Assembly: GCA_001001375.1 (NCBI GenBank)
Contig: LCNU01000015.1
Location: forward strand, 1 to 60,290
Length of the DNA stretch: 60,290 bases
Source of the DNA: Candidatus Amesbacteria bacterium GW2011_GWC1_47_15
Lineage (GTDB): Bacteria; Patescibacteriota; Microgenomatia; CAZETR01; Amesbacteraceae
Direction: 5' to 3'
Part shown: in pieces, positions 1 through 60,290 of the stretch
How the letters are laid out: each line of letters starts with the position of its first letter
Position numbering within the stretch: the stretch's first letter is position 1
Notes under the pieces: model-generated
Database searches by the model: none
What the model was told of the DNA's origin: nothing
The model's input: only the letters and a program-made list of their open reading frames with translations
Program-made: the position numbers and the translations under genes

Positions 1-4
1 TTGA

Positions 5-430
5 CTACTCAACAGTTTCATACCGGCCTTCGGCATAAGGAGGGAAGCACACTTCGAAAGCTTTTAGCGGAGAATTCGCTCCGGCTCGCCATTGCATAAT
101 ATCGCCCACCATTACGGCTACAGCCAATCCGCTTTGGGCCAATAAAGTGACCATCGAGCCATCTTTCCGGACAATTTCTAATTTAACCCCTTCGCCGGAA
201 ATATAGCCTTCGTAAGTGACTTCACCTTGAAGCACTCTTTGTCGGGGTGTAGCATGGCCAGGCTCTACAAAAATGATGCCTAGGTCTTTAGTAGTCGGGT
301 CGTTAACAAAAGTGTACACTTCGCACCTAACTCCGGGGGCCACATTTTCGGTCGTAACATAGGAAACAGGCTCAACTTGACCTTCCCATTCAAAAGACTC
401 AAGTGGAGAAGATCCTCGCTCTACACCCAT
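5..430 (-). CDS. small beta-rich protein, possibly cupin-fold
   Basis: 141-aa ORF from the track. The cupin-like stretch FVEPGHATPRQRVLQGEV was judged by eye only. Confidence 0.55.
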   Translation of the reverse strand: MGVERGSSPLESFEWEGQVEPVSYVTTENVAPGVRCEVYTFVNDPTTKDLGIIFVEPGHATPRQRVLQGEVTYEGYISGEGVKLEIVRKDGSMVTLLAQSGLAVAVMVGDIMQWRAGANSPLKAFEVCFPPYAEGRYETVE

Positions 431-461
431 GTTGACATTATATCAAGACACATCAGCAACC

Positions 462-500
462 CTGGATGGAAAACGTTCGAACCTATTACGCACAAATTTA
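462..500. repeat. 39-nt direct repeat, copy 1
   Basis: CTGGATGGAAAACGTTCGAACCTATTACGCACAAATTTA. It is 38/39 identical to 887..925 and contains the palindrome GTTCGAAC. Confidence 0.9.
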
Positions 501-504
501 AGAT

Positions 505-828
505 TTATCTTTGAAGTTTTAGCAGGTTTGTCTCTAGGAGGATTTTGGCCATTTCAGGACCACAGTCTTCTCTAATTGAAGTTTCACAAATTGGGTGTTG
601 TTTGACTAGTTCCCGTGCCACAGTTGCGGCTTTTTGGTAGTTTCCATGTGCTACAAGTTCGAATAGTGCGAAACGTTGAACTGCTCGACCGGGTGACCAT
701 AATGCTTCTGCTAACTCGCTAGAGTTGTCGTCTCTCAATCGTATGAGTTCTTCATCGGACCATTGTCCAGTTGCAGATTCATTCCAAGAATAAAACTTGG
801 GCCCTTTTCCGTCTTTCTTTTCAGCCAT
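505..828 (-). CDS. hypothetical protein (single-gene cassette between the 39-nt repeats)
   Basis: Track ORF 505..918. I prefer the internal ATG (MAEKKDGKG...) because the upstream 30 codons lie inside repeat copy 2. No recognisable domain. Confidence 0.5.
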   Translation of the reverse strand: MAEKKDGKGPKFYSWNESATGQWSDEELIRLRDDNSSELAEALWSPGRAVQRFALFELVAHGNYQKAATVARELVKQHPICETSIREDCGPEMAKILLETNLLKLQR

Positions 829-886
829 GGAGTGAATTTTATAGTGGGAGGAATGGAATGTCAATACTATGGGTCTTTTTGCAGCT

Positions 887-925
887 CTGGATGGAAGACG
901 TTCGAACCTATTACGCACAAATTTA
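887..925. repeat. 39-nt direct repeat, copy 2
   Basis: CTGGATGGAAGACGTTCGAACCTATTACGCACAAATTTA. It is followed directly by the inverted repeat AGTATAA-G-TTATACT (925..939). Confidence 0.9.
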
Positions 926-945
926 GTATAAGTTATACTTAAGTT

Positions 946-1464
946 GTGAACTCGCAGTTTTTGGTCATTATTAGAGGTGCCCCAGCGAGTGGAAAGACGA
1001 CAATTGCCAAGAGGTTAAGGAATTTTGAAGGAAGAGTTGCTTGGCTCAAGGTAGACAATTTCAAAGACTTTTTTTCGGATGATGCTTTGAGTGAAGAACA
1101 AAAATATGTGGACGAGGCTGCTGTCAAAACACTGGAATATCTTCTGGATAGTGGTTTCTCAGTTGTAATGGAAAAGATATTCTATGACCCTCATATCATT
1201 TCAGTGGCAATGAAAGTTGCTGTCGAGAGGAATATTAAATGTAAAGTTTTTCAAATTAAATGCTCTCTGCAAACATTATTGGAACGGGACAAGTCCCGTC
1301 CAGGTATCAAAGAAGGTTGCAGAAAACCTTTGGGTGAGAAATTGATAAAAGATCTTTTTACCCAACTTGAGAACACCTTTTATCAAGTGGCAATACCATT
1401 GGATACTGAGAAGCTATCGATCGATGATTGTATTGACACTATCAGACAGGAGATTGAAGACTAA
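946..1464 (+). CDS. P-loop NTPase / small-molecule or nucleotide kinase-like (AAA_33 / zeta-toxin-like fold)
   Basis: 172-aa ORF with a GTG start. Walker A motif GAPASGKTT lies at the N-terminus. Confidence 0.75.
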   Translation: MNSQFLVIIRGAPASGKTTIAKRLRNFEGRVAWLKVDNFKDFFSDDALSEEQKYVDEAAVKTLEYLLDSGFSVVMEKIFYDPHIISVAMKVAVERNIKCKVFQIKCSLQTLLERDKSRPGIKEGCRKPLGEKLIKDLFTQLENTFYQVAIPLDTEKLSIDDCIDTIRQEIED

Positions 1465-1485
1465 GAGTTTATCTGGACATTTTTG

Positions 1486-1556
1486 CAGGGGTGCCAGGAT
1501 TCGGACCTGGAAGAGCGGTTTTGGAGACCGCCATGATACCATTTCATCACACCCCT
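1486..1556 (-). tRNA. tRNA-Trp (anticodon CCA)
   Basis: Manual cloverleaf:
- acceptor AGGGGTG/CACCCCT
- D stem ATGA/TCAT
- anticodon stem GCGGT/ACCGC with loop CTCCAAA
- T stem CCAGG/CCTGG with loop TCCGAAT (C at position 55)
- no encoded CCA. Confidence 0.85.
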
Positions 1557-1725
1557 TCGGCCTACCTAATATTTTACTCTATAATTATAATGACGGTATA
1601 TAAATAGAATCTGATACAGTTTTGTAGTATTTAGTAATAGTTATATACATATTGTATGCATCAAGATCTAAGACGAAAAACATTATTTATTAATGGTATG
1701 ACTAGTACTTAGAGAAAACACCCAC

Positions 1726-1755
1726 TTGACCGGTTGTTAATTTATGTTCTACGAT
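1726..1755 (+). promoter_or_regulatory. candidate sigma70-type promoter for the cohesin/dockerin gene
   Basis: TTGACC (1726-1731), 18-nt spacer, TACGAT (1750-1755), about 20 nt upstream of the ATG at 1776 in an AT-rich 215-bp spacer. Confidence 0.35.
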
Positions 1756-1775
1756 ATTAAAAGACGCCCCCTTAC

Positions 1776-4754
1776 ATGCCTGCCATAAAAAATATCTTAA
1801 GTTCGCTTCAAAGGCGGGTTTCCGGGCTTCGGGTAAAATACAAAGCGGCTCCCCCTGCAATGCAGATGCTGGGAGTGATACTGATGCTTTTGGGAATTGT
1901 GGGCGGAGTATGGGGAGTCAGAGAAGGATATAAATGGTTGTCCAGGGCAGCAGGTGAGACCGCAAGAATCTATTTTGAACCGGCGACGGCAACATTCCCT
2001 CCAAACCAGACGATGAAAATGATGATCGACTCCGGTACTACGGGCATAGGTTTTGTAAAAGCGGTCGTCACATTTAACCCCGCCAAAGTCAAACTGACCG
2101 GGGAAATTACCACATCCGACAAGCTGAAGACTGTGGTGGAAAAGACAAGTATGGCGACAGCTAACAGCACAGGCCAGATAACAATAGTATTGGGGCTGCT
2201 GCCGGCGGACAGCCTGAATCCTCCTATGGGAATATTTGAAATTGCACAGCTGCCTTTCGGTGCGGCAACTACTACCGCCAACCAGACGGATACGTTGGCT
2301 TTCCAGACAGCTTCCATGGAAATGTGGTCCTATCCGGGCAACGCGGCGGTGGCTATTACGGGTACCAACTCAACGGTATCCGTTAACCCTTCCGCAGGCG
2401 GAGTCAATTTCCACATGACTCCAAGCACTTTCACCCTGCCTCCCAGCCAGACTATGAAGCTGATGCTGAATGCCGGAATAAATAAGATAGGATTCGTGAG
2501 TGTCAATCTGACATTTGATCCTACCAAAGTCAGACTTGCGGGAGAAATAACAGCAGGTACAAGTCTGGGTACGGTGGTGGAGAAGACCAGCATGGCTACA
2601 GCAAACAGCACCGGAAGGATCTCACTGGTCCTGGCTTTGGCGACGGTTGACCGGGATTTTCCGCCCACCGGAGATTTTGAGCTGGCTTCGATTCCTCTTG
2701 CAGCGTTCGGGACAGGTTCCAACTTGACAACCACATTTAGCGTAGACCCGGCCGGGATGGAAGTGTGGTCATATCCGGAACAGCAATCTCTGAGCTTTAC
2801 CCATACAGGGGCAACTATCACGGTGAACCCTGTAAATATTACCGCTACTCCCACCCCCATATCTTCCTGCCAGACCGGCCAACCCAATTTCACGGTAACG
2901 AATACCTGCACCGGCACTACATTATCCAACAGAATAACGTGGTCCACTTTTCCCTCATCGTGTGGATTTGATACGTACCCCATTCAAAGGTGCCTGGGTA
3001 ATAACTGCACGCCCGATTTTTTTGTGAACATGTCCCCAGCCAGCACCCAGCTTACGGATAACAACGTAGAATACGGCAAGGTGTATGGATATAGGATGAG
3101 AGCATACGATATTGAAACACAGACTTATTCAGGCTATACCCCCACCTTATACGTAACTGCAAACTGCGCTATTCCGACGCCTACCCCGCTACCGCCTGCC
3201 GGGGGGAGATTGATAACAAACCTCATTGCCAACGATACGGCAGAAGCAATTGAATGGTCCGTCCGACAAAATCTGCAGCAAAACGATTTTATGTACGGTG
3301 ACCGGCCGTATATTTTCCAGAACCTGTCCCAGACGCTTTTGGGTAGGGAGTGGATCCGACCGGCACAAAAATCGTGGACTTCAACTTTGTCCACACTGGC
3401 AAGTTTCCAGGTCACGGCCAACTCCACGGTTTATGTCCTGTTTGACGACAGGTTCACCACAAAGCCTTCATGGATGAACACCTGGCAGGATACAGGAGTA
3501 AACGTAAGTGGTTTGGACCCAGTCGGCATCGGAAGTGATCCAATCGGAACTTCCAACTTGGCCACGTTTAGCGTTTATTCCAAACAATACGCTACGGGGC
3601 AAACGGTCCTATTGGGCAGCATTGGTGATATAAACACCGGGTGGATGTACGTCGCCATAGCGCGTGCCGATGCGGTGTCACCGACTGTTACCCCAACCCG
3701 CACACCCACCCCGATTGCCAGCCCTACCCGTACTCCAACACCGTTTAATACTCCTACCAGGACGCCGACACCTTCACTACAGAAATCTGGTTATATAAAA
3801 GTGATTCAGGACAGCGTGGACCATACGGTGGGAGAATTATTCTCGGTGGCGATCAGCATTAATACAGGCGGCAGGGCGATATCATCCGTCACATGGAGGA
3901 TCAGCTATCCGTACAGCGGCACTACACCCGAATTGAACGTGGTAGACCCAATAGGAACACAGGCCACCCAGATTGTACCCCTAACGCCGTTTACCGGGGC
4001 TACAGACTGGACATTTTCCGTCAACTCAGTCAGTAGAGCAAACGGCCAGGTGACAATTGATTTCGCAGCCGTCAATACATCCACAGCGGGGTATACGTCA
4101 AATGTTGATGTACCAATGGCACGGATTTACTTCAAAGCGAACAGGCTTCCCGCGGTCAACCCCACTCAGCTGACTTTTGATCCCCTGCAGACCAAAATGC
4201 TTTCCAAAACCACTCCGCTGACAGATATTCTGGCGGCATACCAGAACTTCACAATCAGAATAACTTCATCCAGCCTAATGTTCTCGGCCCAATTGCAGGG
4301 AGTGACCAAGCCCTTCGTAACCAAAAGTGCACTGCTGACTTTGAGCAGCGGAGGCTCGGATCTGAATTACAACGTATCCGTGGTTAGCGACAGTGCCGGA
4401 ATTTTCAGGCCAAGCGCACCTGTGGAGCTGAACGGAGTCAACGGAGGCCAGTCGTATGATGTATATCTGAAGCCGGAAGGGTATCTGCGCCGTAAGCTGG
4501 GGACAATTACCATCCAGGCAGGCACTAATACATTGGCACTGGCGAACCAGGAAGTACTGGCGGGAGATTTTGACGGCAATAATATCCTCAACATTCTGGA
4601 TATAGGAAAGATCCTGTCCGTATACACTGAATTGAGTGTGCCCGTAACAACCGCTACCCGCATCTATGATATCGACATCAGCGATGATATAAATATTACA
4701 GACGTGGCTATAGTGCTGATTAACTACACGGCACTACAGATATACGGTGACTAA
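1776..4754 (+). CDS. large surface protein: N-terminal TM helix, duplicated cohesin-like modules, Cys-rich FN3-like module, putative sugar-binding beta-sandwich, PT linkers, cohesin-like module, C-terminal dockerin
   Basis: 992-aa ORF.
- Dockerin-type double Ca-loop: GDFDGNNILNILDIGKIL and YDIDISDDINITDVAIVL.
- PT linker: TPTRTPTPIASPTRTPTPFNTPTRTPTP.
- Internal duplication: aa 66-205 and 211-352. Confidence 0.85.
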   Translation: MPAIKNILSSLQRRVSGLRVKYKAAPPAMQMLGVILMLLGIVGGVWGVREGYKWLSRAAGETARIYFEPATATFPPNQTMKMMIDSGTTGIGFVKAVVTFNPAKVKLTGEITTSDKLKTVVEKTSMATANSTGQITIVLGLLPADSLNPPMGIFEIAQLPFGAATTTANQTDTLAFQTASMEMWSYPGNAAVAITGTNSTVSVNPSAGGVNFHMTPSTFTLPPSQTMKLMLNAGINKIGFVSVNLTFDPTKVRLAGEITAGTSLGTVVEKTSMATANSTGRISLVLALATVDRDFPPTGDFELASIPLAAFGTGSNLTTTFSVDPAGMEVWSYPEQQSLSFTHTGATITVNPVNITATPTPISSCQTGQPNFTVTNTCTGTTLSNRITWSTFPSSCGFDTYPIQRCLGNNCTPDFFVNMSPASTQLTDNNVEYGKVYGYRMRAYDIETQTYSGYTPTLYVTANCAIPTPTPLPPAGGRLITNLIANDTAEAIEWSVRQNLQQNDFMYGDRPYIFQNLSQTLLGREWIRPAQKSWTSTLSTLASFQVTANSTVYVLFDDRFTTKPSWMNTWQDTGVNVSGLDPVGIGSDPIGTSNLATFSVYSKQYATGQTVLLGSIGDINTGWMYVAIARADAVSPTVTPTRTPTPIASPTRTPTPFNTPTRTPTPSLQKSGYIKVIQDSVDHTVGELFSVAISINTGGRAISSVTWRISYPYSGTTPELNVVDPIGTQATQIVPLTPFTGATDWTFSVNSVSRANGQVTIDFAAVNTSTAGYTSNVDVPMARIYFKANRLPAVNPTQLTFDPLQTKMLSKTTPLTDILAAYQNFTIRITSSSLMFSAQLQGVTKPFVTKSALLTLSSGGSDLNYNVSVVSDSAGIFRPSAPVELNGVNGGQSYDVYLKPEGYLRRKLGTITIQAGTNTLALANQEVLAGDFDGNNILNILDIGKILSVYTELSVPVTTATRIYDIDISDDINITDVAIVLINYTALQIYGD
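1971..2831 (+). repeat. tandem duplication of a ~140-aa module inside the 992-aa ORF (1971..2390 and 2406..2831)
   Basis: Shared protein blocks: FPPNQTMKMMIDSG / LPPSQTMKLMLNAG, VVEKTSMATANSTGQITIVLG / VVEKTSMATANSTGRISLVLA, MEMWSYP / MEVWSYP. Confidence 0.85.
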
Positions 4755-5352
4755 AAATAGTATGAAATTAATATTAGTACTTGTCGGAGTTATATCGGTA
4801 GCAGGTTTGTGGCTGGTAAGCCGCAGCAGCGTGGTACAAAATAAGACGGAAGAACCGGCTACGATGAATGCGAACCCGTCTCCGGAACCGATTCCGGTAT
4901 CCGAACCCAGAGATGCTGCGGCGGGGGAGACAGCGGCGTTTGAGATAAAACTTAATGCCAAAGGGAAGAATATTGCAGCCTTGGCTACCCGGTTGACCTA
5001 CCGGTTTGAAGGAACCAATCCGTTTAAAGTGATTGATGCTTCTACCAAGAAAGAAGGATTACAACTTCAATCGAGTGCCCAGTTGCAGGAAGCCGGGTGG
5101 GCGTTTCCGGTTAACAAGGTGTATGTGGATCAGGAGCAAAATATGTTAATAGTGGATTTTTCGGCAGTCAATCTGACGCCGGAAGGATATGTAGCCGCAG
5201 GGGAGGAGACAGTAGGCACAGTCCAGCTGCAGGTTCTAAGGGACGTATCGGGAGTAGTGTTTGTGCCGGATCCGGAGCAGACGAAAGTGATAACAAAACA
5301 GGGGGAAGAACTCACGCTGGAAAACAAACCGGGAGTGCTCTGGGTAAAATAA
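4747..5352 (+). CDS. membrane-anchored cohesin-like domain protein
   Basis: 201-aa ORF overlapping the upstream stop by 8 nt. It has an N-terminal TM helix followed by a beta-sandwich-type sequence (AAFEIKLNAKGKNIAALATRLTYRF...). Confidence 0.7.
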   Translation: MTKNSMKLILVLVGVISVAGLWLVSRSSVVQNKTEEPATMNANPSPEPIPVSEPRDAAAGETAAFEIKLNAKGKNIAALATRLTYRFEGTNPFKVIDASTKKEGLQLQSSAQLQEAGWAFPVNKVYVDQEQNMLIVDFSAVNLTPEGYVAAGEETVGTVQLQVLRDVSGVVFVPDPEQTKVITKQGEELTLENKPGVLWVK

Positions 5353-5368
5353 CCAGGCTTTTATAAAA

Positions 5369-6262
5369 ATGACGGAAATACCATCCAAAAAGTGGGCGCT
5401 TTTAATTGGAGTAGGAGTATTGGTGGTGGGTTTGATCGTCGGAGTGGTGCTGGTGATGCAGCGACAGCTATTTGGCAAAAAAGCTGCTGTACCCACCGGA
5501 TCAACTACAGTTTCGATAAGTCCAGCACAAGCAAATATCCCGGTGGGACAGTCACAGACAGTCACGGTTTACATCAATCCATCAGGCATCCCGATATCGG
5601 CCGTTGCCGTCCGGCTTAAGTATAATTTTTCGGGTGCATCACCGGAAGCGACGGTAGCTGATATCCAGATGGATTCTTTTTTAATCGCTGAAGAAGACTG
5701 GAATTGTCCAATCAAAACCTCAAGCATTACCGGCAATCAGGTATCAATTGACATTGCCTGTATAAATTCGGATACTTCCGGCTTTGTCTCTACCTATGAG
5801 TTTCCAATGGCGAGTTTTGTTCTGAACGCGGGCAGCGTGCCGGGAATAAATCCGGTCGTGGTGACCTTTGACGAGGTGCAGAGCGCTATTACCCGAAAAT
5901 CAGACGGAGAGGATATATTGCTGACGCCTTCGGCAACAGGGCAGTATACGATTATGAGCGATAGTGTACCGACACAGACTCCTACAAGAACACCAACACC
6001 GTCTGCCGTGCTATCACCGACACCTACAACCGTGCCTGATGATGACAACGACACAGTGACTCCCACTCCAACCCCGACTCCAGGCTCCGGGGCTACTGAT
6101 TCAACAACAAATACGACGACCACGACGACCTCATCGACGACAAGTAACGGGGGAGGAGATCAGGGTCAACTCTTGACAACGGGTTTCAGTCTGCCGACCA
6201 TATTAATTACGGCAGCGGGGATTCTGGCTTTCGGATGGGGTGGGGTACTGCTTCTAAGGTAA
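5369..6262 (+). CDS. cohesin-like domain protein with PT/T-rich linker and C-terminal hydrophobic anchor
   Basis: 297-aa ORF with an N-terminal TM helix, a cohesin-like module and the linker PTQTPTRTPTPSAVLSPTPTT...TTTTTTSSTTS. The C-terminus is SLPTILITAAGILAFGWGGVLLLR. Confidence 0.75.
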   Translation: MTEIPSKKWALLIGVGVLVVGLIVGVVLVMQRQLFGKKAAVPTGSTTVSISPAQANIPVGQSQTVTVYINPSGIPISAVAVRLKYNFSGASPEATVADIQMDSFLIAEEDWNCPIKTSSITGNQVSIDIACINSDTSGFVSTYEFPMASFVLNAGSVPGINPVVVTFDEVQSAITRKSDGEDILLTPSATGQYTIMSDSVPTQTPTRTPTPSAVLSPTPTTVPDDDNDTVTPTPTPTPGSGATDSTTNTTTTTTSSTTSNGGGDQGQLLTTGFSLPTILITAAGILAFGWGGVLLLR

Positions 6263-6297
6263 AAACATTTCAAGAAACCTTATAGTATAATCCAATC

Positions 6298-6657
6298 ATG
6301 TTGAAATTTCGGCCGAAGTCGAAAAGAATGGAAATGGAACCGGAGCAGATGTCCCAACAGGAGTTTTTTATAGATGAGGAATCAGAAGACAAACGAAAAG
6401 AAACTATAGGTAATTTAAGTCTGCTCACTGTTTCTTTGTTTGGATTTTTATTCATGGTGCAAGTAGCAGCGATCGATGGGGTATCCAGAAAGGTTTTCAA
6501 CGGCTCAACTGGTCCTATTTGTTGTCTTTATCCGGCTTTGTTTGTTGCCGAATCGTTTGCCTGGGAGTTGATTTGGAATGATCCAAATGCAAATTTCCTG
6601 AGAATGATCAACAATGCCTGGATGGCCAAGGTCAGAGAAAAAGCTCCGTACGAATAG
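6298..6657 (+). CDS. hypothetical membrane protein
   Basis: 119-aa ORF with an acidic N-terminus followed by a hydrophobic helix. No recognisable domain. Confidence 0.45.
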   Translation: MLKFRPKSKRMEMEPEQMSQQEFFIDEESEDKRKETIGNLSLLTVSLFGFLFMVQVAAIDGVSRKVFNGSTGPICCLYPALFVAESFAWELIWNDPNANFLRMINNAWMAKVREKAPYE

Positions 6658-6676
6658 GATTGGCGGTATATTGATC

Positions 6677-6850
6677 CTACTTCAGTTTGGATGTCTCACG
6701 GTGTAATTGATGTTTGCGGCAGCGGCGACAATATTTCTTCATTTCCAGCTTATCGGTACTATTCAGCTTGTTTTTTTCACTAACATAATTCTGTGACTTA
6801 CACACAGAGCAGATGAGGGCAAAGATCTGACGGGCGCCTTTTTTGGCCAT
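6677..6850 (-). CDS. rpmG: 50S ribosomal protein L33
   Basis: 57-aa ORF below the track cutoff. I translated it as [57 protein letters not shown]. It shows the classic L33 CxxC...CxxC pattern and a KHxxHRETK-type tail. Confidence 0.85.
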
Positions 6851-6871
6851 AGGACTAATCTATTTTAGGGG

Positions 6872-6905
6872 AAAAAACACTCCCGCGCAAGAAGCGGCGG
6901 GAGTG
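6872..6905 (-). terminator. rho-independent terminator downstream of the zinc-ribbon ORF
   Basis: On the minus strand, a perfect 9-bp stem CACTCCCGC...GCGGGAGTG (6878-6905) is followed by TTTTTT. Confidence 0.7.
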
Positions 6906-6924
6906 AATGAATGCAAAAGAGAAA

Positions 6925-7197
6925 CTATTGGACCGCTGTGGGAGGAACGGAATTGCCTGCCGGAGTTTCCGGGACAATGAGTGGTGCCGGTGCGACTGTC
7001 GGCTCAGCGGGCTGGACCAGCTGGTCCGCAGCTTTTAATATTTCGGCCTGAGCGGCAGAGGGGTCCGGGGTCAGGTCGGGAATTGTGTTTTCCCGGCCGC
7101 AGGACTTGCAGACCCAGACTTTGGAGCCATCCGCGAGAGTGACCTCGCCGCAGTGGCTACAGGAAAGGTTTTGTGTATTGGGATCCAAATAAATCAC
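6925..7197 (-). CDS. small zinc-ribbon protein with Pro/Ala-rich tail
   Basis: 90-aa ORF with the pairs CSHC...CKSC. Confidence 0.6.
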   Translation of the reverse strand: MIYLDPNTQNLSCSHCGEVTLADGSKVWVCKSCGRENTIPDLTPDPSAAQAEILKAADQLVQPAEPTVAPAPLIVPETPAGNSVPPTAVQ

Positions 7198-7255
7198 CTC
7201 CCAACTATATTTAGCATTAAATAATTAACATTTGTCATTTAAACATACTTTACCG

Positions 7256-7285
7256 TTGACATAAATGTCAAAGACAGGCCACAAT
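7256..7285 (+). promoter_or_regulatory. candidate promoter with a palindromic -35 region upstream of the pilB-like gene
   Basis: TTGACA (7256-7261), 18-nt spacer, CACAAT (7280-7285). The -35 box is half of the 16-nt palindrome TTGACATAAATGTCAA (7256-7271). Confidence 0.3.
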
Positions 7286-7287
7286 GG

Positions 7288-8487
7288 ATGCATATGAGCG
7301 CTGTCGGTGCTTTTTCGCTGTCGGAAATGTCTTCCCCGGTGGAAATCGTAGATCAGATGGTGAATCAGGCGGTGAGACTAAACGCTTCAGATATTCTGAT
7401 TGAGCCGCAGGAAAAACAGGCCGTTGTCCGACTGCGGGTAGACGGAGTACTGCAGACTTTCGGAGAAATGCCCCTTGGTTCATATGACCAGGTGATGAGC
7501 CGGATTAAAGTGCTGGGAAATATGGACGTGGCGGAAAGCCGCAAACCGCAAGAGAGCAAAATCCGGTTTTCTTCCGACGGTCATCCCTACGTACTGCGGG
7601 CAGCGATAGTTTCTACCAATTTCGGGCAAATGGCCGCCCTGAGGGTCCTGGACAGTCCCAAATTTACGGAATTTACGCAGCTGGGGATGTCTGAAGCGGT
7701 GATAGACAAAATAAAAAGAAACATCTCCGGCCGATATGGTCTGTTTCTGGTATGCGGTCCGACGGGGGCGGGTAAGACGACCACTGTGCATACCTGCCTG
7801 AAACATCTGAATAATGGGGAAGTGAACATCATGACAATTGAAGATCCGGTGGAGTACATCATGGACGGACTAAACCAAATAGAAGTGGGAGAAGATGTGG
7901 GACTGGATTTTGTATCGGGATTGAGAACTGTCCTGCGGATGAATCCTGACGTGGTGTTTGTGGGGGAGATACGGGATGCCGCTACCGCCCGGATCGCCAT
8001 CCAGGCAGCCCTTACCGGGCATCTGGTGATCTCCACGCTACACAGCAGAAACAGCGTCGGGGCACTTTTCCGTCTTCTTGACCTGGGAGTGGACCGGTAT
8101 ATCCTGAATTACGCTTTGAGGGCAATTGTTTCACAGAGGCTGATGCGCAAGATCTGCTCCCACTGCAAAGAGATTTACCAACCCACGGAATCGGAACGGA
8201 TGTTTTACAGACGGGAAAAAGGGGATTTACCGGGGCAGCTGACGGCCGGCAGAGGATGCGACCTATGCGCGCATAACAAATTCCAGGGGATGGCCGGTAT
8301 TTATGAAATGCTGGAAATGGACGAAGTACTTCGGAAAATGGTCCTCTCCGAAGCGGATGAAGCCGGATTTAAAGCAGAACTGGACAGCCGGGAATTTGAG
8401 GACTTAAATTCCGCCGGTCTGCGTCTGGTGGATGACGGGACGACCAGTCTGCATGAGTATATCCGGACGCTTTACGACGCGGGGTGA
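7288..8487 (+). CDS. pilB: type II/IV secretion (type IV pilus) assembly ATPase, GspE/PilB family
   Basis: 399-aa ORF. It carries Walker A GPTGAGKTTT, the Asp/His boxes and the tetracysteine motif CSHCKE...CDLC typical of PilB/GspE. The true start may be the ATG at 7330 (MSSPVEIVDQ). Confidence 0.9.
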   Translation: MHMSAVGAFSLSEMSSPVEIVDQMVNQAVRLNASDILIEPQEKQAVVRLRVDGVLQTFGEMPLGSYDQVMSRIKVLGNMDVAESRKPQESKIRFSSDGHPYVLRAAIVSTNFGQMAALRVLDSPKFTEFTQLGMSEAVIDKIKRNISGRYGLFLVCGPTGAGKTTTVHTCLKHLNNGEVNIMTIEDPVEYIMDGLNQIEVGEDVGLDFVSGLRTVLRMNPDVVFVGEIRDAATARIAIQAALTGHLVISTLHSRNSVGALFRLLDLGVDRYILNYALRAIVSQRLMRKICSHCKEIYQPTESERMFYRREKGDLPGQLTAGRGCDLCAHNKFQGMAGIYEMLEMDEVLRKMVLSEADEAGFKAELDSREFEDLNSAGLRLVDDGTTSLHEYIRTLYDAG

Positions 8488-8508
8488 GCCTGCCTGCTGG
8501 CAGTTTCG

Positions 8509-8534
8509 GATGGAAGACATCGAACCTATTATGT
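8509..8534. repeat. degenerate third copy of the 39-nt repeat
   Basis: GGATGGAAGACATCGAACCTATTATG compared with GGATGGAAGACGTTCGAACCTATTACG. It overlaps the stop codon of the XRE remnant. Confidence 0.7.
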
Positions 8535-8786
8535 AGTGAGGTGAATTTCCAGCTTAGAGTTAAGGGCTTTAGCAAGCCTTTTCAAAAACTCCAGAGTGGG
8601 ATTTGCTCGTCCGATTTCTAAACGGGAGATGACTGCTTGTTTGGTTCCAATTTTTTGAGCCAACTGAGTTTGAGTGAGACCACCCCTTTTCCTTGCTTCA
8701 ATAATGGCATTGATGAGTTCAAATTCGGGTTGAAGCTTGTCATACCCAGCTCTAACCTTAGGATTTCTGAGTGCTTGTTTTTTCTG
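8529..8786 (-). pseudogene. XRE-family HTH antitoxin remnant (HigA-like), no start codon
   Basis: My minus-strand translation is QKKQALRNPKVRAGYDKLQPEFELINAIIEARKRGGLTQTQLAQKIGTKQAVISRLEIGRANPTLEFLKRLAKALNSKLEIHLTT*. The frame is closed by TGA immediately upstream and has no ATG/GTG/TTG. Confidence 0.6.
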
Positions 8787-8965
8787 TCAAGCGCAGTTTG
8801 CAGTTCTTTGAGGGGGACTTTTTGAGTCTGCTTTTTAAACGCATGGAGAAGCTAGTAGGTACCCTTGTGACTTGTGTATAAAATCCTCACAGATATCTGT
8901 CCAGAAGTTCGTAACTCATATAATCCGGAAGCTAACTTTTCTGATTGTTGTGAAGAATTTGTCTA
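8787..8965 (-). pseudogene. Gp49/HigB-like toxin remnant, broken by stops and frameshifts
   Basis: The pieces FIDKFFTTIRKVSFRII*, ELRTSGQISVRILYTSHKGTY* and LLHAFKKQTQKVPLKELQTALDRK lie in different frames. Together they resemble the ELR...RILY...GFKKKTQKTPKKEI pattern of Gp49-type toxins. Confidence 0.4.
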
Positions 8966-9015
8966 TGAAAGCCACAAATTGAGTTTAGCATTTTGCGAGC
9001 TGAGGGGAATTGGGG

Positions 9016-9087
9016 AGCCTGGGGTGGGAATCGGACCCACGACCTCATTCTTACCAAGAATGCGTTCTACCACTGAACTACCCAGGC
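9016..9087 (-). tRNA. tRNA-Thr (anticodon GGU)
   Basis: Manual cloverleaf:
- acceptor GCCTGGG/CCCAGGC
- D stem GTTC/GAAC
- anticodon stem CATTC/GAATG with loop TTGGTAA
- T stem GTGGG/CCCAC with loop TCCGATT (C55). Confidence 0.9.
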
Positions 9088-9113
9088 GGATACCAAGAGA
9101 TTTTAACAGATTT

Positions 9114-9941
9114 TTAGAAGCCTTTGATGAGAGCTTTCCCGGTAACAATTTCACTTAAAAAATACAGTTCACCCAGGGTCCAAATATCTCCGCCAACGAT
9201 GGAGTTGAACCCGGTTTTCCCTGCGGATTCTCCTAGCATTAAGGCTTGTTTTAGTAACTTGTCCAGAGAAGTAATTCTTCCGATCATAGCAAAAACGAAG
9301 GCGGCTTCAAATAAACTATTTAAGGTTCCGTCACTATCAGTACGACGAAGACAATAAAGAGGATCCATGCGGGAATCAGGGATAACTTCTGTTGCCTGGA
9401 GATTTCCCACACGGAAAGTGTTATTTATCTGATGCGACGGACCCACAAGTTCCTGGATTTTCTGTTTTGTTTTCCGATCTGTCTGGGTAATGATTTTGTC
9501 TACAATACTACTTTTCTTTTTGGATTTTGCAGTATCAATTTTAAATAAATCTACCACGTCCTGAATTTTAATTGCTAAATCCCGACGATGTGATCTGGCT
9601 AACCCGGTCTGCTCTATAGGCAAACTGGCGTGCTGGACATACGTTAAATCGTAGTCAGGAATAAGTTTATGGCGGGTTGAATGGATTGCTTTAATAGGAT
9701 TGGTTTCTCTGAATAGGGGATTTCTAGACGGGGTTAATTGATTCATGAAAGAAATCAGTGACTTATCGACGGGAACTTCAGAAATTTCAGCCACTCTAAA
9801 TACAGGTATACCTTGTCGAAACCCGGAAAATACTTCGTCGATAAGGATCCTTTTAGGATCAACAAAAGAAGGGGATCCCTGGTTTTCTGCCAGCTTTAGA
9901 GCTACGCGAAATATATAATCTGTTTCATTTTTAAACGACAT
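9114..9941 (-). CDS. hypothetical protein (between tRNA-Tyr and tRNA-Thr)
   Basis: 275-aa ORF, 6 nt downstream of the preceding ORF. No recognisable motif. Confidence 0.7.
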   Translation of the reverse strand: MSFKNETDYIFRVALKLAENQGSPSFVDPKRILIDEVFSGFRQGIPVFRVAEISEVPVDKSLISFMNQLTPSRNPLFRETNPIKAIHSTRHKLIPDYDLTYVQHASLPIEQTGLARSHRRDLAIKIQDVVDLFKIDTAKSKKKSSIVDKIITQTDRKTKQKIQELVGPSHQINNTFRVGNLQATEVIPDSRMDPLYCLRRTDSDGTLNSLFEAAFVFAMIGRITSLDKLLKQALMLGESAGKTGFNSIVGGDIWTLGELYFLSEIVTGKALIKGF

Positions 9942-9947
9942 AAGCTC

Positions 9948-10952
9948 CTATCTGGATGTAGGTATGTCTTTAAGAGTGTCTTTCATTGTGGTCACCTTTT
10001 CTCCTAATAGCTTTCGATTTGTTTGAGCTTGCTTGATAAAATCTCCAAAGAGTTCCTGATATCTCTGGCATGTAGCCTGAATTATCCAGGCGATGTCCTG
10101 TTCATAACAGGCAATACCAAACAGGAATGCAGTGTTAACCATTTCCTCTAGCAGAAAATAACCTCGCTCGGCGGCAGTAATCGTTTGAGTGCTGCCTATC
10201 GCGGGCAGGATAGCTCCGATACTGATACCTGCCCTCGTGGCGGCTTTAGCTTCTTCGATTCGGGCATTTGATTCCTTGGTAGACAAGGAGTTTGCATTAC
10301 TGACCAATTTATCGGTGGTCGTGTCATGAATTAAATCCAGCGGACGGGATAATTTTTGAGTTAATTGTGTCAGAGCACTATCCAATTCGGATCGATGTAC
10401 CTGAGCACGCCCTGCGGCATCTCTGGCTTTTTGGGCACTGGTTGCGTACGACCGGGCAATTGTGGTCTGGTTGGATAGTGCCTTTTTTCTGGAGAACTCT
10501 GTGTCCGCAATTCGCTTTTCTGTGGTGAGCCCTAACTGATGCAATTGTTCCAGAGTAGGTTTGTAGTGCTGTTGAAAATGATTATCTGAGGCAAAAATAC
10601 TGACGGTTTTTAGCTGTCTGTTTCTCCAACCGGGGTTTTCTCCGCCCAACACTTTCATCAGTTCTATTCGGAGACTAGATAAAGCTGCAGGATCTTTCGC
10701 AGTAGCGATGGACAATGCCTTTGAGGAAGCTTCTATTGCCTGAGCGGCGTGTTCTTCAAGAAAGAGAAGAAACGACAAGGCAGAGTTTTTATTTATTTGC
10801 GGTAAAGGGACGGGTGGAAAATCGAGTTTATTGAGGATGGTGTTGGCAGCATTTGCTGAATCCTGGGCTGCGGATTGAAGCTGTTCAACGGCAACTTTTG
10901 ATAACAGGCTCCTATCTAAAAAACCACCGGGAATGATATCTTTGGGTACCAT
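9948..10952 (-). CDS. hypothetical alpha-helical protein (between tRNA-Tyr and tRNA-Thr)
   Basis: 334-aa ORF starting 43 nt after tRNA-Tyr. It is Ala/Gln/Leu-rich and predicted helical, with a short hydrophobic segment GISIGAILPAIG. Confidence 0.7.
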   Translation of the reverse strand: MVPKDIIPGGFLDRSLLSKVAVEQLQSAAQDSANAANTILNKLDFPPVPLPQINKNSALSFLLFLEEHAAQAIEASSKALSIATAKDPAALSSLRIELMKVLGGENPGWRNRQLKTVSIFASDNHFQQHYKPTLEQLHQLGLTTEKRIADTEFSRKKALSNQTTIARSYATSAQKARDAAGRAQVHRSELDSALTQLTQKLSRPLDLIHDTTTDKLVSNANSLSTKESNARIEEAKAATRAGISIGAILPAIGSTQTITAAERGYFLLEEMVNTAFLFGIACYEQDIAWIIQATCQRYQELFGDFIKQAQTNRKLLGEKVTTMKDTLKDIPTSR

Positions 10953-10994
10953 TTAAGGGGATTATAACCCAGAAGTCCAGATTGGCAAGCTCAG

Positions 10995-11077
10995 TGCCGG
11001 GAGCAGGATTCGAACCTACGTAGGCGAATGCCAGCGGATTTACAGTCCGCCCTCGTTGACCGCTTGAGTATCCCGGC
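10995..11077 (-). tRNA. tRNA-Tyr (anticodon GUA), long variable arm
   Basis: Manual cloverleaf:
- acceptor GCCGGGA/TCCCGGC
- anticodon stem GCGGA/TCCGC with loop CTGTAAA
- 14-nt variable arm
- T arm GTAGG-TTCGAAT-CCTGC. Confidence 0.9.
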
Positions 11078-11123
11078 GACTTGAGCAATTTTATCAAATA
11101 ATTCATATGATTTGGTACGAAAT

Positions 11124-11936
11124 TTATTCCCATTTATATATTAACGGTTTAAAAACGCTTTCCAGTTGTTTGTATTTTTCTTTGGAGATGATCTCGAGCT
11201 TTATGTTTGGGTATTTTTGCCGGAATAGTCTGTCGCGCTCCCGGGAATAATCATTCATATAGTTTTTGACTTCTAAAAATAAATTACTATCGGGTAGATA
11301 GAAGTCTGGCCTATATGTATGCTTTCCCAAGTCAAATATTTTGGGGGAATACTGCCAATTAATATTCATCAATGTTAGAACCCGGGCAATATTAGCTTCC
11401 CAGGTGCTGTAAAAACAGATGGAATCATCAATGTCCGGGCGAATACCTGATTTCCCCCTGGAAGCTTTTGGGGAGGTTGTGTTCCTTCCAATAATTTGCA
11501 TATGACAATAGTTACTACAATATTTTCTTTTCGTTGCCATATAAGGAGGTACGAAAAACACCTTCTTACAGTTAGCATTAAGACACTGGACCGGGAGCAG
11601 CGTTACAATTCTTCTGGGGGGCGGTGGACAGAATCTTTTTATAGTTGAAGATATTTTTTGTCGGGTTTCAAGACTATGTTTCCGACCCAAATTATTCACA
11701 TGAGCAGCACATCGGCGAGAACAATATTTTTGCTTTAAATAAGGTTTTATAGCGAATGTTTTGTCACAATCCCGGCTGCAGCAGACCCGATTTTGTAATG
11801 GTTTGATACGGAATGAGTATTTTCCCAAACGCCAATTTGTCTTGGCTATCGTTGACTGGAGGTGTTTATATTTACTATCTGAATAAAAATTTCCACTCAC
11901 TGACCCATTATTTTCCGTAATATTCCCGAAGGTCAA
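11124..11936 (-). CDS. free-standing nuclease: repeated Cys motifs + NUMOD3-like motif + C-terminal PD-(D/E)xK (TnsA-N/Vsr-like) domain
   Basis: 270-aa ORF. It has two C-x-C...YCSxxC motifs, GRKHSLETRQKIS (NUMOD3-like) and YRPDFYLPDSNLFLEVKNY (a PD...E-x-K nuclease core). It starts 12 nt after tRNA-Thr(UGU). Confidence 0.75.
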   Translation of the reverse strand: MTFGNITENNGSVSGNFYSDSKYKHLQSTIAKTNWRLGKYSFRIKPLQNRVCCSRDCDKTFAIKPYLKQKYCSRRCAAHVNNLGRKHSLETRQKISSTIKRFCPPPPRRIVTLLPVQCLNANCKKVFFVPPYMATKRKYCSNYCHMQIIGRNTTSPKASRGKSGIRPDIDDSICFYSTWEANIARVLTLMNINWQYSPKIFDLGKHTYRPDFYLPDSNLFLEVKNYMNDYSRERDRLFRQKYPNIKLEIISKEKYKQLESVFKPLIYKWE

Positions 11937-11947
11937 TCTGCAATTTG

Positions 11948-12019
11948 AGCCGGCGGGGAGTTTTGCAATCCCGACCTTGGCTTTACAAAAGCCCTGCTCT
12001 GCTTCTGAGCTACGCCGGC
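11948..12019 (-). tRNA. tRNA-Thr (anticodon UGU), atypical D and T loops
   Basis: Acceptor GCCGGCG/CGCCGGC, D stem GCTC/GAGC, anticodon stem GGGCT/AGCC(A) with loop TTTGTAA. The D loop AGAAGCA lacks GG. The T arm GGGAT-TGCAAAA-CTCCC lacks TPsiC and the G53-C61 pair. Confidence 0.6.
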
Positions 12020-12034
12020 GGAGTCAATTTTACC

Positions 12035-12253
12035 AAAAAAAACCGGCATAATGCCGGAGCGAACAGAATGTCCCGCCAATCAGGAGCGAAGGTTTTTCCC
12101 CAAGTAGTAGCAAAGTGGGCGAGCTCCCCCCAAAATATCACACTTTAGGGGATGTCCGCTCCGGTACTCGGACCGGAAGGGAGTTGTGCCCTAGCCCTAC
12201 TGGATTAATATAGTCGAGGAAAAATGACTTCGACTATCCTTCTTGGCAGGACA
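12035..12253 (-). ncRNA. structured RNA candidate of unknown class (~215 nt) with own -10 box and terminator
   Basis: - TATAAT on the minus strand at 12265-12260 lies 7 nt before the 5' end.
- An 11-bp closing helix pairs 12253-12243 with 12079-12069, with one G.U in the minus orientation only.
- Further helices: GAAGG/CCTTC, an 8-bp hairpin ATAGTCGA...TCGACTAT, CCAGTAG/CTAC-T-TGG, GGGC..CTCCC/GGGAG..GCCC and TCCGGT/ACCGGA.
- The RNA ends in CCGGCAT-T-ATGCCGG plus T8. Confidence 0.5.
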
Positions 12254-12291
12254 ATTATTATTATACCTGTATTTGCAAGAGGGAAAAAGTG

Positions 12292-12888
12292 TCAGGGGAG
12301 AAGAAAATTGATTATCAGGCGGGAAATGGGAGAGATGATCAGATAAGCAACTGAGTATCCTCCGAATATGGGCAAGATCAGCAGCAGGATGAGCATTAAT
12401 GAATTGGTTTTCAGGAGCGGATGACTGGTCGGCAAAAGCTTGGAACCGTCTAACGGCGGGACGGGAATGAGATTAAAAAGCGCAAGGTTTACATTCAGGG
12501 ATACCAGACCGTAAAAGACCACCAGCACCTGGGAGGGCATGGAAGTAAGCTTGGTGATTAATGAAAGAAGTACAGCCAGGACAATGTTGCTGGCAGGCCC
12601 GGCCAAGGCGATAAGGGCAGTATCGCGGCGGGGGTTTCGCAGGTTGTACGGGTCAAACGGCGTGGGCTTGCCCCAGCCGAAAAAACCGGTAAAGATGATG
12701 GCCAGGGTGCCGTATGGGTCAAGATGGGCAAGGGGATTAAGAGTCGTCCGGCCCAGAGTGCGGGGGGTGGGATCGCCCAGATAATCTGCCATGAATGCAT
12801 GGGCGGCCTCGTGGATGCCAATAGCCAGGATAATTCCGCCGAGAATAACGACGAAGGCGTAGGGATTGGTAAACAAAAGGTTTAGCAT
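12292..12888 (-). CDS. site-2 protease family (peptidase M50) membrane metalloprotease
   Basis: 198-aa polytopic ORF with the motifs HEAAHAFMA (HExxH) and NLIPVPPLDGSKLL. Confidence 0.85.
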   Translation of the reverse strand: MLNLLFTNPYAFVVILGGIILAIGIHEAAHAFMADYLGDPTPRTLGRTTLNPLAHLDPYGTLAIIFTGFFGWGKPTPFDPYNLRNPRRDTALIALAGPASNIVLAVLLSLITKLTSMPSQVLVVFYGLVSLNVNLALFNLIPVPPLDGSKLLPTSHPLLKTNSLMLILLLILPIFGGYSVAYLIISPISRLIINFLLP

Positions 12889-12909
12889 GTGTTAAAATCC
12901 ATAAGTATT

Positions 12910-13188
12910 ATGGCATATAAATGTGATAATTGCGGCAGAGGCGTGCAATATGGTGAAACCCATACCCACGGGCGGGGTGTGGCGGGAGGCCGGTGGAAAA
13001 AAAGAGCTCCGCATACCCGCAAAGTATTTAGACCCAATCTGCATAATGCAAGAATCATGGTAAAGGGAGTCGTAACCAAAATGAAGCTATGTACTAAGTG
13101 CCTGCGCAAGCTCAAATCTCAAAGCCAGCTTGCCGTCAGGCAAGGTACAAAGCTCAAGACCGAAGAGGTTGTATCTGCCACGGTATAG
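12910..13188 (+). CDS. rpmB: 50S ribosomal protein L28
   Basis: MAYKCDNCGRGVQYGETHTHGRGVAGGRWKKRAPHTRKVFRPNLHNARI...CTKCLRK matches the L28 pattern, including the PNL motif. The start is set at the second Met of track ORF 12889..13188. Confidence 0.85.
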   Translation: MAYKCDNCGRGVQYGETHTHGRGVAGGRWKKRAPHTRKVFRPNLHNARIMVKGVVTKMKLCTKCLRKLKSQSQLAVRQGTKLKTEEVVSATV

Positions 13189-13999
13189 GATTTTTACCTT
13201 CATATTGAATTGTCGGAGGGGTCAGGGAAATAAGTTTTATTCTTTTGCCTTCCGGGTTTTCAGTCCAAACTCCGGGCCAGGGATGCAGGGCGCACCATTT
13301 GCGGGACAATTCTTTATTGTTTGTTGTCAGTTGGTCGTTGAAGGCATCCCAGGGGATAAAGCCGTCGGCACGGGTGAGCTGGCGGGCATAAAAAATGCCA
13401 TCCGACGGAATCTTTTGGGGTACCGGTTTATTTGCCCCAGCGGCGATTTTAGGTAAATTGTCGATGAGCAGATCAGCTCCAAGGTGATACAAACGGTCGT
13501 ATATTGTCTGCCGGGTATCGGCGTCCGAGATAGGGGTTTTTATTTGGGCAAGGATCGGACCGGCATCGAATCTTTCTGTCATTTTGACCAGAGTGACGCC
13601 CGTTTCCTTCTCACCCCAAAGAATCGCCCATTCGGCCGGGAAGCGGCCGGGATATCGGGGCAGAAGGGAAGCATGCATGTTTATGGCCATAATTTTGGGT
13701 AATTCCAGCCAGGCTTGAGGAAGAAGTTTGCCGTAACCGGATGCGATTAAAAAATCGGGAGGATTTTTTGAGAAGGAGAGTAGAAAAGCAGGAGAGTCAA
13801 AGTCGGCGGGAGTATGGACGGTAAGGTCGTGTTTTTCGGCGAATATTTGAACCTCAGTCGGCCTCAATTCCAATCCGCGGCCTGATGGGGAGGGAGGAGT
13901 AGTAACAACGGTTATGGATTTGTTAACCGCTAATAATCTTTCAAGTACTACGACGGAGTAGTGCCGGAAGGAGCCGAAGAAAACAATATTGAAGTCCAT
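13154..13999 (-). CDS. fmt: methionyl-tRNA formyltransferase
   Basis: 281-aa ORF. The N-terminal Rossmann sequence is IVFFGS, followed by HASLLPRYPG and the TG...VKM...DAGPI block. Confidence 0.9.
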   Translation of the reverse strand: MDFNIVFFGSFRHYSVVVLERLLAVNKSITVVTTPPSPSGRGLELRPTEVQIFAEKHDLTVHTPADFDSPAFLLSFSKNPPDFLIASGYGKLLPQAWLELPKIMAINMHASLLPRYPGRFPAEWAILWGEKETGVTLVKMTERFDAGPILAQIKTPISDADTRQTIYDRLYHLGADLLIDNLPKIAAGANKPVPQKIPSDGIFYARQLTRADGFIPWDAFNDQLTTNNKELSRKWCALHPWPGVWTENPEGKRIKLISLTPPTIQYEGKNPIPWQIQPLRS

Positions 14000-14052
14000 A
14001 CCCTAATTATATTTGATTGGGGAAATAAGGGAGAAGTAAAGATAATGATCAT

Positions 14053-14727
14053 TTATCGACCATTAGCGCGCATTTGCTGATATTCTTTCATAACTTTTAA
14101 TGCTGCTTTCTTACTTCCTGTGACTTCGACAAGTTCTCTCCAGGCATAACCATCATCAGCGATAGCCTTCTTGATAATTTCCTCCATATGAAATTGGGCG
14201 TTAAATTCAGCATTTGAAGTTTTAAAGGATGCAACTCCCTGGGAAATTCTTTCTCCAACTCTTAGTTTTGTGGCTAGAACATACCCGATGCAAAAGAGGC
14301 TTGACAGGCCGCTCACGATGGTAAGCGGAATGTCGTTATCTGCGTAGGATTCTTTTACAATAACCCCGCTGATACCTAATGAAGTTCCTGCGCCAATATT
14401 GGATATAACTTGGTAAAAATTGGGGTGATTATCGCCTCTTATTTTAGATTCAGCAAGTTCTGTCAGACCACCTATCACTCCCAAAGCTACACCAACTAAT
14501 AATATTTGAGTTCTTAGTTCTTCAAATGATTGCTGGGCAGGGGCGCCGTTAATATCGAAAAGGCTTTTGACTCCAATGAATGCGATCCCACTCATGTGGC
14601 CCCGATGATTCCAGGCGGTCTCAGCGGCATCTTTTAAAGGATTGAAATTCAAATCTATACCCGTATCCATGAAAGCCAGGGAGGAGGGGAAGTCCGGATT
14701 TTCCTTGCGGCTGGGGGTGAGGGTCAT
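14053..14727 (-). CDS. hypothetical membrane protein
   Basis: 224-aa ORF with about 4 hydrophobic helices and a soluble C-terminal tail. Confidence 0.6.
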   Translation of the reverse strand: MTLTPSRKENPDFPSSLAFMDTGIDLNFNPLKDAAETAWNHRGHMSGIAFIGVKSLFDINGAPAQQSFEELRTQILLVGVALGVIGGLTELAESKIRGDNHPNFYQVISNIGAGTSLGISGVIVKESYADNDIPLTIVSGLSSLFCIGYVLATKLRVGERISQGVASFKTSNAEFNAQFHMEEIIKKAIADDGYAWRELVEVTGSKKAALKVMKEYQQMRANGR

Positions 14728-14795
14728 GTTTTTTAGAATTCTAAATTAGTACTGGCTTATAGTCAATATTGAAATATATGCTAAGATAAGTTGAC

Positions 14796-15002
14796 ATGGC
14801 AGTGAAGCGGGAGTTGGAATATGTTGATGTTCCGCCGGATGTGGAACCGGGGGAGATAAGGAATTTGGGGGAAGTGAAGGGGGAAATGAAAGTGTCCGAG
14901 ACCGGGCCGGACGGAAAGAAAATAGGTTATAAAAAAGAAGTCACTGTGACATTAATTTCAAATAAGTCGGGAGAGATTGTGGCAGTGCCGGGCAGGGGCT
15001 GA
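14796..15002 (+). CDS. hypothetical small protein
   Basis: 68-aa ORF in an otherwise empty gap. No motif. Confidence 0.4.
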   Translation: MAVKRELEYVDVPPDVEPGEIRNLGEVKGEMKVSETGPDGKKIGYKKEVTVTLISNKSGEIVAVPGRG

Positions 15003-15782
15003 TCAATCAAAACTGATTTGCCCCAGGATTTTATCAAATTCATCCTGAGTGACCAAGCCCTGGCTGGTTTCATATACAATTTCACCTGTAATAAGGTCTT
15101 TGCCGATGGCGCCGTTTCTATTTTGTAAACCTGTATCCAGTTCTATAGGTCTGGTTGTCCCGTTGAGGAACCTCATGTCTTTTACAGACGGTGCAGCATT
15201 TATCTGCTCCACCGCCAGATTATGAATTTCCCGATGTTGCTGTCCGGTGTATTCTGCTTCGACTCCCGATCTTTTGGAATCATATAACTGGCGGGGGTTA
15301 GGGTATTGCCGTCCGCCTACCAAACCCGATAAAAAGTTGTGGATGGCAAGTCCTGCTTCCTGGCGGATAGTGGTACCGCTTTGTGGCGGAGGAGCACCCA
15401 ATTTCCTTTCCGCTTCAATTTGGGCCGCTTGATGGATAACTTCCCATACAGACCCAACCCGCACTTTTGCCTGAGGAGCGGCGGGGTGCCTGTCTCTAAA
15501 TTCCGGGTCTTCCTGAGCTTCGGCAATTACCTTGGCGATTGATGCCAAACCGCGGCGTTCATGGTCGGCTTTAGAAATTTTAACCCGGGAATCAGGTCCT
15601 CTAGCAACTGCCAGGACTCCGGTGGTATGATTCATAATTTCATTCAGGGCTTGTTGCCGAAGTTTCAACGCAGTGTCGGGGTCCTTTTCCAATCGGGCCT
15701 TACCGGCATTTTCCAGGCTTGTTCCTGTATGACCGACGACGGGCTTGAAAGCGAAATTGAGAAGTTCACGCAGATTTGCCAT
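15003..15782 (-). CDS. hypothetical protein
   Basis: Track ORF 15003..15980 trimmed to MANLRELL..., which starts 4 nt after the upstream stop. It shares an L-x-LRQQAL-x-x-I motif with the upstream ORF. Confidence 0.6.
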   Translation of the reverse strand: MANLRELLNFAFKPVVGHTGTSLENAGKARLEKDPDTALKLRQQALNEIMNHTTGVLAVARGPDSRVKISKADHERRGLASIAKVIAEAQEDPEFRDRHPAAPQAKVRVGSVWEVIHQAAQIEAERKLGAPPPQSGTTIRQEAGLAIHNFLSGLVGGRQYPNPRQLYDSKRSGVEAEYTGQQHREIHNLAVEQINAAPSVKDMRFLNGTTRPIELDTGLQNRNGAIGKDLITGEIVYETSQGLVTQDEFDKILGQISFD

Positions 15783-15786
15783 TGAT

Positions 15787-16527
15787 TTACTTGTCCCGGC
15801 GGACGCTAAAACGAGTGCTGCCCACTTCGATCTTGAGAGTAGGAGTATGGACAATTGAAGCATCAACTTTGGCAGCACTGCCTTCTGCATAGGCTCCACC
15901 CGGTCCGACGCTGGCTCTGGACTGGCCGGTATTGCCATTTGAGTCAGGAGGTGTATATGCTCTTGCCTCTGCAAACACACTGGTACCGCCTTTTATCTCC
16001 AAAGTGACAGGGGCGGAAGCGGCTGTGATATCCATACCAGGCGGGAATTTTTGTCTTACTCTCTCAAGAGAATGTTGAGTCTGACTCCTGCGGCCGAAAA
16101 GACCCCGGGATTCCGTTTTGGTTACAGTTTGTATTTCCCTGTCATCGGTCAAATCGCCGCGTTGGATGGACTGAAGAGCCTGGCTGATAATTCCGGACAG
16201 AGTTCCTTGGCTTTCGGTGTGCAGGTCGCGGGCGGTGCTGTATGCCTCAAGCGCCATTGCTGTTTGCTGGCTGACTACATGTGAAACAAGACCATTAATA
16301 AGTTCAGGGTCGGATGGCTTTAGGACTGCCTGGATTGCTTGGTGGGTAATAGCTGCTTGTTGGGCATTCTTTTCCCTTTGGGTTTGGAGCAGTATTGCGG
16401 ACAGAGCTTGCTGGCGGAGAAGCAGTTCTTTATCCTGGTAAGGGCCCAGTTGATTCAACGGCCGAGAAACAGGCGCCGATTCTTTTCCGGCCACAGCAGT
16501 AAGTATGCGTTGAAAAATACTTGTCAT
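15787..16527 (-). CDS. hypothetical protein
   Basis: Track ORF 15787..16560 trimmed to MTSIFQ..., whose ATG overlaps the upstream TGA (ATGA). Confidence 0.6.
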   Translation of the reverse strand: MTSIFQRILTAVAGKESAPVSRPLNQLGPYQDKELLLRQQALSAILLQTQREKNAQQAAITHQAIQAVLKPSDPELINGLVSHVVSQQTAMALEAYSTARDLHTESQGTLSGIISQALQSIQRGDLTDDREIQTVTKTESRGLFGRRSQTQHSLERVRQKFPPGMDITAASAPVTLEIKGGTSVFAEARAYTPPDSNGNTGQSRASVGPGGAYAEGSAAKVDASIVHTPTLKIEVGSTRFSVRRDK

Positions 16528-16952
16528 CTTACGTTGGCTAGAGAGAATATTGTAGCACAAATAGAAGTTCTAAATTCGTCAGTATGATAGGAAAATATTC
16601 TTATTTTCGAACCCGCCGGCAAAGAGATTTTTTCGGGTTTGTCAATCTCAGCCGCGGGGTGGGGATTATTTTGGGCTAAGGTGTTTACGAGCCACCCTGA
16701 ACCAAACTCAATCGCAGTAACGGGTTTTCCGTCAAAGTGCAAGCCCAGATTTGTGAAAGCGATTTGGTGTGGCGGCAGATATTCGTGCAGGGAGTGGAAA
16801 AAAGTTAATCCTGCAGGCCATTGCAGAGACTCAGTACCGTCGTATGATCTTACGGGATACGCTCGACACCCCTCGCTGATTAACTTTATCTTGTCCGCAT
16901 CAGGCAGAGATGCGCCAAGAATTTCTTGAATCTTTTCCAACCTGGACGGCAT
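16524..16952 (-). CDS. hypothetical protein (weakly SUKH/SMI1-like by eye)
   Basis: 142-aa ORF. The N-terminal IQEILGASLPDADKIKLISEG resembles the LPxxY/F pattern of SUKH immunity proteins. Low certainty. Confidence 0.55.
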   Translation of the reverse strand: MPSRLEKIQEILGASLPDADKIKLISEGCRAYPVRSYDGTESLQWPAGLTFFHSLHEYLPPHQIAFTNLGLHFDGKPVTAIEFGSGWLVNTLAQNNPHPAAEIDKPEKISLPAGSKIRIFSYHTDEFRTSICATIFSLANVR

Positions 16953-17041
16953 AGAAGGATTCTAAGTGAGGAGATTGTGGCTGTCAACCTATAATTACTC
17001 TCTTCCTATGTATTTTTCCGGACTTATATTATAATCCCGTT

Positions 17042-17935
17042 ATGTCTTTGGAGCTTCTGGACCTGGCATTAAAAAATCATGCGACCAAAGAAGCGACGAT
17101 GCTGGCGCTGAAAGCGGCGCAGCATTATAATGGGATTTTACTCGATATAAATCCGGATGGGAAAGAAGGATCGGATTGGGAAACGGTATTAAAATGGAGT
17201 ATCCCGGCACTGATAGGAGCAGCGGCGGTAGGGACGGCCATGGGTACTTTGGAAAAGCTGAAAGCCAGAAGACGGCAGGAGGAAAACAAGATGCACGAGA
17301 GGCATAAGGTGTTGGCGCAAGATGAAAAAATGACCCGGATTCAGGAAACCACAAAAGCAAAAAAAATATCAAACGGGGATTTGGGATATAGATTTATATT
17401 ACAAGCTTTGGATGTAAACGAACAACAGTTGAAGGATAATCCTTCCTGGAGACAGATCATTTTTCTTTTTATGGATTACACGCAAGATTTTGGCCGGAGT
17501 GCAAAACATAGGGAGGTTTTTGAGGCAGCTCTTGCGGACATGAAAAGTCAATTAAGAGAATGTAATTGGCATCATACCAGTCCGGAACCGCATGATGTAG
17601 ATGATGCCCTTAGGGCGCAAATGCCGGACAAAGGAATCAGGGCGCATGGCTTAATAAATAAAGGTGAAGCGTTGGAAAGAATAATAAAGGAAGAAGAGAA
17701 AAAGAAAAAACAAAGAGCGGAAGCAGAGAGGGATGCCCGCAGAGCGGCTCAATCGCTTCAAAGCATCGAAGTAATCGGGAGGGAATATAATCGTACCAAC
17801 CAGTTTTATGAAGACAATGAGAGAAAAAGGGCGGAGGAAGAAGCTCAAAGGCACCAAGGAGATGGGGGAATTGAAATTACACACAGGACTTTAAGACAGC
17901 AGCTGCTGGGGGATAGATTTCGCCGTGGCCGATAA
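17042..17935 (+). CDS. hypothetical protein with one TM helix and a Lys/Glu/Arg-rich coiled-coil tail
   Basis: 297-aa ORF, divergent from 16952. Confidence 0.6.
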   Translation: MSLELLDLALKNHATKEATMLALKAAQHYNGILLDINPDGKEGSDWETVLKWSIPALIGAAAVGTAMGTLEKLKARRRQEENKMHERHKVLAQDEKMTRIQETTKAKKISNGDLGYRFILQALDVNEQQLKDNPSWRQIIFLFMDYTQDFGRSAKHREVFEAALADMKSQLRECNWHHTSPEPHDVDDALRAQMPDKGIRAHGLINKGEALERIIKEEEKKKKQRAEAERDARRAAQSLQSIEVIGREYNRTNQFYEDNERKRAEEEAQRHQGDGGIEITHRTLRQQLLGDRFRRGR

Positions 17936-17981
17936 CACTTATTGACCGGTAATAATGGGTATGCTATAAGATGATACATCA

Positions 17982-18695
17982 ATGGCAAATGAAATTGATA
18001 AAATAATAAGCAGGTTTGCCGGACGCCAGAAAAATAGATTACTGCAGGAAACACAAAACAGATTGACTTCGGGTAATGATCCGGAGTCAAAAATTAGCGC
18101 GGGTGCAAAAGCATTTTCAGAAGCCACTACGAGAATGGAAAGTATTAAAGGAGGCCATGTAAGGGTGTCTGAAGCTTCTGAGAGATTTTTACAAGAAGGT
18201 ACTGCGGGATTGGAGGAAATGGAAGCCCATCCTGGCTTGATAAATAATTTTGCAACAGGGTTTTTGGCATTATTCCAGGCAGTGTTCAGAGAAGAAACTG
18301 AAGAACGGCACGCGGTAGAGGTATACGGTCCCCCGGTGGCCTTGGGAAAACTGGCAAAAGAGCTCGGGTTGGATTATCAAACCGCCCACCGTTATTATTT
18401 ACAGATGATAGACAGGAGGATAATCGAAAAACCACCAAAGAAGAAAGGTGATAAATTCAGCTCTTTAATAATATCAGGTGAGGCGGCGGAATTTTTGGGA
18501 TTACTAGTTGAGCATATCGGACCGCCCAGACCGGGAAAACGGACAAATATGGACAGAACATTCAGTTGGCTTGAGGCTGAAATACAAAAAACGAAAATGA
18601 CAAAAATCGGCAGCTTAACGCCATCTCACAAACATGCAAGAGGTTGGAACGTGGATGCCGGGACTGCAGATATAGATGTAAAATCTAAAGGCTGA
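17982..18695 (+). CDS. hypothetical protein with a probable winged-helix segment
   Basis: 237-aa ORF. LGKLAKELGLDYQTAHRYYLQMIDRRIIEK looks HTH-like. Confidence 0.6.
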   Translation: MANEIDKIISRFAGRQKNRLLQETQNRLTSGNDPESKISAGAKAFSEATTRMESIKGGHVRVSEASERFLQEGTAGLEEMEAHPGLINNFATGFLALFQAVFREETEERHAVEVYGPPVALGKLAKELGLDYQTAHRYYLQMIDRRIIEKPPKKKGDKFSSLIISGEAAEFLGLLVEHIGPPRPGKRTNMDRTFSWLEAEIQKTKMTKIGSLTPSHKHARGWNVDAGTADIDVKSKG

Positions 18696-19230
18696 CTTCT
18701 TCCCACTCCTTCCCGGAGACACGAAACAGCTTGGTGTTTTGAGACAGGACGTGGTCGATGAACAGTACTCCGTTTAAGTGGTCCGTTTCATGCTGAACGA
18801 TGTGAGCTGAGAAACCGCTGAGGACAGCAGTTTTTTTTGACAATAGCCATTTACCATTTTGCATTACAGGAACGTGATATTTTATAGTAACGCTTGAGGA
18901 TCTTTTGATGGGGGCGAAATGGCGGGGAATGGATAGACAGCCTTCATAGATACCGTTTTTTGAGCTGGGATTGAGTGTACGCTGGGAGTAGCGGATGATG
19001 TCGGGGTTGATGAACAGCCGAGGTTCTTTTTTCAAGTCGGGGCGGATAAAGAAGATGCGAAGCGGTACACCGATTTGGGGAGCTGCCAGACCTACACCCT
19101 CGGGGTCCCGGGCAGCCAGAAGGGCTTTTCTCATCTCTTCAATGATCCTCAGGATCTTTTTATCTATCTTTTCCACCGGTTTGGCAACCTGGCGCAAAAC
19201 GGGATGGGGGACGGTAACAATCGGGGCCAT
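18685..19230 (-). CDS. def: peptide deformylase
   Basis: All three Def motifs are present: GVGLAAPQIG, EGCLSIP and HETDHLNG. Confidence 0.92.
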   Translation of the reverse strand: MAPIVTVPHPVLRQVAKPVEKIDKKILRIIEEMRKALLAARDPEGVGLAAPQIGVPLRIFFIRPDLKKEPRLFINPDIIRYSQRTLNPSSKNGIYEGCLSIPRHFAPIKRSSSVTIKYHVPVMQNGKWLLSKKTAVLSGFSAHIVQHETDHLNGVLFIDHVLSQNTKLFRVSGKEWEEVSL

Positions 19231-19249
19231 ATCCTAAATTTTACCAGAA

Positions 19250-19642
19250 TCAAGGATCGACGCAGATTTCTATCTGTTTGCCTTGTTGGCTTTCCTCCAT
19301 GGCTTTTTCCAGAAGCCCTTTGCTAAATACAGTTTGGATTTTTCGGTGGGGGAGGGCAGCTTCGGGGCGGTGGATTTGGTAGGGCGGCAATTCGATGACG
19401 GCAGGATCATTAGCAGCCAGCAGCAGCTCGTTCACAGTGGTGTATTTCATGGCGGGGAGGCAGGACCAGGAGTATGCGACTATGGCCGCATCGAGGGAAA
19501 GCGGCGTGGGTCCGGTGCCGGTGTCTAATGCCTGCTGTTGGGTATCTCTATCCCCGCCGCAATTGACAAGTGCAATGGCCAAAATAGCTGCCAGCCCGAG
19601 GGGAAGGAATATGTCGACCCAGTGAACATATCTTTGTTCCAT
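19250..19642 (-). CDS. putative lipoprotein
   Basis: 130-aa ORF with a signal-like helix ending in the lipobox-like ALVNC. Confidence 0.5.
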   Translation of the reverse strand: MEQRYVHWVDIFLPLGLAAILAIALVNCGGDRDTQQQALDTGTGPTPLSLDAAIVAYSWSCLPAMKYTTVNELLLAANDPAVIELPPYQIHRPEAALPHRKIQTVFSKGLLEKAMEESQQGKQIEICVDP

Positions 19643-19751
19643 AGTTTTTTTATAGGAATTGATTTGACTTTACCTTTTTTAGCTTCCTGGAAACAATAGT
19701 CTATAGATTTGATGAAAAGATCGGGTAAGGATACGGGTCCTGTAGTATAAT

Positions 19752-20378
19752 TTGCGAATGAAAGATTGGAAGGTTCGGTCAAACAAAGTGATATATGAAG
19801 ATGAAATTCAGTCCCGAAGTGCTAATCCATACGGCCGTCCGGAAAAAGGATTGGGACCCGGAGTATTAGTAATTGCGCTGCCTATAATTGGTATATTGGG
19901 GTGGCTGGGAATACGCAGCCTGGGCGGGAATGCGGAAGCCAGAAGCGTAAACAATTCCGAAAGTCCCGCAATTGGTTGGTGTAGTGTAGATGTGCTGGAC
20001 GATTACTTCGGGATGGCGGCAGGGCAGGCGTCTTGCGTGTGCTTGAAGGAGAGCAGCGGCAGACCCAAAGCCATTGGCACTTATAGTCCTAATGAGTATA
20101 GCATCGGTTTATTCCAGAAAAATCTGAAGGACGGAATAACAGAAGAAAACTTCATTAATAATTCCGGTACCGAGGCCGCACGCGTGCTGAAAAATATCCT
20201 TGAGAGACACAACGTCGATAATTGCTCAACCGGCCTGCGGGGAAACCGGGCGTTGTTGCAGGAATGTGTAAATTTTTACAGCACGCCGGAATTCAACCTG
20301 ATCTGGGCTGCATGGTTTCACGAGCAATCTGGTTGGAATCCGTGGAAATGGGCAATGGCCAAGTGCGATATAAAATAA
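19752..20378 (+). CDS. secreted/membrane-anchored protein with lytic-transglycosylase (SLT)-like motif
   Basis: 208-aa ORF with an N-terminal TM helix. CLKESSGRPKAIG...YSIGLFQ resembles the ES...GLMQ core of SLT domains. Confidence 0.55.
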   Translation: MRMKDWKVRSNKVIYEDEIQSRSANPYGRPEKGLGPGVLVIALPIIGILGWLGIRSLGGNAEARSVNNSESPAIGWCSVDVLDDYFGMAAGQASCVCLKESSGRPKAIGTYSPNEYSIGLFQKNLKDGITEENFINNSGTEAARVLKNILERHNVDNCSTGLRGNRALLQECVNFYSTPEFNLIWAAWFHEQSGWNPWKWAMAKCDIK

Positions 20379-20379
20379 A

Positions 20380-22371
20380 TTATGGAGACTCGGGCGTTGC
20401 CGACAGGGTGGCGATTTCGGACATAGAGGCCAGGGCATCTGCAAAATCCGGCTTGAGTGCCAGAGCTTTTTCCAGATACCTCCGGGCTGTCGGATAATCT
20501 TCCTTATACCGGGCTACCAATGCCTGCATCTGGGGGATGCGGGGGTCTGTAGGGGAGACACGGGCGGCCTGTTCCAAAGTCGCTTCTACTTGCGGATAGT
20601 AGGAAGTATCATATACGGCAAGCAGTAGGAGGCTGCGGCCGCGGGATTTGAGATAGTTTGGGTGATACGGGCTGGCGGCTACCGCTTGTCGAGAAAGGGA
20701 TTGGGATAGGTCAGCCAGCTGCCTGGCGGTTTCCGGTTTTGAATCATAGGAAAGTAAAGACATATACGCGGCAGCGGTAGAAAATTCCGAGGCTATAGGC
20801 GGATCTTTATGGTTCAGGCTATACGCGGAGGCTAAATCATCATACGCTTTAACTATATAGGCAAGATCCTGGGTGAGAATGAAAGCCCGGAAATTATTCT
20901 GGCCGGAGGCGTATTTAATATCCGCTGTCCAATAACGGAGGATGGAATATGACAGGTAGAGAGCGGGAAGAAAGAGAAGCATGATGGAGAAGAGGCGGGA
21001 GTTTGAAGTAGTGGCGGGCAGTGCGGAGTGGGTAGCGGGATTGGTAGTGAGAGTGAGGGCGAGGGCCGGGAAGAGGAAAAGGAAGATTTGGGTAATGACT
21101 ACCGAGAAGCCCCAGTAGTTGGTGACAGAGAGGGAGAGCCACCCCGCGCACAGCGCGGGAATGACCAATTTCCAATGACCAATTTCCAATGTATTATCCA
21201 ATTTCACAATTTTTAATTGCTTAATGAAAACCCAGGCCATTGCAAGAAGCAGGAGAATGTACGAGCCGAGGCCGATTAATCCCGTAGTGGCCAGGAAATT
21301 CAGGAATTCATTGTGGGCTTTATTGTATAAAAGTTCCCATTCCGAGGTGTAATTGTGTTCAACCGGACGGTGGTTGTAATAAGCCATGGCAAAAGTCTCG
21401 GGGCCGGCGCCGAGCCAGAAATTTTTATCGGAAGCGCGCCAAATATCAATTGCGCCTTTCCAGACAATTTGCCGGATAGCTCCGGATTCGGTGCCGCCGG
21501 ATTCCAGAGCGGGTTGGACCGGGGCAGAAGCTGAAGGCAGGGCCGGTTGGCGACTGAAGACGATATCCTGGACGGGATTACGGATAGAAATAGCAATAAT
21601 TATGAACACAAGATTTAAAGATAACAGGAATTTAAGATGGGTTTGGAAATGGCGAAGGAGTATATAACCCCAGAAAACGGCGGAGGAGACGCCGAAGGCA
21701 AGGAGGCCGGAGCGGGATTTGGTAAATAAAAGAGTGATAAAGAGCAGAAGAGTGAAAGAGAATAAAAGAATTGATTTTGCACTTTGTATTTTGGACCCGG
21801 AACTTAATATCATGCTGATGGGAATAAAAATCAAAGCTACCAGATAGGCCGCGAGCCAATTTGGCTGTCCGAGAGTGGAAAAAACGCGGTGGGCAACATC
21901 CTGCACCCACATCGGGTCATCGATGCCGAAGTGCTCAAGAAAACCCCACCCGGCGACTACGCCGGCCAGCCCCACTGACCAACTCAGAAGATTCAATGAA
22001 GATTTCCTGTCCAGATTGGAAACAGCTGCCCAGTAAAGGAGAGCATAAGACAAAAGGGAGGCAAGACCGCCGTTGAAGCGGGAGTAATAACCCAATAGAG
22101 AAGTGCGCGGGTCGATGGAAAAAAAGTAACTAAGTGATTGAGAGATTAAGAAAATTAAGACGGGTAGATCGAGGGCGGTGCGACGGAAAATAAGGCGGTT
22201 TTCCAGGATCATGCGGGAAATCCAGAATGCAGCGATCAGGACGGCTAATAGATAGACAACGATCATTTTGTTAAATTCAAACAGTTCGGAGGTGAAGGGG
22301 AGGAAGATCAGGGGGACGAGGATTAAGAGGAGGATGAAGGAGATCTCAATTGCCTTTTTGGGCCAAGACAT
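20380..22371 (-). CDS. O-antigen ligase/Wzy-like polytopic membrane protein with C-terminal TPR repeats
   Basis: 663-aa ORF with more than 10 TM helices. It has the Wzy_C signature KAHNEFLNFLATTGLIGLG and a TPR-like C-terminus. Confidence 0.85.
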   Translation of the reverse strand: MSWPKKAIEISFILLLILVPLIFLPFTSELFEFNKMIVVYLLAVLIAAFWISRMILENRLIFRRTALDLPVLIFLISQSLSYFFSIDPRTSLLGYYSRFNGGLASLLSYALLYWAAVSNLDRKSSLNLLSWSVGLAGVVAGWGFLEHFGIDDPMWVQDVAHRVFSTLGQPNWLAAYLVALIFIPISMILSSGSKIQSAKSILLFSFTLLLFITLLFTKSRSGLLAFGVSSAVFWGYILLRHFQTHLKFLLSLNLVFIIIAISIRNPVQDIVFSRQPALPSASAPVQPALESGGTESGAIRQIVWKGAIDIWRASDKNFWLGAGPETFAMAYYNHRPVEHNYTSEWELLYNKAHNEFLNFLATTGLIGLGSYILLLLAMAWVFIKQLKIVKLDNTLEIGHWKLVIPALCAGWLSLSVTNYWGFSVVITQIFLFLFPALALTLTTNPATHSALPATTSNSRLFSIMLLFLPALYLSYSILRYWTADIKYASGQNNFRAFILTQDLAYIVKAYDDLASAYSLNHKDPPIASEFSTAAAYMSLLSYDSKPETARQLADLSQSLSRQAVAASPYHPNYLKSRGRSLLLLAVYDTSYYPQVEATLEQAARVSPTDPRIPQMQALVARYKEDYPTARRYLEKALALKPDFADALASMSEIATLSATPESP
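21161..21188. repeat. tandem 14-mer ATGACCAATTTCCA x2 (two CCAAT heptads each) inside the Wzy-like ORF
   Basis: Exact duplication at 21161-21174 and 21175-21188. CAAT-periodic sequence continues to about 21220. Confidence 0.9.
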
Positions 22372-22464
22372 ACTTTACCAGTTTATACCAGGTTTGGTTT
22401 CTTTGCTTCCTGAACCGTTTTTCTGTTATTGGAAAGAGGGGAAACGGGAGTAATATTGGAATAT

Positions 22465-23364
22465 ATGGCGCAGAAAGTCAGAAAAGCAGTGTTGCCCGCT
22501 GCGGGATATGGGACCCGGTTTTTACCCCAGACCAAAGCTATGCCGAAGCAGATGCTTCCGATCGTGGACAAGCCAATCATTCAATATGTGGTGGAAGATC
22601 TGGTGAAGTCCGGGATTACGGATATTATCATTGTGACGAACTACCACGAACGGGCGATTGAAGACCATTTTGACCGTCCGCATCAGGACCTGGTGGAAAA
22701 TATTTTGCTGGGCGGAGAGAAAAAACGCCCGCTTCTGGAAGTTTTGACGGAGATATCCGATATGGCAAATTTTGCCTATGTGCGGCAGAAGGGCCCCTAT
22801 GGCAACGGGACGCCGCTATTGAATGTGGAACACCTGGTGGGTGATGAACCTTTCCTCTACTGCTGGAGCGATGAATTCATCGAAACGAACGGAGGGAAAT
22901 CCACCCCCCAGCAAGTGATGGAGGTTTATGAAGAATTCGGATGCTCGGTCCTGGGGGCAATTAAAGCAACCAAAGATGAGGATTATAAGCGTTTTGGGTT
23001 TGCGGCCGGCGCAGAAATCCGGCCGGGGCTGATCGACACTAATGAATTAATAGAAAAACCGGGAAAAGACAAAGCACCGTCCGACCTGGCGAATGTTTCT
23101 ACCTTTTTATTCACACCGCAGATTTTCGAACGGATCAGAACGGCTCGGGAGAACCTGAAAGAGGGAGAAGAATTGTGGTACAACGATGCTCTTAAACTAA
23201 TGCTCCAAGACGGAGAGCGGATTTTGACAAAGGAAATTGAGGGGGGAATTTACCGCGACGCCGGCACGAAGCTGGAATATATTAAAACTATGGTAGATAT
23301 GGCCAGACGACACCCGGAGATAGGGAAAGAGTTTGGGGAGTGGCTGAAAAAAGCTTCCATTTGA
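22465..23364 (+). CDS. galU: UTP--glucose-1-phosphate uridylyltransferase
   Basis: KAVLPAAGYGTRFLPQTKAMPKQMLPIVDKPIIQY is the GalU signature. The start is set at MAQKVRK within track ORF 22429..23364. Confidence 0.9.
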   Translation: MAQKVRKAVLPAAGYGTRFLPQTKAMPKQMLPIVDKPIIQYVVEDLVKSGITDIIIVTNYHERAIEDHFDRPHQDLVENILLGGEKKRPLLEVLTEISDMANFAYVRQKGPYGNGTPLLNVEHLVGDEPFLYCWSDEFIETNGGKSTPQQVMEVYEEFGCSVLGAIKATKDEDYKRFGFAAGAEIRPGLIDTNELIEKPGKDKAPSDLANVSTFLFTPQIFERIRTARENLKEGEELWYNDALKLMLQDGERILTKEIEGGIYRDAGTKLEYIKTMVDMARRHPEIGKEFGEWLKKASI

Positions 23365-23397
23365 CGAAATGAATTACAGGCGTGATAATTTCCAAAG

Positions 23398-23826
23398 ATG
23401 AAGAGGATCGAGAGAGTGATATTGGACAATTGCGTGCTGATCGAAGCCGCGCAGGGGAATCCGACTGCCGGACAGATAATCGAACAAGTTTTGAAAAAGA
23501 AAATCCGAATGGTGATGACACCGCGAATGATGGGTGAGTTTGATGCCGCGCTTAATAAACCTAAGGTTAAAGAAAAGTTGACAGAAAATGGTTTAGAGGC
23601 GGTAGTTTGTGCTCTATACACCGCACTAATAATCGACGGCAGCAATTACAGGGAAAGGATGAAATTCGGCGGAGTAATAGACGACGAAGGTGATTTGAAG
23701 TTCGCGGCCGCAGCCCAAAGATTCGGCTTACCTCTGGTCACAAACGACAGTGACTTACTGAATCCCGCACGGGAGTTAAAACGCCGGGGAGTGCATGTGA
23801 TTTCGATGTGGGAGTTTGCTAAGTGA
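23398..23826 (+). CDS. PIN-domain protein (VapC-like nuclease fold)
   Basis: 142-aa ORF with an N-terminal VILDNCVLIEA and a C-terminal LVTNDSDL. No adjacent antitoxin-sized ORF. Confidence 0.75.
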   Translation: MKRIERVILDNCVLIEAAQGNPTAGQIIEQVLKKKIRMVMTPRMMGEFDAALNKPKVKEKLTENGLEAVVCALYTALIIDGSNYRERMKFGGVIDDEGDLKFAAAAQRFGLPLVTNDSDLLNPARELKRRGVHVISMWEFAK

Positions 23827-23872
23827 CGGAGCTGTCCGGAGTATTGTCTGGCGGGGGCAAGGATTGCTTTTT

Positions 23873-24157
23873 TTAATTAGACTTGCGGCGCTCAGTAAAG
23901 AGGCTGGCGGCATAGAGGAGGCAGGCGCTAATGGCGAGAACCACGGAACCTGTATCTGCCAATGCATATGTTAAATCCGCATAATCTATTCCGGGTTTTA
24001 GAAAATCCAAGATACGGGGTAAAGCATAAACGCCAGTTGCCAGGCAACCTAGGACCTTCGCATCAGCTTTATAAAAACGACCACTGTTTTCCCGTGTTTC
24101 CTGGGTATTTGTACGCATATTATTGATAATTATATATCTTACTATAGGTCTTGTCAA
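23873..24157 (-). CDS. hypothetical small membrane protein
   Basis: 94-aa ORF with two hydrophobic segments. Confidence 0.4.
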   Translation of the reverse strand: MTRPIVRYIIINNMRTNTQETRENSGRFYKADAKVLGCLATGVYALPRILDFLKPGIDYADLTYALADTGSVVLAISACLLYAASLFTERRKSN

Positions 24158-24471
24158 GAAATGACCTTACGCGTAGGAGAAGAGAGGATTTTCAGGATTT
24201 GAATAATCGGTATGTTACAAATATTTTCAAGAGGGCAAGCAGTCAGGTTATGTATACATTCTTGTGCAATTTGTATTGCATGACCCCTTGCTTGTTCAGC
24301 CTGAAGACGACTTAAAAAGGAAGTCCCTGCAGACAGTATCTGAGCAGAATGCATTGCTTCATCCGCACAAAAAGGATTACCACATGGTTTAGCCCGTTTT
24401 GGGCAATTATTAACGTTGGGAAGCCAATTTCCTGTTTCACGGTTGGCTAATTCAAGTACATCTATATCCAT
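24154..24471 (-). CDS. hypothetical Cys-rich small protein
   Basis: 105-aa ORF whose stop overlaps the start of the downstream ORF. Confidence 0.45.
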   Translation of the reverse strand: MDIDVLELANRETGNWLPNVNNCPKRAKPCGNPFCADEAMHSAQILSAGTSFLSRLQAEQARGHAIQIAQECIHNLTACPLENICNIPIIQILKILSSPTRKVIS

Positions 24472-24521
24472 ATTATAGGACTATTATATCACGTCTTTTC
24501 CTGCTATGGTATAGTAGCTTC

Positions 24522-24827
24522 ATGGTCGAAGCTGAACGAAGCGGGTTGAAAGCTGCCGCGGATGCATGGAGAAGGTATAAGTCAGTAGTAGGATTAAATA
24601 CTGTACTGGAAGAAAATCTCAGAAAACTGGCTGCAGAATTGAGATTTGACGGTTTTTCTGATGAAGAGATCCGTGAATCCCTGGAAAGCGAAAAATTAAT
24701 ATGGCGAAAAAAACTAGATGCATTTAACGAGGATATCGGAATGTTTAAAAATGTGATAAAGATTAGTGAACCGGAAGTTTCTCCAAATGGTTTGAAACCG
24801 GGAAAGAAGAAAAAAACGAAAAAGTAA
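24522..24827 (+). CDS. hypothetical charged/coiled small protein
   Basis: 101-aa ORF with a Lys-rich tail. Confidence 0.45.
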   Translation: MVEAERSGLKAAADAWRRYKSVVGLNTVLEENLRKLAAELRFDGFSDEEIRESLESEKLIWRKKLDAFNEDIGMFKNVIKISEPEVSPNGLKPGKKKKTKK

Positions 24828-24900
24828 TTATTGAAAGGGTAATGCAGAAGCCTTATAGTGCGGCAGAAGGGTACTGACAATAGGTGAGGAAGCCAAAAAA

Positions 24901-25827
24901 ATGCTGGGGCGGACGCCGGCCACTATCGAGGCACTGCGGCCTTTAAAAGACGGGGTGATAGCGGATTTCGATGCCACTGAAGATATGCTCAAGCATTATA
25001 TTCAGAGGGTACATGAATCCGGACGGCTGATCCCCCGTATACCAAAACCGCGGGTAGTAGTGGGTATTCCCTCGGGGGTGACGGAGGTAGAGCGGCGGGC
25101 GGTCCAGGAAGCGGCTTTGAGCGCCGGTGCCAGGCAGTGTTTTCTGATAGAAGAACCTATGGCGGCGGCAATCGGAGCCGGACTGCCTATAGGCGATGCA
25201 GGTGGGGTAATGGTAGTGGATATCGGGGGGGGAACGAGTGAAATTGCTGTGATCTCTCTGGGAGGCATTGTGGCTAATAAATCCATCCGAGTGGCCGGTG
25301 ACGAGTTGGATGAAGCCATTATCCATTTCATCCGCCTCAAGTACAACGTGCTTCTGGGAGAAAGGACGGCAGAAGATATAAAGATTACGTTGGGAAATGC
25401 CCATCCAAACGCTTTCGGAGAGGTGCAAAGCGGCGGCGGAGACGCCGAACAGGTCAAAAAATCACAAGTGAGGTATATGGTAGTCAGGGGCAGGGACCTG
25501 GAGAGCGGATTGCCAAGGTCACTGAAAATATCGTCAGATGAAGTCAGGGAGGCAATGATGCCGGTCCTGACTCAGATCACATCTGCGGCGGCTGACCTGA
25601 TCGAAGAGACCCCGCCGGAGTTGGTGGCGGATGTACTGGAGAGGGGAATAGTAATGGCTGGCGGGGGCAGTCTGATCGCGGGCATGGACAAACTGATGAG
25701 TGAGGAGACACAGATGCCGGTGTTTGTGACAGATGATCCGATGACCGCGGTCGTCCGCGGGTGCGCCAAAGTGCTGGAGGACAATGAACTACTGAAGAGG
25801 GTGAAGGTGGTGGGAGGGTTGAGGTGA
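24901..25827 (+). CDS. mreB: rod-shape protein MreB, missing about the first 45 residues
   Basis: 308-aa ORF starting at MLGRTPATIEALRPLKDGVIADF. The in-frame upstream codons 24859-24900 still read (VLTIGEEAKK) and then hit TAG at 24856-24858. The phosphate-1 motif DLGTANT is absent. Confidence 0.85.
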   Translation: MLGRTPATIEALRPLKDGVIADFDATEDMLKHYIQRVHESGRLIPRIPKPRVVVGIPSGVTEVERRAVQEAALSAGARQCFLIEEPMAAAIGAGLPIGDAGGVMVVDIGGGTSEIAVISLGGIVANKSIRVAGDELDEAIIHFIRLKYNVLLGERTAEDIKITLGNAHPNAFGEVQSGGGDAEQVKKSQVRYMVVRGRDLESGLPRSLKISSDEVREAMMPVLTQITSAAADLIEETPPELVADVLERGIVMAGGGSLIAGMDKLMSEETQMPVFVTDDPMTAVVRGCAKVLEDNELLKRVKVVGGLR

Positions 25828-26489
25828 GTATGTGGGACAGTGTTGCGGACTATTATAAATCCAGCCAGTGGCTGTACAGATTGTTTATATACAACAAAGA
25901 TACATTGGGAATGCACTTTGGTTTTTGGGACGTGCATACAAAAAACAGACAGCAAGCCATATTGAATGAGAATGACGAGATAATCCGCCTGGCTGGAATT
26001 AAAAAAGGTATGGTGGTACTAGATGCCGGGTGCACTCAGGATTTCGGCAAAACCAATTTTGCAAACGATTATTTTGATGTTATTTTCGGTATCGAAAGCC
26101 TATGCTATGCTAGTCCGAAAACAAACATTCTCAAAGAGCTACACAGAATCTTGAAACCGGGAGGTATATTAATAATCGCGGACGGTTATCTAAAGGGAAA
26201 ATCAAACATGAATCTATTTCAAAAGGATATCGAAGACTTTAAGAGCGCATTTGCCTTAAAGGAGTTCGTGACGGGAGGCGAGATGGTCGCCTCATTGAAA
26301 AAAGCGGGGTTTTCAGCAATTCAAAGCAATTCATATCTGAACCGGGTAAAAACTGTATTATATTGGCTGGTGAAGCTGGGGGGTAGTTTTTTCAGGCCGA
26401 TATATGCCAACAGTCTGGCTTTGGAGTTAGCCTGTAAGGGCGCGAGTCAAGGTTTTATGGATTATCTGGTTATCAAGGCGGTTAAATGA
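25824..26489 (+). CDS. class I SAM-dependent methyltransferase with the glycine-loop region missing
   Basis: GMHFGFWD...VVLDAGC is followed directly by TQDFGKTNFANDYFDVIFGIESLCYA...LKPGGILIIAD. The expected GxGG loop and about 45-50 residues are absent at 26033/26034. Confidence 0.8.
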   Translation: MSMWDSVADYYKSSQWLYRLFIYNKDTLGMHFGFWDVHTKNRQQAILNENDEIIRLAGIKKGMVVLDAGCTQDFGKTNFANDYFDVIFGIESLCYASPKTNILKELHRILKPGGILIIADGYLKGKSNMNLFQKDIEDFKSAFALKEFVTGGEMVASLKKAGFSAIQSNSYLNRVKTVLYWLVKLGGSFFRPIYANSLALELACKGASQGFMDYLVIKAVK

Positions 26490-28165
26490 TTCGAGGCAAA
26501 TTCAAACCCGGTGTATCTTTCGGTGACTTTGTAGTGACTGATGTGATGAGCAGGAGAAAACTGCCGGATGACAGTACCCCGCGGGATTTCCGCCGGGGAT
26601 GGATCATTTGGGTATGGGTGGTGGTGCTTTTCGGGATTTTGGGGGTGAAATTGGCCACACTGCAGCTGTTTTATGGCGGCCGGTACAGGATACTGGCAGA
26701 TGAAAACCGGATCAAACAAATAAAAATACCTGCGCTGAGAGGTCAGATTACAGACCGAAATGGCAACGTCCTTGCCAGAAGCGATATATCCGAAAAATAT
26801 GATGAAATACTCAAACTTACTTTAGAAAAATCCACACGAGGTTACCCGGCGGGAGAAGCTGCTGCGGCAGCCGTCGGCTACCTGGGACAAATCAAAGAGG
26901 ATGAAGTGGGGTTATTAAAGGAATTGGATAAATATCTTCCCGGAGACTGGATCGGACGGGACGGAGTGGAGGCGGTGTATGAGGAAGATTTGAGGGGAGA
27001 GGACGGAGGCCGGCTGGTGGAGGTAGATAATGGTGGAAAAGTGGTCAGGGAGATGGGCCGGAAGGAACCGAAAGTCGGGAAGGACTTGAAACTCAGCCTG
27101 GACTTGTCCCTGCAAAGAACGGCACTGGAAGCCATGGAAGGAAAGAAGGGAGCAGTAGTGGCAAGCGATCCCCGGACCGGGGAAATACTGACCCTGATAA
27201 GCTCACCCAGCTTTGATCCAAATTCTTTCGTCAATGCTCAATATCAAGTGTCCAATGCTCAATATCTTATAGATCCGAATTTGCCCCTGTTTAACAGGGC
27301 GATCGGGGCGGTTTACCCACCGGGATCTACGTTTAAGATGGTAACGATGGCGGCAGCCATTTCAGAAGGCAAAGTAAACCCCGGGTTTACCTACACTGAT
27401 ACAGGGATAATCAGCGTAGCCGGTTTTAAATACAGCAATTGGTTGTTTACAAAAGGGGGCGGCCGCGAAGGCACAATCGGTTTTGCCCGGGCGCTTACCC
27501 GTTCTACAGATACGTTTTTTTACAAGATCGGTGAGATGACTACACCTGAATTGCTGGCGAAATGGGCAAAAAACTTGGGGCTGGGAGAAAAGACAGGGAT
27601 AGATTTGCCAGGTGAGGTTGCGGGTCTGATACCGGATCCCGAGTGGAAGGAAAAAGCCAAAGGAGAAAAGTGGTTTTTGGGAAATACATTTCACATGGCA
27701 ATAGGGCAGGGGGATGTGTTGACTACTCCGATACAGATCAACCAGATGACAAATATTCTTGCAACCGGGGGAAAGAAGTGCACACCTCACCTGAAGTATG
27801 ACCAATTGAATAAATGTGGAAATGTTCAAATTTCCGAAGAGGCACTAAAACTCATCAAATTAGGGATGGAAGGGGCTTGCGCACCGGGAGGGACGGCTTT
27901 TCCGCTATTCGGATTTGATGTAAAAACCGCCTGCAAGACGGGGACAGCGGAGTATGTAGCGGAAAACGGCAAGATGCGTACCCACGGCTGGCTGACGGCC
28001 TATGCTCCTCTACAGGATCCGGTGATTTCTATTACCGTGGTAGTAGAAGGAGGAGGCGAAGGTTCAAATGTGGCGGCACCAGTCGTCCGCAAAATGCTTG
28101 CCAGGTATTTTGACGTGACCGATACATACAATTACGCAGCTATTCCGCAGGAAATAGGAGAATAA
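26486..28165 (+). CDS. mrdA: penicillin-binding protein 2 (elongasome transpeptidase)
   Basis: 559-aa ORF with an N-terminal TM helix. It has RGQITDRNGNVLA, the STFK motif (PGSTFKMVT) and the KTGTA motif. Confidence 0.9.
   Translation: MIRGKFKPGVSFGDFVVTDVMSRRKLPDDSTPRDFRRGWIIWVWVVVLFGILGVKLATLQLFYGGRYRILADENRIKQIKIPALRGQITDRNGNVLARSDISEKYDEILKLTLEKSTRGYPAGEAAAAAVGYLGQIKEDEVGLLKELDKYLPGDWIGRDGVEAVYEEDLRGEDGGRLVEVDNGGKVVREMGRKEPKVGKDLKLSLDLSLQRTALEAMEGKKGAVVASDPRTGEILTLISSPSFDPNSFVNAQYQVSNAQYLIDPNLPLFNRAIGAVYPPGSTFKMVTMAAAISEGKVNPGFTYTDTGIISVAGFKYSNWLFTKGGGREGTIGFARALTRSTDTFFYKIGEMTTPELLAKWAKNLGLGEKTGIDLPGEVAGLIPDPEWKEKAKGEKWFLGNTFHMAIGQGDVLTTPIQINQMTNILATGGKKCTPHLKYDQLNKCGNVQISEEALKLIKLGMEGACAPGGTAFPLFGFDVKTACKTGTAEYVAENGKMRTHGWLTAYAPLQDPVISITVVVEGGGEGSNVAAPVVRKMLARYFDVTDTYNYAAIPQEIGE
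27232..27266. repeat. CAATGCTCAATATC repeated 21 nt apart inside mrdA
   Basis: Exact 14-mers at 27232-27245 and 27253-27266, encoding NAQYQVS-NAQYLI. Confidence 0.85.
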
Positions 28166-28177
28166 AAAAAACCGAAA

Positions 28178-28669
28178 CTATAATGATTTGGAAATCAGGA
28201 TTTTCCGGTATGCCAGACCTGAGGAGATCAGGAGGAGGGCAGCCCCGGATATGATGAGGGTATATTCGAATGAGCCGGCGACGGGGGTAGAGGAGGTTTC
28301 CAAAGTCCCGTCCACATCCTCCGGCAGCGGCCCGTTTGTAAGGGTGAAGCTTTTGGAACCGGAGGGAGCGGAAAATGACAGGGTATGGTCACCTGCCGAT
28401 AAAGTCAATGTGTGGCTCCAGCTGCCTTGGGCATCTGCCACAGCGGAATAGGCGGTGCCATCCACAGTAACGGAAACCGTTTCTCCCGGAGCGGCGCTGC
28501 CGGTGACGGTCACATTGCCGGAGTTGTACCAAAGATGGTTAAAGCCCGAAGCCGAGACATCCAGGGTCCCCACGCTTTTGATATAAAATGTCCCCGCGCG
28601 AGCGGACTGGGCGAAAGCGAAACTTAAAAACACGAGAAGTAAAGCGCAGGAAAAAAATCTTCGGAGCAT
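28178..28669 (-). CDS. secreted Ig-like protein with C-terminal hydrophobic anchor and basic tail
   Basis: 163-aa ORF. It has the signal peptide ...AFAQSARA, a beta-rich core and the C-terminus PVAGSFEYTLIISGAALLLISSGLAYRK. Confidence 0.6.
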   Translation of the reverse strand: MLRRFFSCALLLVFLSFAFAQSARAGTFYIKSVGTLDVSASGFNHLWYNSGNVTVTGSAAPGETVSVTVDGTAYSAVADAQGSWSHTLTLSAGDHTLSFSAPSGSKSFTLTNGPLPEDVDGTLETSSTPVAGSFEYTLIISGAALLLISSGLAYRKILISKSL

Positions 28670-28731
28670 GTCTGTTTCTATTACACCGCCCGGCAGGTGT
28701 AAATGTCAAGGCTTGATAACAGGGTGTTACA

Positions 28732-30834
28732 ATGAGATTTATGAATTTGATCGTCGTTGAATCGCCTACCAAGGCCAGAACTCTCTCCCGATTTTTGGAG
28801 GGAGATTTTGCAGTGGAAGCCACTTACGGCCATGTCCAGGATCTGCCTCAGAAGAAGCTGGGAGTAATTATTGAGCAGGAGAGTGGAAGAGCAGGAGAAT
28901 ATAGGTTCGAGTTGCAATATGAGCAGTTGGAGAAACAGCAAAAACGTATGGATGAGATTAAAAAGCTGGCAGGAAAGACCGACAAGATATATCTGGCAAC
29001 GGATCCCGATCGGGAAGGTGAAGCGATAGCTTATCACGTGTCCCAGATATTAAAGAACGGGAAAAAACAACACGAGTTTGTACGCATTGTGTTTCATGAA
29101 ATTACCAAAAAGGCAATTCAGGAAGCCCTGGAGCATCCGCAAAAAGTAGACCGGCAGCTGGTGGAGGCACAGCAGGCCCGCAGAGTCCTGGATAGGCTGG
29201 TCGGGTACAAACTTTCACCACTCTTGTGGCGGAAAGTGCGCAAAGGCTTGTCTGCGGGAAGGGTCCAGAGCGTGGCCGTCCGGCTGGTAGTGGAACGGGA
29301 AAGGGAAATATTGGCTTTTAAACCTGAGGAATACTGGCAGATATTCGCAGAAGTGGAAAAAATGAATATACAAAAATTTCAGGTACAACTTACGGAGAGA
29401 GAAGGCGAGAAAATTAAAGTCGGCAACGGGGTAGAAGCGGAAAAAATTAAGCTCGATTTGGAAAAAGCCGCCTACTGTGTGGCAGGGGTGTCCAAGCGGG
29501 AGTTTAAAAAATCCCCCCCTGCGCCTTTTACAACATCCACGCTGCAGCAGGCAGGGGCAAACAAATTGGGCTGGAGCGCCAAAAGAACTATGCAGGTAGC
29601 CCAGTCCCTGTATGAAGAGGGGCATATTACCTATCACCGGACGGATTCTACAAATCTGGCAGTGGAAGCGGTAGCACAGGCCAGAGATTTCATTGCCGCA
29701 AAATACGGAAAAGAATTCGTACCGGCAACACCCCGGATATACCAGACAAAGAGCAAAGTAGCGCAGGAGGCGCATGAGGCCATACGGCCTACAGAAGTTA
29801 ATGTTCAATATTCAACCCAGCCAACCGGCGGGCAAGCTTCCAATGTCCAATGGGGGAAGGACGAGGGGAGACTGTATGAACTGATCTGGAAAAGGTTTTT
29901 GGCCTGCCAGATGGCGGATACGGCAGGTGAGGAAACTAAAGTGACAGTGAGGGCAACCGGAAGAGACGGTGAATACCAGCTGGAAGTTAAAGGTCAGGTA
30001 GTTAAGTTTGAAGGGTGGAAGAGACTCTACGAGTCAAGCACTAAATCAGAATTACTAAGCTCCAACGGTGAGGAGGACAAGGTGGAGGAGGTAATGTTGC
30101 CGGAATTGACAGAAGGGGAGAAGCTGAACCTGCTTTCCGTGTTGACCGAACAAAAATTTACCCAGCCTCCGGCCAGATTCAACGATGCCTCTCTTATAAA
30201 AGCCCTGGAAGAAAAGGGGATCGGACGGCCCAGCACCTATGCGCCTACTTTGACTACAATCCAGGATCGGCAGTATGTGGAAAAGACGAATATCGGAGAT
30301 TCCCGGCAAAAAAGATTTTCCCCCACAGCGCTGGGAATGGCGGTAAATGATTTTTTGACTGCAAATTTTCCGGAAATTGTGGACTTTGAGTTTACTGCCA
30401 GGATGGAGGATGAGCTGGATAATATCGCTGCCGGGGAAAGACAATGGCAACCTGTACTGTCCGCTTTTTACGGGCCGTTTGAAAAAAACCTCGAAAATGT
30501 GAGCGAGACGGCACAGCGGGTACATATAAAGGCGGATGAGACAGGAAATCCCTGTCCCAAATGCGGCGAAGGGAGGGAGATCGTAAGAATCGGGAAATTC
30601 GGCAGATTTCTAGCCTGCAGCCGCTACCCGGAATGCGACTACAAGAGGAACTATGTCAAAAAAGCCGGGGTGTTGTGCCCGAAATGCGGTGGGGATGTGA
30701 TCATGCGCCGGACGAAAACGGGAAAGAATTTCTTTGGCTGCTCAAATTACCCCAAGTGCGATTTTGCCAGCTGGACCAAACCTAAAGCTGCCGCCACTAC
30801 TGAAGTTACGCAGGCACCGCGCGAAACTACCTAA
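28732..30834 (+). CDS. topA: DNA topoisomerase I
   Basis: 700-aa ORF. The Toprim sequences are VVESPTKA and DPDREGEAIAYH. The active-site region is ITYHRTDS, and there are two C-terminal C4 zinc ribbons. Confidence 0.95.
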   Translation: MRFMNLIVVESPTKARTLSRFLEGDFAVEATYGHVQDLPQKKLGVIIEQESGRAGEYRFELQYEQLEKQQKRMDEIKKLAGKTDKIYLATDPDREGEAIAYHVSQILKNGKKQHEFVRIVFHEITKKAIQEALEHPQKVDRQLVEAQQARRVLDRLVGYKLSPLLWRKVRKGLSAGRVQSVAVRLVVEREREILAFKPEEYWQIFAEVEKMNIQKFQVQLTEREGEKIKVGNGVEAEKIKLDLEKAAYCVAGVSKREFKKSPPAPFTTSTLQQAGANKLGWSAKRTMQVAQSLYEEGHITYHRTDSTNLAVEAVAQARDFIAAKYGKEFVPATPRIYQTKSKVAQEAHEAIRPTEVNVQYSTQPTGGQASNVQWGKDEGRLYELIWKRFLACQMADTAGEETKVTVRATGRDGEYQLEVKGQVVKFEGWKRLYESSTKSELLSSNGEEDKVEEVMLPELTEGEKLNLLSVLTEQKFTQPPARFNDASLIKALEEKGIGRPSTYAPTLTTIQDRQYVEKTNIGDSRQKRFSPTALGMAVNDFLTANFPEIVDFEFTARMEDELDNIAAGERQWQPVLSAFYGPFEKNLENVSETAQRVHIKADETGNPCPKCGEGREIVRIGKFGRFLACSRYPECDYKRNYVKKAGVLCPKCGGDVIMRRTKTGKNFFGCSNYPKCDFASWTKPKAAATTEVTQAPRETT
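29804..29851. repeat. CAAT-heptad element inside topA (TTCAATATTCAA ... CAATGTCCAAT)
   Basis: The 12-mer at 29804-29815 and the 11-mer at 29841-29851 recur contiguously in glyA (37204-37223). The 11-mer also recurs in rseP (43242-43252). Confidence 0.85.
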
Positions 30835-30837
30835 GAA

Positions 30838-31188
30838 TTAATATTCGGGGATGTAACGGGAAGTGTGGTGGAAAAAATATACAGTTTCAGCCAGACCGAT
30901 GGCCAGATATATAATTGGCATAGTCCAGGGAGATTCAGGACTGTTTATCGCGGTTAATGCCTGGCAGGCCAGTCCTATCCGGATAGCGTCGAGCGCAAAA
31001 AGAGTTGTGATTTCCACCTGATTGAAGGGAAGAGGATTATCGGGGGAAAGGTGTTTCTCCCCCCGATTGCAGATACCGGCACCGGTAAAGATAGCAAAGG
31101 GAACGGCGCTTAAAAGGGTATATGCGGGAACGGCACATCCCAGATGAGACAAGAATATTTTTGACCGGGGTGGGGGATTTTCAATCAT
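30838..31188 (-). CDS. hypothetical membrane protein
   Basis: 116-aa hydrophobic ORF. Confidence 0.5.
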   Translation of the reverse strand: MIENPPPRSKIFLSHLGCAVPAYTLLSAVPFAIFTGAGICNRGEKHLSPDNPLPFNQVEITTLFALDAIRIGLACQALTAINSPESPWTMPIIYLAIGLAETVYFFHHTSRYIPEY

Positions 31189-31233
31189 TTTACTCGGGAC
31201 AGGGAGACACTATTATAGTATAAATTCAAAGTA

Positions 31234-31566
31234 ATGCCGGATGACGGGCTGGAATTAACTGAAGATAAGAATCAACTACCCAGTCTCAGGAAACCTATCA
31301 GTAAAATTTTCAGGGACACGGGGTTGCTGATAGGGGTATTGGTGTCGCCAACCGTAATTGGGGTAAATTCCGAGTACCCACCGGTGTTAATGGTAATAGC
31401 CGGAGTAATAGCAGCAGCGTTTTTGAAAGTGGCTATGACTGCCAACGATGATGTTCGATTCAGAAACCAGGCATCCGGAAAGGAAGAAATACCCGGCTCT
31501 GTGGTTATGATCAGACTGGAGCAGATGGCTAAAAAAATAGTGGAATTGAAAAAGACGTCAGATTGA
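31234..31566 (+). CDS. hypothetical membrane protein
   Basis: 110-aa ORF with two TM helices. Confidence 0.5.
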   Translation: MPDDGLELTEDKNQLPSLRKPISKIFRDTGLLIGVLVSPTVIGVNSEYPPVLMVIAGVIAAAFLKVAMTANDDVRFRNQASGKEEIPGSVVMIRLEQMAKKIVELKKTSD

Positions 31567-31588
31567 TCCAATTTGATATAATAAAAGC

Positions 31589-31687
31589 ATGGCTGTACAA
31601 GAAACAACACCGGGTAAAGAATCTAAATGGTGGAAACCCTGGGCTTGGGCTGCTGTAGCGATTTTGGGATTGGCTCTCTTTTTGTAA
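31589..31687 (+). CDS. possible 32-aa single-TM micro-protein
   Basis: I translated it as MAVQETTPGKESKWWKPWAWAAVAILGLALFL*. It is preceded by TGATATAAT (extended -10-like). Weak. Confidence 0.25.
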   Translation: MAVQETTPGKESKWWKPWAWAAVAILGLALFL

Positions 31688-31705
31688 GAGTGATACAATT
31701 GGAAA

Positions 31706-32302
31706 TTGATGAGAAGGGGATTGTTTATTGTCCTATACGGACCTGCTGGTGTGGGGAAGACCCAGCAGCTGGAGATATTGGAAGATACCATGGCGAGAAT
31801 GGGCGTGCATGTGCGGCGGATTAAATACCCGCTCTACCGGTTGGAGCCGACAGGACCGAAGTTGTACGGAATTCTGCATAGGAAGGAGATAGCACCGGAT
31901 GAAGATGAAATGCAAAAAATGTTTGCCCAAAACAGGAATGATTTCGAGCCTACCTTGAGATCATGGCTGGATTCCGGTGTGACCGTACTGGCCGAAGACT
32001 ATAAAGGGACAGGCGTAGCCTGGGGAATGGTAAGGGGACTCCCGCTTGAAAAGATGGAAGAGCTAAACGATGACCAAACCCAGCCGGATCTGGCTATATA
32101 TTTAGACGGACCCCGGCGGATGGAAAGCCCTTTGGAGCCGCACATGTATGAGGATGAAGAGGAATGGTATAAGGTGCGCAAGGTCATGCTGCAGTTGGCG
32201 GACCGCTACGGGTGGATACGGGTGGGGGGAGATGCGCCTATTCTGACCGTGGCAGGGAGAATTTTTGCCGTGGTCAAACCCCTGGTGACGGTGATGAGAT
32301 AG
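31706..32302 (+). CDS. thymidylate-kinase-family P-loop nucleotide kinase
   Basis: 198-aa ORF. It has LFIVLYGPAGVGKTQ (P-loop) and a DxxGxxxW / PDLxxYLD layout like Tmk-type kinases. Substrate not determinable. Confidence 0.7.
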   Translation: MMRRGLFIVLYGPAGVGKTQQLEILEDTMARMGVHVRRIKYPLYRLEPTGPKLYGILHRKEIAPDEDEMQKMFAQNRNDFEPTLRSWLDSGVTVLAEDYKGTGVAWGMVRGLPLEKMEELNDDQTQPDLAIYLDGPRRMESPLEPHMYEDEEEWYKVRKVMLQLADRYGWIRVGGDAPILTVAGRIFAVVKPLVTVMR

Positions 32303-32317
32303 GCAGTCTTCAGGCTT

Positions 32318-32740
32318 CTATTTGTATTGTGAGTAAAACTTCATGATCAAATATGCGGGAATAATACCTAAAGTTTCGGTAACTATATCTGAAGTGTTGA
32401 CGGGTCCGTTTCTGAATGTGGCCTGCAGATACTCGGTTGCGGTGATAAGCCCGATCGCGGCCAATCCCGCGGTATTTAAGATCGTTTTTTCGGAAATCTT
32501 GTCTGAAAGCAGGTTGTCCATGGCCAAGGTAATGCCGAAAAAAGTGATGAATGACTGAATGGCATTAGGGGCGCTGTCGAATGAGGCCAGACTGCATAGA
32601 CTTTCCGGATTTGACTCCAGGCATTTTTTTTCAATAGAATTCCAGGGTACTATACCCCTGACTAGATATTTGCCGAGTATTCCGGATGTATAAAACCTTA
32701 CCAACGAAAAACCAGCTTCTATTGTTTTATTTTTCAGCAC
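32318..32740 (-). CDS. hypothetical membrane protein
   Basis: 140-aa ORF with several hydrophobic helices. Confidence 0.55.
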   Translation of the reverse strand: MLKNKTIEAGFSLVRFYTSGILGKYLVRGIVPWNSIEKKCLESNPESLCSLASFDSAPNAIQSFITFFGITLAMDNLLSDKISEKTILNTAGLAAIGLITATEYLQATFRNGPVNTSDIVTETLGIIPAYLIMKFYSQYK

Positions 32741-32857
32741 ACGCGTAGTATATTATAGGTTTTATTAAAATACAATAATGATAATGAATTATAGGACGTA
32801 AAAGGATATTATTTAAGGATATATGCGAAGGTAGGAGCGGACGATCCGATAGACAGG

Positions 32858-33118
32858 GTGGCAGCAATGCCGAAAAGCGGAAAAAATCTAGATGAAATCT
32901 TAATAAGGGCATATAAAAAGGGTTGGCGGACGATTGCAGGGATAAACTTTGAAGGCGAAGAGCAAATGGTGCGGGTACTGCCTGGATCTGAAGGAATTTA
33001 CAGGCTGGCTGACCAGGGCGGTATACGGATGACTGTGGATGCGGAAAGTCTATTTGGAATGCTTTGGGTGGAAGAAGGGTGGAAAAGATTGATATTTCTG
33101 GTGCCGGAAAAGAAGTAA
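32858..33118 (+). CDS. hypothetical small protein
   Basis: 86-aa ORF, preferred over the overlapping low-complexity minus-strand ORF 32727..33149. Confidence 0.35.
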   Translation: MAAMPKSGKNLDEILIRAYKKGWRTIAGINFEGEEQMVRVLPGSEGIYRLADQGGIRMTVDAESLFGMLWVEEGWKRLIFLVPEKK

Positions 33119-33197
33119 ACGTGAACGGATACCAGGGAACGGGAATCATGGGAATATTAATGTTGCTTTAAGTTGGTTTTTTTGGTAGAAAGTTGGC

Positions 33198-33830
33198 ATG
33201 CCTGCCATCGAACAGGAGATTAGAGTAAACGGTAAACTAATGGTGGCGCATTTTGTACCCGGTTATACGGAAGAGAGAAACCTGCTGTATGACCAAAAGG
33301 TAGTTCCCAAAGAGGAGTTGGCTGGATGGGGTGAGGCATTGAAAAGAAGACACAGGAAAAAAGTCTTTACAACCGGGGCGTATGATGTGATTCATTTGGG
33401 ACACATCCGTTATCTGCAGCTAGCCGCCAGCCTGGGAGACGATTTGATGGTAGGCCTTAATAGCGACTCCTCGGTACGGACATATAAAGGCGAGGGTAGG
33501 CCGGTTCAGGAGGAGACGGAAAGAGCCGAATTATTGTGCGGATTGACTTGTGTAGGATTTATCACAATATTCGACGAATTAACCGGTGCGGAAACGATTA
33601 GGTTGTTCAGACCTGACGTTTACTTGTGTGTGGAAGGAAGTTGGGAAGGGGATTTGGGATCTAAGGAAGAAGTGATTGCAATGGAGGAAGTAGGAGGGGA
33701 AGTGTGGTGCTGCCCCAGGCAAGGGCCGACAATCTCTACAACTGCAATTATCGAAAGGATAGAGAGAAAGTATGGTGAAAGAATCATGGGTGATTTCAAA
33801 CAACTGATTCAAGGTGATAAACATGAATGA
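33198..33830 (+). CDS. cytidylyltransferase-family nucleotidyltransferase (RfaE domain II / TagD-like)
   Basis: FTTGAYDVIHLGHIRYL is the (H/T)xGH nucleotidyltransferase signature. There is an N-terminal ~55-aa extension. Confidence 0.8.
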   Translation: MPAIEQEIRVNGKLMVAHFVPGYTEERNLLYDQKVVPKEELAGWGEALKRRHRKKVFTTGAYDVIHLGHIRYLQLAASLGDDLMVGLNSDSSVRTYKGEGRPVQEETERAELLCGLTCVGFITIFDELTGAETIRLFRPDVYLCVEGSWEGDLGSKEEVIAMEEVGGEVWCCPRQGPTISTTAIIERIERKYGERIMGDFKQLIQGDKHE

Positions 33831-34311
33831 AAAAGACGATTTTTCCACAGATAATCAATTAAATTTGAGATTGAGGGGCGGATATGAAAAATTGGCTGAA
33901 AAAATCCTGAAAAATGGCTGCCCGTTTTGCAATTTGAAGGAAAAATATATTTTGGCCGAAAAGGACGGGCTGGTATTAACTGTAAATATTTTTCCTTATA
34001 TTGACGGGCAACTGATGGTAATACCACGCAGACATATAAAGAGTTTTGAAGAAGTGACGGTAGAAGAGACGGTTACCAATTATTTCCTTTCACAATTAGC
34101 AATAACCTTATTAAGAGAAGAACTGGGAGTAAAGGGGGTGTGGATGCTGCTGCGGGATGGGGGGTTAGGCAGCGAATCAGGCAAGACGGTGGAGCATTTG
34201 CACTGGAATATTCTGCCTTATACAGACAGCCTTAATACCTGGCATCATCAGGAGCTCAGTGTTACTCCGGCGGAGATGGCAGTAAGGCTCAGGAGTAAAA
34301 TAGACAAATGA
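33814..34311 (+). CDS. HIT-superfamily protein with variant triad HLHWN
   Basis: 165-aa ORF. FCNL...IFPYIDGQLMVIPRRH...VEHLHWNILP fits a HIT/GalT-like layout. It overlaps its neighbours, consistent with translational coupling. Confidence 0.7.
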   Translation: MINMNEKDDFSTDNQLNLRLRGGYEKLAEKILKNGCPFCNLKEKYILAEKDGLVLTVNIFPYIDGQLMVIPRRHIKSFEEVTVEETVTNYFLSQLAITLLREELGVKGVWMLLRDGGLGSESGKTVEHLHWNILPYTDSLNTWHHQELSVTPAEMAVRLRSKIDK

Positions 34312-35084
34312 AAAATCAGGAATATCTGGTAATAGACGAGTCGGAGATATCGTGCAAGAATCTGCCCCGGATAGCGGAGGCGGTGGCCCAGGCCAGGCTG
34401 GGAATGGTGCTGGTAATGCCGGTATGGCAATTGCGGGAGGGTCTTCGGGGCTTTGCCAAAGCCCAAATAATTCGGGCGATTCATCCGGAAATTGTCCAAA
34501 CCTTGGGAATGGGTGAACAGCAATTGCAGGCATTGATCCGGAGGGAATCAGGAGTGTTCCGAATGGGACCACTGCACAAAACAAACGAAAGGTGTTTTGG
34601 AGTCGGGATTTCTAAACATAATCCGGAAATACAAGAAACGGATTTACCCCAAGATCGTAGATGGATGAAAAAAGCAAAAGAGTTGATCGATAAAAGCAAC
34701 TGCTGGTACTTTCCGACTGCATGCGTATTCGTGAGAAACGGGCGGGTGGCATGTGAAGGAGTGTCTACCTCTTACAATCACTCGGAATGTAAAAAAATCC
34801 CCATGTCGTTTACGGACCTTAAGCTTAACGATGGCGAACGATTGATATTTTGTGATTCCCAGCATGCAGAACAGCAGGGGGTTTCGGCCGCAGCCGCCAG
34901 GGGAGTTAGCCTGGAAGGGACGACAATGTACCTGCAGAAATTTCCCTGCCGGCCCTGCATGCAAGCTTTAATAGGTGCAGGGGTAAAGCGAATGGTTTAT
35001 GAGATCGGGTCGTACGGTTTGCCGGACTTGCCGCTACTGCTGAAAAACGGGATTGAGGTACAGAAATTGACACGGCAAGTTTAA
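34308..35084 (+). CDS. deoxycytidylate (CMP/dCMP) deaminase-family zinc enzyme with ~120-aa N-terminal extension
   Basis: The C-terminal half has CDSQHAEQQ (H-A-E) and PCRPCMQAL (PCxxC). The N-terminal 120 aa have no recognisable motif. Confidence 0.8.
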   Translation: MKNQEYLVIDESEISCKNLPRIAEAVAQARLGMVLVMPVWQLREGLRGFAKAQIIRAIHPEIVQTLGMGEQQLQALIRRESGVFRMGPLHKTNERCFGVGISKHNPEIQETDLPQDRRWMKKAKELIDKSNCWYFPTACVFVRNGRVACEGVSTSYNHSECKKIPMSFTDLKLNDGERLIFCDSQHAEQQGVSAAAARGVSLEGTTMYLQKFPCRPCMQALIGAGVKRMVYEIGSYGLPDLPLLLKNGIEVQKLTRQV

Positions 35085-35917
35085 AGGGCGACCGGTATCT
35101 TCATTGCAGGGTGGGCTTGATAATCGTGAAGCTGGAAATCTTCCACCCGGTGGTCGAAGATGGTGCCGGAGGGGGAATCAGATATAGTCACACGGGGTCT
35201 GGGGTAAGGTTTCCTTTTTAATAATTCTTTCATAGCGGGTATTTGGAATTCGTAGACGTGAGGAAGGTGAAAGTTTATTGCAAGTTCACCGGGCGGAAGA
35301 CTCAATTCCTTGGCAAACATCATCAGCCAAAGCGCGTGTTGGGCAGTGTCGAAGGGAACGCCAACGCCTATATCGGCACTTCGCTGGTCATAACCCAGGT
35401 TGAGTTTTCCATCAAGGACGACAAAATGCAGATCCAATATGCAGGGCGCGACATCGACCACATTGGTGCAGTCGGGGTTCACCACGTCACCCAGGTTCCA
35501 ATAACTGATAACTGCCTTTCTGGTCCGGGGATCCTTTTTAAGCATATCCAGTACCCGGACAAGCTGGTCGGTTTTTCCGGCAAAATTTCTTAACTGGTAG
35601 CCGTAAGTAGGACCGAGTTCTCCGTTTTTGTACCCCAATTTTTCTTCAGCCGCCTTAGCCCATTTTAGCCAGAGTTTGGAACCATAATTATTAAGCAGAT
35701 CGTATGCATTTGTACTTCCGGACATGATCCACAATTTCTCAGCGACCAATGTGGGCCATGCCTGGCTCATATCCCGGGTAGTGATTAAAGGAAAACCATC
35801 TTCCAAGTTATAACGGACAGTACGAAAAAAAGCATCAATTGATTTTTCCGGTTTTTGGCTCTCACGGTATTTGCCATTAGTGAGTACATCTTCCACCAAG
35901 TCCAGATACTCAATCAT
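35081..35917 (-). CDS. thymidylate synthase (ThyA)-fold enzyme with Asp at the Asn177-equivalent position; predicted (d)CMP methylase/hydroxymethylase
   Basis: 278-aa ORF aligning without gaps to E. coli ThyA in the core. Conserved blocks are DGFPLITTR, LWLKWA, GPTYGYQ, DPRTRK, APC (Cys159), QRSAD and HVY. PFD(190)TAQHAL replaces PFN(177)IASYAL. Confidence 0.9.
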   Translation of the reverse strand: MIEYLDLVEDVLTNGKYRESQKPEKSIDAFFRTVRYNLEDGFPLITTRDMSQAWPTLVAEKLWIMSGSTNAYDLLNNYGSKLWLKWAKAAEEKLGYKNGELGPTYGYQLRNFAGKTDQLVRVLDMLKKDPRTRKAVISYWNLGDVVNPDCTNVVDVAPCILDLHFVVLDGKLNLGYDQRSADIGVGVPFDTAQHALWLMMFAKELSLPPGELAINFHLPHVYEFQIPAMKELLKRKPYPRPRVTISDSPSGTIFDHRVEDFQLHDYQAHPAMKIPVAL

Positions 35918-35992
35918 GAAAGCATATTAAACGCAATAAAAGGAAATAGTCAAGGGATGTATAATCAGCTCCATGGCGGAGGATGAATAGAT

Positions 35993-36232
35993 ATGAGCAG
36001 AGAGCTGGAGTTTAATATTTACAGGCGAGCGATGGGGATAAGATGGCAAGATGATTTAAAACTCGTGGGGCAACTGACGGAAGATTTTTATTTTAAGCAA
36101 AAAAAACGTGGTATTAATATCCCGCAGCCTACGATCATTCTGGGAGCAGATTTGACAGAGTGGGAAATCAGAGCGAAGGGGTCTGCAATGATGAGTGCAA
36201 ACAAGGTAAAAGCGTGGGGGATTAAGGTATAA
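35993..36232 (+). CDS. hypothetical small protein
   Basis: 79-aa ORF between the ThyA-like gene and glyA. Confidence 0.4.
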
Positions 36233-36233
36233 T

Positions 36234-37367
36234 TTGGGGATGGCGAAGCAAAAAAGGGACAAAACATTTGAATTGATCGAAAAAGAGACACAGCGGCAAA
36301 ACGATACTTTGCAAATGATTCCCAGCGAAAATTACGCTTCAGCGGCCGTACGTGAAGCGATGGGAAGTGTATTTACGAATAAATATGCCGAGGGGTATCC
36401 GGGAAAGAGATATTACCAGGGAAACGAAGTAGTGGACGAATTGGAGAATCTTTGCCGTGAGAGTGGGAAGCCAGCATTACCGGTGAGTACCGCAAGACTG
36501 TGCATTATTTTCTGGACCAAAATGGGGAAGTAGATTGGGAGCAGCTGTACCGGCTGGCGCGGGAGCACAAACCCAAACTAATTTGGTCGGGAGGGACGGG
36601 TTACACCAGGATTTTCCAGTGGGAAAAATATGCCCGGATAGCAGATGAAATCGGGGCGTATTTTGTGGCGGACATTTCCCACATCGGCGGATTGGTTGCC
36701 GGAGGAGTTCATCCGTCACCTGTGCCGTTTGCGCATGTGAGAAAAGGGGAAGAAAAAAGATAGCGAGTTGGAGAGCAAGATAGACAAGGCTGTTTTTCCC
36801 GGAGTACAAGGAGGGCCGCATATGGAAAACATCGCCGCTTTGACCATAGCACTCACAGAAGCCAGCACTCCCGGGTTTGGAACATACGCCAAACAAATAG
36901 TGATAAATGCAAAAGCCCTGGCGACGTATTTATCATTTAACAATTATCATTTGATCGGCGGAGGGACGGAAAACCATATGATCTGGATTGATCTGACGAA
37001 TAAGGGGATTGACGGATGGAGCGCGGCGTGGGCTTTGGAATACGCCGGGATAATTGCCAACAGACAGACAGTGCCGGGGGAGAAAAGATCCCCATATTAT
37101 CCTTCCGGGCTGCGTCTGGGGACGCCGGCAGTAACGACCAGGGGAATGAAAGAGGGGGAAATGCTGTTGATAGCGCAGTGGATAAATAACGTTATATCCA
37201 ATCTTCAATATTCAATGTCCAATAAATATAAAGATATCGGGAGCGATGATAAAAAGAAGGATCAGGTGGCCAGAAAACATTTTAAGCTGGAGATGAAAGA
37301 GGATAAGAAACTGCTTGAGACCGCGGGGGAAGTAAAGGAATTGTGCCGGAAGTTTCCTGTAAAATAG
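36234..37367 (+). pseudogene. glyA: serine hydroxymethyltransferase broken into three frames with two internal segments missing
   Basis: Track ORFs 36234..36533, 36500..36763 and 36768..37367 carry N-terminal, middle and C-terminal SHMT sequence (IPSENYAS...YPGKRYYQG; HKPKLIWSGGTGY...ADISHIGGLVAGGVHPSP; KIDKAVFPGVQGGPHM...). The segment after ENLCRE is absent (~55 aa), and so is the PLP-lysine block (TTTTHKTLRGPRGG). Confidence 0.85.
37197..37223. repeat. CAAT-heptad element inside the glyA C-terminal fragment
   Basis: TCCAATC TTCAATA TTCAATG TCCAAT. It contains the same 12-mer and 11-mer found in topA. Confidence 0.85.
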
Positions 37368-37371
37368 ATGC

Positions 37372-38148
37372 ATGGTAATAATCTTTGACGGGAGAACCTT
37401 TGCGGATAAAGTGTCGGAAAGCATCGGAATCAAGGTTAGAGGGTTGAAGCTGGTATCGATATTCGACCCGGATAATCCCGGGAGTGTGGCATATACAAAG
37501 ATAAAAGAGAAAAAAGCGGGAGAACTCGGGGTAGATTTTGAAAAAATTCAAAAAACTAATGATAAAGAACTGATCAAAAATAAAATTCATGATCTAAATG
37601 CCGATAAAGATGTAAACGGGATAATCGTGCAGATGCCTCTGGGATTCGGGGATGAGGATATGGAAATTGCCGGAATTATAAGCCCGAAAAAGGATGTGGA
37701 CGGACTCAATCCTTATTCCGGAGTGATGCCGGCAACGGTTCGCGCCGTCACGGAAATTTTAAATTCTATTAACGAGGCCCCAGATTCCAGACAAAAATTA
37801 TGTGTCTTAGGAAATTTGGGAATGGTCGGCCGGAGAATGCAGGAAGAGCTGGAAAATACGGGCAAATACGATGTTGAGGGGATGGATAAAGAGGATTTTG
37901 ATCCCGAAAAGATCCGGGAAGCGGACATCGTGATCAGCGCAACCGGACAGGCGGGACTTATAAAGCCAGAAATGGTGAAAGCGGGTGTAATTGCTATAGA
38001 TGTAGGCTTCCCGGTGGGTGATTTCGACCCGGCAATTGCTCAAAAAGCGGCATTTTTTACCCCGGTCCCGGGAGGAGTGGGACCGGTGACGGTGGCGATG
38101 CTGTTTGCCAACCTGGCTGAACTTATTTCAAAGAGAATTAAAAACTGA
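37372..38148 (+). CDS. folD: bifunctional methylene-THF dehydrogenase / methenyl-THF cyclohydrolase
   Basis: 258-aa ORF with YTKIKEKKAGELG, GIIVQMPL, DVDGLNP and PVPGGVGPVTVAML. Confidence 0.9.
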   Translation: MVIIFDGRTFADKVSESIGIKVRGLKLVSIFDPDNPGSVAYTKIKEKKAGELGVDFEKIQKTNDKELIKNKIHDLNADKDVNGIIVQMPLGFGDEDMEIAGIISPKKDVDGLNPYSGVMPATVRAVTEILNSINEAPDSRQKLCVLGNLGMVGRRMQEELENTGKYDVEGMDKEDFDPEKIREADIVISATGQAGLIKPEMVKAGVIAIDVGFPVGDFDPAIAQKAAFFTPVPGGVGPVTVAMLFANLAELISKRIKN

Positions 38149-38151
38149 GTA

Positions 38152-38331
38152 ATGAATGAGTGGAGACATCAGATGCTGCCTGACAAACCTGAGGTAATAA
38201 ACAAGCCTTCGAAGGAGAAAATGCCATTACGTGCAAAAATGACGGGGGCGGCGGTGTTTACGGTATTGATTTTGGCGGCTGCGGCGGCTAACGCTGTGGC
38301 ATACATTATGTATGGACCGACGGGGAAGTAG
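38152..38331 (+). CDS. possible 59-aa single-TM protein
   Basis: I translated it as MNEWRHQMLPDKPEVINKPSKEKMPLRAKMTGAAVFTVLILAAAAANAVAYIMYGPTGK*. It is co-directional with folD and rpsB, and preferred over antisense track ORF 38169..38375. Confidence 0.35.
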   Translation: MNEWRHQMLPDKPEVINKPSKEKMPLRAKMTGAAVFTVLILAAAAANAVAYIMYGPTGK

Positions 38332-38374
38332 TTGCGGTTATGAAGTAAATCCGGTAAAATAGATAAATTGCTCA

Positions 38375-38427
38375 CACCCGTCTTTTCTCCTGATTACTTC
38401 CGACGGGTGGCGGTATAAGGAGAAAAT
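38375..38427 (+). promoter_or_regulatory. rpsB 5' leader hairpin whose loop is complementary to the rpsB Shine-Dalgarno region
   Basis: The stem is CACCCGTC (38375-38382) / GACGGGTG (38402-38409). The loop sequence TTTTCTCCT (38383-38391) is the exact complement of AGGAGAAAA (38418-38426), which lies just before the ATG at 38428. Confidence 0.4.
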
Positions 38428-39210
38428 ATGCGCAGTATTTCATTGCAGGAACTTCTTGAGGCCGGGTGCCATTTTGGGCATCAGGTGAGGCGTTGGAATC
38501 CGAAGATGAAGAAATACGTTTTCGGAGAAAGAGATCACGTGCATATTTTTGACCTGGCGAAGACTAAAGAAGGGCTGGAAGACGCCTACAAATTTTTAAG
38601 GGACATCAGCAGTGAGGGGAAAAAAGTATTGTTTGTAGGGACAAAAAGGCAAGCCGCGGCCACAGTAAAGGCAGCAGCTAATAAAACAGGAATGCCCTTT
38701 ATTACCAAACGCTGGATGGGAGGACTCTTAACTAATTTTTCACAAATTTCCAAAAGTATCCGCCGGCTCTCCGACCTTAAGTCCCAGCGTGAGACCGGTG
38801 AGCTGAAAAAGTATACCAAAAAGGAGCAGCTGCTGATTGACCGGGAGATTGAAAAGCTGGAAAAGTTTTTCGGGGGAGTTGCTGAAATGGACAAATTGCC
38901 GGACGCAGTATTTATCGTGGACACACACAGAGAAGATGTGGCGGTCCGCGAGGCCGTAAGAATGGGCGTACCGGTGGTGGGAATGGTAGACAGCAACGGA
39001 GATCCCGAAATAGTTGACTATGTGATACCCGTAAACGATGACGCAGTGAAGTCTATAGAACTGGTAGTGAATCTGATAACGGATGCTGTGGAGGAGGGAA
39101 TAAAAAGAGGTAAAGAGGCTGAGGCGAAAAGCGATGGAACGGAAGTTCAGCCTAAGCTTAGGACCAAGACCAAGCCTAAGACCAAGAAAGTGGAAAAAAA
39201 TGAAGTTTAA
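38428..39210 (+). CDS. rpsB: 30S ribosomal protein S2
   Basis: LLEAGCHFGHQVRRWNPKM...IFDL...VLFVGTKRQA...RWMGGLLTN. Confidence 0.95.
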   Translation: MRSISLQELLEAGCHFGHQVRRWNPKMKKYVFGERDHVHIFDLAKTKEGLEDAYKFLRDISSEGKKVLFVGTKRQAAATVKAAANKTGMPFITKRWMGGLLTNFSQISKSIRRLSDLKSQRETGELKKYTKKEQLLIDREIEKLEKFFGGVAEMDKLPDAVFIVDTHREDVAVREAVRMGVPVVGMVDSNGDPEIVDYVIPVNDDAVKSIELVVNLITDAVEEGIKRGKEAEAKSDGTEVQPKLRTKTKPKTKKVEKNEV

Positions 39211-39652
39211 TATTGAGGATATTAAAAAGTTACGCGAAGAAACGGGCGCCGGAGTGGCGGACTGCCGGGAAGCGCTGGAAGAAACGGCAGGCGACGTAAA
39301 AAAGGCGAAGGAACTGATCCGCAAAAAAGGCATCGAAAAAGCAGCCAGGAAGTCCGATAGGGAGGTCAAAGCGGGGATGGTATTTTCTTATATCCACCAT
39401 ACAGGGCGGGTAGGGGCGATGGCAGGGCTGGCCTGTGAGACGGATTTTGTGGCTAAGACGGAAGATTTTCAAAAACTGGGACGGGAGCTGGCTTTGCACA
39501 TTGCCGCCAGCCGTCCGAAATCAGTTGAGGAGCTGATGAAACAGGAATATGTCCGTGACCCGGGTATCAGAATAGAGGAGCTGGTAAAAGAAGTCATCGG
39601 CAAGTTGGGGGAGAATATCCAGGTGACGGATTTTAAGGTGGTGGAGGTATAG
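39200..39652 (+). CDS. tsf: elongation factor Ts (short form, 150 aa)
   Basis: IKKLREETGAGVADCREAL (UBA-like N-terminus) and CETDFVAKTEDF. The start is set at MKFNIEDIK, overlapping the end of rpsB. Confidence 0.9.
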   Translation: MKFNIEDIKKLREETGAGVADCREALEETAGDVKKAKELIRKKGIEKAARKSDREVKAGMVFSYIHHTGRVGAMAGLACETDFVAKTEDFQKLGRELALHIAASRPKSVEELMKQEYVRDPGIRIEELVKEVIGKLGENIQVTDFKVVEV

Positions 39653-39656
39653 ATTT

Positions 39657-39902
39657 ATGGAGATTTTGAAGGTATTTACCCGAAACAAAGAGCAGCGGAA
39701 GAAAGCTTTGGGGCAAGTTGCGGCATGGAACCGGTATCTGCAGGAATTGACTGAAGATTATCAAAAGAAGCGTTTGTGGGGAGTAAATTTCTCACGCGAA
39801 AGACAAATAAGAGGCCGGACGGCCATAAGGAAAGTATTTAGAATAAGAAGCGGCGAAGTGAAGAAAGAAATCCAGCTCTGGAGTCTGGAAGCAAAGAAGT
39901 GA
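39657..39902 (+). CDS. hypothetical basic small protein in the position usually held by pyrH
   Basis: 81-aa ORF with no UMP-kinase motifs. Confidence 0.45.
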   Translation: MEILKVFTRNKEQRKKALGQVAAWNRYLQELTEDYQKKRLWGVNFSRERQIRGRTAIRKVFRIRSGEVKKEIQLWSLEAKK

Positions 39903-39914
39903 TAAGATAAGGTT

Positions 39915-40469
39915 ATGGATTTGGATGAAGTAAAGTTGAAAATGGCCAAGGCAGTGGATTTTGTGAAGCAGGATCTGGCAACAATCAGGACCGGAAGAGC
40001 GAGCACTTCACTAGTCGAAAATATCATTATCAATGCCTATGGGGGGACAACGAAATTAAAAGTGGTCGAACTGGCCCAAGTGGCAGTACCGGACAGCCAG
40101 TCGATTACCGTGACACCTTATGACCAATCCATTATCGGCGATATCAGAAGGGATATTGAAGCCGCGAACGTGGGTTTTAATCCGGTGATAGACAACCAGG
40201 TGATCAGGATAAATGTCCCGCCCCTGACCGCCGAAAGAAGGATGGAGTATGTGAAGATGCTGCACCGCAGGCTGGAGGATGGCAGGGTAAAAGTGCGGCA
40301 GGTCCGCCATGAGGTAATGAGCGAGTACAAGAGAAGTGCGGAAGAGGGCAACCTAAACGAGGACGAGCGGGAACGGCAGGAAGATGAACTGCAAAAACTT
40401 ACTGATGAAATGATGGAGAGAATCGAGGAAATAGGTAAAGCCAAAGAAGAAGAGCTGGTGACGATCTAA
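39915..40469 (+). CDS. frr: ribosome recycling factor
   Basis: 184-aa ORF with RTGRASTSLVENI, INVPPLTAERR and a typical charged C-terminus. Confidence 0.95.
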   Translation: MDLDEVKLKMAKAVDFVKQDLATIRTGRASTSLVENIIINAYGGTTKLKVVELAQVAVPDSQSITVTPYDQSIIGDIRRDIEAANVGFNPVIDNQVIRINVPPLTAERRMEYVKMLHRRLEDGRVKVRQVRHEVMSEYKRSAEEGNLNEDERERQEDELQKLTDEMMERIEEIGKAKEEELVTI

Positions 40470-40496
40470 ACCGGGGTAAGTGTTATTCTTTAAGGA

Positions 40497-42119
40497 GTGT
40501 TTGATAAGAGTATTTTAAAATGGCTGGTTTTGCTGTGTGTCTGGTTTGCCTTTTTTGTCAGCATCGGGGTGTACCGGGGCGGCTACCAAGGGTGGTATTT
40601 CGGAGTATGGTTGGGGACCCAGTTATTGTTCCCTGTCGTGACATGGATTTATGAGAAGACCATTTTCAAATTAAATTGGAAAAAAGTATTTACTGCTCTT
40701 CTGATATGCCTGCTGCCGGTACTGTTGAGAGAAACATTAGCCATCCCGGGGCGGATAAACGGGGATGATATTAATACAGCTTATTTTACGGTTATCACCG
40801 ACTGGAGAAGCATAAATATGTTTTCCGGGATTCCCGCCGATAAGCTGAAATGGGTGTCGCAGTTTCCAGTGCCTTTTTTCCTGTTCCAGAAAATATTTTT
40901 CAATGTGTTTGGGGAAAATTTTGACACGGTACGACGATCAGTACTGCCGTATGTCTATATTGTTTCTCTGGGAGTGTATTATATTGCGGATAAATGGTGG
41001 GGGTGGAAAGCGGCAGTCGCAGCGGTGGTGTTTTATGCGTTTCTAGCCCCGAGCATGTATCTGGAGACTTTAGGCCTGCATTTTGTTTCGAGCACGGCAA
41101 TTTTTACAGTATTTGCAGCATGCGTCGTGGCCTTTTTGTACAAACCGGATCGAACTACCGCTGCCGCCGCCGGTCTGGCGGCAGGCTGGTGTTATTTATT
41201 TTATATTACTTCCTATATTGCTCTCGGGGTGTTGGGTGTGGCCTGGCTGGCTGTAGCTGTGAAGAATCCCCGCGACGGTTTCAGGCTGTTTATTTGGAGT
41301 ACTATCGGGGCAATGCTTGTCCTGGGCCCGTTTGTCGGATACGCACTGGGCGTGGACAATTATTTCGGTGTGCGGATGGGGCAGGTAAAGTTTGTGCCCT
41401 CCGAAGCAATATCACCCGCCCGGTCGAGACTGATGCATCTTAAGGCAACCATAAGGTCGATGTATACTCCGGGGATCGGCGGGGCGGGGGGTTACAACTT
41501 CGGTGGTCAGGCTTTTTTGGAGCCGGTAAGCCTGGCCCTGCTGTCTACCGGGCTGATACTGGTTCTTTACCGGACCCGGGGAGGTTTTTTTGTACCAGTG
41601 ACTCTTCTGGGGGCATTTACGGCAGCAGCAGTTTCAGCCTGGCCGCCGGCATTCCACAGGATGTCTCTGGGATTTCCGGCGCTGGCATTGGCGATGGCAG
41701 CATCAGTTCATCATCAAAAAAAGCTGCTTTTGAATGCGGGGTGGTGGTGGGCAGTGGCGGTAATTTTGACATACACTGCAGCTAACCTTGATTTATGGAA
41801 AAAAATGGCTTATGAAACCGGGGTGAACCACGATATATCGCTGGCCCGTCACCTGACGGAAAATTTCCCCGACAGAACCATCCGGATGGCAGCTTTTCCG
41901 GGGTACGTCTTTGAAAGGATGTACCGTTTTTTTCCGGGTAGCAACCGGCCAATTCTGGAAACGGATTATCATGCGAATTTGTTAAACAGATTCACCCCGG
42001 ACGAAAAGTATGTGTATGCCATGATTTACGCTGAAGAATTCGGTCCGAAGTTTCAGGCAATGGACCCGGTAGGGAAACTATACAGGTATTCAGATGTGTA
42101 CAGTATATTCGCCAATTGA
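40497..42119 (+). CDS. polytopic membrane protein, possibly GT-C glycosyltransferase (ArnT/PMT-like)
   Basis: 540-aa ORF with about 11 TM helices and a soluble C-terminal domain. The family call is from architecture only. Confidence 0.7.
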   Translation: MFDKSILKWLVLLCVWFAFFVSIGVYRGGYQGWYFGVWLGTQLLFPVVTWIYEKTIFKLNWKKVFTALLICLLPVLLRETLAIPGRINGDDINTAYFTVITDWRSINMFSGIPADKLKWVSQFPVPFFLFQKIFFNVFGENFDTVRRSVLPYVYIVSLGVYYIADKWWGWKAAVAAVVFYAFLAPSMYLETLGLHFVSSTAIFTVFAACVVAFLYKPDRTTAAAAGLAAGWCYLFYITSYIALGVLGVAWLAVAVKNPRDGFRLFIWSTIGAMLVLGPFVGYALGVDNYFGVRMGQVKFVPSEAISPARSRLMHLKATIRSMYTPGIGGAGGYNFGGQAFLEPVSLALLSTGLILVLYRTRGGFFVPVTLLGAFTAAAVSAWPPAFHRMSLGFPALALAMAASVHHQKKLLLNAGWWWAVAVILTYTAANLDLWKKMAYETGVNHDISLARHLTENFPDRTIRMAAFPGYVFERMYRFFPGSNRPILETDYHANLLNRFTPDEKYVYAMIYAEEFGPKFQAMDPVGKLYRYSDVYSIFAN

Positions 42120-42131
42120 TAAGACTGCCTT

Positions 42132-42359
42132 TTAACGTTTGAAGGTCTTGAGACCCGGGAAAAGCAGACCCGTACCGCACAAAGCCAGCAACAACTCCCA
42201 CGTGTCGCGTGCGTCGGTAAAAGGCTGAAAATCACCGGGGTCGGATAAATAATTTGCGGCGGCCAGAGAGACTAATGCACCCAAAAGATACGCCAAGCCC
42301 TTTAGCCTTTCAATTTGATTTGGTGGGATTTTTGGTGCTTCTGGTTTTTCGGGTGACAC
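42132..42359 (-). CDS. hypothetical small membrane protein
   Basis: 75-aa ORF with two hydrophobic helices. Confidence 0.4.
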   Translation of the reverse strand: MSPEKPEAPKIPPNQIERLKGLAYLLGALVSLAAANYLSDPGDFQPFTDARDTWELLLALCGTGLLFPGLKTFKR

Positions 42360-42414
42360 ACGTGGAATTATAGGTCCAGATTGATGGATTTACTAGGAGT
42401 GTATAATATATGGC

Positions 42415-42567
42415 ATGTCTACTGAAATCAGAAGCGGAGATGTCCGGTTTGACAAGCTGCTGCATAAAAACAACAGGCCGGAATATAAGAAATATTCATT
42501 AATCGGGTTAGCATTACTTGCGGCGGGTTTAATTGCCAGTGTGCTTATTTATCCCGGAAGTTGGTAA
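42415..42567 (+). CDS. possible 50-aa single-TM protein
   Basis: I translated it as MSTEIRSGDVRFDKLLHKNNRPEYKKYSLIGLALLAAGLIASVLIYPGSW*. Below the track cutoff. Confidence 0.3.
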   Translation: MSTEIRSGDVRFDKLLHKNNRPEYKKYSLIGLALLAAGLIASVLIYPGSW

Positions 42568-42599
42568 ACTTTCCCAAGTTTACGGTCTAAATTAAAAAG

Positions 42600-43671
42600 A
42601 TGCCGACGTGGCTGATTTTTATCATTTTATTGTCTATTCTGGTACTGGTCCACGAACTGGGCCATTTCCTGGCCGCCAGAATATTGGGGATTAAGGTAGA
42701 AGAGTTTGCACTCGGGCTGCCTTTTACCAAACCGCTGGTAAAAATACAAAGGGGAGAGATCCAGTACGCAGTATACCCTGTTTTTTTCGGCGGTTTCGTA
42801 AAGCTTTACGGAGAAGATAAGGAACCGGAGGGGGTCAAGGCGGATAAAAAAGATATCGGCCGTGATTTCTGGAGCAGGGGAAAAAAACAACGCATTGTGG
42901 TGATAGCGGCCGGAGTAGTAATGAATGTGGTATTGGCGGTGGGGGGATTTGTTTTGCTTTATTCCGTAGTGGGGGTGCCGCGTAAAACCATACAAAAAGT
43001 AACTGTAGCCGGGGTGGAAATGGATTCTCCTGCACAGGAGGCTGGGATAACAGAAAACGACCGTGAATCTGACTTTGGAAAGAGGCAGCGGCACCCCACT
43101 ATTTGAGGGAATTGTGGAAGGAGAGATTCAAAGGCAAATATTAAGCGTTGTCCCCCGTAAGAATCCTCCGGAGGGAAAAGGGGCACTGGGAGTGATGATT
43201 TCAGCCTATCCGTATCTGACTACAGAGAAATGTTCAATGACCAATGTCCAATGTTCTATAGGCGCATTGGAGCAAGGATTTAAAAGTACAAAAATTTGGA
43301 TAGATCGTGTATTTGAAGGCTTGAGAGGCATAGGCGGGAGCCTGGTACGGGGGAAAGCGCCGGAAGGGGTATCCGGACCTTTCGGTATTTATCAGCTGAC
43401 CGACACGGTAGCGGCTTACGGCTGGCTGCCGATACTGGAGCTTCTGGCTATTCTGTCCATCAACCTGGCGGTTTTTAATATCCTGCCAATACCGGCACTG
43501 GATGGGGGAAGAATGTTTTTTGTCGGACTGGAGTGGCTGATGCAAAAGAGAATTCCTGCAGAAACAGAGCAAAAAATAAATTCCTGGGGAATGGCGTTTC
43601 TGATTACACTGATGGTACTGGTATCCCTTCAGGATGTGATCCGGCTAGGGGTAATGGAAAGAATTTTTTAA
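42600..43671 (+). pseudogene. rseP: RseP-type M50 site-2 protease split by a frameshift inside the PDZ domain
   Basis: Track ORFs 42600..43106 (HELGHFLAA...SPAQEAGITENDR) and 43063..43671 (VNLTLERGSG...NILPIPALDGGRMFF). The junction near 43060-43064 lacks the middle of the PDZ domain and changes frame. Confidence 0.8.
43231..43257. repeat. CAAT-heptad element inside rseP
   Basis: TGTTCAA TGACCAA TGTCCAA TGTTCT. It contains CAATGTCCAAT (43242-43252). Confidence 0.85.
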
Positions 43672-43875
43672 GCTTGATTGCCGGTTATTTTACGACAGCT
43701 GATCGTTTTCGGGATAGGTAATTCGGGAAAGTCGCGACGATATTGATCGAGAATGCACGGCCCTTTCGGCCAAGTGCATTTGTATTTGGGTTTATCACAA
43801 GAAACAGGCTTTTTTTCAGGAAAATGTTTTTGCGGATCCGCGCCGTTACCGTTCAACGATTCTGTCATTACCGGA

Positions 43876-44793
43876 TTATATAATCAACATCGCGTCACCG
43901 AAGGAGTAAAAGCGGTAATTGCGCTTAATAGCAGTTTGGTAGGCACGGCTGATTATGTCTGAAGAAGCGAAGGCCGAGACAAGCATAAGGAGACTCGAAC
44001 CGGGTAGGTGAAAATTGGTAATCAGACCGTCTACGAATTTGAAGCGGTAGGGGGATTTTATAAAGATATCTGTTTGGCCGGAATCGGGACTGAGGTTTCC
44101 TGAAGTGCTTGACAATGTTTCCAGTACACGGGTTGTCGTGGTACCGACGGCGATAATCCGGCGGCCGGACGATTTGGCCTGACTGAGGCGACGGGCAGTA
44201 TCTTTTTTTAATAAAAATTGTTCTGAATGCAGTCTCCCTTCTGCAATTTGCTGCACAGTAGGAGGCTTGAAAGTACCGAGGCCGACATGAAGAGTAAGGA
44301 ATTCCAATTCAATACCATTATTTTTCAGGAGGGAGAGAAGGCGGGGGGTAAAATGCAGTCCGGCTGTGGGAGCGGCGGCGGAACCCTTATTTCTGGCATA
44401 AACAGTCTGGTAGCGGCGGCGCAGGATTTTTTCCGGGGCCGAATCGGGAATATAGGGTGGTAAAGGGGTATGTCCGTATTTCGTTATAAGTTTTTCGTCA
44501 TTTGAAGATAGTTTAAGAATTTCGGAATCTATGATATTTGCCCAGAAATCCGGGGAAATAATAACTTTATGGCCGGATTTGAAGCCGGGGCGGGAAATAT
44601 ATTTCCAATTACCGTCCGGCAGCCGGTGAAGAAGCAGGATCTCGACTTTACCGCCGGTCGGTTTGCGGCCGATGAGACGGGCGGGAAATACGGCGGAATC
44701 ATTGAAAACCAGGACGTCGCCAGCGGTAAGCAGGGACGGTAAATCCCGGAATATGTGGTGGGAGAGGGCTCCGGTGCGGCTATCTATAGACAT
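43876..44793 (-). CDS. queA: S-adenosylmethionine:tRNA ribosyltransferase-isomerase
   Basis: 305-aa ORF from the first ATG. The conserved QueA N-terminus (FTLPQELIAISPSNPRDSSRL) continues in frame upstream to 44883 without any ATG/GTG/TTG. Confidence 0.9.
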   Translation of the reverse strand: MSIDSRTGALSHHIFRDLPSLLTAGDVLVFNDSAVFPARLIGRKPTGGKVEILLLHRLPDGNWKYISRPGFKSGHKVIISPDFWANIIDSEILKLSSNDEKLITKYGHTPLPPYIPDSAPEKILRRRYQTVYARNKGSAAAPTAGLHFTPRLLSLLKNNGIELEFLTLHVGLGTFKPPTVQQIAEGRLHSEQFLLKKDTARRLSQAKSSGRRIIAVGTTTTRVLETLSSTSGNLSPDSGQTDIFIKSPYRFKFVDGLITNFHLPGSSLLMLVSAFASSDIISRAYQTAIKRNYRFYSFGDAMLII

Positions 44794-44945
44794 CAGGCGT
44801 GAGGAATCACGGGGATTGGAGGGGGAAATGGCAATCAGCTCCTGAGGAAGAGTAAATGTATGTGGTTCGTGCTTGTAATGAATATTATTCCTAACACGAG
44901 TTGTAGTTATAAAAATACGGTCGTGAAAGTTGGCTAATGGAGGGT

Positions 44946-45179
44946 TTATCCAGTTTTACCTATTCGGCTGAGAGCGACGGCCACCGCTTTATTGATTTTA
45001 TTTAGCTCTTCTTCAGACAAGCACAATAGTTTCTTAAGCTGTGCATCATTACGAAAAAGCAGCTGGCCGGGCGTAAAGGGGCTGTCTCCATGATACATTT
45101 TCCTATAAGCGACAGAGAATTCTTTAAGGCAGGTTCCTCTTTGTTCTTTGGAAATTAATGAAATACTCTGTGAGGTCAT
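44946..45179 (-). CDS. hypothetical small protein
   Basis: 77-aa ORF with no motif. Confidence 0.4.
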   Translation of the reverse strand: MTSQSISLISKEQRGTCLKEFSVAYRKMYHGDSPFTPGQLLFRNDAQLKKLLCLSEEELNKINKAVAVALSRIGKTG

Positions 45180-45276
45180 TAAGAAAGTCCGAAAATCTTC
45201 TGCGTAAGAAGTGCAGCAAGGATATTATAGTCTATTCAGGGCTTTTAATCAATGGGATTTTGGGTATAATACTGTT

Positions 45277-45732
45277 ATGCCGGAAAAGAAACCCAGACGG
45301 GATTTTGAAGGGCGAAAGCGTGTGGACGAGAAGGGTAAAACCCACTTTATCTCTCAGGAATGGGGGAATTTTTTAGCCGAATTGAAACAAAGGGCTAATA
45401 ATGTCCGGGACTACGAGGCAGATAACAAATTGCCATTGGAGTTTGCCGAAAGGATCGCAATTTCGGAACCGGGAATAGAAGGGGTCGAAAAAGAGTCGGC
45501 ACTTAGGGCTATTTGGACAGAAATAAATCGGGCCAAAGAAAAAATGTCGCCCCGACAGTCAGAAGTCATAGATTTGTTGTTTGAAGGGAAAAATAATTTC
45601 GAAATTGCCGTGGAATTGGGAATTACCGTAGACTTGGTAAAAATAGCCAGGGATGGAGCAATTCGCAGACTGAGATACAAAAATCCCAGATACCGGATAA
45701 TTACGAGGATGGTTGCCGAATTATTTGATTGA
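45277..45732 (+). CDS. sigma-70 region-4 / LuxR-type HTH protein
   Basis: MSPRQSEVIDLLFEGKNNFEIAVELGITVDLVKIARDGAIRRLR. The start is set at MPEKK because TATAAT (45265-45270) lies inside the longer track ORF 45211..45732. Confidence 0.6.
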   Translation: MPEKKPRRDFEGRKRVDEKGKTHFISQEWGNFLAELKQRANNVRDYEADNKLPLEFAERIAISEPGIEGVEKESALRAIWTEINRAKEKMSPRQSEVIDLLFEGKNNFEIAVELGITVDLVKIARDGAIRRLRYKNPRYRIITRMVAELFD

Positions 45733-46851
45733 ACTGATATATTCGACGGTACGGATCATCATCCGCAGATTATGGATTGAAGCCAGGCGGTAATACAGCA
45801 ATTCCCGGGATTTAAAAAGATGATGCAGGTAAGCCCGGGTAAACTGGCCACAGGCAGAACAGTCGCAGTCTTTGTCGATCGGGTTTGTATCGAGGCGGAA
45901 TTTGTTCTGGCTGATATCGATGCGTTCATTGGGAGACTGCATGTTGTACAGCAGACCAGCCCTGGCAAGACGGGTGGGGGCAACACAGTCAAACATATCC
46001 GCACCGGCGACTATCACGGATTTGAGATCGGAGGGACGGACGCCTACCCCCATGGCATATAGCGGTTTATCTTTAGGCAGAAGCTCCCTTACGGCAGCGA
46101 TGGCGTCCGCAGTCTGCCGGGGGTCTGAACCGATAACCGCGCCGCCGATGGCAACCCCGGGGAGATTTTGGGAGATGACAAATTCTGCAGACTGTTTTAA
46201 GAGGTCAGGGAATTCTCCGCCCTGGATGATGCCAAAAAGAGCGGGTGTACCACCCTCTTTAATTCCCCCTCCTAGTTTAGGAGGGGGAAAGGAGGTGGTA
46301 TAAAGACGGCGCCATTCTTTTATACATCTGACAAGCCAGTCGTGTGTGCGGCGGACGGCTGTTTCGGCACGCTTGTAGTCAGCCCCGGCGGGGACTGAGT
46401 CGTCGAAGGCCATGATTATATCCGCCCCGATTTGGAGCTGGGAACGAATAGCCAGTTCGGGAGTAAGAAAATGCAGGGTACCGCCATCCAGATGGGAACG
46501 GAATTCCACTCCATCTTGCGTGATTTTTGCCAAAGCGATATCTGCCTTACCTAAAGACTGGACCTGAAAACCTCCGGAGTCGGTGAGGACGGGAAGGGTC
46601 CAATTCATAAATTTGTGGATACCCCCCAAAGCAGCTATAGATTCTGACCCCGGCCTTAAATAAAGGTGGTAGTTGTTGACCAGAATGATCTGTGCCCCCA
46701 CTGATTCCAGATCCAGGGGTGAAAGGGATTTAACGGTGGCAGCGGTCCCTACGGGCATGAATACCGGAGTAGAAATCTGCCCGTGGGGAGTAGTAATTTG
46801 TCCCGTGCGCCCGAAACCTTTGAGGGCGCCGGTATCACTAAATTCAATCAC
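45721..46851 (-). CDS. tgt: queuine tRNA-ribosyltransferase
   Basis: 376-aa ORF with TPVFMPVGT, LTDSGGFQV, the Zn site CDCSAC...H and GIIQGG. Confidence 0.95.
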   Translation of the reverse strand: MIEFSDTGALKGFGRTGQITTPHGQISTPVFMPVGTAATVKSLSPLDLESVGAQIILVNNYHLYLRPGSESIAALGGIHKFMNWTLPVLTDSGGFQVQSLGKADIALAKITQDGVEFRSHLDGGTLHFLTPELAIRSQLQIGADIIMAFDDSVPAGADYKRAETAVRRTHDWLVRCIKEWRRLYTTSFPPPKLGGGIKEGGTPALFGIIQGGEFPDLLKQSAEFVISQNLPGVAIGGAVIGSDPRQTADAIAAVRELLPKDKPLYAMGVGVRPSDLKSVIVAGADMFDCVAPTRLARAGLLYNMQSPNERIDISQNKFRLDTNPIDKDCDCSACGQFTRAYLHHLFKSRELLYYRLASIHNLRMMIRTVEYISSIK

Positions 46852-46938
46852 CGATCGATTTTACGATAAAGGCCGATCGGATTATACACAAGTTGTCATC
46901 TTGACGGTAAAGCGGGTTTTATGGTTTACTGGTAATGG

Positions 46939-47565
46939 ATGAAAAATTGGGTGTTAGTGTTGGTACTGGCTTTGATACTGGCGGCGCCTATCTGGGTGCA
47001 GGCAAGTATGACGGCAACGGGGACAGGGAGTATTCAGCAGCGGCAGTTGAGACAGGAATGGCAGCAGAAAAGGGAGGAAAGCCGGGCGGAATTCCGGTTG
47101 AAGCTGACGGAAATCAAGGACGAGCGACGGAAAAATATTTTGGCAAGACTCAATGAGAGAGTATGTGAAATAAATAAAAACCGGATGGAAAATATGGACC
47201 GCCACCTGGACAAAATGGACAGTATTCTGGATAGAGTGGTGACGAGGACGTCCATAGCCAAAAGTGAGGGATTGGATACCGGGAGCGCAGAACAGGCTGC
47301 CAAAAACGCACGGGACAAAGTAACCGAAGCGAGAACGGCAGTGGATGTGCAGGCGGAAAAACCATGCGATCTGATGATATCCGGGAGTGAAAAAAACCTG
47401 GGAGGAGAAGTTTCCGGGTTGATCCGAAGGTTCAGACAAGATGTTGCCGGAGTGCAGGACAAAGTCGTCTCAGCCAGGAAAGCCGTGTCTTTTGCCATCC
47501 AGTCGCTGGCCAGAATAGTGGGAGAGAAAATTGCTCCCAGCAAAACACCTACCCCAAATCCATAA
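46939..47565 (+). CDS. secreted coiled-coil protein
   Basis: 208-aa ORF with a signal peptide and a charged helical body. Confidence 0.6.
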   Translation: MKNWVLVLVLALILAAPIWVQASMTATGTGSIQQRQLRQEWQQKREESRAEFRLKLTEIKDERRKNILARLNERVCEINKNRMENMDRHLDKMDSILDRVVTRTSIAKSEGLDTGSAEQAAKNARDKVTEARTAVDVQAEKPCDLMISGSEKNLGGEVSGLIRRFRQDVAGVQDKVVSARKAVSFAIQSLARIVGEKIAPSKTPTPNP

Positions 47566-47568
47566 ACT

Positions 47569-47820
47569 ATGAGTACAAAACGCAAAATCGATTCATTATT
47601 TCTGGCAGCAGGCGCGGTAATTTTTGCCGCCGCGGCGGTCGTACTTGTTTTCAAACAGGATCTTTTTAATCAGACGGATAAGATGGTGCAGACAGAAAAT
47701 ACCTCGGTGGAAGCCAAATATGAAAGCGTTAATGATTTGGTTCAGGAGCTGAGACAAACAGAGGATGATGGAGGAGAGAGTGAATTGTCGGAACTTGAAA
47801 AAGAAGCTTCGGGGCTATAA
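47569..47820 (+). CDS. small membrane-anchored acidic protein
   Basis: 83-aa ORF starting 4 nt after the previous stop. Confidence 0.5.
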   Translation: MSTKRKIDSLFLAAGAVIFAAAAVVLVFKQDLFNQTDKMVQTENTSVEAKYESVNDLVQELRQTEDDGGESELSELEKEASGL

Positions 47821-47881
47821 TAAGCCCTTTTTTCGGCTTGTCTTCGGGTGGGGATACAAAGTATAATCTCTGATTGTATAT

Positions 47882-48280
47882 ATGGATAGATGTATATTTT
47901 GTAAAATTGCCAATGGTACAGAAGAAGCCCAGGTAATTTACGAGGACGAAAAACACCTGGGGTTTCTGGATATTTTTCCGGTGGTTCCCGGCCAAGTTAT
48001 ATTAATTACCCGCAGTCATGAGCCATCAAACGTTTTTGAATTGCCTGATGAAAAACTATGCGCATTGTTTCTGGCGGCAAAAAGAGCAACAGGTAAGATC
48101 AGCCGGGGACTGGGTGTGGAGAGAGTGATTCAAGCAATGGAAGGGTTTGGCGTAGACCATGCGCACATTAAGCTGTACCCCGCAGTCAATCTGGCCGAGG
48201 GAGGATTGATACCGGTCGGGCACAGAGCCGATAAAATAGAGTTAGAAGAAGTCGCTTTAAAAATAAGAAGGGGGGGATGA
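47882..48280 (+). CDS. HIT-family (Hint-like) protein with variant triad HAHIK
   Basis: CIFCKIANGTEEAQVIYEDEKHLGFLDIFPVVPGQVILITRSH...VDHAHIKLYP. Confidence 0.85.
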   Translation: MDRCIFCKIANGTEEAQVIYEDEKHLGFLDIFPVVPGQVILITRSHEPSNVFELPDEKLCALFLAAKRATGKISRGLGVERVIQAMEGFGVDHAHIKLYPAVNLAEGGLIPVGHRADKIELEEVALKIRRGG

Positions 48281-48286
48281 TGTACA

Positions 48287-48475
48287 ATGCCGACTGTAGT
48301 ACGCAAAAAACCAGGGCAATCGGAAGACAAACTGATTGCTGATTTCAGAAAAAAAGTCCTTTCTGACGATGTCCTGCTGGAACTTAAAAAGCGGGAATAT
48401 TACCGCAAGCCGTCCCTGGTAAAACAGGAGAAAATTAAAGAGAGACGGAAAACATTCCGCAAACGGAGTTACTGA
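48287..48475 (+). CDS. rpsU: 30S ribosomal protein S21
   Basis: 62-aa basic ORF with DFRKKV...ELKKREYYRKPS...RRK. Confidence 0.8.
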   Translation: MPTVVRKKPGQSEDKLIADFRKKVLSDDVLLELKKREYYRKPSLVKQEKIKERRKTFRKRSY

Positions 48476-48888
48476 TGCTGACTGACCGGATAAAATCAGA
48501 TATGACTGCCGCGCTTAAGACGGGGGATGCCCCGCGGCTTCTGGTCTTAAGAATGTTGGTGTCGGAAATAGGATATAAACAAATCGAACTGCAGAGAGAA
48601 TTAAGGGACGAAGATGTAATTTCAGTAATCCAGAGAGAAGTAAAAAAGCGCAGAGAAGCAATTGTATCCTACCGGGAAGGCGACAGGGAAGATCAGGCGC
48701 TGACAGAGGAAAAAGAGCTGGAAATACTTTTGGGGTATTTACCCGCGCAGATGGGAGAAGGAGAAGTAAGGGAAGAAATTAACAAAGTGTTAGAGCGGCT
48801 GAGCACTGAAGAGAAGTCCGATTTCGGGAAGGCGGACAGAAATTGTAATTTCTCTGGTGGACGAAGCAGAAATGAAAAAACTGCATAA
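48475..48888 (+). CDS. yqeY: GatB/YqeY-domain protein, C-terminus replaced at a junction
   Basis: The YqeY pattern (IKSDMTAALKTGD...VIQREVKKRREA...EEKSDFGK) stops at about 48831. The last 18 codons are out-of-frame ybeY sequence. Confidence 0.7.
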   Translation: MLTDRIKSDMTAALKTGDAPRLLVLRMLVSEIGYKQIELQRELRDEDVISVIQREVKKRREAIVSYREGDREDQALTEEKELEILLGYLPAQMGEGEVREEINKVLERLSTEEKSDFGKADRNCNFSGGRSRNEKTA

Positions 48889-49105
48889 ACAGTATATGGA
48901 AACAGATGAAACGACTGATGTATTGTCATTTCCTTTGGAATTTGACCGGGTTTATCCCGACGGAATTACCAGATTGGGGGACATAGCGGTCTGCGTACCT
49001 GTAGCCGAACGTCAGGCACGAGAAAACGGGCGCAGTATTCAGGAGGAAATTAATTTCCTGGTCCGTCACGGAGCAATGCACCTTCTGGGAGTGCATCACG
49101 AATAA
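48857..49105 (+). CDS. ybeY: endoribonuclease YbeY, N-terminal ~35 residues missing
   Basis: TDVLSFP...LGDIAVCVPVAERQA...HGAMHLLGVHHE. The frame stays YbeY-like upstream to about 48836 (TEIVISLVDEAE) and then meets the yqeY frame. Confidence 0.7.
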   Translation: MDEAEMKKLHKQYMETDETTDVLSFPLEFDRVYPDGITRLGDIAVCVPVAERQARENGRSIQEEINFLVRHGAMHLLGVHHE

Positions 49106-49177
49106 AACGGGCAGTTTCAATCACGATTATTACATAAAATTGATACAAGACTAACAGGTTTATTATTGCATTAATCC

Positions 49178-49486
49178 ATGGCAAAGACGAAAGACATAGG
49201 AAATAAAGAAGAATTCAAGATCGCGGCCAGGGTTTACAGGCTGCTTGCGAATCCCAAGAGGCTGGAAATACTCAAGAATTTGAAAGAAGGCGAATTGGGT
49301 GTAAACGATCTGTCCGGAAAGGTAGGGGTGCGGAAAGCAAACATGTCCCAGCACTTGGCGCTATTGAGAAGTGCCGGCATAGTAAATGTCCGGCATTCAG
49401 GTGTGAACCGCTATTACAGCCTGGTCAAACCGCAAATCCTGGACGGATTCGACACGATTATCGGGCTAAATGGACGAAATAAGTAA
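49178..49486 (+). CDS. ArsR/SmtB-family transcriptional regulator
   Basis: LANPKRLEILKNL...NDLSGKVGVRKANMSQHLALLRSAGIV. Confidence 0.85.
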   Translation: MAKTKDIGNKEEFKIAARVYRLLANPKRLEILKNLKEGELGVNDLSGKVGVRKANMSQHLALLRSAGIVNVRHSGVNRYYSLVKPQILDGFDTIIGLNGRNK

Positions 49487-49579
49487 TAAATCGGACTTTT
49501 TTGCAACAGGCCTGGTATAACGCTCCCGGGTACCATATAACGCATTTTTGCGCGCTTAATGAATAAGATTTAGTTACAT

Positions 49580-49608
49580 TTGCCAATGGCAAAATTAAAG
49601 ATTATAAG
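49580..49608 (+). promoter_or_regulatory. candidate promoter for dnaX
   Basis: TTGCCA (49580-49585), 17-nt spacer, TATAAG (49603-49608). The -35 box lies in the palindrome TTGCCAATGGCAA. Confidence 0.3.
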
Positions 49609-49614
49609 AGGAAT

Positions 49615-51087
49615 ATGACACTGTATTTAAAGTACCGGCCGCAACAAGTTTCTGAACTGGATCTGACATCCGTGAGGGAAGCCATGACTAAATACCTGGA
49701 ATCTTTTTTTAAAGACGGCAATCTGCCTCATGCCTGGCTTTTTTCCGGACCCAGGGGTTTGGGGAAAACCAGTGCGGCGCGGATACTGGCGAAGGCCATA
49801 AATTGCCAGGGACCCGGAGGCAAAGATACAAAGGCTAAAGGAGATTTTGAACCGTGCAATGAATGTGAAATGTGTATTGCCGTGACTTCCGGTGCGGCGG
49901 TGGATATTATGGAAATTGACGCGGCTTCCAACCGGGGAATAGACGATATCAGAGAATTGAGGGAAAAAGTCCGATTGGCACCGATGAAAGCGAAATATAA
50001 AGTGTACATCATAGACGAGGTGCACATGCTTACCTCCGAAGCGGCAAATGCGCTTTTAAAGACATTGGAGGAACCACCCGGAAACACAATTTTCGTGCTA
50101 TGCACGACCGAACCCGACCGGCTGCCGGAAACAGTGATATCCAGATGCACGCGAATAAGTTTTAAAAAGGCGACCCTGGAAGATATTGTTTCAAAGCTGG
50201 AACGGGTGGCGAAAGCGGAAAAAATCGAGGCGGACAAACAGGCTCTGGAGATATTGGCAAAAGCGGGCGACGGCAGTTTCCGGGATGCGATCAAGCTTTT
50301 GGAGCAGGCGGGATTGCAGTCCGGAAAGCTGGATAAAGCGGGAGCAGAAAAAGTGCTGGGGATGAATACACAGTTATCTGCTGACAGGTTCCTGGAATTG
50401 GTATATGCGGGTGATGCACAAAAGGCATTGGAATTTGTAGGCCAGATGGTAGAGGAAGGGATTAACCTGCGTAGGTTTATTGAACGAGGGGTAGAATTAC
50501 TGAGGGAAAGATTGCTGGATGATATTAGCAACGGCCGGATATTGGGATTAATTGAGGGGCTGGAGAAGGCATATGAGAGGACAAAAACAACTGCTGTACC
50601 GCAGCTGCCTCTGGAAATATTTATTATTGAGAATTCAAAAACTCAAGCCTCAAAACCAGCAGAGGTGATCGTAGAAAAAAAGACAGAGAAGACGCAGAAG
50701 ACAGAATCGGCAAAACCTTCGGAAGAGGTGAAATATGAGCTGGGGGAGATGCAGGACAAATGGGCGGAGGTAATGAAAGCCGTAAGACCGAAAAACCATT
50801 CGGTGGAGGCACTGCTGCGGTCCACTAAACCATTGGGTTTTGACGGGAGGTCTCTGACGCTTGAGGTGTTTTATAAATTTCACAAAGACAAGCTGGAATC
50901 TGAAAAATGCCGGAGAATTGTGGAAGTAGCAGTGGGAGAAGTCATGGGAGTAGACGGGGTCAAATTGTTTTTCAAACTGGGTGAGAAACCCGCCCGAACA
51001 TCCAAAGTGGAAAACATTACTGCCGAAGGTGTGGATGAAGATATAATAAAAGCTGCTGAAGATATTTTTAAAGCAGAAGCTGTCTGA
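49615..51087 (+). CDS. dnaX: DNA polymerase III subunit tau/gamma
   Basis: 490-aa ORF with GPRGLGKTS (Walker A), the Zn module CNECEMC, IIDEVHML and SRC. Confidence 0.95.
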   Translation: MTLYLKYRPQQVSELDLTSVREAMTKYLESFFKDGNLPHAWLFSGPRGLGKTSAARILAKAINCQGPGGKDTKAKGDFEPCNECEMCIAVTSGAAVDIMEIDAASNRGIDDIRELREKVRLAPMKAKYKVYIIDEVHMLTSEAANALLKTLEEPPGNTIFVLCTTEPDRLPETVISRCTRISFKKATLEDIVSKLERVAKAEKIEADKQALEILAKAGDGSFRDAIKLLEQAGLQSGKLDKAGAEKVLGMNTQLSADRFLELVYAGDAQKALEFVGQMVEEGINLRRFIERGVELLRERLLDDISNGRILGLIEGLEKAYERTKTTAVPQLPLEIFIIENSKTQASKPAEVIVEKKTEKTQKTESAKPSEEVKYELGEMQDKWAEVMKAVRPKNHSVEALLRSTKPLGFDGRSLTLEVFYKFHKDKLESEKCRRIVEVAVGEVMGVDGVKLFFKLGEKPARTSKVENITAEGVDEDIIKAAEDIFKAEAV

Positions 51088-51096
51088 GTAGTTTTT

Positions 51097-51333
51097 TTGT
51101 GGCGCGCCACGCCGATGATCGCGCGATACTGGAGATGGATACACAGGCTTAATTACTTGACAGTGATTACAATATTTATTCATTCATGGAACTTGGGTTC
51201 TGACACCCGGAACTGGCCGATGGCAGGAATTTACTATGCAACACCACTGATAATTGCAACAGCCGCCGGGTATAAAATCTATAACAGCTTTAGTCGGGAA
51301 AAAAGAATTCCGGCAAGCCTTACAAAAAACTAA
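51097..51333 (+). CDS. 78-aa membrane protein, looks like the C-terminal piece of a larger haem-type membrane protein
   Basis: WRWIHRLNYLTVITIFIHS resembles ferric-reductase/YedZ-type helices. GTG start directly after dnaX. Weak. Confidence 0.3.
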   Translation: MWRATPMIARYWRWIHRLNYLTVITIFIHSWNLGSDTRNWPMAGIYYATPLIIATAAGYKIYNSFSREKRIPASLTKN

Positions 51334-51364
51334 CGGTTGTAATTTGGGGCAGATGTAGTATATT

Positions 51365-51682
51365 TTGCATATGGGTATCGGAGACGCATTCGGAAAACTG
51401 GGAGATTTGAACAAGCTGCGCCAGCAGGCGATGCAGATGCAGAAGAATCTGGCGGGCCAGCAAATTACCGTGGAAGAAAATGGTGTGAGGGTGGTGATCT
51501 CCGGCGATCAGAGAATACTTGAACTGTCCATCCAGGGATTATCTAATGACGTCTTAAACGATGTCCTGAATAAAGCCATCCGCAAAAGCCAGGAGCTGGC
51601 GGCCAAAGAGTTGATGAATGTCTCTGGCGGTATGGGGGGACTGATGGGCGGCGGGGGACAACCAACAGGTTCGGATCAGTAA
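51365..51682 (+). CDS. ybaB: nucleoid-associated protein YbaB/EbfC
   Basis: GDLNKLRQQAMQMQKNL...VRVVISGDQRILELSI. Confidence 0.9.
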   Translation: MHMGIGDAFGKLGDLNKLRQQAMQMQKNLAGQQITVEENGVRVVISGDQRILELSIQGLSNDVLNDVLNKAIRKSQELAAKELMNVSGGMGGLMGGGGQPTGSDQ

Positions 51683-52287
51683 TGAGAGTAGCCAAGGCGG
51701 TGGTCAATTTAATTGAGGCTTTTGAGAGACTGCCTGGGATAGGTCCCAAGACTGCCGCGCGTTTGACGTACTATTTATTGCATGTACCGCAAGAGGAACT
51801 GGAGAAATTCGCGGGGGCGCTCACCCATCTGAAAAAAGATACGAAGGAGTGCAGTGTGTGCCACAATATCGCCGAAACTGACCCTTGTGAAATTTGTTTG
51901 GACAGAGGCAGGGAAAAGAATGTTATTTGCGTTGTGGAACAACCTCTGGATGTAGTAGCTATGGAGAGGGGAAACAGATATAAGGGGGTATACCATGTCC
52001 TGCACGGTGTGATAGACCCGATGCATAATATCGGTCCGGAAGAGATCAAGATCGGAGAGTTGATCCAACGATTGAGCGATAAAGAGATCAGGGAGGTGAT
52101 TTTGGCGCTGAATCCTAATATGGAGGGAGAGGCGACATGTTTATACATAAACAGGCAGATACGAAACTTGAATGCTGAAGTACCAAAGGTGACAAGACTG
52201 GCGCACGGGCTACCCGTAGGAGCGGATATCGAGTATGCTGATGAGGTTACATTGACGCGGGCGCTGGAAGGCAGGAGAGATTATTGA
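51682..52287 (+). CDS. recR: recombination protein RecR
   Basis: LPGIGPKTAARL (HhH), the Zn finger CSVCHN...CEIC, and the Toprim block VVEQPLDVVAME. Confidence 0.95.
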   Translation: MRVAKAVVNLIEAFERLPGIGPKTAARLTYYLLHVPQEELEKFAGALTHLKKDTKECSVCHNIAETDPCEICLDRGREKNVICVVEQPLDVVAMERGNRYKGVYHVLHGVIDPMHNIGPEEIKIGELIQRLSDKEIREVILALNPNMEGEATCLYINRQIRNLNAEVPKVTRLAHGLPVGADIEYADEVTLTRALEGRRDY

Positions 52288-52341
52288 GACATTTAAGCAT
52301 TTATCATTTAATTCAACTATTTAATTACTAATTAATTATTT
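52288..52341. repeat. intergenic CATTTA-type ~7-nt periodic array
   Basis: GACATTTAAGCATTTATCATTTAATTCAACTATTTAATTACTAATTAATTATTT fills the whole spacer up to the ATG at 52342. Confidence 0.7.
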
Positions 52342-52755
52342 ATGCAGAAGAATCCATGGGGGAATAATTCCGGCTTTGAGCAGGTGAAGCAAGCCGCGTC
52401 AAGCGCGGCGGCAGTCGTTGTAAAAGATGTAAAAGAAGCGGTGATGCCGCCCAGCGCCCAGGCGACAATAGAGCAGGGTAAGAGCACGAAACAAACTACT
52501 CAAAAACCTAAAGACGACAAACAGCAGCAGCTGGTAGCACAGACCCGGCAGAACCTAGCGAAAATTAACGAAGAAATAAAAAGAGCCAGAGAGATAAGGG
52601 AAAGAAGATATCAGGAAAAAGAGAAAAAGGAAAATGAAGCCAAGCAGGTAGAAGCAGTAAAAAAAGAAGAAAAGAAGAAAGGCCCAAATGTCCTGGAAAG
52701 GATGCTTAAAGGCCGGAAGGGATCCAGGGAAGGTATTCAAAGGACAGGGGGTTAG
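52342..52755 (+). CDS. hypothetical Lys/Glu-rich protein
   Basis: 137-aa ORF with a low-complexity charged C-terminal half. Confidence 0.5.
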   Translation: MQKNPWGNNSGFEQVKQAASSAAAVVVKDVKEAVMPPSAQATIEQGKSTKQTTQKPKDDKQQQLVAQTRQNLAKINEEIKRAREIRERRYQEKEKKENEAKQVEAVKKEEKKKGPNVLERMLKGRKGSREGIQRTGG

Positions 52756-52760
52756 TCAAT

Positions 52761-52896
52761 TTGAAATTTACAATTTTAAGTTATAAAATAGTGACAGTTG
52801 TGAGAAAACTTATTAATGTTTGTTGTCTTTTAGGGCTGGGGTAGTCCGCCTTTGGCGTGATCCTCCGGCAGTCACCCGCTTGTAAGCGGGTTTTTT
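52761..52896 (+). promoter_or_regulatory. promoter + ~105-nt leader/sRNA + intrinsic terminator immediately upstream of the 52903 ORF and cysS
   Basis: The promoter is TTGAAA (52761-52766), 17-nt spacer, TAAAAT (52784-52789). The terminator is ACCCGCT-TGTA-AGCGGGT followed by TTTTTT (52874-52896). The ATG follows at 52903. Confidence 0.4.
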
Positions 52897-52902
52897 AATT
52901 GA

Positions 52903-53133
52903 ATGAAACTCAAATTTTTTTTGTTTGACAGCGCCAGTTATAAATTGGGGGATGAGTATGGCAATGAAGTACTGATGGCGGTGGATTACGCAGTGGGCGA
53001 ATATAAAATAAAGCCCTTAAAAGAAAAAAATAAATTTTTCGCAAAAACCTTGAAAAAAAGAGCGGGAGAAATCGCTGCAGACTTATTGAAAAGGAAACAC
53101 AGAGTTAATTTTTCTGATAGGATTAAGGTGTGA
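52903..53133 (+). CDS. hypothetical small protein
   Basis: 76-aa ORF overlapping the cysS GTG start by 4 nt. Confidence 0.45.
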   Translation: MKLKFFLFDSASYKLGDEYGNEVLMAVDYAVGEYKIKPLKEKNKFFAKTLKKRAGEIAADLLKRKHRVNFSDRIKV

Positions 53134-54575
53134 GAATCTACAATTCTTTAACCCGGCAGATTGAGGAATTTGAACCGCTTGCGGAGGGGAAAGCGGGGAT
53201 GTATACATGCGGGCCTACTGTATACGATTACGCGCATATCGGCCATGCCCGCAAATACGTATATGACGATCTTTTGCGGCGTGTGCTTTCGGCCAACGGA
53301 CTGGAAGTGATGCATGTGCAAAACGTAACGGATGTGGGGCATCTGGTATCCGACGCGGATGAAGGGGAGGACAAACTGGAGAAAGGCGCCAGGGAAATGA
53401 AACGGACCGTCTGGGAGGCAGCTGAGTTTTTTACGCGTGATTTTTATAAGATGGCCGATTCCATGAATATCCTGCGGCCTACCATTACCGCCCGGGCTAC
53501 AGATCATATTAAAGAACAGACAGACCTGATACAAAAGCTGGTGCAAAAAGGGTTTGCTTATGAGACGCCGGAGGCAGTGTATTTTGATGTGGGAAAATTT
53601 CCCCGGTACGGTCTGCTTTTCGGACAAAAACTGGCGGATAAACAGGTAGCAGTGCGGGAGGAAGTGAAAACCGGGGAGCACAAAAGACACCCTGCGGATT
53701 TTGCCCTGTGGTTTAAGCGGGTGGGGCGGTTTGCCGACCACCAGATGCATTGGGAATCACCCTGGGGAGACGGATTCCCCGGTTGGCATATCGAGTGTTC
53801 GGCTATGTCTATGAAATATCTGGGTGAGTCATTTGATATACATACCGGAGGAGAAGACCATCTGCCGGTGCACCACCCCAACGAAATTGCCCAAGCGGAA
53901 GCAGCAACAGGTAAGCTTCTGGCAAGATATTGGGTACACCACGCGTTTTTACTCATAGACGGACAGAAAATGTCTAAAAGTCTGGGTAATTATTACCGAG
54001 TGGAAGATGTGGCCGAGAAGGGATTTGACCCCATGGCCCTGAGGTATCTGTACCTGACTGCGCATTACCGCAGCCCCCAAAATTTTACCTGGTCTGCTTT
54101 GGCGGCGGCGCAGACAGCTTATGACAAACTTAACAAGTTTGTCAAAGATTCAGGATCAAACCCGCCTGCCGGACGGGCAGGGATTCAGGATATAAGAATT
54201 CAGTTATCAAAGGAGAAGGCGAAAAAGCTGGACCAATACAGACTGCGGTTTGAAGAAGCCGTAAACAATGACCTGCAGTTTCCCCGGGCTTTGGCGGTCA
54301 TGTGGGAAATGATGAAAAGCAATATACCGGATTACGACAAGGCGGATGCATTGCGGGACTGGGATGAAATTTTGGGTTTGAGACTGGGGGCATTGAAGAG
54401 TGAGGAGGTGCAAATCCCTGAACAAATAAGGGAGATGTCCCAGAAGCGGGAGATACTGCGCCGGGACGGGAAATTCGTGGAAGCGGATGAATTGAGGGTA
54501 GAGATGGAGAAGTTAGGATGGGGGATTGAAGACGCTGCCAAGGGATCCAGGATAGTCAAGTTAAAGCATATTTAA
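53130..54575 (+). CDS. cysS: cysteine--tRNA ligase
   Basis: 481-aa ORF with a GTG start. It has HIGHAR (HIGH), the Zn-site ECS...H motifs and KMSKSLGN. Confidence 0.95.
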   Translation: MRIYNSLTRQIEEFEPLAEGKAGMYTCGPTVYDYAHIGHARKYVYDDLLRRVLSANGLEVMHVQNVTDVGHLVSDADEGEDKLEKGAREMKRTVWEAAEFFTRDFYKMADSMNILRPTITARATDHIKEQTDLIQKLVQKGFAYETPEAVYFDVGKFPRYGLLFGQKLADKQVAVREEVKTGEHKRHPADFALWFKRVGRFADHQMHWESPWGDGFPGWHIECSAMSMKYLGESFDIHTGGEDHLPVHHPNEIAQAEAATGKLLARYWVHHAFLLIDGQKMSKSLGNYYRVEDVAEKGFDPMALRYLYLTAHYRSPQNFTWSALAAAQTAYDKLNKFVKDSGSNPPAGRAGIQDIRIQLSKEKAKKLDQYRLRFEEAVNNDLQFPRALAVMWEMMKSNIPDYDKADALRDWDEILGLRLGALKSEEVQIPEQIREMSQKREILRRDGKFVEADELRVEMEKLGWGIEDAAKGSRIVKLKHI

Positions 54576-54622
54576 CAATTTAACATTTATCATTTAACAT
54601 TTAGTTTAGACATTTAATATTT
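54576..54622. repeat. intergenic ACATTTA heptad array
   Basis: TAACAATTTAACATTTATCATTTAACATTTAGTTTAGACATTTAATATTT fills the spacer up to the ATG at 54623. Confidence 0.75.
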
Positions 54623-55297
54623 ATGAATTGGCAAAAGAAGTTGGCTTGGGGAATTTTAATTATTGATTTATTGGCGGTGAATGCAGGAGTGGGACACCTT
54701 GTATATAAATCCCAAGCACCAAGCACCAATAATCAAATAATTACCAATAACCAGGAGGAGAAGGGGTGCGGAGAGGAGTGCCTGGCCGCCGTCAGGGAGG
54801 CAGTTGACAATTATCAATTGTCAATCGTCAATTTAAGTGCAACCATCACCGGTACAGTAATTCCGACGGTGAAACCGACTGCCAAGCCGGCGGCCCAACA
54901 GGCAGTGACGGCGACAAATCCAAAGATCAGGAGCGTACAGTATGTGACTATACCCGGAAACGGCAGCACGGTGACTAACGGCTGGACGGTACTTAGCGGG
55001 ACGGAATTTTATTTTGACTTGGGTGATTATCCCGGTTTGAAAGAGATATATTTTGAAGCGAACTTGAAACTTTTTAACGGCAATGGGATAGCCTATGCGC
55101 GGTTGTACGATTCGACTCACGGGATCGGGGTGCAGGGGAGCGAAGTGCAGACTAGTTCCCAGGCAAACACGGTGGTAGAATCCGGAAAATTGTCTTTCTG
55201 GGGAGGAAAGAACCTAATAAAAGTGCAGTCCAGGAGTCTGACGGCGGATACGGCAGTTTACAATTCGGGAAGGCTGAGGATCGTGATGGAGAATTGA
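54623..55297 (+). CDS. membrane-anchored secreted protein, unknown function
   Basis: 224-aa ORF with an N-terminal TM helix and a beta-rich C-terminal domain. Confidence 0.6.
   Translation: MNWQKKLAWGILIIDLLAVNAGVGHLVYKSQAPSTNNQIITNNQEEKGCGEECLAAVREAVDNYQLSIVNLSATITGTVIPTVKPTAKPAAQQAVTATNPKIRSVQYVTIPGNGSTVTNGWTVLSGTEFYFDLGDYPGLKEIYFEANLKLFNGNGIAYARLYDSTHGIGVQGSEVQTSSQANTVVESGKLSFWGGKNLIKVQSRSLTADTAVYNSGRLRIVMEN
54713..54836. repeat. two CAA(T)-heptad runs inside the 54623 ORF
   Basis: The first run is CCAAGCA CCAAGCA CCAATAA TCAAATA (54713-54740). The second is GACAATT ATCAATT GTCAATC GTCAATT (54806-54833). Confidence 0.8.
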
Positions 55298-55335
55298 TAT
55301 TTTACATTTGCATTTGGCATTTAACCTTTATCCGG
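55298..55335. repeat. intergenic CATTT array
   Basis: TATTTTACATTTGCATTTGGCATTTAACCTTTATCC, upstream of the ATG at 55352. Confidence 0.65.
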
Positions 55336-55351
55336 GTGGTAAAATAAGTGT

Positions 55352-56029
55352 ATGATTTCTGCAGTAATTTTTGACTTGGACGGGACGGTATTGGATAACG
55401 AACACATCTGGGAAGAAGTCTTTGCCCAAGTGGTAAACAGCTACCACCTGGAAACCAATAAATTGCTAAGACAGCCGAACGGGTGGCTGCATGAGCCTGG
55501 GATTGGCCTGGTACCGAATTTCAGGCAGTTGGAGCCGGATATCCAAAAAGCCGAAAAACTGGCCCGGGAGACCAGACAGCTATATAAGCAAAGAATTGGG
55601 GAGGTGAAACTGGCAAAGGGAGTGGAAGAGACAGCGGCGCTGGCCAAAAGACTTGGCTGGCTGACAGCACTTTCCACGGCCAGCATCTGGGAGACGGTAG
55701 AGGAGGAACTGGAGGCGACAGAAATGTACCTGGCTTTCGATGTGACCACAACGGGCGAGGAAATTATTGCCAACAAACCCGATCCGGAAATTTATCTGCT
55801 GACCGCCTATAAGCTGGGCGTGGATCCGGCGGAGTGCATTGTGATAGAAGACGCTTTAGCGGGTGTACGGGCTGGAAAAGAAGCCGGGATGACATGCATC
55901 GGGATGGTTTCGGGATATGCGCCGGAAAAAATGTTGACCGGGGCAGGGGCCGGCTGGGCGGTACAGGACATGCGGCAGGCTGCAGGAGTCTTGTCGGATC
56001 TGAGCAGGGTCGGGAGGACAAGTACTTGA
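55352..56029 (+). CDS. HAD-superfamily hydrolase (beta-phosphoglucomutase-like subfamily)
   Basis: VIFDLDGTVLDNE (DxDxT) and later IVIEDALAGVRAGKEAGM. Confidence 0.85.
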   Translation: MISAVIFDLDGTVLDNEHIWEEVFAQVVNSYHLETNKLLRQPNGWLHEPGIGLVPNFRQLEPDIQKAEKLARETRQLYKQRIGEVKLAKGVEETAALAKRLGWLTALSTASIWETVEEELEATEMYLAFDVTTTGEEIIANKPDPEIYLLTAYKLGVDPAECIVIEDALAGVRAGKEAGMTCIGMVSGYAPEKMLTGAGAGWAVQDMRQAAGVLSDLSRVGRTST

Positions 56030-56068
56030 CAGGGGGGGTACAAGTGTTGCTAAACTATAATCTGATAC

Positions 56069-56572
56069 ATGAATGGAATAGCGAAAACTTCATTGATAAT
56101 ATGGTTGGGCGGATTGGTATTGCTGACGATAGTCGCAGCCCTGTTTTTCAAGACATACCTTAATAAAAATAAATCACAGTCTGAGAAGCAGACTGTCGGA
56201 CAGACGGCAGGGGGTCCGAGCAAAGGACAAATCGGATACAGCGAGCCGGAGTCCAAAATATCTGCCGGGACAAAAGAACTGGCAAAAGGCAAGTTCCTAA
56301 AAGTTGAGGAGGACAAGATTTTTTACGATGAAAACGGCATTACGGTAGGCCAACCCCTGACGACGGAGGTAGTAATATCCTGCACAGCACAGGATCTGAC
56401 TCTGGCTGAGGAGCTGGATTTTGACATGGTTTCCCGTAATCATGTATCGACTCCTGCACAGGTGGGAGAAAGGGTACCTGCCGGGGAACCGGTAATGATT
56501 CTGGCCAACCTGGATAAAGGGCAGTACCGATCGCATACAGTGGTAATGAGTGAAAGCAAATGTAATTTCTAA
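56069..56572 (+). CDS. membrane-anchored hypothetical protein
   Basis: 167-aa ORF with an N-terminal TM helix. Confidence 0.55.
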   Translation: MNGIAKTSLIIWLGGLVLLTIVAALFFKTYLNKNKSQSEKQTVGQTAGGPSKGQIGYSEPESKISAGTKELAKGKFLKVEEDKIFYDENGITVGQPLTTEVVISCTAQDLTLAEELDFDMVSRNHVSTPAQVGERVPAGEPVMILANLDKGQYRSHTVVMSESKCNF

Positions 56573-56644
56573 AGGGATACAGTAATCGGATAGCGGGGGA
56601 ATAAAAAGTTAACGACATTAAGCCTGTAATAAGACGTTTTTACG

Positions 56645-56770
56645 TTGACAGCGAGATGTAGTGGTGGTACAATAGTTTTTTAGTGACTGGAAATATATCG
56701 GAACGCAGCATTTTTTCGATGCGGTTTACCGCCGCAGTTTAATAATTACCCCGCCAAGGCGGGGTTTTTT
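56645..56770 (+). promoter_or_regulatory. consensus promoter + ~90-nt leader/sRNA + intrinsic terminator abutting the 56780 start codon
   Basis: The promoter is TTGACA (56645-56650), 17-nt spacer, TACAAT (56668-56673). The terminator is CCCCGCC-AA-GGCGGGG followed by TTTTTT (56749-56770). The ATG at 56780 follows with no clear SD. Confidence 0.5.
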
Positions 56771-56779
56771 CTTGGAAAA

Positions 56780-58570
56780 ATGAAAGAAAAACTGTGGAAC
56801 AAGCTACCAGAAAAGGTAAGAAAAGCAATTTTAATTGCTGAAGGATTGTTGGTTATTAGTTTCCTGGCTGCCTGCCAGGCACAAGGCGAGGGACCTGTTC
56901 AGGTGCTGGTCGTGCCTGAAGGAAACGGGGGGCGGCAGTCCGAATTTGGTCAATTTGACTCACGGAATTCCAATGGCGTGGAGGGGGCGGGAGAAATTTT
57001 AGAGACAATCCGGCAAGGTTGTCAGGACAAATCCGGAGCAACCTCCATAGATCCCAGGGTAGTAATGGGAAAAATTGACGGTAGTCAATTTACTGATGCT
57101 TTGTGTAAAACGGAAAAGGGAGCCTTTATGCTGGTCAGATCCAAAAACTCCGGCAACGGACCTGAGGGTGAGCAAGTTAACCAGTATCTGGAGGCGAAAT
57201 TTAAATTCGATTCCGAGGATCCCAATAAAATAGAGGAGGTAATTTGGAGTTATATGAAAGCTGGCGGAGGGAGAGAAGTGGTGGCTGAGTATAATCCTGA
57301 AAGTAATATTGCAACCTGGAATTTTAAAGGGGCGAGTATGGATTTTGTGCCGCAGAGCGACGATATTTTTCAAGACTGGCTCGGGGGAAGCGGCGTGGCT
57401 CAGGCGGCGGAACCGGCAGCGACGGAAGTACCTTTGCCCACTCCGGTACCCACGGAAATACCGGTACTCTTGCCGGACATTAGTGTCCGACCGGAGAACC
57501 CGTACACGGTGGAATATGCCAACGGAGTAACTTTGGAGCAAGTGAGAAATTGGGATAAGGGAAAACAGCTGGAAAATGCACCCCGGTTGGACCCTTCGTG
57601 GTTTTTTGGTATGGAAAAAACCGGAAGCCTGGAAGCAAAAGCAGTCTTACAAGTGGCGGATTTCAATAAGATAATGTATTACGATCCCGAAGATAAGCTG
57701 CAAATGTGGGTGGATATGGAAACAGGTCAGGTGGAACATGTTTTTATTAGTGAAGCGGAGGAAAACGGAATGAAGGTGACTGTATATGTTCCCACAGACA
57801 ACAGCCTGACAAATAAAGAAAACAGGTCTTTTTGGTGGGACAGATCCGAAGAATACGATGGTATCACCGCCGATATGATCAGAAAATATGTCGTACCTTG
57901 GCTGAATCTGTATTACAACCGATACGAAAAATTGACCGGATATGGCTTTGATAATATGCCATTTAAACTAACTAATATGTCGCATGACCAAGTTGACAGA
58001 TTAAGAAAAGAGGCAGAGGGAATTTTAAAGAATGATTTGGATGAATTCGGCTCCATCGGCATAGATCTGATACCGGGGAGCAGGGTACAATTTTCCGACG
58101 ATCAGGTATTGGTGATCAGACCGTTTAAGGCAAGTCCGGGAGGGATGTGGACTTATGGAGACCAATGGCGGACAGAATGGAACGATACGGTAATATCTCA
58201 AACAGAGGACGGTACCATAATTATTAAAGAAAAGATGGATAATTGGTGGTTAAGTCAAGGTAGTGAATGGGGGCAGGAACCCATTGGAGGCTGGATGATG
58301 GGATTGCTGGCGGAGATGATGCCTGCCGGTGCAGGGGGGGGAACATTTATTAACGAAACAGGTAATTTTTATACCGATCAACGTACGTCAAACCAAATGT
58401 TCTACGAATTTTGCGGCGATAAACTGGAAAACGGGATGAAGAATCTTGGTTCCAGGGACAACGGCAGATTCGGAATATTATACGAGAAACGGTTTGTGCC
58501 GCTTTTTGACGTATTCGGAGGACCGGGAGCCTGGAATTTCCGCTGCGGGGTGGAAATGGTTAATAAGTAA
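56780..58570 (+). CDS. large putative lipoprotein, unknown function
   Basis: 596-aa ORF with the signal peptide and lipobox LVISFLAAC. Confidence 0.7.
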   Translation: MKEKLWNKLPEKVRKAILIAEGLLVISFLAACQAQGEGPVQVLVVPEGNGGRQSEFGQFDSRNSNGVEGAGEILETIRQGCQDKSGATSIDPRVVMGKIDGSQFTDALCKTEKGAFMLVRSKNSGNGPEGEQVNQYLEAKFKFDSEDPNKIEEVIWSYMKAGGGREVVAEYNPESNIATWNFKGASMDFVPQSDDIFQDWLGGSGVAQAAEPAATEVPLPTPVPTEIPVLLPDISVRPENPYTVEYANGVTLEQVRNWDKGKQLENAPRLDPSWFFGMEKTGSLEAKAVLQVADFNKIMYYDPEDKLQMWVDMETGQVEHVFISEAEENGMKVTVYVPTDNSLTNKENRSFWWDRSEEYDGITADMIRKYVVPWLNLYYNRYEKLTGYGFDNMPFKLTNMSHDQVDRLRKEAEGILKNDLDEFGSIGIDLIPGSRVQFSDDQVLVIRPFKASPGGMWTYGDQWRTEWNDTVISQTEDGTIIIKEKMDNWWLSQGSEWGQEPIGGWMMGLLAEMMPAGAGGGTFINETGNFYTDQRTSNQMFYEFCGDKLENGMKNLGSRDNGRFGILYEKRFVPLFDVFGGPGAWNFRCGVEMVNK

Positions 58571-58609
58571 TTGACTGACGTCGATAAACGGTGATAACCT
58601 GAATATAGA

Positions 58610-59173
58610 ATGGCCGTCAAAGGATGGATTGGTTTTGTTGCTGTATTTGCGGGTGTTTTATTGGCTATGGGAGCGGGATTTTTTTATTGGAAAATATCAG
58701 GTAACCGGAAGTGTGAAGTAGAACTAGTCTCTGAATCCAAAGTGATCAAAGTGGAGGTGGTGGATAAAGAGAAGTTTTATAAGTTTATTACTGATTACAT
58801 CCCATGTGAGAGAGGGTATTTTACCGCAGGGTATCCGGTGAATATAGAAGGACCGTACAAACTGAGAAAAATCGTCTGGAATTTCACCGATCTGCCCCAA
58901 AAAAGCCGTGTAAGACCCAACGCATCGGAGGAGCCGATGATGTCCTTTGATTATGAATTTTTTCCGGATGAAAAATACGTAAATGTAAACGCCCAAATTG
59001 AAGAAGAATATATGTCCTGGGAACATTTTTCCAGGCACTTGGCGTATTTTATTGCATCACGCGCCGACAGCATGTACAAATTCAACGACAGGGAAGAATG
59101 GATTACCGGCAAGCAGGATGATTATAAATTTCGGGCCGAAGAAATAGGATTAAGTTACCAGGCGGTCCTATGA
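58610..59173 (+). CDS. membrane-anchored hypothetical protein
   Basis: 187-aa ORF with an N-terminal TM helix. Confidence 0.55.
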   Translation: MAVKGWIGFVAVFAGVLLAMGAGFFYWKISGNRKCEVELVSESKVIKVEVVDKEKFYKFITDYIPCERGYFTAGYPVNIEGPYKLRKIVWNFTDLPQKSRVRPNASEEPMMSFDYEFFPDEKYVNVNAQIEEEYMSWEHFSRHLAYFIASRADSMYKFNDREEWITGKQDDYKFRAEEIGLSYQAVL

Positions 59174-60290
59174 ACCTGAAGCGTAAATTAATAATTGTCT
59201 TTTTTGCACTCGGTCTGGGGTGGGGATCGGTACAGACACAACGCGCGCAAGCTTATTCGTGCGGCGGACAAATTACCTGTATACAACAAGAGAACGGGAA
59301 TGAATACCTGGTCGCATGTTCCGGAACATCAAACTCCTGCGGCAACAATATAGGAAACTGCAATACTTCCTGCGCCTTAGGTGATAACCAGTCTGGATCT
59401 AATAACTGTGACACAACATGCTCGGGACTGCCGACATCTACCGGTATAAAAGATGGAGGTGGTCCATCGGATTCGCAGGCGCAGGGCAGTTTTGATGCGG
59501 TATTCCCTGCAGACTGTATGGTCGGAGGATGGGCGTGCGACGGGGATTATTACACGGCGGAATTGGCTATACATGTTTATATAAGCAGCACATTTATAAC
59601 CAGCGGAATAGCTGGAAACTATAGATCTGATTTGGGACCAGTATGCGGAGGAACTTTCGACCATTCTTTCGGAATATATCTACCACCCAGCTATAAAGAT
59701 GCTGTGTCCAGAAGTTATAACGTATATGCCATCGGAGTTACGGAAAACAATAATACCAGTGGAAATAATCCACTGCTTTCCGGTTCACCAAAAAGTATGG
59801 CCTGTTCCCTCTGTCCGGCACCCGGAAGCTTCACCGTTACCAAGCAGTGTAACGGAGGGACGCTGACGGGGATACTTGCGGACTGGGCTGCGGTGCCCGG
59901 GGGTTGCGGTGTAGATGATTATCCGGTACAGAGATGTACAGGGTCCGGATGCAGCAGTCCTACATTTTTAGGTACGGCAGAGGTACCAAACACTGCATAT
60001 ACGGATACCACTGCCTCGGAAGGGTCTACGTATGGCTACAGGGTCCGGGGACATGATGACGCTACGGGGTTATATACCTATTATACGTCTATTTTGTATA
60101 TTACTCCCAACTGTGTGGCGCCGACAGCCACTCCCACTCCGGCCATCAGCTGTTCCATTAGTTTCTCCCCTTCATCAGGGACCGCACCGCTGGCGACTAC
60201 CGGCACCTGCACGGTGTCGGGCGGCAGCGGGATCACCGATTACCGGTGGGACTCCTACAGCGACGGGACTTACGAACAATCCTCTTTGGA
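59170..60290 (+). CDS. secreted Cys-rich protein with FN3-like Cys module and PKD-like domain (3' partial, runs off the window)
   Basis: Not in the track because no stop lies in the window. I translated it from the ATG at 59170 (ATGA overlap with the previous stop), and it stays open to 60290. It has a signal peptide, a module homologous to aa 365-464 of the 992-aa ORF, then a PKD-like ISCSISFSPSSGTAPL...YRWDSYSDG. Confidence 0.75.
   Translation, partial: MNLKRKLIIVFFALGLGWGSVQTQRAQAYSCGGQITCIQQENGNEYLVACSGTSNSCGNNIGNCNTSCALGDNQSGSNNCDTTCSGLPTSTGIKDGGGPSDSQAQGSFDAVFPADCMVGGWACDGDYYTAELAIHVYISSTFITSGIAGNYRSDLGPVCGGTFDHSFGIYLPPSYKDAVSRSYNVYAIGVTENNNTSGNNPLLSGSPKSMACSLCPAPGSFTVTKQCNGGTLTGILADWAAVPGGCGVDDYPVQRCTGSGCSSPTFLGTAEVPNTAYTDTTASEGSTYGYRVRGHDDATGLYTYYTSILYITPNCVAPTATPTPAISCSISFSPSSGTAPLATTGTCTVSGGSGITDYRWDSYSDGTYEQSSL

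Follow-up and report, generated by a model that had tools for sequence, protein, structure and literature searches.

A probable 6S RNA with a branched terminal arm upstream of a tRNA-Thr cluster in a Candidatus Amesbacteria bacterium

The window analyzed here is the whole stretch of 60,290 nucleotides from contig LCNU01000015.1 of Candidatus Amesbacteria bacterium GW2011_GWC1_47_15 (GCA_001001375.1), whose assembly comprises 0.91 Mb in 52 contigs and is 88% complete. Between an M50 protease ORF (12292–12888; Pfam Peptidase_M50) and a tRNA-Thr(UGU) gene on the minus strand (11948–12019; found by the Rfam tRNA model with 48.9 bits and missed by ARAGORN) lies a gap without a credible ORF. The first-pass annotation had described the gap in the same way and placed there a stand-alone, highly structured RNA gene of unknown class, transcribed from the minus strand and equipped with a −10 box and a terminator. 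Except for the class, this description holds. The gap harbors a stand-alone, 184-nt structured RNA gene on the minus strand, the body of which begins at U1 (12253) and ends with the closing helix (12070). RNA positions are converted to window coordinates by subtracting them from 12254. The fold of the window RNA has a predicted energy of −90.1 kcal/mol (z = −5.6), and none of 200 shuffled sequences folds equally well. The minus orientation is borne out by the covariance model, which scores the sense strand with 169 bits and the antisense strand with 26 bits.

The gene has the length, promoter element, and terminator of an independent RNA gene, namely a 184-nt body, a TATAAT box that precedes U1 by 6 nt, and an intrinsic terminator (12057–12035). 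The −10 box (12260–12265, minus strand) is a perfect TATAAT, as noticed before, and its distance to the RNA start is fixed in 16/16 family homologues. A −35–like hexamer, TTGCAA (12273–12278, minus strand), is located 7 nt upstream of the −10 box. This spacing is noncanonical, the usual distance between −35 and −10 elements being 17 nt, and a promoter scan called no canonical promoter at the RNA gene. Nearly all family homologues nevertheless contain a TTGACA-like hexamer 6 to 7 nt before TATAAT (at the same place in L002–L016), and in other families of the class the same RNA is preceded by TTGAC(T/A)-17 nt-TATTCT, that is, with canonical spacing. The terminator consists of the stem CCGGCAU-U-AUGCCGG (12057–12043) followed by U8 (12035–12057 in total, minus strand); it had been proposed from inspection and was recovered independently by a terminator scan. 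In many relatives, the closing helix is immediately followed on its 3′ side by a U-run. The tRNA-Thr genes located past the RNA, in the window (12020–12034, minus strand) as well as in relatives, carry a conserved extended −10 box, TGnTAAAAT, 7 to 12 nt before the tRNA 5′ end and without an obvious −35 element.

A blastn search recovered homologues with 70 to 83% identity from 15 of 26 family genomes and none from outside the family. The 16 extracted family copies share the same ends and invariant sequence blocks. From their alignment a covariance model, R1, was built; a second model, R2, was built from 29 sequences, all of them from Microgenomatia. The E-values of both models are rough, with a shortened calibration. 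The window RNA is matched over its full length by R1 with 169.1 bits and by R2 with 150.4 bits. R1 matches 7/7 sampled family genomes. In a sample of 151 genomes from the class Microgenomatia, it yields full-length single matches in 35. R2 matches 84 of these 151, with one sense copy each, except for one tandem pair. Beyond Microgenomatia, R2 matches no more than a few genomes under strict filters. All genome sets are samples, and not being found in them does not equal absence. The tandem pair belongs to genome G040, where two 6S-like copies are located about 100 nt apart (G040:C2:151199-151353 and 151454-151601), an arrangement that recalls the two 6S RNAs of Bacillus.

The consensus fold of the family comprises 51 base pairs. 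In the alignment of the 16 family copies, 95.3% of cells are paired and 24 of the 51 pairs show double, compensatory changes; none of 500 shuffles is as good, and upon sliding the partners against each other only 44 to 56% of cells pair. In the wider alignment of 29 sequences, double changes occur in 43/51 pairs, with the reservation that alignments fitted to a covariance model lean toward the structure of that model.

The molecule is closed by helix P1, in which the 5′ strand (12243–12252, minus strand; RNA 2–11) pairs with the 3′ strand (12070–12079, minus strand; RNA 175–184) in 98% of cells, with compensatory changes between G-C and A-U. The closing helix UGUCCUGCCAA / UUGGCGGGAC(A) of the first-pass annotation is therefore real. 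It contains ten conserved pairs, of which three show compensatory changes, and its U·G pair, which had been used to infer the strand, is U·G in 16/16 sequences. P1 is followed by two short helices, P2 and P3, whose 5′ strands (AGG, RNA 14–16, and CGAAG, RNA 22–26) are located at 12228–12240 (minus strand). They pair with CCU (RNA 170–172) and CUUCG (RNA 163–167), respectively, located at 12082–12091 (minus strand). P2 shows A-U to G-C covariation in four sequences, and P3 occurs in the variants GAAG/CUUC, UGAG/CUCA, and UUUAGA/UCUAAA. Covariation hence favors AGG/CCU plus CGAAG/CUUCG over the helix GAAGG/CCUUC that had been drawn here in a wrong register. The last helix on the closing side of the central bubble is P4, formed by UUUUCCUCGA (12214–12223, minus strand; RNA 31–40), the predicted template of a product RNA, and UUGGGGAAAA (12094–12103, minus strand; RNA 151–160). 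P4 is paired in 99.4% of cells of the family alignment, covaries in the wider set (C-G/U-A and C-G/G-C), and lines up with the internal helix of the 6S consensus in Rfam.

The central bubble is asymmetric. Its 5′ strand of 16 nt (12198–12213, minus strand; RNA 41–56) is unpaired in the consensus and aligns, in a homologue, to the 16-nt bubble strand of the Rfam 6S model RF00013, whereas its 3′ strand of 13 nt (12104–12116, minus strand; RNA 138–150) begins with ACUU. Beyond the bubble, the terminal arm starts with GGGC (12194–12197, minus strand; RNA 57–60) paired with GCCC (12117–12120, minus strand; RNA 134–137). This GGG/CCC helix is paired in 98% of cells, nearly invariant, and equivalent to the GGG/CCC helix of RF00013. 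The arm then branches into two hairpins. P5 (12155–12182, minus strand; RNA 72–99) has an 11-bp stem with compensatory changes in 8/11 pairs and a conserved hexaloop, CCNAGU, which reads CCGAGU in the window. Its counterpart in other families is their single terminal hairpin. P6 (12127–12151, minus strand; RNA 103–127) is a family-specific extra arm, by which the terminal arm becomes a three-way junction; it shows compensatory changes in 6/6 pairs and is gapped in 13/29 sequences of the wider alignment. Most other families of the class have a shorter RNA of about 150 to 160 nt that carries only the single terminal hairpin and forms a plain rod with a bubble. P6 is hence interpreted as a family-level insertion.

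Across the class, the best-conserved sequence surrounds the bubble and consists of UUUUCCUC, GGG, CCCAC(Y)U, and GGGGAAAA. Within the family, G58, G59, and C135-A138-C139 are invariant. In the distant set, CCCAC is invariant. The motif CCCAC(Y)U, which does not vary in the family or the class, corresponds to ‘CCCACCUgg’ of the Rfam 6S consensus. The terminal arm contains conserved loop and junction sequences as well, namely CCNAGU, ACAAC, GACAU, and AGCUC.

About half of the helices drawn in the first-pass annotation differ from the evolutionarily conserved ones. The 6-bp apical hairpin is contained in the conserved P5 stem. The composite helix GGGC-ACAA-CTCCC/GGGAG-CTC-GCCC survives in its GGGC/GCCC part, but CUCCC is not paired with GGGAG and instead forms the base of the 11-bp hairpin. 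The helix CCAGUAG/CUAC-U-UGG, on the other hand, is paired in only 48% of cells and falls within the central bubble. Likewise, the 8-bp side hairpin is paired in only 70% of cells and competes with the helix UUUUCCUCGA / UUGGGGAAAA, which is paired in 99%. With these values, the earlier fold was rejected as the ground state. The side hairpin is the favored predicted fold in 5/16 family members and shows one compensatory change. Judged by these folding predictions, it is possibly an alternative conformer, and not the ground state.

A tRNA-Thr gene (UGU or GGU) is located just downstream of the RNA in 28 of 34 loci according to ARAGORN, and in 30 of 34 if the aberrant copies in L001 and L007 are included. 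This position, directly upstream of a tRNA-Thr cluster and on the same strand in about 30/34 loci, invites the explanation that the RNA is a leader or processing element of a tRNA-Thr-Tyr-Thr operon. It would be cotranscribed with the tRNAs and regulate their transcription through alternative folds, with the closing helix and the U-run serving as an attenuator. The two competing predicted folds, including the side hairpin favored in some family members, would suit such a role, and in the relative G011 the tRNA begins 7 nt past the RNA end, leaving no space for a promoter. In the window, however, the RNA ends in a strong terminator, and a separate extended −10 box, TGGTAAAAT, belonging to the tRNA-Thr(UGU) follows between this terminator and the tRNA. 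At several of the loci compared, no tRNA is found downstream of the RNA. Moreover, the homology to 6S RNA described below accounts for the structure without a leader function, and cotranscription with a tRNA, as may occur in some relatives, would be compatible with 6S function. A leader of the tRNA operon is thus a very improbable explanation of the RNA.

The tRNA cluster has peculiarities of its own. The window tRNA-Thr(UGU) exhibits an aberrant T arm (GGGAUUGCAAAACUCCC) and an aberrant D loop. The same odd form occurs in one relative, G015 (L007), downstream of its 6S copy, and other relatives have a normal tRNA-Thr(UGU). Between tRNA-Thr(UGU) and tRNA-Tyr, the window contains an ORF of 270 aa (11124–11936, minus strand) with a weak Phage_endo_I match of 22.8 bits, below the Pfam cut-off. 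This match is consistent with a mobile nuclease that has inserted into the tRNA cluster.

As to the class of the RNA, the window copy itself is not recognized by Rfam. The direct Rfam scan recommended by the first-pass annotation gave no match to the RNA at the gathering score or at E ≤ 10, the only matches in the window at either threshold being tRNAs and terminator-like noise. RF00013 searched against window positions 11900–12400 likewise yielded no match even at E ≤ 10, nor did it match elsewhere in the genome; the window copy thus falls short of the RF00013 gathering score of 46.4 bits. The standard Rfam model misses this copy because the RNA is so diverged and contains an extra hairpin. 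The homologues, on the contrary, tie the RNA to the Rfam family 6S/SsrS in both directions, so that it no longer belongs to an unknown class.

In the first direction, RF00013 recognizes homologues of the window RNA. When the loci of 20 distant homologues were compared with all of Rfam, the only significant matches besides neighboring tRNAs were to RF00013. The homologue in G029 matches with 42.5 bits (E of 3e-5 against all Rfam over 60 kb, 1.8e-7 locally) over model positions 1–187, and the one in G134 with 36.7 bits over the full length of the model (1–187). Both matches have the same coordinates and strand as the matches of the covariance models built here. Among 20 further short loci from other families, RF00013 matches six, that is, G088 with 47.7, G049 with 43.0, G157 with 38.7, G073 with 38.2, G042 with 33.5, and G043 with 27.6 bits, again with the coordinates and strand of the homologues, and no other Rfam family matches these 20 loci at E ≤ 1. 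Herein, the copy in G088 is the one homologue above the 46.4-bit cut-off. Whole-genome RF00013 scans of 151 Microgenomatia genomes gave no match above the cut-off and three weak ones, two of which coincide exactly with R2 matches. When a homologue is aligned to the Rfam model, P4 coincides with the internal helix of 6S RNA and the large loop with its central bubble, and GGG / CCCACCUGG takes the same positions as in the consensus.

In the other direction, R2 recognizes 6S RNAs that RF00013 detects elsewhere in the phylum. There, RF00013 finds 6S RNAs of about 155 nt above the cut-off in 7/151 genomes, with scores of up to 73 bits. R2 matches the one in G300 (RF00013 73.2 bits) with 50.4 bits and an E-value of 1.5e-11. 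Other RF00013-detected 6S RNAs of the Candidate Phyla Radiation (CPR) are matched with 38.2 (G189), 35.4 (G216), 30.7 (G215), and, in another case, 27.8 bits. These matches to 6S RNAs of other CPR classes are full length, with E-values from 1e-11 to 1e-6. R2 and RF00013 match each other's RNAs, and therefore, the homology runs both ways. No match of R2 to E. coli ssrS was obtained; hence, the 6S link rests on the broad Rfam model together with the CPR 6S RNAs.

The architecture can be compared with that of known 6S RNAs, such as E. coli SsrS and B. subtilis 6S-1. In common with these, the window RNA is encoded by a stand-alone gene of about 150 to 190 nt present in one copy per genome and combines a closing stem, a large central bubble, and a terminal arm, with GGG / CCCACCU beside the bubble. 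The closing stem P1 to P4, the bubble of 16/13 nt, and the GGG/CCC arm are all supported by covariation. There are also differences. One is the fixed sequence UUUUCCUY / RGGGGAAAA of the helix adjoining the bubble, which sets this helix apart from RF00013. In addition, the terminal arm of canonical 6S RNA is a plain rod that is little conserved in sequence, whereas in the family of the window RNA the arm is not an unbranched rod but a three-way junction bearing the covarying hairpins P5 and P6 and the conserved CCNAGU hexaloop. The gene position differs as well, being upstream of a tRNA-Thr cluster here and beside the 5-formyltetrahydrofolate cyclo-ligase gene in the case of E. coli ssrS. The 6S RNAs of about 155 nt from other CPR classes (73 bits in G300, 59 bits in G189) are of the same length class as the short Microgenomatia versions. 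They lack P6 and pass the Rfam cut-off, in contrast to the Microgenomatia versions, for which 0/151 do so in whole-genome scans. A search of the literature for 6S RNA in CPR bacteria or Patescibacteria returned nothing specific.

The missing direct Rfam match of the window copy and the failure of R2 to find E. coli 6S RNA would also be expected of a new CPR-specific RNA class that resembles 6S in shape only. Such an RNA would act via its three-way junction and hexaloop, for instance as the scaffold of an unknown ribonucleoprotein, which agrees with loops and junctions that are conserved in sequence while the stems vary. Against this stand the RF00013 covariance-model links, which are two-way and full length, with some scores above the cut-off. 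Furthermore, the conserved core is located around the bubble, as in 6S RNA, and not in the apical arm, which is a single variable hairpin in most families. A separate class is decidedly unlikely on these grounds, and we consider the RNA at 12070–12253 to be, with high probability, the 6S RNA (ssrS gene) of this Candidatus Amesbacteria–type CPR bacterium.

Other housekeeping and regulatory RNAs were considered as well. The first-pass annotation had seen no signatures of RNase P RNA, tmRNA, or SRP RNA, and rightly so. RNase P RNA was rejected, as the genome encodes its RNase P RNA on another contig. Retron, riboswitch, and T-box identities were dropped, since neither a reverse-transcriptase gene nor a regulated ORF lies downstream and Rfam gave no match. 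A divergent SRP RNA of the 4.5S type deserves closer comparison. It is similar to the window RNA in being a hairpin-shaped housekeeping RNA of similar size, and its role looked unfilled, as the models of bacterial SRP RNA (RF00169 and RF01854) matched nothing in the own genome, in 27 family genomes, or in 61 class genomes. The protein partners are missing too, however. The Ffh M domain (PF02978) was found in 0/27 genomes. Neither this domain nor an SRP54-type GTPase (Ffh or FtsY) was found in the own genome, in 27 family genomes, or in 101 phylum genomes, and the search for the GTPase in 41 relatives was negative as well. Matches to PF00448 cover the P-loop only, and the best ones turn out to be Mur ligases. 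A motif scan found no DTAGR motif in any open frame of the genome, and SecY was found as a positive control of the protein search. The window RNA lacks the domain IV motif, a GNRA loop, and a match to the SRP models, and its apical loop and hairpin are variable. Loss of SRP subunits in many CPR bacteria has already been reported (PMC8080830). With neither Ffh nor FtsY encoded in the genomes sampled, as far as detected, SRP RNA is excluded, and we assign it next to no likelihood. The genome contains two short N-runs (G000:C10:24267-24329 and C18:19615-19719), one inside prfB, which encodes release factor 2, near the expected site of programmed frameshifting, and the other in a large surface protein; no SRP gene is hidden by either run.

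In E. coli and B. subtilis, the bubble of 6S RNA mimics an open promoter, and the housekeeping holoenzyme is sequestered until a product RNA, templated by the 6S RNA itself, brings about release by refolding. By analogy, we infer that the window RNA binds RNA polymerase and templates a product RNA. The bubble would serve as the open-promoter mimic and place the RNA in the active-site cleft of the RNA polymerase holoenzyme with the housekeeping sigma factor. The 5′ bubble strand together with the 5′ strand of P4 would be the template, with synthesis starting near U42 to U44 and proceeding toward the RNA 5′ end. The resulting short product RNA, predicted to begin roughly with AUAGUCGAGGAAAA, would displace the GGGGAAAA strand. 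The freed strand could then find a new partner in a second UUUUCC-like copy within the bubble, upon which the bubble would collapse and the polymerase be released. When the template strand is masked in the folding prediction, the bubble closes in roughly 10 of 16 family members by pairing of GGGGAAAA with the second UUUUCC-like copy on the 5′ bubble strand. As far as folding predictions go, this rearrangement appears to resemble the known release rearrangement of 6S RNA.

The expected sigma partner is present in the family: 23 of 26 family genomes encode a primary sigma factor of about 375 aa. A gene for it was not found in the own, 88%-complete assembly, in which the sole match to sigma-70 region 2 is an ECF-like sigma factor of 221 aa (G000:C10:19884-20084; L083 1345-2010). 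The gene of the 375-aa factor is probably located in the unassembled 12%.

The segment AUAGUCGA (RNA 17–24) has the same sequence with which the product RNA is predicted to begin, and it can pair with the template strand, forming the side hairpin of the earlier fold. This allows for the speculative, and on balance unlikely, model that the 6S RNA of this family is bistable and self-regulating. Here, AUAGUCGA would pair with the template, GGGGAAAA would shift to the second UUUUCC copy, and the bubble would close without the polymerase. P6 and the hexaloop could, in addition, recruit a CPR-specific partner that sets the switch.

Identification of the RNA as a probable 6S RNA fills an annotation gap, since Rfam reports none above its cut-off in 151 Microgenomatia genomes, and R2 locates a single copy in 56% or more of them. 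Bacteria with genomes smaller than 1 Mb that have lost SRP-dependent protein targeting would yet have retained a global brake on RNA polymerase. The branched terminal arm would, finally, represent a natural variant that may be used to ask where 6S RNA has to resemble promoter DNA.

Follow-up and report, generated by a model that had tools for sequence, protein, structure and literature searches.

The gap between the peptide deformylase (def) and methionyl-tRNA formyltransferase (fmt) genes of Candidatus Amesbacteria bacterium GW2011_GWC1_47_15, an ultra-small groundwater bacterium, is a variable slot with the properties of an accessory islet. The window analyzed is the whole 60,290 nt stretch of contig LCNU01000015.1 (GCA_001001375.1), in which def and fmt are split by seven ORFs, here termed A to G. 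Pfam matches confirmed both flanking genes, which lie on the same strand, and all seven ORFs were found where the first-pass annotation had placed them. The interpretation favoured here, with about equal measures of confidence and doubt, is that the slot contains one resident gene (B) and six acquired genes, that E, D and C constitute a core carried on exchanged accessory DNA, and that an antagonistic role is the likeliest one. The features discussed are as follows.

13154..13999, minus strand: fmt, methionyl-tRNA formyltransferase (Pfam Formyl_trans_N, 5.4e-30)
14053..14727, minus strand: A, orphan membrane protein of 224 aa lying between B and fmt, no family match
14053..14220, minus strand: hypervariable C-terminal tail of A (aa 170-224), in which strain differences are clustered
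14796..15002, plus strand: B, antisense small basic protein, truncated (68 aa here; intact 105 aa)
15003..15782, minus strand: C, third triad gene, 259 aa, with homologues in L039 and L038
15787..16527, minus strand: D, second triad gene, 246 aa, with homologues P0006 and P0007
16524..16952, minus strand: E, first triad gene, 142 aa here (intact 168 aa)
16959..16987, minus strand: promoter-like site TTGACA-17-TAGAAT, the -10 box ending 6 nt before the E start codon
17042..17935, plus strand: F, orphan of 297 aa, highly charged, no family match, divergent from E
17982..18695, plus strand: G, orphan of 237 aa with a possible HTH at about aa 116-150, its stop overlapping the def stop by 11 nt
18685..19230, minus strand: def, peptide deformylase (Pfam Pep_deformylase, 2.6e-38; closest relative 65% identical)

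The def-fmt junction and its contents

Among the relatives, 23 carry def and fmt on a single contig, and in these the gap measured 16 nt to 3.4 kb, a span also seen within the 14 family genomes. In 16 of them the two genes run in the same direction with 16-680 nt between them, and in six they are separated by inserts of 1.1-3.4 kb, leaving G024 as the sole relative in which def and fmt are divergent. The same genome is the ninth class-level relative, the other eight of the nine with both genes on one contig having them co-directional and 17-410 nt apart. Adjacency of def and fmt is the rule in this class, and the possibility that the two genes are never adjacent in this phylum did not hold. 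At 4.7 kb and seven genes the gap in the window is the largest among the genomes searched. Slots of this kind are known from other Patescibacteria, where def and fmt are likewise split by lineage-specific, unrelated genes (the inserts of the relatives were orphans unrelated to one another); the window differs in the size of its insert, in its resident antisense gene B and in a triad with homologues elsewhere.

None of the seven block proteins matched a family in Pfam, NCBIfam, PHROGs or PADLOC. Searches of 26 family genomes, 400 phylum genomes and 5.8 billion proteins turned up no copy of the block beyond its own cluster, and A and C-G were found neither in the junctions of 20 relatives nor elsewhere in their own genome. 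The block is restricted to one species or genus and is not a universal feature with housekeeping annotations. Within the sampled population the six acquired genes (A and C-G) are fixed: the exact block proteins occurred on 39-54 contigs, compared with 49 for def and 41 for fmt, and the order of the genes did not change between contigs recovered from several samples, the longest of them 110 kb. A comparison of codon usage with the flanks, which the first-pass annotation had proposed, placed the GC3 of six of the seven genes below the genome mean (0.38-0.46 in the six cargo genes vs 0.51 +/- 0.06), with def and B both at 0.56.

B thus has a flank-like composition, and its homologues occupy the same antisense position in G011, G012, G013, G016, G017 and G018. 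B-like genes are antisense to and abut fmt in six other genera, which brings to at least seven the genera in which the B family lies antisense between def and fmt, and matches to the B profile are confined to family f1. B is ancestral slot content in the family and not cargo, with A lying between it and fmt and C, D, E, F and G between def and it. The idea of a single seven-ORF insertion is not supported, B being a resident of the slot; in this species the slot has acquired the six species-restricted genes in addition to it.

The window copy lacks 117 nt in B (at 14995/14996) and 78 nt in E (at 16601/16602). The B segment is present in L036, L033 and L058, and sibling contigs with both segments are otherwise 100.000% identical to the window. 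The short B and E proteins are encoded on one contig only, the long forms on 54 and 52 contigs, respectively. The missing segment of E is in frame and covers the family-invariant residues N123 and R125.

The E-D-C triad

The three minus-strand genes E, D and C, previously described as an operon, do have the expected close spacing: with each gene starting at an ATG, there is a 4 nt E/D overlap and a 4 nt D/C gap. The promoter-like site upstream of E scores highest in the region, matching at 11 of 12 positions, and is the sole strong promoter of the triad, with its -10 box at the spacing that is the genome-wide mode; with the end of this box 6 nt ahead of the E start codon, a leaderless transcript would fit. 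On these features E-D-C is read as an operon whose genes are translationally coupled and whose promoter is of leaderless type. The -10 boxes of both E and F stand exactly 6 nt before the ATG, the modal position genome-wide, and on this ground both are regarded as real genes. For E, D and C the same conclusion follows from protein-level homologues in other lineages and from dN/dS values of 0.27-0.47.

Outside its own cluster, D retrieved only P0006 (6e-5) and P0007 (9e-4) in a phmmer search of 1.84 billion representatives, and shuffle z-scores against the two homologues were 19.7 and 16.7. Homologues of C were located at L039:7858-8694 (shuffle z 10.8) and L038:2811-3599 (z 8.1), and one of E at L038:1619-2098 (z 7.6); among 5.8 billion proteins C was represented only by versions 98% and 87% identical to it. 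At the P0006 and P0007 loci ([159-170 aa][234-235 aa][262-278 aa]) the three genes follow one another as they do here, so that the arrangement is found in two further groundwater CPR lineages, where the locus is unrelated. This distribution could reflect sampling, since all three triad lineages come from one aquifer. The other triad loci adjoin adenylate-kinase-like and M16 peptidase genes rather than def-fmt. No counterpart of A, F or G was found at them, and a seven-gene 'system' is for that reason unsupported.

The triad genes are under purifying selection, dN/dS in a strain comparison (dS 0.13) being 0.27 for E, 0.37 for D and 0.46 for C, for which the estimates overall span 0.46-0.47. They have also been swapped as a whole cassette between strains. 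In the strain lineage represented by L068 and L033, divergence was 6.1% between the start of E and the stop of C and fell to 0/100 and 4/499 outside it, the patch beginning exactly at the E start with no differences in the 100 nt upstream. At the other locus, the flanks of L038 and L039 share 92-95% DNA identity whereas their cassettes are unalignable and mutually inverted, and an IS200-like transposase lies beside the cassette in one variant.

No transmembrane segment or signal peptide was present in E, D or C, and no catalytic-looking invariant residues were seen in the three proteins. An AF2 model of D (pLDDT 44, used for secondary structure only) has long helices in its N-terminal part and only beta structure in its C-terminal half, whilst that of E (pLDDT 33.7) is too low in confidence for fold inference. 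Assignment of the C-terminal half of D to FecR (PF04773) was not supported, the match scoring 18.3 bits against a cut-off of 24 and being absent from P0006 and P0007. Nor is paralogy of C and D, suggested earlier from a shared N-terminal motif, supported: the BLASTP match between them covers no more than 18 aa (E = 0.016), and hhalign of the family alignments gave a probability of 0.1%.

Genes A, F and G

The first-pass annotation had described A as a 4-TM protein. Hydrophobic segments are indeed present, but of the predicted Gly-rich TM segments only two are strong (aa 75-93 and 133-151) and one or two weak (aa 45-63 and 106-124), and the gene is on the minus strand. A has a GC3 of 0.40 against the genome mean of 0.51 and a TAGAAT box 10 nt before its ATG. 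Differences between strains are concentrated in its C-terminal tail: 34 of the 36 A differences of strain L067 fall in aa 170-224, with the neighbours nearly identical in that strain (fmt 0/846, B 1/318, end of C 0/390). The strain contigs L036 and L067 carry no SNPs in fmt. In the membrane part of A there is hardly any variation, with one G79S/A81T variant and three single changes. Whole-gene dN/dS in strain L067 was 1.54, a value above 1 that does not depart significantly from neutrality (binomial p = 0.21). L036 has half of the variant tail, indicating that the tail alleles are mosaics. By the count of K/R against D/E the tail is net basic, and the positive-inside rule would make a cytoplasmic location the more likely one.

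Targets of diversity-generating retroelements (DGRs), which are common in CPR bacteria, resemble A in having a C-terminal stretch of about 170 nt that is strongly and mostly non-synonymously variable against an identical background. They differ in that the variants of A look like recombination mosaics and in that neither a reverse transcriptase nor a template repeat accompanies it: PF00078 was not detected in the organism's own genome (88% complete; positive controls worked), and no template repeat of the tail was found anywhere in its assembly. The tail was on these grounds rejected as a DGR target.

F and G had been termed a divergent pair, which is correct for each in relation to E and incorrect in relation to one another, the two being co-directional. 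The TM helix attributed to F corresponds to a marginal hydrophobic segment (aa 49-67, Kyte-Doolittle 1.43) in a protein with 34% charged residues. TATAAT lies 6 nt before its ATG, and no homologue was found in 26 family genomes or in phages. G, with a GC3 of 0.38, had no match beyond its own cluster in the 5.8 billion proteins and no sequence relative in the PDB. It is at most a candidate winged-helix regulator, the match to HTH_IclR having E = 0.17 and 12.1 bits against a cut-off of 22.

Possible roles of the block

The favoured reading takes the E-D-C triad, as a leaderless and translationally coupled operon, to be the functional core. Its products may form a non-enzymatic cytoplasmic three-protein complex, and the cassette would be borne on horizontally exchanged accessory DNA. 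An antagonistic interaction of the phage defence, immunity or toxin-immunity type is tentatively put forward as the likeliest role of the triad, at somewhat less than even confidence, with A, F and G either assisting in that role as species-specific additions or being cargo of the slot unrelated to it. The earlier proposal of a conflict or host-interaction system fits the replacement of cassettes and the hypervariable tail, but no PADLOC match was obtained anywhere examined: searches of PADLOC-DB 2.0 gave no credible match for the seven proteins, ten proteins of homologous cassettes or ten cargo proteins of relatives. Pfam, NCBIfam and PHROG matches were likewise lacking in the block, the homologous cassettes and the slot cargo of relatives, so that no protein is tied by its family to a biochemical activity or to conflict. 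A conflict or host-interaction role of the block is possible on the basis of its evolutionary behaviour, namely cassette replacement and the hypervariable tail.

An envelope or host-attachment module, in which A and F would be the membrane components, the triad cytoplasmic assembly or anchoring parts of an episymbiont surface structure, and variability an adaptation to hosts, is considered unlikely. The two to four TM segments and diversifying tail of A are in keeping with it, as are multi-TM proteins and a TAT-signal protein beside the cassette at other triad loci and, upstream in the window, envelope genes for a Wzy-like protein, a lysozyme-like protein and a sugar nucleotidyltransferase. 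However, E, D and C have neither signal peptides nor TM segments, the membrane proteins of the three triad loci have no detectable homology to one another, and the net basic tail of A is more probably on the cytoplasmic side by the positive-inside rule. Distinctly unlikely is the boldest form of the antagonistic reading, in which E-D-C would be the first described three-protein non-enzymatic conflict (defence or immunity) cassette confined to CPR bacteria, passed on whole between ultra-small bacteria living together and housed in hotspots bordered by core genes, with A a rapidly diversifying sensor or target.

That the block is a decaying mobile element or prophage remnant whose genes serve the element and not the cell is very unlikely. 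Low GC3, sporadic distribution, the IS200-like gene near one variant of the other locus and the deletions in E and B of the window copy would be expected of such a remnant, but both deletions are confined to one assembly, every ORF is intact on dozens of contigs and the triad is under purifying selection. The block contains no integrase, transposase or phage-like gene (Pfam, PHROG), its borders have no tRNA and no att-like or flanking repeat above chance, and its proteins had no match in viral contigs or phage genomes. In the absence of integrase, repeats, tRNA target and phage genes or homologues, the block was rejected as an integrated mobile element or prophage.

A lineage-specific housekeeping role in translation initiation or N-terminal processing, recruited beside def and fmt, is highly improbable. 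Conservation of B in the slot across the family and fixation of the block in the species are compatible with such a role; the triad, however, lies away from def-fmt in two of its three lineages, next to adenylate-kinase-like and M16 peptidase genes, the slot cargo is wholly different between genera, and separate promoters precede def, fmt and the block genes (for fmt TATAAT 6 nt and for def TAAAAT 7 nt before the ATG). That A, F and G are chance open frames can be virtually discounted, as their want of homologues outside the species, the mostly non-synonymous strain SNPs in A and F and the failure of G to score better for codons in frame than in a shifted frame are set against frames of 224-297 codons in DNA of 44-45% GC, intact on about 40 contigs, with -10 boxes at genome-typical spacing and, in A, a protein-level pattern of near-invariant membrane part and variable tail.

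Defence islands and other core-gene-flanked hotspots have conserved flanks and contents that vary by strain or genus. The slot resembles them in its conserved flanks, in cassette replacement between near-identical genomes and in its deviating composition, and differs in that neither the slot, nor the cargo found in relatives, nor any other triad locus yielded a known defence protein, and in that the window lacks mobility genes. Cassettes of polymorphic toxins and SUKH (SMI1-KNR4) proteins are likewise small, tightly linked, rapidly diverging and sporadically distributed, and the E N-terminus is superficially like the SUKH opening motif. The suggestion that E is a SUKH/SMI1 immunity protein was nevertheless not supported, as neither its 142-aa nor its 168-aa form nor two homologues gave such a Pfam match at E <= 1, and no recognisable toxin or trafficking domain was present, the neighbours of E included in the toxin search. 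Conservation in D is spread across the whole protein, in contrast to polymorphic toxins, where it is limited to the N-terminus.

Patescibacteria encode many genes of unknown function, very few of which can be grouped into testable units. The triad is such a unit: it has defined borders and a promoter, three diverged alleles of it are available, and there is evidence of both its selection and its exchange. The locus offers two further testable objects, a membrane protein whose hypervariability is localised to its tail and the small antisense protein that the family conserves between def and fmt. At present the biology is nothing unusual for the phylum, the locus being an accessory islet of an ordinary type for Patescibacteria that carries one new cassette. 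Should the triad prove to be a conflict system, it would represent a type outside current defence catalogues; otherwise the locus remains a clean illustration of core-gene junctions serving as accessory-gene slots in reduced genomes.

The def-fmt junction and its resident gene

The first-pass annotation had treated the 4.7 kb between def and fmt as a single island of seven unknown ORFs. The presence of seven ORFs without a family match was confirmed, as were their positions, but they do not form one seven-gene system: the block consists of a resident small gene (B), a conserved mobile cassette (E-D-C) and three species-specific orphans.

Genes of the def-fmt junction (coordinates, strand, identity)
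13154-13999, minus, fmt (Pfam family match 5.4e-30)
14053-14727, minus, A, 224 aa
14796-15002, plus, B, 68 aa
15003-15782, minus, C, 259 aa
15787-16527, minus, D, 246 aa
16524-16952, minus, E, 142 aa
17042-17935, plus, F, 297 aa
17982-18695, plus, G, 237 aa
18685-19230, minus, def (Pfam family match 2.6e-38)

Exact protein matches carry names that place the window in Candidatus Amesbacteria from aquifer groundwater, and the nearest named def loci belong to Woesebacteria, Microgenomates and Gottesmanbacteria MAGs. Both def and fmt were located in 30 relatives, and in the 23 with both genes on a single contig they were co-directional in all but one (G024). Spacing was 17-410 nt in class-level relatives and ranged from 16 nt to 3.4 kb among the 14 family genomes, with short gaps in G010 (16 nt), G004 (37 nt), G009 (285 nt) and G016 (446 nt), and long gaps in G017, G012, G015 and G008 (1.1-1.6 kb), G013 (3.0 kb) and G006 (3.4 kb). 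The 4.7 kb gap in the window is larger than in any of the 23 relatives. When the seven block proteins were compared by tblastn with the junctions of 20 relatives and with the whole of their own genome, no relative and no paralogue was detected. The inserts found in relatives' gaps are orphans, mutually unrelated and without a Pfam or PADLOC match, which together with the variation in gap size identifies the def-fmt gap as a variable slot in this family. A comparison of base composition, suggested alongside the first-pass annotation, separated six of the genes from their flanks, with GC3 of 0.38-0.46 for A, C, D, E, F and G, compared with 0.51 +/- 0.06 on average for the genome, and 0.56 for B, def and fmt. 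Block proteins were found on 39-54 contigs, comparable to def (49) and fmt (41), showing that this lineage-specific island is fixed in the species.

Sibling contigs indicate that intact B is 105 aa in length. This form matches small antisense ORFs that occupy the def-fmt gap and reach up to the fmt start in six relatives (G011, G012, G013, G016, G017 and G018; blastp 8e-5 and 7.5e-4), with a common layout and a basic C-terminal tail. In a search of 151 class genomes, matches to the B family profile were confined to family f1. The homologues in relatives' gaps, the f1-only profile and the flank-like GC3 indicate an ancestral arrangement of def, antisense B and fmt, to which this species has added A on the fmt side of B and C-G on its def side. 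B is thus a resident of the slot rather than cargo. Members of the B-like family are about 105-125 aa, and in some genera start approximately 13 nt from the fmt start; the gene may have an effect on fmt expression.

B-like antisense ORFs (contig and coordinates)
L014:4866-5192
L018:3914-4279
L015:6777-7151
L019:4173-4544
L024:4050-4433
L013:3928-4458
window 14796-15002

Several further features of the flanking genes were observed. In four relatives the def match was split into query residues 1-120 and about 125-181, the halves lying approximately 90 nt apart in a single open frame of 205-216 aa (G004:C42:41239-41856, G012:C3:27856-28482, G017:C5:48774-49376 and G019:C33:65712-66347), which indicates an in-frame insertion of approximately 30 residues in peptide deformylase. 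Matches to fmt contained an internal stop codon (G013, G015, G010, G018 and G001) or fell in two pieces (G007 and G020); these could reflect alignment overrun, a gene split between N- and C-domains, or a broken gene. The rpmB gene (ribosomal protein L28, Pfam; 12889-13188, plus strand) is convergent with fmt and shares 35 nt with the 3' end of that gene. Just upstream of def, a 130-aa TM protein (19250-19642, minus strand) carries clustered, mostly non-synonymous strain SNPs (non-synonymous to synonymous, 6:2 in contig L061 and 2:2 in L059).

The E-D-C cassette

The true unit within the block is the E-D-C triad. When D was used to search 1.84 billion representative proteins with HMMER, only its own cluster and two proteins from other groundwater CPR lineages were retrieved, P0006 (6e-5) and P0007 (9e-4), whose contigs repeat the gene order, the D-like gene following a 159-170-aa gene and preceding one of 262-278 aa. 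Shuffle z-scores were 19.7 and 16.7 for D against its two homologues, 10.8 and 8.1 for C against L039:7858-8694 and L038:2811-3599, and 7.6 for E against L038:1619-2098, showing that the partners of D are also homologous across loci. These other triads lie away from def-fmt, adjoining adenylate-kinase-like and M16 peptidase genes, in organisms at approximately class-level distance from the window organism (def 44% and MgtE 36% identical), and their neighbours showed no homology to A, F or G. Across 400 genomes of the phylum and 60 relatives of the second lineage, the D profile gave matches at chance level only. Neither the D nor the C profile was found in viral contigs, the C profile had no match in metagenome contigs, and phage genomes yielded no tblastn match to D, C or F.

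Evidence for exchange of the triad came from a second strain lineage represented by contigs L068 and L033, which are 99.9% identical to each other over their overlap. Their divergence from the window is 6.1% over a stretch whose ends coincide exactly with the E start and the C stop; the 100 nt upstream of it are identical, and on the B/A side 499 nt contain 4 differences. Within this patch dS was about 0.13 and dN/dS was 0.27 for E, 0.37 for D and 0.46-0.47 for C, against about 0.8 in a shifted-frame control. The low dN/dS and the sharp borders indicate that E, D and C are coding, constrained and replaced as a single cassette. Cassette replacement has also occurred in two near-identical genomes of another CPR lineage, at the locus shared by L038:1-3786 and L039:5068-8840, where the flanking DNA is 92-95% identical as far as a break point within a TAT-signal protein gene; past it the sequences are unalignable, the triads being approximately 25% identical and inverted and their neighbours different. 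In a further variant, contig L065, an IS200-like transposase gene adjoins the cassette (L065:6142-6819; score 26.2 bits, cut-off 23).

Strain variation and expression signals

In strain contig L067, A differs from the window at 36 positions, 34 of which fall in the final 168 nt (aa 170-224). The gene's dN/dS is 1.54, a non-synonymous excess that does not significantly exceed the neutral expectation (p = 0.21). Neighbouring genes are near-identical (fmt 0/846, M50 0/597, end of C 0/390, B 1/318), and the membrane part of A hardly changes among variants, the exceptions being one variant with G79S/A81T and three single changes. Of the variant tail, strain contig L036 has the first half only, indicating that A alleles are mosaics. 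A DGR origin of the tail was rejected, with no reverse transcriptase and no template repeat in the genome assembly (0.91 Mb in 52 contigs, the window being contig C15; 88% complete).

Over 14.3 kb, two sibling contigs from other samples, L058 and L062, match the window at 100.000% identity apart from two extra segments, 78 nt in frame inside E (16601/16602) and 117 nt at the B 3' end (14995/14996). The resulting 168-aa form of E was present on 52 contigs and the 105-aa form of B on 54, and the 142-aa and 68-aa forms were each present on the window contig only. The 78-nt segment encodes N123 and R125, among the few family-invariant residues of E, and contains a perfect inverted repeat of 10 bp (CAATTCCCG.../...CGGGAATTG). 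Absence of the two segments is due either to misassembly or to a private variant of very recent origin.

Across the genome, TATAAT-like hexamers cluster 6-9 nt before the start codons of 164 of 736 long ORFs (window examples at 16953-16964, 17030-17041 and 14000-14012) and Shine-Dalgarno-like motifs are scarce (87/736, 12%), so that leaderless mRNAs seem to be the norm. The region's best promoter match, TTGACA-17-TAGAAT, precedes E, its -10 box lying 6 nt from the ATG. D and C have no -10-like box and, given the 4-nt E/D overlap and 4-nt D-C gap, are translationally coupled. Separate -10 boxes lie 6-7 nt from the starts of F, fmt and def, and weaker ones at 8-10 nt from those of A, B and G; def and fmt thus do not form a simple operon here.

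Tested identities and possible role

Searches of Pfam, NCBIfam, PHROGs and PADLOC gave nothing above threshold for the seven proteins, their intact forms, their homologues or relatives' cargo, and a PDB sequence search with C, D, E and G revealed no relatives. The proposed paralogy of C and D did not hold when tested, nor did assignment of E as a SUKH protein after family scans of E and its homologues. A FecR hint in D was dropped once homologues were checked. The TM helix ascribed to F corresponds to a hydrophobic segment that is present but marginal, and G possibly contains an HTH.

No TM segment or signal peptide was found in E, D or C. Most of the residues that are invariant across the three or four sequences available per triad family are Gly, Ala, Pro or Leu, and they form no pattern resembling a nuclease, a protease or a HEPN protein, which hints at binding or structural proteins. 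AF2 models of E (single sequence, pLDDT 33.7) and D (three-sequence alignment, pLDDT 44.1) were discarded; the low-confidence D model had long helices at 29-122 and an all-beta region at 130-245, and gave only meaningless Foldseek matches (TM about 0.1).

PADLOC identified no known defence genes in the window slot, relatives' slots or the slots of other triads, no att-like repeats were present at the island borders, and a literature search yielded nothing specific. The sporadic distribution, hotspot residence, cassette replacement, low GC3 and diversifying membrane-protein tail are compatible with an antagonistic role in defence, immunity or host interaction; the first-pass annotation had raised a conflict or host-interaction system. 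An accessory islet in a core-gene slot is a known kind of thing in Patescibacteria; the triad is a new, rare family worth modest follow-up.

Follow-up and report, generated by a model that had tools for sequence, protein, structure and literature searches.

Shared CAAT words in topA, glyA and rseP of a Microgenomatia genome are local samples of genome-wide degenerate heptanucleotide arrays

Three unrelated conserved genes, topA, glyA and rseP, contain the same exact words built around CAAT in a 60,290-nt stretch of DNA (hereafter the window) from Candidatus Amesbacteria bacterium GW2011_GWC1_47_15, which raises the question of how they came to share them. The host is an ultra-small groundwater bacterium of the CPR, class Microgenomatia, and its genome is 88 % complete. 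The initial annotation of the window described a dispersed, purely intragenic element that inserts or spreads in frame inside essential genes, fits no feature class and resembles the STRR heptamers of cyanobacteria.

Arrays of period 7 in the window

The 11-mer CAATGTCCAAT is present at 29841-29851 (topA), 37213-37223 (glyA) and 43242-43252 (rseP), each time on the plus strand, and the 12-mer TTCAATATTCAA at 29804-29815 (topA) and 37204-37215 (glyA), as had been reported. Shuffled sequences predicted 0.06 copies of the former, none of 100 shuffles reaching three, and 0.03 copies of the latter, of which there are two; the excess is thus far above chance, as claimed. The two words overlap in glyA, within a single array (37196-37223), and are separated by 25 nt in topA. 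The identities given to the host genes agreed with Pfam, and the peptides quoted for the repeats were correct readings of the DNA. The 7-nt periodicity is real, and orthologue alignments placed the TopA, GlyA, RseP and MrdA arrays all in hypervariable loops, which bears out the in-frame location in variable loops of unrelated genes.

The topA gene (28732-30834, plus strand) encodes Toprim and Topoisom_bac domains and zinc ribbons. Its array consists of block A (29797-29815, plus strand; GTTAAT GTTCAAT ATTCAA), which encodes VNVQYS and opens a hypervariable loop after HEAIRPT, and block B (29838-29851, plus strand; TTCCAAT GTCCAAT), which encodes SNVQW. The 25 nt separating the blocks had no match elsewhere. 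Compared to most orthologues the loop has 8-10 extra residues, and in relatives it contains (GTTCAAA)x4 (G038) or (CAAT)x4 (G001). A metagenome scan with TopA gave a best match of 61 % identity and found no strain- or species-level variants.

The glyA array (37196-37223, plus strand; ATCCAAT CTTCAAT ATTCAAT GTCCAAT) follows the SHMT domain directly and encodes SNLQYSMSN. In the alignment it stands in place of an equal-length, heptamer-free loop of the nearest orthologues; CAAT arrays are found at this site in three lineages and are absent from the nearest relatives. In rseP, which encodes an M50 protease, the array (43225-43259, plus strand; GAGAAAT GTTCAAT GACCAAT GTCCAAT GTTCTAT) encodes KCSMTNVQCS, a Cys-x6-Cys loop that has the same length in about 22 related genomes and is written there in different heptamer units: a perfect (AGTGCTC)x4 in G011, AGTGCYA in G002 and G019, and CAATGTY in G000, G022 and G017. 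The mrdA array (27230-27266, plus strand), one of three further period-7 loci reported earlier and recovered here, is a 21-nt duplication of three heptamers encoding NAQYQVS/NAQYLID in a hypervariable loop after SSPSFDPN, where family members have CAGT-type and AGTACTA-type tracts. Since the same loop carries tracts with different units across most of the family, and in RseP also at the same length, the RseP and MrdA tracts appear to be old and to have evolved in place; judged from these alignments they are family-old and have seemingly been rewritten into genome-specific units, with which a recent insertion does not fit.

The other two recovered loci are the Wzy-like gene and the open reading frame at 54623-55297. 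The former (20380-22371, minus strand) carries an array antisense to the gene (21156-21220, plus strand) of CCAAT-type units (GACCAAT TTCCAAT), which give no TGA in the antisense reading. The latter contains, on the plus strand, a tract of CCAAGCA units followed by ACCAATA-type units (54712-54750) and a second array, TGACAAT TATCAAT TGTCAAT CGTCAAT (54798-54832); its leader is filled by an intergenic array of 7.7 copies of an ATTTAAC-type heptamer (54570-54623, plus strand).

The view of the hosts as essential genes stands for the in-frame placement in loops and fails for the intactness of two of them in the assembly. The glyA gene (36234-37367, plus strand) is spread over three frames and lacks orthologue residues 107-127 and 219-238, and rseP (42600-43671, plus strand) is spread over two and lacks residues 153-178. 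With frame breaks, each accompanied by the loss of 20-26 orthologue residues, these genes do not qualify as intact essential genes without reservation. The breaks lie away from the arrays.

Genome-wide census and strand polarity

The CAAT words sample, within the window, a class of degenerate heptanucleotide tandem arrays (unit NNNCAAT) that extends over the whole genome. A period scan of the genome (CAAT repeated in at least three units, the two strands summed) gave 22 runs at period 7 and 0-3 at the other periods from 4 to 12, CAAT was the highest-ranking tetramer core at period 7, and period-7 arrays were also called by Tandem Repeats Finder. A generic strict scan (four units, at most 12 % mismatch) returned only 7 arrays at period 7, with 5 and 4 at periods 4 and 6; the signal is a conserved CAAT core at 7-nt spacing and not a set of near-perfect repeats.

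The census comprised 29 arrays in 914 kb, imperfect and of 3-8 units, of which 12 were sense and 4 antisense to genes. The remaining 13 were intergenic, an over-representation given that non-coding DNA makes up only about 13 % of the genome, and the idea of a strictly intragenic repeat had to be abandoned. The array often takes up the whole spacer between consecutive genes. Intergenic and in-gene arrays are built from the same units, and the vocabulary is small: the four commonest units (GTTCAAT, ATTCAAT, GTCCAAT and TTTCAAT) account for 58 % of all, and a random pair of units is identical with a probability of 0.106. It is because of this dominance of four units, and not through copying, that unrelated genes have exact 11- and 12-mers in common. 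The flanks of the 29 arrays had nothing in common, and neither termini nor inverted ends nor target duplications could be seen. An Rfam search of six loci with arrays and the core at E values up to 1 gave only chance-level matches.

Among the 41 genomes of the class that were searched, 24 contained (CAATNNN)x3CAAT, with unit spectra differing from genome to genome; the reversed control pattern was near zero in all of them except one.

In each of the 29 arrays CAAT lies on the strand that is locally G-rich, and this holds for the antisense arrays and for those whose neighbouring genes run the opposite way. The same orientation was seen in 34/35 arrays of G003 and 12/12 of G012 (46/47 together); polarity was weak or mixed in G001 (10/15) and G028 (6/10), and G015 has a separate unit family, ACGCAAT, with the opposite polarity. 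The skew switches at dnaA in a closed relative, and the G-rich strand is therefore the leading strand. The closed relative G027 has clean replichores and only 23 period-7 arrays, mostly arms of PF05635 genes and without clear polarity, and with too few CAAT arrays it is uninformative on whether they flip at origin or terminus. Single CAAT tetramers are rarer on the array-bearing, G-rich strand (1826 compared to 2392), coding bases are divided 53:47 between the strands, and Markov models of order 0-4 favoured the opposite orientation for most arrays. The polarity of the arrays relative to replication thus exceeds base composition and runs against it. Strand polarity beyond composition, a property of the polar motifs KOPS, Chi and AIMS, is shown by the CAAT arrays as well (29/29, 34/35 and 12/12).

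Relation to known heptamer repeats

In cyanobacteria, heptamer repeats have been recognised since 1990, with Xanthomonas and large sulfur bacteria added later, and we know of no accepted origin or function for them. The STRR heptanucleotide sequences of heterocystous cyanobacteria were reportedly described by Mazel et al. in 1990, and GACCAAT, a unit of the window, is what we take to be the complement of STRR2. Heptameric simple-sequence repeats exist as a class (PMC4692102, PMC4679880), contrary to the statement that no class fits, and the suggested likeness to STRR was well founded. The STRR, including the Nostoc unit GGGGA(C/T)T (Rehm et al. 2015, PMC4692102), are likewise short degenerate 7-nt tandem arrays in many dispersed copies, in excess in non-coding DNA and between co-directional genes, with about four favoured units. 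On its opposite strand the Nostoc unit reads CCC-CA(G/A)T, which fits the form NNN-CA(A/G)T of the CAAT arrays. The latter differ in their host, a 0.9-Mb CPR bacterium, in that most units are not those of STRR1-3, and in the in-frame, intragenic position of more than half of the arrays. Their units are not G-rich, unlike STRR, so that no quadruplex is possible, and their strict replication polarity against composition has not been described for STRR.

The TAACTGA direct repeats of marine Beggiatoaceae, Microcystis and some Bacteroidetes (MacGregor 2015, PMC4679880) are also intergenic heptamer arrays, there of 2-6 units. In both systems one orientation contains stops and the other is translatable (LSVISYQ compared to SNVQYSM), and the orientation follows the same logic relative to open reading frames, the reverse strand of TAACTGA being TAT-CAGT. 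The TAACTGA repeats, however, have one fixed unit, are almost only intergenic and have been proposed to control translation (PMC4679880), whereas the CAAT arrays have a degenerate vocabulary, many in-gene copies and a polarity that follows replication and not transcription. According to the summary of Mrazek, Guo and Shah (2007) in PMC4679880, heptamers are the most abundant class among long prokaryotic simple-sequence repeats, and this 7-nt excess, which the CAAT arrays share, was proposed to originate from slippage promoted by an interaction with the replicative polymerase; in contrast to the present arrays, non-triplet units are rare in coding regions in that summary, which mentions neither in-frame loop tracts nor turnover at orthologous sites. 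Literature searches combining words for heptamer repeats with CPR found nothing, and searches by the core sequence and by the STRR unit sequences returned only noise. The CAAT arrays are a variant of STRR-like heptamer repeats and not a jumping element.

Origin of the arrays

We assign a probability of about 0.6 to the reading that the CAAT arrays are lineage-wide STRR-like heptanucleotide simple-sequence repeats, re-copied in place by a replication-coupled process and filtered by translation. Arrays would arise and then repeatedly re-homogenise in place as neighbouring 7-nt units are re-copied, which could occur by slippage, template switching or short-tract conversion. Simple slippage does not readily account for units rewritten at constant loop length. 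Since all arrays share one polarity relative to the GC skew, the process is likely linked to replication direction. In genes, translation would act as a filter, in keeping with the observed pattern that stop-free orientations and frames, frame-keeping length changes and sequence-tolerant loops survive. The peptides encoded by the surviving tracts are of the SNVQYSM type with a period of seven residues, and at least one of them, the Cys-x6-Cys loop of RseP, has been retained; the identical 11- and 12-mers reflect the small unit vocabulary and not transposition. In most of the 30 loci inspected, PF05635 genes were flanked by heptamer arrays, which in relatives are mostly inverted and have units other than CAAT. 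The copy number of PF05635 genes correlates with the number of CAAT arrays (Spearman 0.55, the genomes being treated without correction for relatedness), and, judged by this correlation, the CAAT arrays probably share a generating process with the heptamer arms of these multi-copy, Avd-like four-helix-bundle genes. The source genome has one PF05635 gene (contig C14, 15386-15727), adjoined by CAAT-type arrays on one side only, and the 60,290-nt window contains none.

It is possible, if rather unlikely, that the arrays are instead a functional strand-polar DNA or RNA signal, i.e. binding sites lined up at 7-nt intervals, of which the in-gene copies are tolerated by-products. A putative reader could be a protein of replication, segregation, recombination or mRNA handling, either KOPS/Chi-like or of the cold-shock-domain type acting on CCAAT/ATTGG heptamers. 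Strict polarity opposed to base composition, a CAAT core retained across many genomes with the three remaining bases variable, and intergenic enrichment with arrays exactly at gene junctions would agree with this, and binding of heptamer repeats by cold-shock proteins has been proposed (PMC4679880). However, the unit varies between genomes and, in G015, even between families, array positions are not kept between relatives except in loops, and arrays occur in arbitrary protein loops. Nor was a candidate reader found: the source genome yielded no cold-shock-domain gene, an absence that is not proven since the genome is 88 % complete.

More doubtful is a replication-coupled, strand-specific process that writes and rewrites 7-nt units between genes and in tolerant loops, perhaps tied to the multi-copy PF05635 hairpin elements. 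Templated writing by a reverse transcriptase was rejected, as no RVT_1 domain was found in the source genome or in five array-rich relatives. If such a writing process were real, the STRR, TAACTGA and CAAT heptamers would be products of one enzymatic mechanism, which would act as a natural loop-diversifying force in reduced CPR genomes.

We consider it unlikely that a small mobile element (a MITE, an element of the Rickettsia palindromic type or a derivative of a PF05635 hairpin arm) inserts in frame and leaves CAAT arrays behind, and for the copies in the window this reading is already largely refuted. The identical words in unrelated genes, which seemed to speak for it, are accounted for by the unit vocabulary. 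The arrays lack termini, inverted ends and target duplications, the GlyA array replaces a loop at equal length and is no insertion, and the RseP and MrdA tracts are family-old, RseP being of equal length; the proposed inserting or spreading element thus finds no support. Five composite copies in the source genome, in which a conserved 23-nt core lies between heptamers, could also suggest mobility, but in relatives the core is outside heptamer arrays at 16 of 20 sites. The topA spacer was considered as a diverged core and rejected, as only a gapped 9-mer, CGGCAAGCT, is common to the two and occurs 13 times in the genome. PF05635 genes with heptamer arms and a copy number that follows array number are a further argument for mobility. 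In the intervening-sequence hairpins of PF05635/S23p proteins a gene lies between heptamer arms, whereas CAAT arrays are solitary, polar and not paired into hairpins. Single-strand DNA transposition (IS200/IS605) typically shows strand polarity, but a link to HUH/Y1 transposases was dismissed, the three RAYT-like genes found not adjoining heptamer arrays. Rickettsia palindromic elements, said to have been described by Ogata et al. in 2000 as in-frame selfish insertions in protein genes, resemble the CAAT arrays in that repeated DNA is tolerated in frame in conserved genes, at surface-exposed places. They are, however, palindromes of 100-150 bp with defined ends that are inserted once, whereas the CAAT arrays are old tandem heptamers of 20-55 nt, without ends and rewritten in place.

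It is very improbable that the arrays are phase-variation (contingency) tracts in which gain or loss of a unit switches genes. A 7-nt unit does shift the reading frame, the Wzy-like gene among the hosts is a surface-polymer gene, and heptamer tracts are generally known to have such a role in some pathogens (see also PMC4692102); the arrays, however, are short (3-8 units) and imperfect, their hosts include housekeeping genes, the RseP tract has a single length across about 22 genomes, and glyA and rseP have their frame breaks outside the arrays. Chance, codon usage, base composition or ordinary conserved sequence is hardly credible: RseP orthologues of two other genera do have nearly the same peptide (KCSM.NVQC), but the shuffle and period controls rule this out, the same units form intergenic arrays, perfect DNA repeats underlie differing peptides at the same RseP loop, and composition predicts the opposite strand.

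Returning to STRR-like repeats re-copied in place, they tend to be more numerous in genomes with more copies of a small four-helix-bundle gene, which itself lies between heptamer arrays, and their orientation, which follows the fork against composition, points to a strand-specific process or reader and not to neutral slippage. For the annotation of such genomes, identical oligomers in unrelated genes are no evidence of mobile DNA. The repeats are carried in frame in housekeeping proteins and rewritten at the same loops over evolution, and they thus shape protein sequence in very small genomes.

Heptamer arrays in the genome and in its relatives

The exact words reported in the initial annotation were confirmed in the window: CAATGTCCAAT occurs at 29841, 37213 and 43242 (0.06 copies expected from dinucleotide-preserving shuffles) and TTCAATATTCAA at 29804 and 37204 (0.03 expected). 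The other period-7 runs that it named, in mrdA, the Wzy-like gene and ORF 54623, were also found. The genome-wide period scan that it proposed was performed on the 914 kb assembly (G000; 52 contigs, the window being C15). Period 7 stood out, with 22 runs of at least three CAAT at exact 7-nt spacing against 0-3 runs for the other periods from 4 to 12, and chance is a poorly supported explanation. When tetramer cores were ranked at period 7, CAAT came first and the remaining high scorers overlapped it.

Among the 101 units of the G000 arrays GTTCAAT (22), ATTCAAT (18), TTTCAAT (10) and GTCCAAT (9) were counted, and two random array units are identical with a chance of 0.106. Because the unit set is this small, an 11- or 12-mer is easily common to any two arrays, and the shared words are therefore no proof of copying; the limited unit set explains them, not the spreading element that had been suggested. 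With genes predicted by a simple self-trained caller (906 genes, 87 % coding) and a threshold of at least three exact units per array, 29 arrays were found, 12 of them sense, 4 antisense and 13 intergenic, so that the element is not only intragenic, as first described. Arrays are enriched ~3.4-fold in non-coding DNA, where they often take up the whole spacer between consecutive genes, and the longest one (8 units) falls in the interdomain linker of a two-domain prepilin peptidase.

The search of relatives, likewise proposed earlier, covered 40 related genomes in addition to G000. The pattern (CAATNNN)x3CAAT was present in 24 of these 41 genomes, with a maximum of 33 hits, and the reversed control pattern was close to zero in all but one. 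The unit spectrum is genome-specific: GTTCAAT-type in G003, TTTCAAT and TTACAAT in G012 and G001, GGACAAT and ACGCAAT in G015. The genome sizes of the relatives (0.6-1.8 Mb) and metagenome matches from groundwater fit a CPR bacterium.

The window also holds a second unit family that was not listed initially: AT-rich CATTTAA/ATTTAAC-type heptamer arrays at 54570-54623 and 52290-52338 fill the leaders that immediately precede the start codons in ORF 54623 and ORF 52342. A (GACCAA)x4.3 hexamer tract at 39162-39187, inside ORF 39134-39652, has a CCAA core in common with the heptamer units.

The likeness to cyanobacterial STRR heptamers claimed at the outset was upheld, and a feature class does exist: heptameric repeats have been described in Nostoc and Xanthomonas (PMC4692102), in Beggiatoaceae, Microcystis and Bacteroidetes (PMC4679880) and, as PMC4679880 cites it, in prokaryotes generally (Mrazek 2007). 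In the literature on heptamer repeats no report was found for CPR bacteria, in-frame loop tracts or replication polarity. With the strand chosen suitably, the form NNN-CA(A/G)T is common to the units found here, to TAACTGA (TAT-CAGT) and to the Nostoc unit (CCC-CA[G/A]T), but not to the Xanthomonas unit. The regularity is curious but weak; about 1 in 9 random heptamers would fit by chance.

Array tracts in protein loops

Pfam confirmed the host-gene identities, including those of topA, glyA, rseP and mrdA, which had been regarded as essential genes, although the frames of glyA and rseP are broken in the assembly, each break being without 20-26 orthologue residues. Three frames make up glyA (36234-37367), with orthologue residues 107-127 and 219-238 missing; the second gap presumably includes the PLP lysine of SHMT. 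In rseP (42600-43671), which is in two frames, residues 153-178 are missing. None of the breaks coincides with an array, and the split genes are either decaying or assembly errors.

In TopA the loop that holds the arrays is bounded by HEAIRPT and RD..LYELIW. It is hypervariable throughout the 30 orthologues, and the G000 copy exceeds most of them by 8-10 residues. Relatives have other repeats in this loop: (GTTCAAA)x4 in G038, (CAAT)x4 in G001 and GGAGCTA units in G023. In GlyA the array takes the place of an equally long loop of the nearest orthologues, which is free of heptamers; CAAT heptamers are also found at this site in genus g12 (G011, G024) and in G025. The RseP array encodes K-C-SMTNVQ-C. 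Its loop is equally long in ~22 genomes of the family and absent (9 residues shorter) in four, and its DNA consists of heptamer arrays whose unit differs between genomes: CAATGTY in G000, G022 and G017, a perfect (AGTGCTC)x4 in G011, AGTGCYA in G002 and G019, RGTRTTC in G024 and TAATGTY in G007. The MrdA loop that follows SSPSFDPN behaves in the same way.

From these alignments the loop tracts are long-established at their sites, with a length constraint in RseP, and yet repeatedly re-homogenised, which sets them apart from a recent insertion. A mobile element inserting in frame, the reading that the orthologue comparison addressed, is thus poorly supported, given the equal-length replacement in GlyA and the old RseP and MrdA tracts. 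Phase variation is also poorly supported.

Translation leaves its mark on the arrays within genes. NNTCAAT units read forward are stop-free in all frames and give a cyclic peptide of the SNVQYSM type; in reverse they contain TGA. Antisense arrays have mainly CCAAT-type units (ATTGG without TGA), or else a stop-escaping frame. Identical orientation and stop logic has been described by MacGregor for TAACTGA repeats (PMC4679880).

Strand polarity

In G000 CAAT is on the locally G-rich strand (surrounding 10 kb) in 29/29 arrays, including all four antisense arrays and several whose neighbouring genes run oppositely. This polarity is no composition effect. On the CAAT strand the arrays are C-rich (C 180 vs G 83), the G-rich strand has fewer single CAAT than the other (1826 vs 2392), coding bases are divided 53:47 between the strands, and counter-oriented genes still have a skew of +0.10. 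Markov models (orders 0-4) that had been fitted to the genome in its G-rich orientation favoured the opposite orientation for most arrays.

The rule was also followed in relatives with strong skew (34/35 arrays in G003, 12/12 in G012). Of the G015 arrays, those of the GGACAAT family obey it and ACGCAAT arrays are consistently reversed; polarity is mixed in G001, where skew is weak, and in G028. The G-rich strand is the leading strand in this class, because the skew of the closed relative G027 (785,860 bp), which has two clean replichores, switches at dnaA; its CAAT arrays are too few for a flip to show. GC skew is very large in the class, ~+0.2 across the window (1-60290) and up to 0.44 in G003. 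On contig C7 of G000 it stays positive to either side of dnaA, and therefore the origin may not adjoin dnaA there.

A functional polar signal, of the KOPS or Chi kind, is a serious rival explanation for arrays oriented in this way; counting against it are the differences in unit from genome to genome and, in G015, from family to family.

The conserved core, PF05635 genes and a proposed origin of the arrays

Five G000 arrays are broken by a conserved 23-nt core, CCTTCGACTTYGCTCAGGACNNG, found in 27/41 genomes and without a match in an Rfam search. Its 20-mer CCTTCGACTTYGCTCAGGAC, for which we know of no name, occurs exactly in >120 species of many phyla (Proteobacteria, Acidobacteriota, Chloroflexota, Planctomycetota, Cyanobacteria, Bacteroidota, CPR). 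AGGC or GAACG often comes directly after it, and often there is an inverted partner nearby (loci L237-L316). In G000 the 20-mer (C3:51884-51903, C14:14212-14231, C14:15342-15361, C33:7312-7331; a variant on C45 near 3050) is always within CAAT arrays. In relatives the core is outside heptamer arrays at 16/20 sites, and it is therefore treated as a separate element.

One composite array adjoins the only PF05635 gene (23S rRNA intervening-sequence protein, Avd-like) of G000, C14:15386-15727. Relatives (loci L208-L236) have up to 13 copies in genomes below 1 Mb, and most of the 30 loci inspected have heptamer arrays on both sides, mostly inverted and with a different unit for each copy. CAAT-array count and PF05635 copy number are correlated (Spearman 0.55, p 0.0002, 41 genomes, uncorrected for relatedness). 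The bracketed unit looks like a selfish hairpin element.

At C14:14212-15361 (L032) a PD-(D/E)XK (Cas4-like) nuclease gene lies between two directly oriented composite elements, each made of heptamers, core and heptamers, at a distance of 1130 nt from one another. The PF05635 gene adjoins, and together these parts could form a cassette.

Domain searches of G000 and five array-rich relatives found no reverse transcriptase that might write the arrays, and no cold-shock-domain protein was found in G000 (88 % complete). Y1-transposase-like genes (RAYT-like, 233-248 aa, HFHLL motif) are present at C3:11332-12033, C17:10420-11166 and C22:4001-4711, none adjacent to arrays. The C3 gene has the palindrome AAGGAGTATCCTTTT on either side, also found on C14, and these genes and the palindrome may constitute a REP/RAYT-type system.

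The best-supported reading is that the arrays are STRR-like heptamer repeats that arise or are maintained with an orientation tied to replication. Units would be re-copied in place, a process possibly coupled to the replication fork and in which PF05635 may have a causal role, and arrays within genes would then be filtered by translation.

What the first reader, a model, noticed from the sequence alone, without database searches (positions are those of the whole stretch)
31706..38148. Nucleotide and one-carbon gene cluster around the Asp-variant TS homolog: possible 5-methyl/hydroxymethyl-dCMP route
Within 6.4 kb lie the following genes:
- a Tmk-family kinase (31706-32302)
- a cytidylyltransferase-fold enzyme, a HIT protein with an H-x-H-x-N triad, and a dCMP-deaminase homolog with an unexplained ~120-aa N-terminal extension; these three overlap each other at 33814-33830 and 34308-34311
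- the TS homolog, convergent on the deaminase so that the two stop codons overlap (35081-35084)
- glyA and folD, the suppliers of CH2-THF.

Inference, option 1: dCMP is converted to 5-methyl-dCMP by the Asp-variant TS, then deaminated to dTMP by the neighbouring deaminase. dCMP deaminases are known to accept 5-substituted dCMP. This would be a thymidylate route that bypasses dUMP.

Inference, option 2: the cluster makes a modified cytosine nucleotide for DNA, as in phage hypermodification clusters.

glyA is broken in this assembly, which complicates either reading.
Basis: inference. Interest (0 to 1): 0.65.

Follow-up and report, generated by a model that had tools for sequence, protein, structure and literature searches.

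The report
Asp-variant thymidylate synthase module in CPR bacteria
This is the conserved thymidylate-making gene cluster of a candidate-phyla-radiation bacterium, and its "thymidylate synthase" carries the residues of phage enzymes that methylate dCMP, so thymidylate is probably made by methylating dCMP and then deaminating it, without going through dUMP.

Summary
All the genes, the overlaps and the broken glyA are at the stated coordinates.

The cluster is not a one-off. A module of TS homolog, DHFR, HIT protein, long (about 275 aa) dCMP-family deaminase and HldC-like nucleotidyltransferase recurs in 16 further CPR (Patescibacteria) loci. It usually lies between topA and glyA-folD-rpsB.

The window's TS has Asp at E. 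coli position 177 and Ile at 147. Published work found these to be the two positions that best separate cytosine-modifying TS homologs from true TS. It keeps the ThyA C-terminal folate arm. In most relatives it is co-transcribed with DHFR, as in phage Xp12 (TS, deaminase, DHFR operon), whose enzyme makes 5-methyl-dCMP.

Sister CPR lineages carry the same module with Asn177. Asp arose at least twice inside the CPR clade.

The best reading is dCMP to 5-methyl-dCMP to dTMP, a cellular housekeeping version of the Xp12 route (confidence about 0.5). This is inference; no substrate was tested. Ordinary dUMP chemistry is the main rival. A DNA-hypermodification cluster is not supported.

In this window DHFR is absent. 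glyA has lost two coding blocks, including the PLP-lysine loop; that is either an assembly fault or real decay. The roles of the HIT protein, the nucleotidyltransferase and the deaminase N-domain remain unexplained.

The parts
31706..32302 (+). Tmk-family nucleoside-monophosphate kinase, divergent subfamily. It has 'AEDY' where Tmk has 'DRY'. The P-loop GPAGVGKT and the F-x-x-x-R thymine-contact motif are kept.
   Evidence: PF02223 39 bits. Best PDB matches are thymidylate kinases 3HJN and 2V54. A 57%-identical orthologue lies at the same position in the Amesbacteria locus L012 and shares 'AEDY'.
33198..33830 (+). HldC/RfaE-domain-II-like nucleotidyltransferase (HxGH motif 'IHLGH'). It is a conserved module member that always lies directly upstream of the deaminase. 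Acceptor substrate unknown.
   Evidence: PF01467 and TIGR02199 124 bits. PDB 5X9Q scores 78 bits. Adjacent to the deaminase in all 17 loci compared.
33814..34311 (+). HIT-family protein with H-x-H-x-N in place of H-x-H-x-H. It overlaps both neighbouring genes.
   Evidence: PF01230. The motif 'HLHWNILPY' aligns to 'HLHVHVVPR' of PDB 6AF2. N or Q at the third position is conserved in subfamily A, which comprises window, L001-3 and L011.
34308..34655 (+). N-terminal domain of the deaminase. It is predicted to be a small Rossmann-like beta-alpha-beta-alpha-beta-alpha-beta fold with the conserved motif Q..GLRGFAKAQI. Function unknown.
   Evidence: AlphaFold models give pLDDT 80-94 over residues 1-80. 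No significant PDB match was found; best Foldseek E 0.04. No Pfam or PHROG hit. Conserved columns are shown.
34656..35084 (+). Zinc deaminase domain of the dCMP-deaminase family. HAE and PCxxC motifs are present. The stop codon overlaps the TS stop codon.
   Evidence: PF00383 61 bits. Best sequence and fold matches are dCMP deaminases 4P9C, 1VQ2 and 2HVV. Motifs 'SQHAEQ' and 'FPCRPC'.
35081..35917 (-). Thymidylate-synthase homolog with Asp at E. coli position 177 and Ile at 147. The catalytic Cys, E58, Y94, D169, H207, Y209 and the C-terminal folate arm are kept. Predicted dCMP 5-methylase.
   Evidence: PF00303 222 bits. 35% identity to E. coli ThyA over the full length. Residue tables. Comparisons with T4 gp42 and Xp12 TS.
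35918..36233 (.). Spacer between the TS gene and glyA, where relatives carry DHFR. No DHFR remnant is present. It holds a 79-aa ORF (35993-36232). An independent contig of the same strain diverges from the window at 36015.
   Evidence: tblastn with seven CPR DHFRs finds nothing in the window. L009 is 99.8% identical over 32126-36015 and then unrelated. No Rfam family was found.
36240..37367 (+). glyA (SHMT) in three frame-shifted pieces. Two coding blocks are missing: about 64 aa, and about 20 aa that include the PLP-lysine loop.
   Evidence: Pfam SHMT profile positions 6-81, 145-225 and 263-399 are matched. tblastn with L002 SHMT maps residues 1-78, 143-233 and 254-457. Sequence read.
37372..38148 (+). 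folD (bifunctional methylene-THF dehydrogenase / methenyl-THF cyclohydrolase), intact.
   Evidence: PF00763 and PF02882. 45% identity over the full length to L007 FolD.

Best explanation
The stretch is the Patescibacteria (CPR) thymidylate and one-carbon neighbourhood.

**The module.** Its core is a conserved module with these members:
- a TS homolog;
- DHFR (lost or unassembled in this window);
- a HIT protein;
- a long dCMP-family deaminase;
- an HldC-like nucleotidyltransferase.

glyA-folD (the CH2-THF supply) and a Tmk-family kinase flank the module.

**Proposed mechanism.**
1. The Asp177/Ile147 TS homolog binds dCMP instead of dUMP. It transfers and reduces the methylene of CH2-THF, giving 5-methyl-dCMP plus dihydrofolate. 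This is why relatives have a DHFR partner.
2. The convergently encoded deaminase deaminates 5-methyl-dCMP to dTMP. Alternatively it acts on 5-methyl-dCTP after phosphorylation.
3. The Tmk-family kinase takes dTMP onward.

The net effect is thymidylate made from dCMP without a dUMP intermediate. This is a cellular, housekeeping counterpart of the route known from phage Xp12.

**Shown:** gene content, residue states, conservation of the module, independent Asn-to-Asp switches, and the DHFR partnership in relatives.

**Inferred:** the substrate of the TS homolog, the substrate of the deaminase, and the direction of flux. The roles of the HIT protein, the nucleotidyltransferase and the deaminase N-domain are not explained. 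One possibility is supply of dCMP from dCTP, or regulation.
For: **1. Residues**
- Asp replaces N177 and Ile replaces H147.
- The MetaGPA paper found positions 177 and 147 to be the two top discriminators between TS homologs of cytosine-modified and unmodified contigs. It cites the N177D / N229D mutants that switch TS from dUMP to dCMP.
- The Xp12 5mdCMP-forming enzyme has D177 and P147.

**2. Chemistry**
- The window protein aligns to E. coli ThyA end to end (E 3e-56), including the C-terminal arm ending in PVAL.
- T4 dCMP hydroxymethylase lacks that arm and matches only at E 4e-5.
- DHFR lies directly beside the TS gene in 13 of the other loci and at the far side of the module in L015. It was not found within the flanks of L013 and L093.
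- Xp12 also has a TS, deaminase, DHFR operon.

**3. Partner**
- The deaminase is adjacent or convergent to the TS gene in all 17 loci compared.
- dCMP deaminases are reported active on 5mdCMP and 5hmdCMP.
- In phage contigs, 70% of deaminases in modified contigs lie within 3 kb of a TS gene.
- 5 of 7 Asp-type TS homologs tested made 5mdCMP, and the authors propose the in-cis deaminases make dTMP from 5mdCMP.

**4. Evolution**
- Asp177 is fixed across a deep CPR clade of 38-65% identity, together with I/V147.
- It arose a second time in a young Jorgensenbacteria-like clade nested among Asn types.
- The rest of the module is unchanged in both cases.
- This is what is expected if methylation and deamination can be done in either order to give the same product.

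**5. Kinase**
- The Tmk-family kinase keeps the F-x-x-x-R motif that contacts thymine O4 in known Tmks (the residue role is from established Tmk structures).
- That fits dTMP rather than 5mdCMP as the nucleotide passed on.
Against: - No enzyme was assayed. Specificity is inferred from two residues and from analogy.
- 2 of 7 Asp-type phage enzymes did not give 5mdCMP in the published test.
- Sister lineages run the same module with Asn177, so the module by itself does not require dCMP methylation.
- One Asp-type locus (L007) has a dUTPase gene inside the cluster, which would feed dUMP.
- In this window DHFR is missing and glyA is broken, so the route may not run in this strain as assembled. L093, a 62%-identical Asp-type relative, also has no DHFR within 10 kb.
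- The published 5mC-selective phage deaminase acted on triphosphates, not monophosphates, so the level at which deamination occurs is open.
- The deaminase differs from characterised dCMP deaminases. It has an extra N-domain, and 'SYNH' stands where the allosteric G(Y/W)N(A/G) motif lies.
Confidence: 0.5

Rival explanations
1. Ordinary thymidylate synthesis. The deaminase makes dUMP from dCMP, and the Asp-variant enzyme still methylates dUMP. A protonated Asp would stand in for Asn. The Asp is then a tolerated or neutral variant in this lineage.
For: - The same five-gene module occurs with Asn177 in eight sister loci.
- A dUTPase gene lies in the cluster of Asp-type L007.
- The protein passes the NCBIfam thymidylate synthase model TIGR03284 (181 bits, cut-off 108).
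- It is closest to true ThyA proteins.
- All other catalytic residues are kept.
Against: - Asp177 is fixed over a deep clade and is coupled to loss of His147, which is not the pattern of a neutral variant.
- Published mutagenesis (N177D in E. coli, N229D in L. casei) switches preference to dCMP (cited).
- Most natural Asp-type enzymes tested made 5mdCMP.
Confidence: 0.27
2. Xp12-like DNA modification in a cell. 5-methyl-dCMP is phosphorylated and incorporated into DNA, giving bulk 5-methylcytosine. The deaminase diverts part of the 5-methyl-dCTP pool to dTTP.
For: - In phages, the pairing of an Asp-type TS with a deaminase is strongly associated with cytosine-modified genomes.
- Xp12 uses the same TS, deaminase, DHFR trio.
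- A divergent Tmk-family kinase of unknown specificity lies 3 kb away.
Against: - The chromosomal context is housekeeping, and base composition is even.
- The same module occurs with Asn-type TS in sister lineages.
- No dCTPase/MazG or DNA-modification genes are in the cluster or the 60-kb window.
- The kinase keeps the thymine-contact motif.
- No modification data are available.
Confidence: 0.08
3. The TS homolog is a dCMP hydroxymethylase that regenerates THF and needs no DHFR. It would make 5-hydroxymethyl-dCMP, which the deaminase would turn into 5-hydroxymethyl-dUMP or which would be used for DNA modification.
For: - Asp at position 177, as in T4 gp42.
- No DHFR in the window or within 10 kb in L093.
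- dCMP deaminases accept 5hmdCMP.
Against: - The protein keeps the roughly 50-residue ThyA C-terminal folate arm that gp42 lacks.
- It matches gp42 only at E 4e-5, against 3e-56 for ThyA.
- DHFR is the immediate neighbour of the TS gene in most Asp-type relatives.
- No glucosyltransferase or similar enzyme is nearby.
Confidence: 0.05
4. In this particular strain the pathway is decaying or switched off, and thymidylate comes from salvage. glyA is a pseudogene and DHFR has been deleted.
For: - glyA lacks two coding blocks, including the PLP-lysine loop.
- DHFR is absent.
- rseP is split and mreB lacks its first ~49 codons.
- A syntenic relative (L097) has no module at all between topA and glyA.
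Against: - TS, deaminase, HIT, nucleotidyltransferase and folD are intact and keep their catalytic residues.
- fmt in the same window needs the one-carbon pool.
- An independent contig of the same strain breaks exactly between the TS gene and glyA, so the lesions may be assembly faults.
Confidence: 0.1

Closest known systems
Phage Xp12 dCMP methyltransferase, deaminase and DHFR operon. The 'new thymidylate biosynthesis' of Kuo et al. 1982 and the 5-methyl-dCTP deaminase of Wang & Ehrlich 1982, as cited. Genome MT664984 44377-46195.
   Same: - TS-fold enzyme with Asp177 and a non-His residue at 147.
- Encoded beside a dCMP-family deaminase and, in the CPR relatives, a DHFR.
- Proposed outcome is thymidylate by deamination of a 5-methyl-dC nucleotide.
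   Different: - Only 29% identity between the TS proteins (E 2e-21). The window protein is closer to E. coli ThyA at 35%, so the Asp state arose independently inside the CPR ThyA clade.
- The context is a cellular housekeeping locus, not a phage.
- The deaminase carries an extra ~115-aa N-domain.
- HIT and nucleotidyltransferase genes belong to the module.
- There is no evidence that the DNA carries 5mC.
Canonical ThyA-FolA thymidylate cycle with dCMP deaminase (ComEB/DCTD type) and GlyA
   Same: - Same fold, catalytic Cys and folate arm.
- DHFR partner in relatives.
- SHMT and FolD next door.
- A dCMP-family deaminase supplies or finishes the pyrimidine.
   Different: - Asn177 is replaced by Asp, and His147 by Ile.
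- R21 is not conserved.
- The predicted order of the two steps is reversed.
- The deaminase has an added domain.
- DHFR is absent and glyA is broken in this window.
T4 gp42 dCMP hydroxymethylase
   Same: Asp at the specificity position and a catalytic Cys.
   Different: - gp42 lacks the C-terminal folate arm.
- It is 23% identical over 155 residues (E 4e-5).
- It works with a dCTPase, a dNMP kinase and glucosyltransferases, none of which are present here.
Metagenomic phage pairs of a 5mC-selective deaminase with an Asp-type TS (bioRxiv 10.1101/2024.12.05.627091)
   Same: Co-localisation of a PF00383 deaminase with an Asp177 TS homolog, and the proposed role in making thymidine nucleotides from 5-methyl-dC nucleotides.
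   Different: - Those are phage contigs predicted to have modified DNA.
- The characterised enzyme needs triphosphates and also acts on DNA.
- The CPR deaminase belongs to a different, longer architecture.

Membership tests
Thymidylate synthase ThyA (EC 2.1.1.45) | TS fold with catalytic Cys146 and the conserved E58, Y94, D169, H207 and Y209 | tested here: met
   PF00303 222 bits. Full-length alignment to E. coli ThyA, and the residue table.
Thymidylate synthase ThyA (EC 2.1.1.45) | Asn177, which reads O4/N3-H of dUMP, together with His147 | tested here: not met
   Asp and Ile at these positions. Conserved in about 45 closest homologs.
Thymidylate synthase ThyA (EC 2.1.1.45) | C-terminal folate-closing arm and production of dihydrofolate (DHFR partner) | tested here: inconclusive
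   The arm is present, ending in PVAL. DHFR is adjacent in most relatives but absent from this window and from L093.
Thymidylate synthase ThyA (EC 2.1.1.45) | Methylates dUMP | not testable with these tools
   Needs an enzyme assay.
dCMP methyltransferase (Xp12 type, EC 2.1.1.54) | TS fold with Asp at position 177 and a non-His residue at 147 | tested here: met
   Window has D177/I147. Xp12 has D177/P147.
dCMP methyltransferase (Xp12 type, EC 2.1.1.54) | Encoded with a dCMP-family deaminase and a DHFR | tested here: met
   Xp12 operon. CPR module. DHFR is lacking in the window itself.
dCMP methyltransferase (Xp12 type, EC 2.1.1.54) | Common descent with the phage enzymes | tested here: not met
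   29% identity to Xp12 TS. No phage hit above 37.5%. The window protein nests within CPR ThyA proteins, with Asn-type sisters.
dCMP methyltransferase (Xp12 type, EC 2.1.1.54) | Forms 5-methyl-dCMP from dCMP and CH2-THF | not testable with these tools
   Needs an assay. 5 of 7 natural Asp-type enzymes did so in the literature.
dCMP hydroxymethylase (T4 gp42 type) | Asp at the specificity position, a short protein without the ThyA C-terminal arm, and no DHFR requirement | tested here: not met
   Asp is present, but the full C-terminal arm is kept. Match to gp42 is E 4e-5 against 3e-56 for ThyA.
dCMP deaminase (DCTD / ComEB / T4 Cd) | Zinc site H-A-E ... P-C-x-x-C in a CDA fold, with closest relatives being dCMP deaminases | tested here: met
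   'SQHAEQ' and 'FPCRPC'. Best sequence and fold hits are 4P9C, 1VQ2 and 2HVV.
dCMP deaminase (DCTD / ComEB / T4 Cd) | Allosteric G(Y/W)N(A/G) motif and a single-domain protein of about 150 aa | tested here: inconclusive
   The motif position reads 'SYNH'. An extra ~115-aa Rossmann-like N-domain is present.
HIT superfamily | Histidine triad H-x-H-x-H-x-x | tested here: not met
   H-L-H-W-N: the third His is replaced by Asn (Gln in L002). The fold family is still matched, PF01230 34 bits. This resembles the H-x-H-x-Q transferase/phosphorylase branch; that comparison is from my own knowledge.
Serine hydroxymethyltransferase (GlyA) | Continuous reading frame of about 410-460 aa that includes the PLP-binding lysine loop | tested here: not met
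   Three frame-shifted pieces. Orthologue residues 79-142 and 234-253 are absent.
dTMP kinase (Tmk) | P-loop, D-R-Y/H motif, and a score above the equivalog cut-off | tested here: not met
   The P-loop is present, but 'AEDY' replaces 'DRY'. TIGR00041 scores 44 bits against a cut-off of 83.

The most novel reading that the evidence does not exclude
A large clade of cellular organisms (Microgenomates-type CPR bacteria) uses an Asp-type 'ThyA' as a dCMP methylase. Besides making dTMP by deamination, part of the 5-methyl-dC nucleotide pool would leak or be channelled into DNA. These bacteria would then carry sequence-independent 5-methylcytosine introduced at the nucleotide level, a trait so far known only from phages.
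Probability: 0.08. Interest if true: 0.9.

Novelty: new variant of a known kind. Interest (0 to 1): 0.6.

Why it matters
- **New route in cells.** If the inference holds, a whole branch of the candidate phyla radiation makes thymidylate without dUMP. That route has been documented only in phage-infected cells.
- **Consequences for the cell.** It would lower the dUMP/dUTP pool. In very small genomes this could relax the need for dUTPase and uracil repair.
- **Annotation.** Pipelines would be mislabelling these proteins: this one passes the NCBIfam thymidylate synthase equivalog.
- **Unassigned partners.** The conserved module also contains three partners with no assigned role in any known thymidylate pathway: the HIT protein, the HldC-like nucleotidyltransferase and the deaminase N-domain.
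- **Testability.** The claim can be tested directly with two recombinant proteins and LC-MS.

Tried and rejected
**Identity of the deaminase N-domain**
- The full-length model matched only deaminase domains.
- The domain-only model gave no significant PDB hit, best E 0.04 to generic Rossmann folds.
- There were no Pfam or PHROG hits.
- hhalign of the subfamily-B N-domain ('PVIHxGY') against the nucleotidyltransferase put the motif on HxGH, but at E 0.028 and probability 1.8%. I treat this as inconclusive.

**Scan of genome contigs with a clade alignment**
- The pattern chosen was too general (600+ hits), so only about 8 CPR loci were recovered and no close relative.

**Search for a DHFR remnant, dut, tdk or CTP synthase in the window**
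- tblastn with relatives' proteins found nothing.

**Search for a riboswitch in the TS-glyA spacer**
- No Rfam family was found apart from tRNAs.

**Search for an intact same-strain glyA in the protein database**
- There was no near-identical SHMT; the best hit was 70% identical.
- Many short SHMT hits turned out to come from indel-rich long-read assemblies.

**Covariation between TS type (Asp/Asn) and deaminase residues**
- Only two columns separate the two sets, and neither is in a known active-site motif. There are too few independent contrasts.

**Literature**
- No paper links Patescibacteria to dCMP-type TS.
- Hardy & Nalivaika 1992 could not be opened, so that mutagenesis is cited through.

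**Readings rejected**
- Phage or mobile origin of the cluster. The best phage hits are ordinary TS at 37.5% identity or less, and base composition is even.
- Anti-phage dCTP deaminase. NF041025 scored 37 bits against a cut-off of 400.

Full report
**1. What is in the sequence**

The window is a CPR/Patescibacteria chromosome segment. Its gene order is mreB, PBP2, topA, the cluster under study, rpsB, tsf, frr, rseP. It also carries fmt, def, tgt, queA, dnaX, recR and cysS. Base composition is even across the window.

- Tmk-family kinase, 31706-32302.
- CTP_transf_like nucleotidyltransferase, 33198-33830.
- HIT protein, 33814-34311, with motif HLHWN.
- PF00383 deaminase, 34308-35084. The domain starts only at residue ~115.
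- PF00303 TS homolog, 35081-35917, on the minus strand.
- Three SHMT pieces.
- folD.

The overlaps are real. CT and HIT overlap, HIT and the deaminase share ATGA, and the deaminase and TS stop codons share TTTAAA.

Against E. coli ThyA, the TS homolog reads 'GVPFDTAQ' where ThyA reads 'GLPFNIAS'. That is Asp at position 177. It also has Ile at position 147.

**2. The cluster is a conserved module, not a local accident**

I examined gene neighbourhoods of Asp-type homologs at 41-64% identity: L001, L002, L003/4, L005/6 and L007/8. I then added CPR genomes from the species collection: L012-L016, L019 and L026. I also added a JGI contig, L093.

All show the same set:
- The TS homolog.
- A long (273-285 aa) deaminase.
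- A nucleotidyltransferase directly upstream of the deaminase.
- A HIT protein.
- DHFR in 14 of the 16 other loci. It lies directly beside the TS gene in 13 of them and at the far side of the module in L015. It was not found in L013 or L093.

The module usually lies between topA and glyA-folD-rpsB-tsf-frr. In the Jorgensenbacteria-like loci (L005, L010) it survives in a different chromosomal context.

The deaminase and the HIT protein each come in two subfamilies:
- Subfamily A: window, L001-3 and L011. The HIT motif is HxHxN/Q, and the HIT gene lies between the nucleotidyltransferase and the deaminase.
- Subfamily B: all the others. The HIT motif is HxHxH, and the HIT gene lies after TS-DHFR. 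The deaminase N-domain carries 'PVIHxGY'.

Two distant HIT subfamilies are therefore recruited at different positions of the same module. This suggests that a HIT activity belongs to the pathway. I could not assign it a reaction.

A syntenic relative, L097, has topA followed directly by glyA with no module at all. The module is therefore gained or lost as a unit.

**3. What the TS homolog is**

It is a ThyA-type enzyme:
- 35% identity and E 3e-56 to E. coli ThyA over the whole length, including the C-terminal folate arm ending in PVAL.
- 23% identity and E 4e-5 to T4 dCMP hydroxymethylase, which lacks that arm.
- 29% identity and E 2e-21 to the Xp12 TS homolog.
- No phage protein exceeds 37.5% identity.

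C146, E58, Y94, D169, H207 and Y209 are kept. N177 is Asp, H147 is Ile, and R21 is not conserved.

The MetaGPA study found positions 177 and 147 to be the two positions that best separate TS homologs of cytosine-modified contigs from those of unmodified contigs. It summarises the mutagenesis showing that Asn-to-Asp switches TS from dUMP to dCMP. The Xp12 enzyme, which makes 5mdCMP, has D177 and P147.

DHFR next to the gene in relatives, and in Xp12, argues that dihydrofolate is produced. That means reductive methylation, not hydroxymethylation.

**4. Evolutionary pattern**

In a neighbour-joining tree of the CPR clade, Asp177 appears twice:
- A deep clade with D177 plus I/V147. It contains the window, P0001-P0030, P0034 and P0040-48, and spans Woesebacteria- and Amesbacteria-labelled genomes.
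- A young clade with D177 plus H147 (P0032, P0033, P0035, P0038, P0039). It is nested among Asn-type proteins that are up to 77% identical.

Eight loci with Asn177 (L010, L011, L013-16, L019, L026) carry the same module. The TS type does not follow the A/B subfamilies of the deaminase and HIT protein.

Two conclusions follow:
- The module is the general CPR thymidylate module, not a DNA-hypermodification cassette.
- The Asn/Asp state can flip without changes in the partners. This is expected if methylation and deamination commute to the same end product, dTMP.

**5. The deaminase and its partners**

The catalytic domain has HAE and PCxxC motifs. Its best matches by sequence and by fold are dCMP deaminases: cyanophage S-TIM5 (4P9C), T4 (1VQ2) and S. 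mutans (2HVV).

dCMP deaminases are reported active on 5mdCMP and 5hmdCMP.

A preprint shows that phage deaminases co-localised with Asp-type TS are linked to making thymidine nucleotides from 5-methyl-dC nucleotides. 5 of 7 such TS homologs made 5mdCMP. The one deaminase characterised in detail preferred 5mdCTP.

The N-terminal ~115 residues fold, by prediction, as a small Rossmann-like domain with a conserved Q..GLRGFAKAQI motif. No structural or sequence relative was found.

The nucleotidyltransferase is closest to HldC/RfaE domain II and to ethanolamine-phosphate cytidylyltransferase.

The kinase is Tmk-like but has 'AEDY' in place of 'DRY'. An Amesbacteria orthologue shares this.

**6. 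State of the locus in this window**

- DHFR is absent. tblastn with seven CPR DHFRs found nothing.
- glyA has lost about 64 and about 20 codons, with frame changes. The second block is the PLP-lysine loop.
- rseP is split, mreB lacks its first ~49 codons, and dprA is absent.
- An independent contig of the same strain (L009) is 99.8% identical over 32126-36015 and then unrelated. The TS-glyA junction is therefore a breakpoint between assemblies.
- No same-strain SHMT exists in the protein database.

I cannot tell whether these lesions are assembly faults or real decay.

The 60-kb window holds no thyX, second thyA, dut, dcd or tdk. The rest of the genome could not be searched.

**7. Verdict**

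- The most likely mechanism is dCMP to 5-methyl-dCMP (Asp-type TS, CH2-THF from GlyA, DHF recycled by DHFR), then to dTMP (the long deaminase), then to dTDP (the Tmk-family kinase). Confidence is about 0.5.
- The main rival is ordinary dUMP methylation by a tolerated Asp variant (0.27).
- Incorporation of 5mC into DNA (0.08), hydroxymethylation (0.05) and a decaying locus in this strain (0.10) remain possible.
- The route itself is known from phage Xp12 and related phages. What is new is its apparent fixation in a housekeeping module of a large clade of cellular organisms, together with three conserved partners of unknown role. No paper linking this to Patescibacteria was found.
- I rate it a new variant of a known kind, with interest 0.6.

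Noticed in passing
window 42600-43671; 24865-25827; 28178-28731: Other genes look damaged relative to CPR orthologues. rseP (M50 peptidase) is split into two ORFs with about 26 codons missing. mreB lacks its first ~49 codons, which hold the phosphate-binding N-terminus. dprA, which lies between PBP2 and topA in relatives, is absent. Together with glyA, this suggests either assembly faults or genome decay.
   Followed up: partly
L097 3034-6708 (ENA ERZ1286166 contig_3771): In a syntenic relative, topA is followed directly by glyA-folD-rpsB, with no TS, deaminase, HIT, nucleotidyltransferase or kinase genes. The thymidylate module is therefore present or absent as a unit. That assembly is indel-rich, and nearly every gene is split.
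   Followed up: partly
L005, L007, L010, L012-L016, L019, L026 versus window, L001-L003, L011: The module exists in two versions. They have non-alignable deaminase N-domains: 'PVIHxGY' against 'Q..GLRGFAKAQI'. They also have distant HIT subfamilies: HxHxH placed after TS-DHFR, against HxHxN/Q placed between the nucleotidyltransferase and the deaminase. The split is independent of the Asn/Asp state of the TS.
   Followed up: partly
P0034, P0040-P0046, P0048 (e.g. L007 8001-8876): In one Asp-type subclade the otherwise invariant phosphate-binding Arg166 is Gly ('QGSADV'), and an Arg appears two residues after the catalytic Cys ('CIRY'). This may be a compensating relocation. R21 is not conserved in any CPR member, whether Asn or Asp type.
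   Followed up: no
L007 11239-11682 and L008 5625-6068: A dUTPase gene sits inside the cluster (topA, dut, nucleotidyltransferase, deaminase) of an Asp-type lineage. This bears on whether dUMP is still used there.
   Followed up: no
L003 4555-6669; L093 8200-9849: A large fusion protein of about 700 aa with deoxynucleoside kinase (dNK) and thymidine kinase (TK) domains lies directly upstream of the TS gene in Woesebacteria-type loci.
   Followed up: no
window 31706-32302 and L012 13421-14011: The Tmk-family kinase has 'AEDY' in place of the catalytic 'DRY' motif in both the window and an Amesbacteria genome. L007 has a canonical 'LDRY' Tmk.
   Followed up: partly
window 11948-12019 (-): Rfam calls a fourth tRNA here (48.9 bits) that ARAGORN does not report.
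   Followed up: no
window 1776-4754, 56780-58570, 40497-42119: Three large ORFs (992, 596 and 540 aa) have no Pfam match. The 540-aa one is a multi-pass membrane protein by appearance.
   Followed up: no
window 13154-13999 (-), 18685-19230 (-): Methionyl-tRNA formyltransferase and peptide deformylase are present. The organism therefore needs 10-formyl-THF from the GlyA/FolD branch, which makes a truly dead glyA harder to accept.
   Followed up: no
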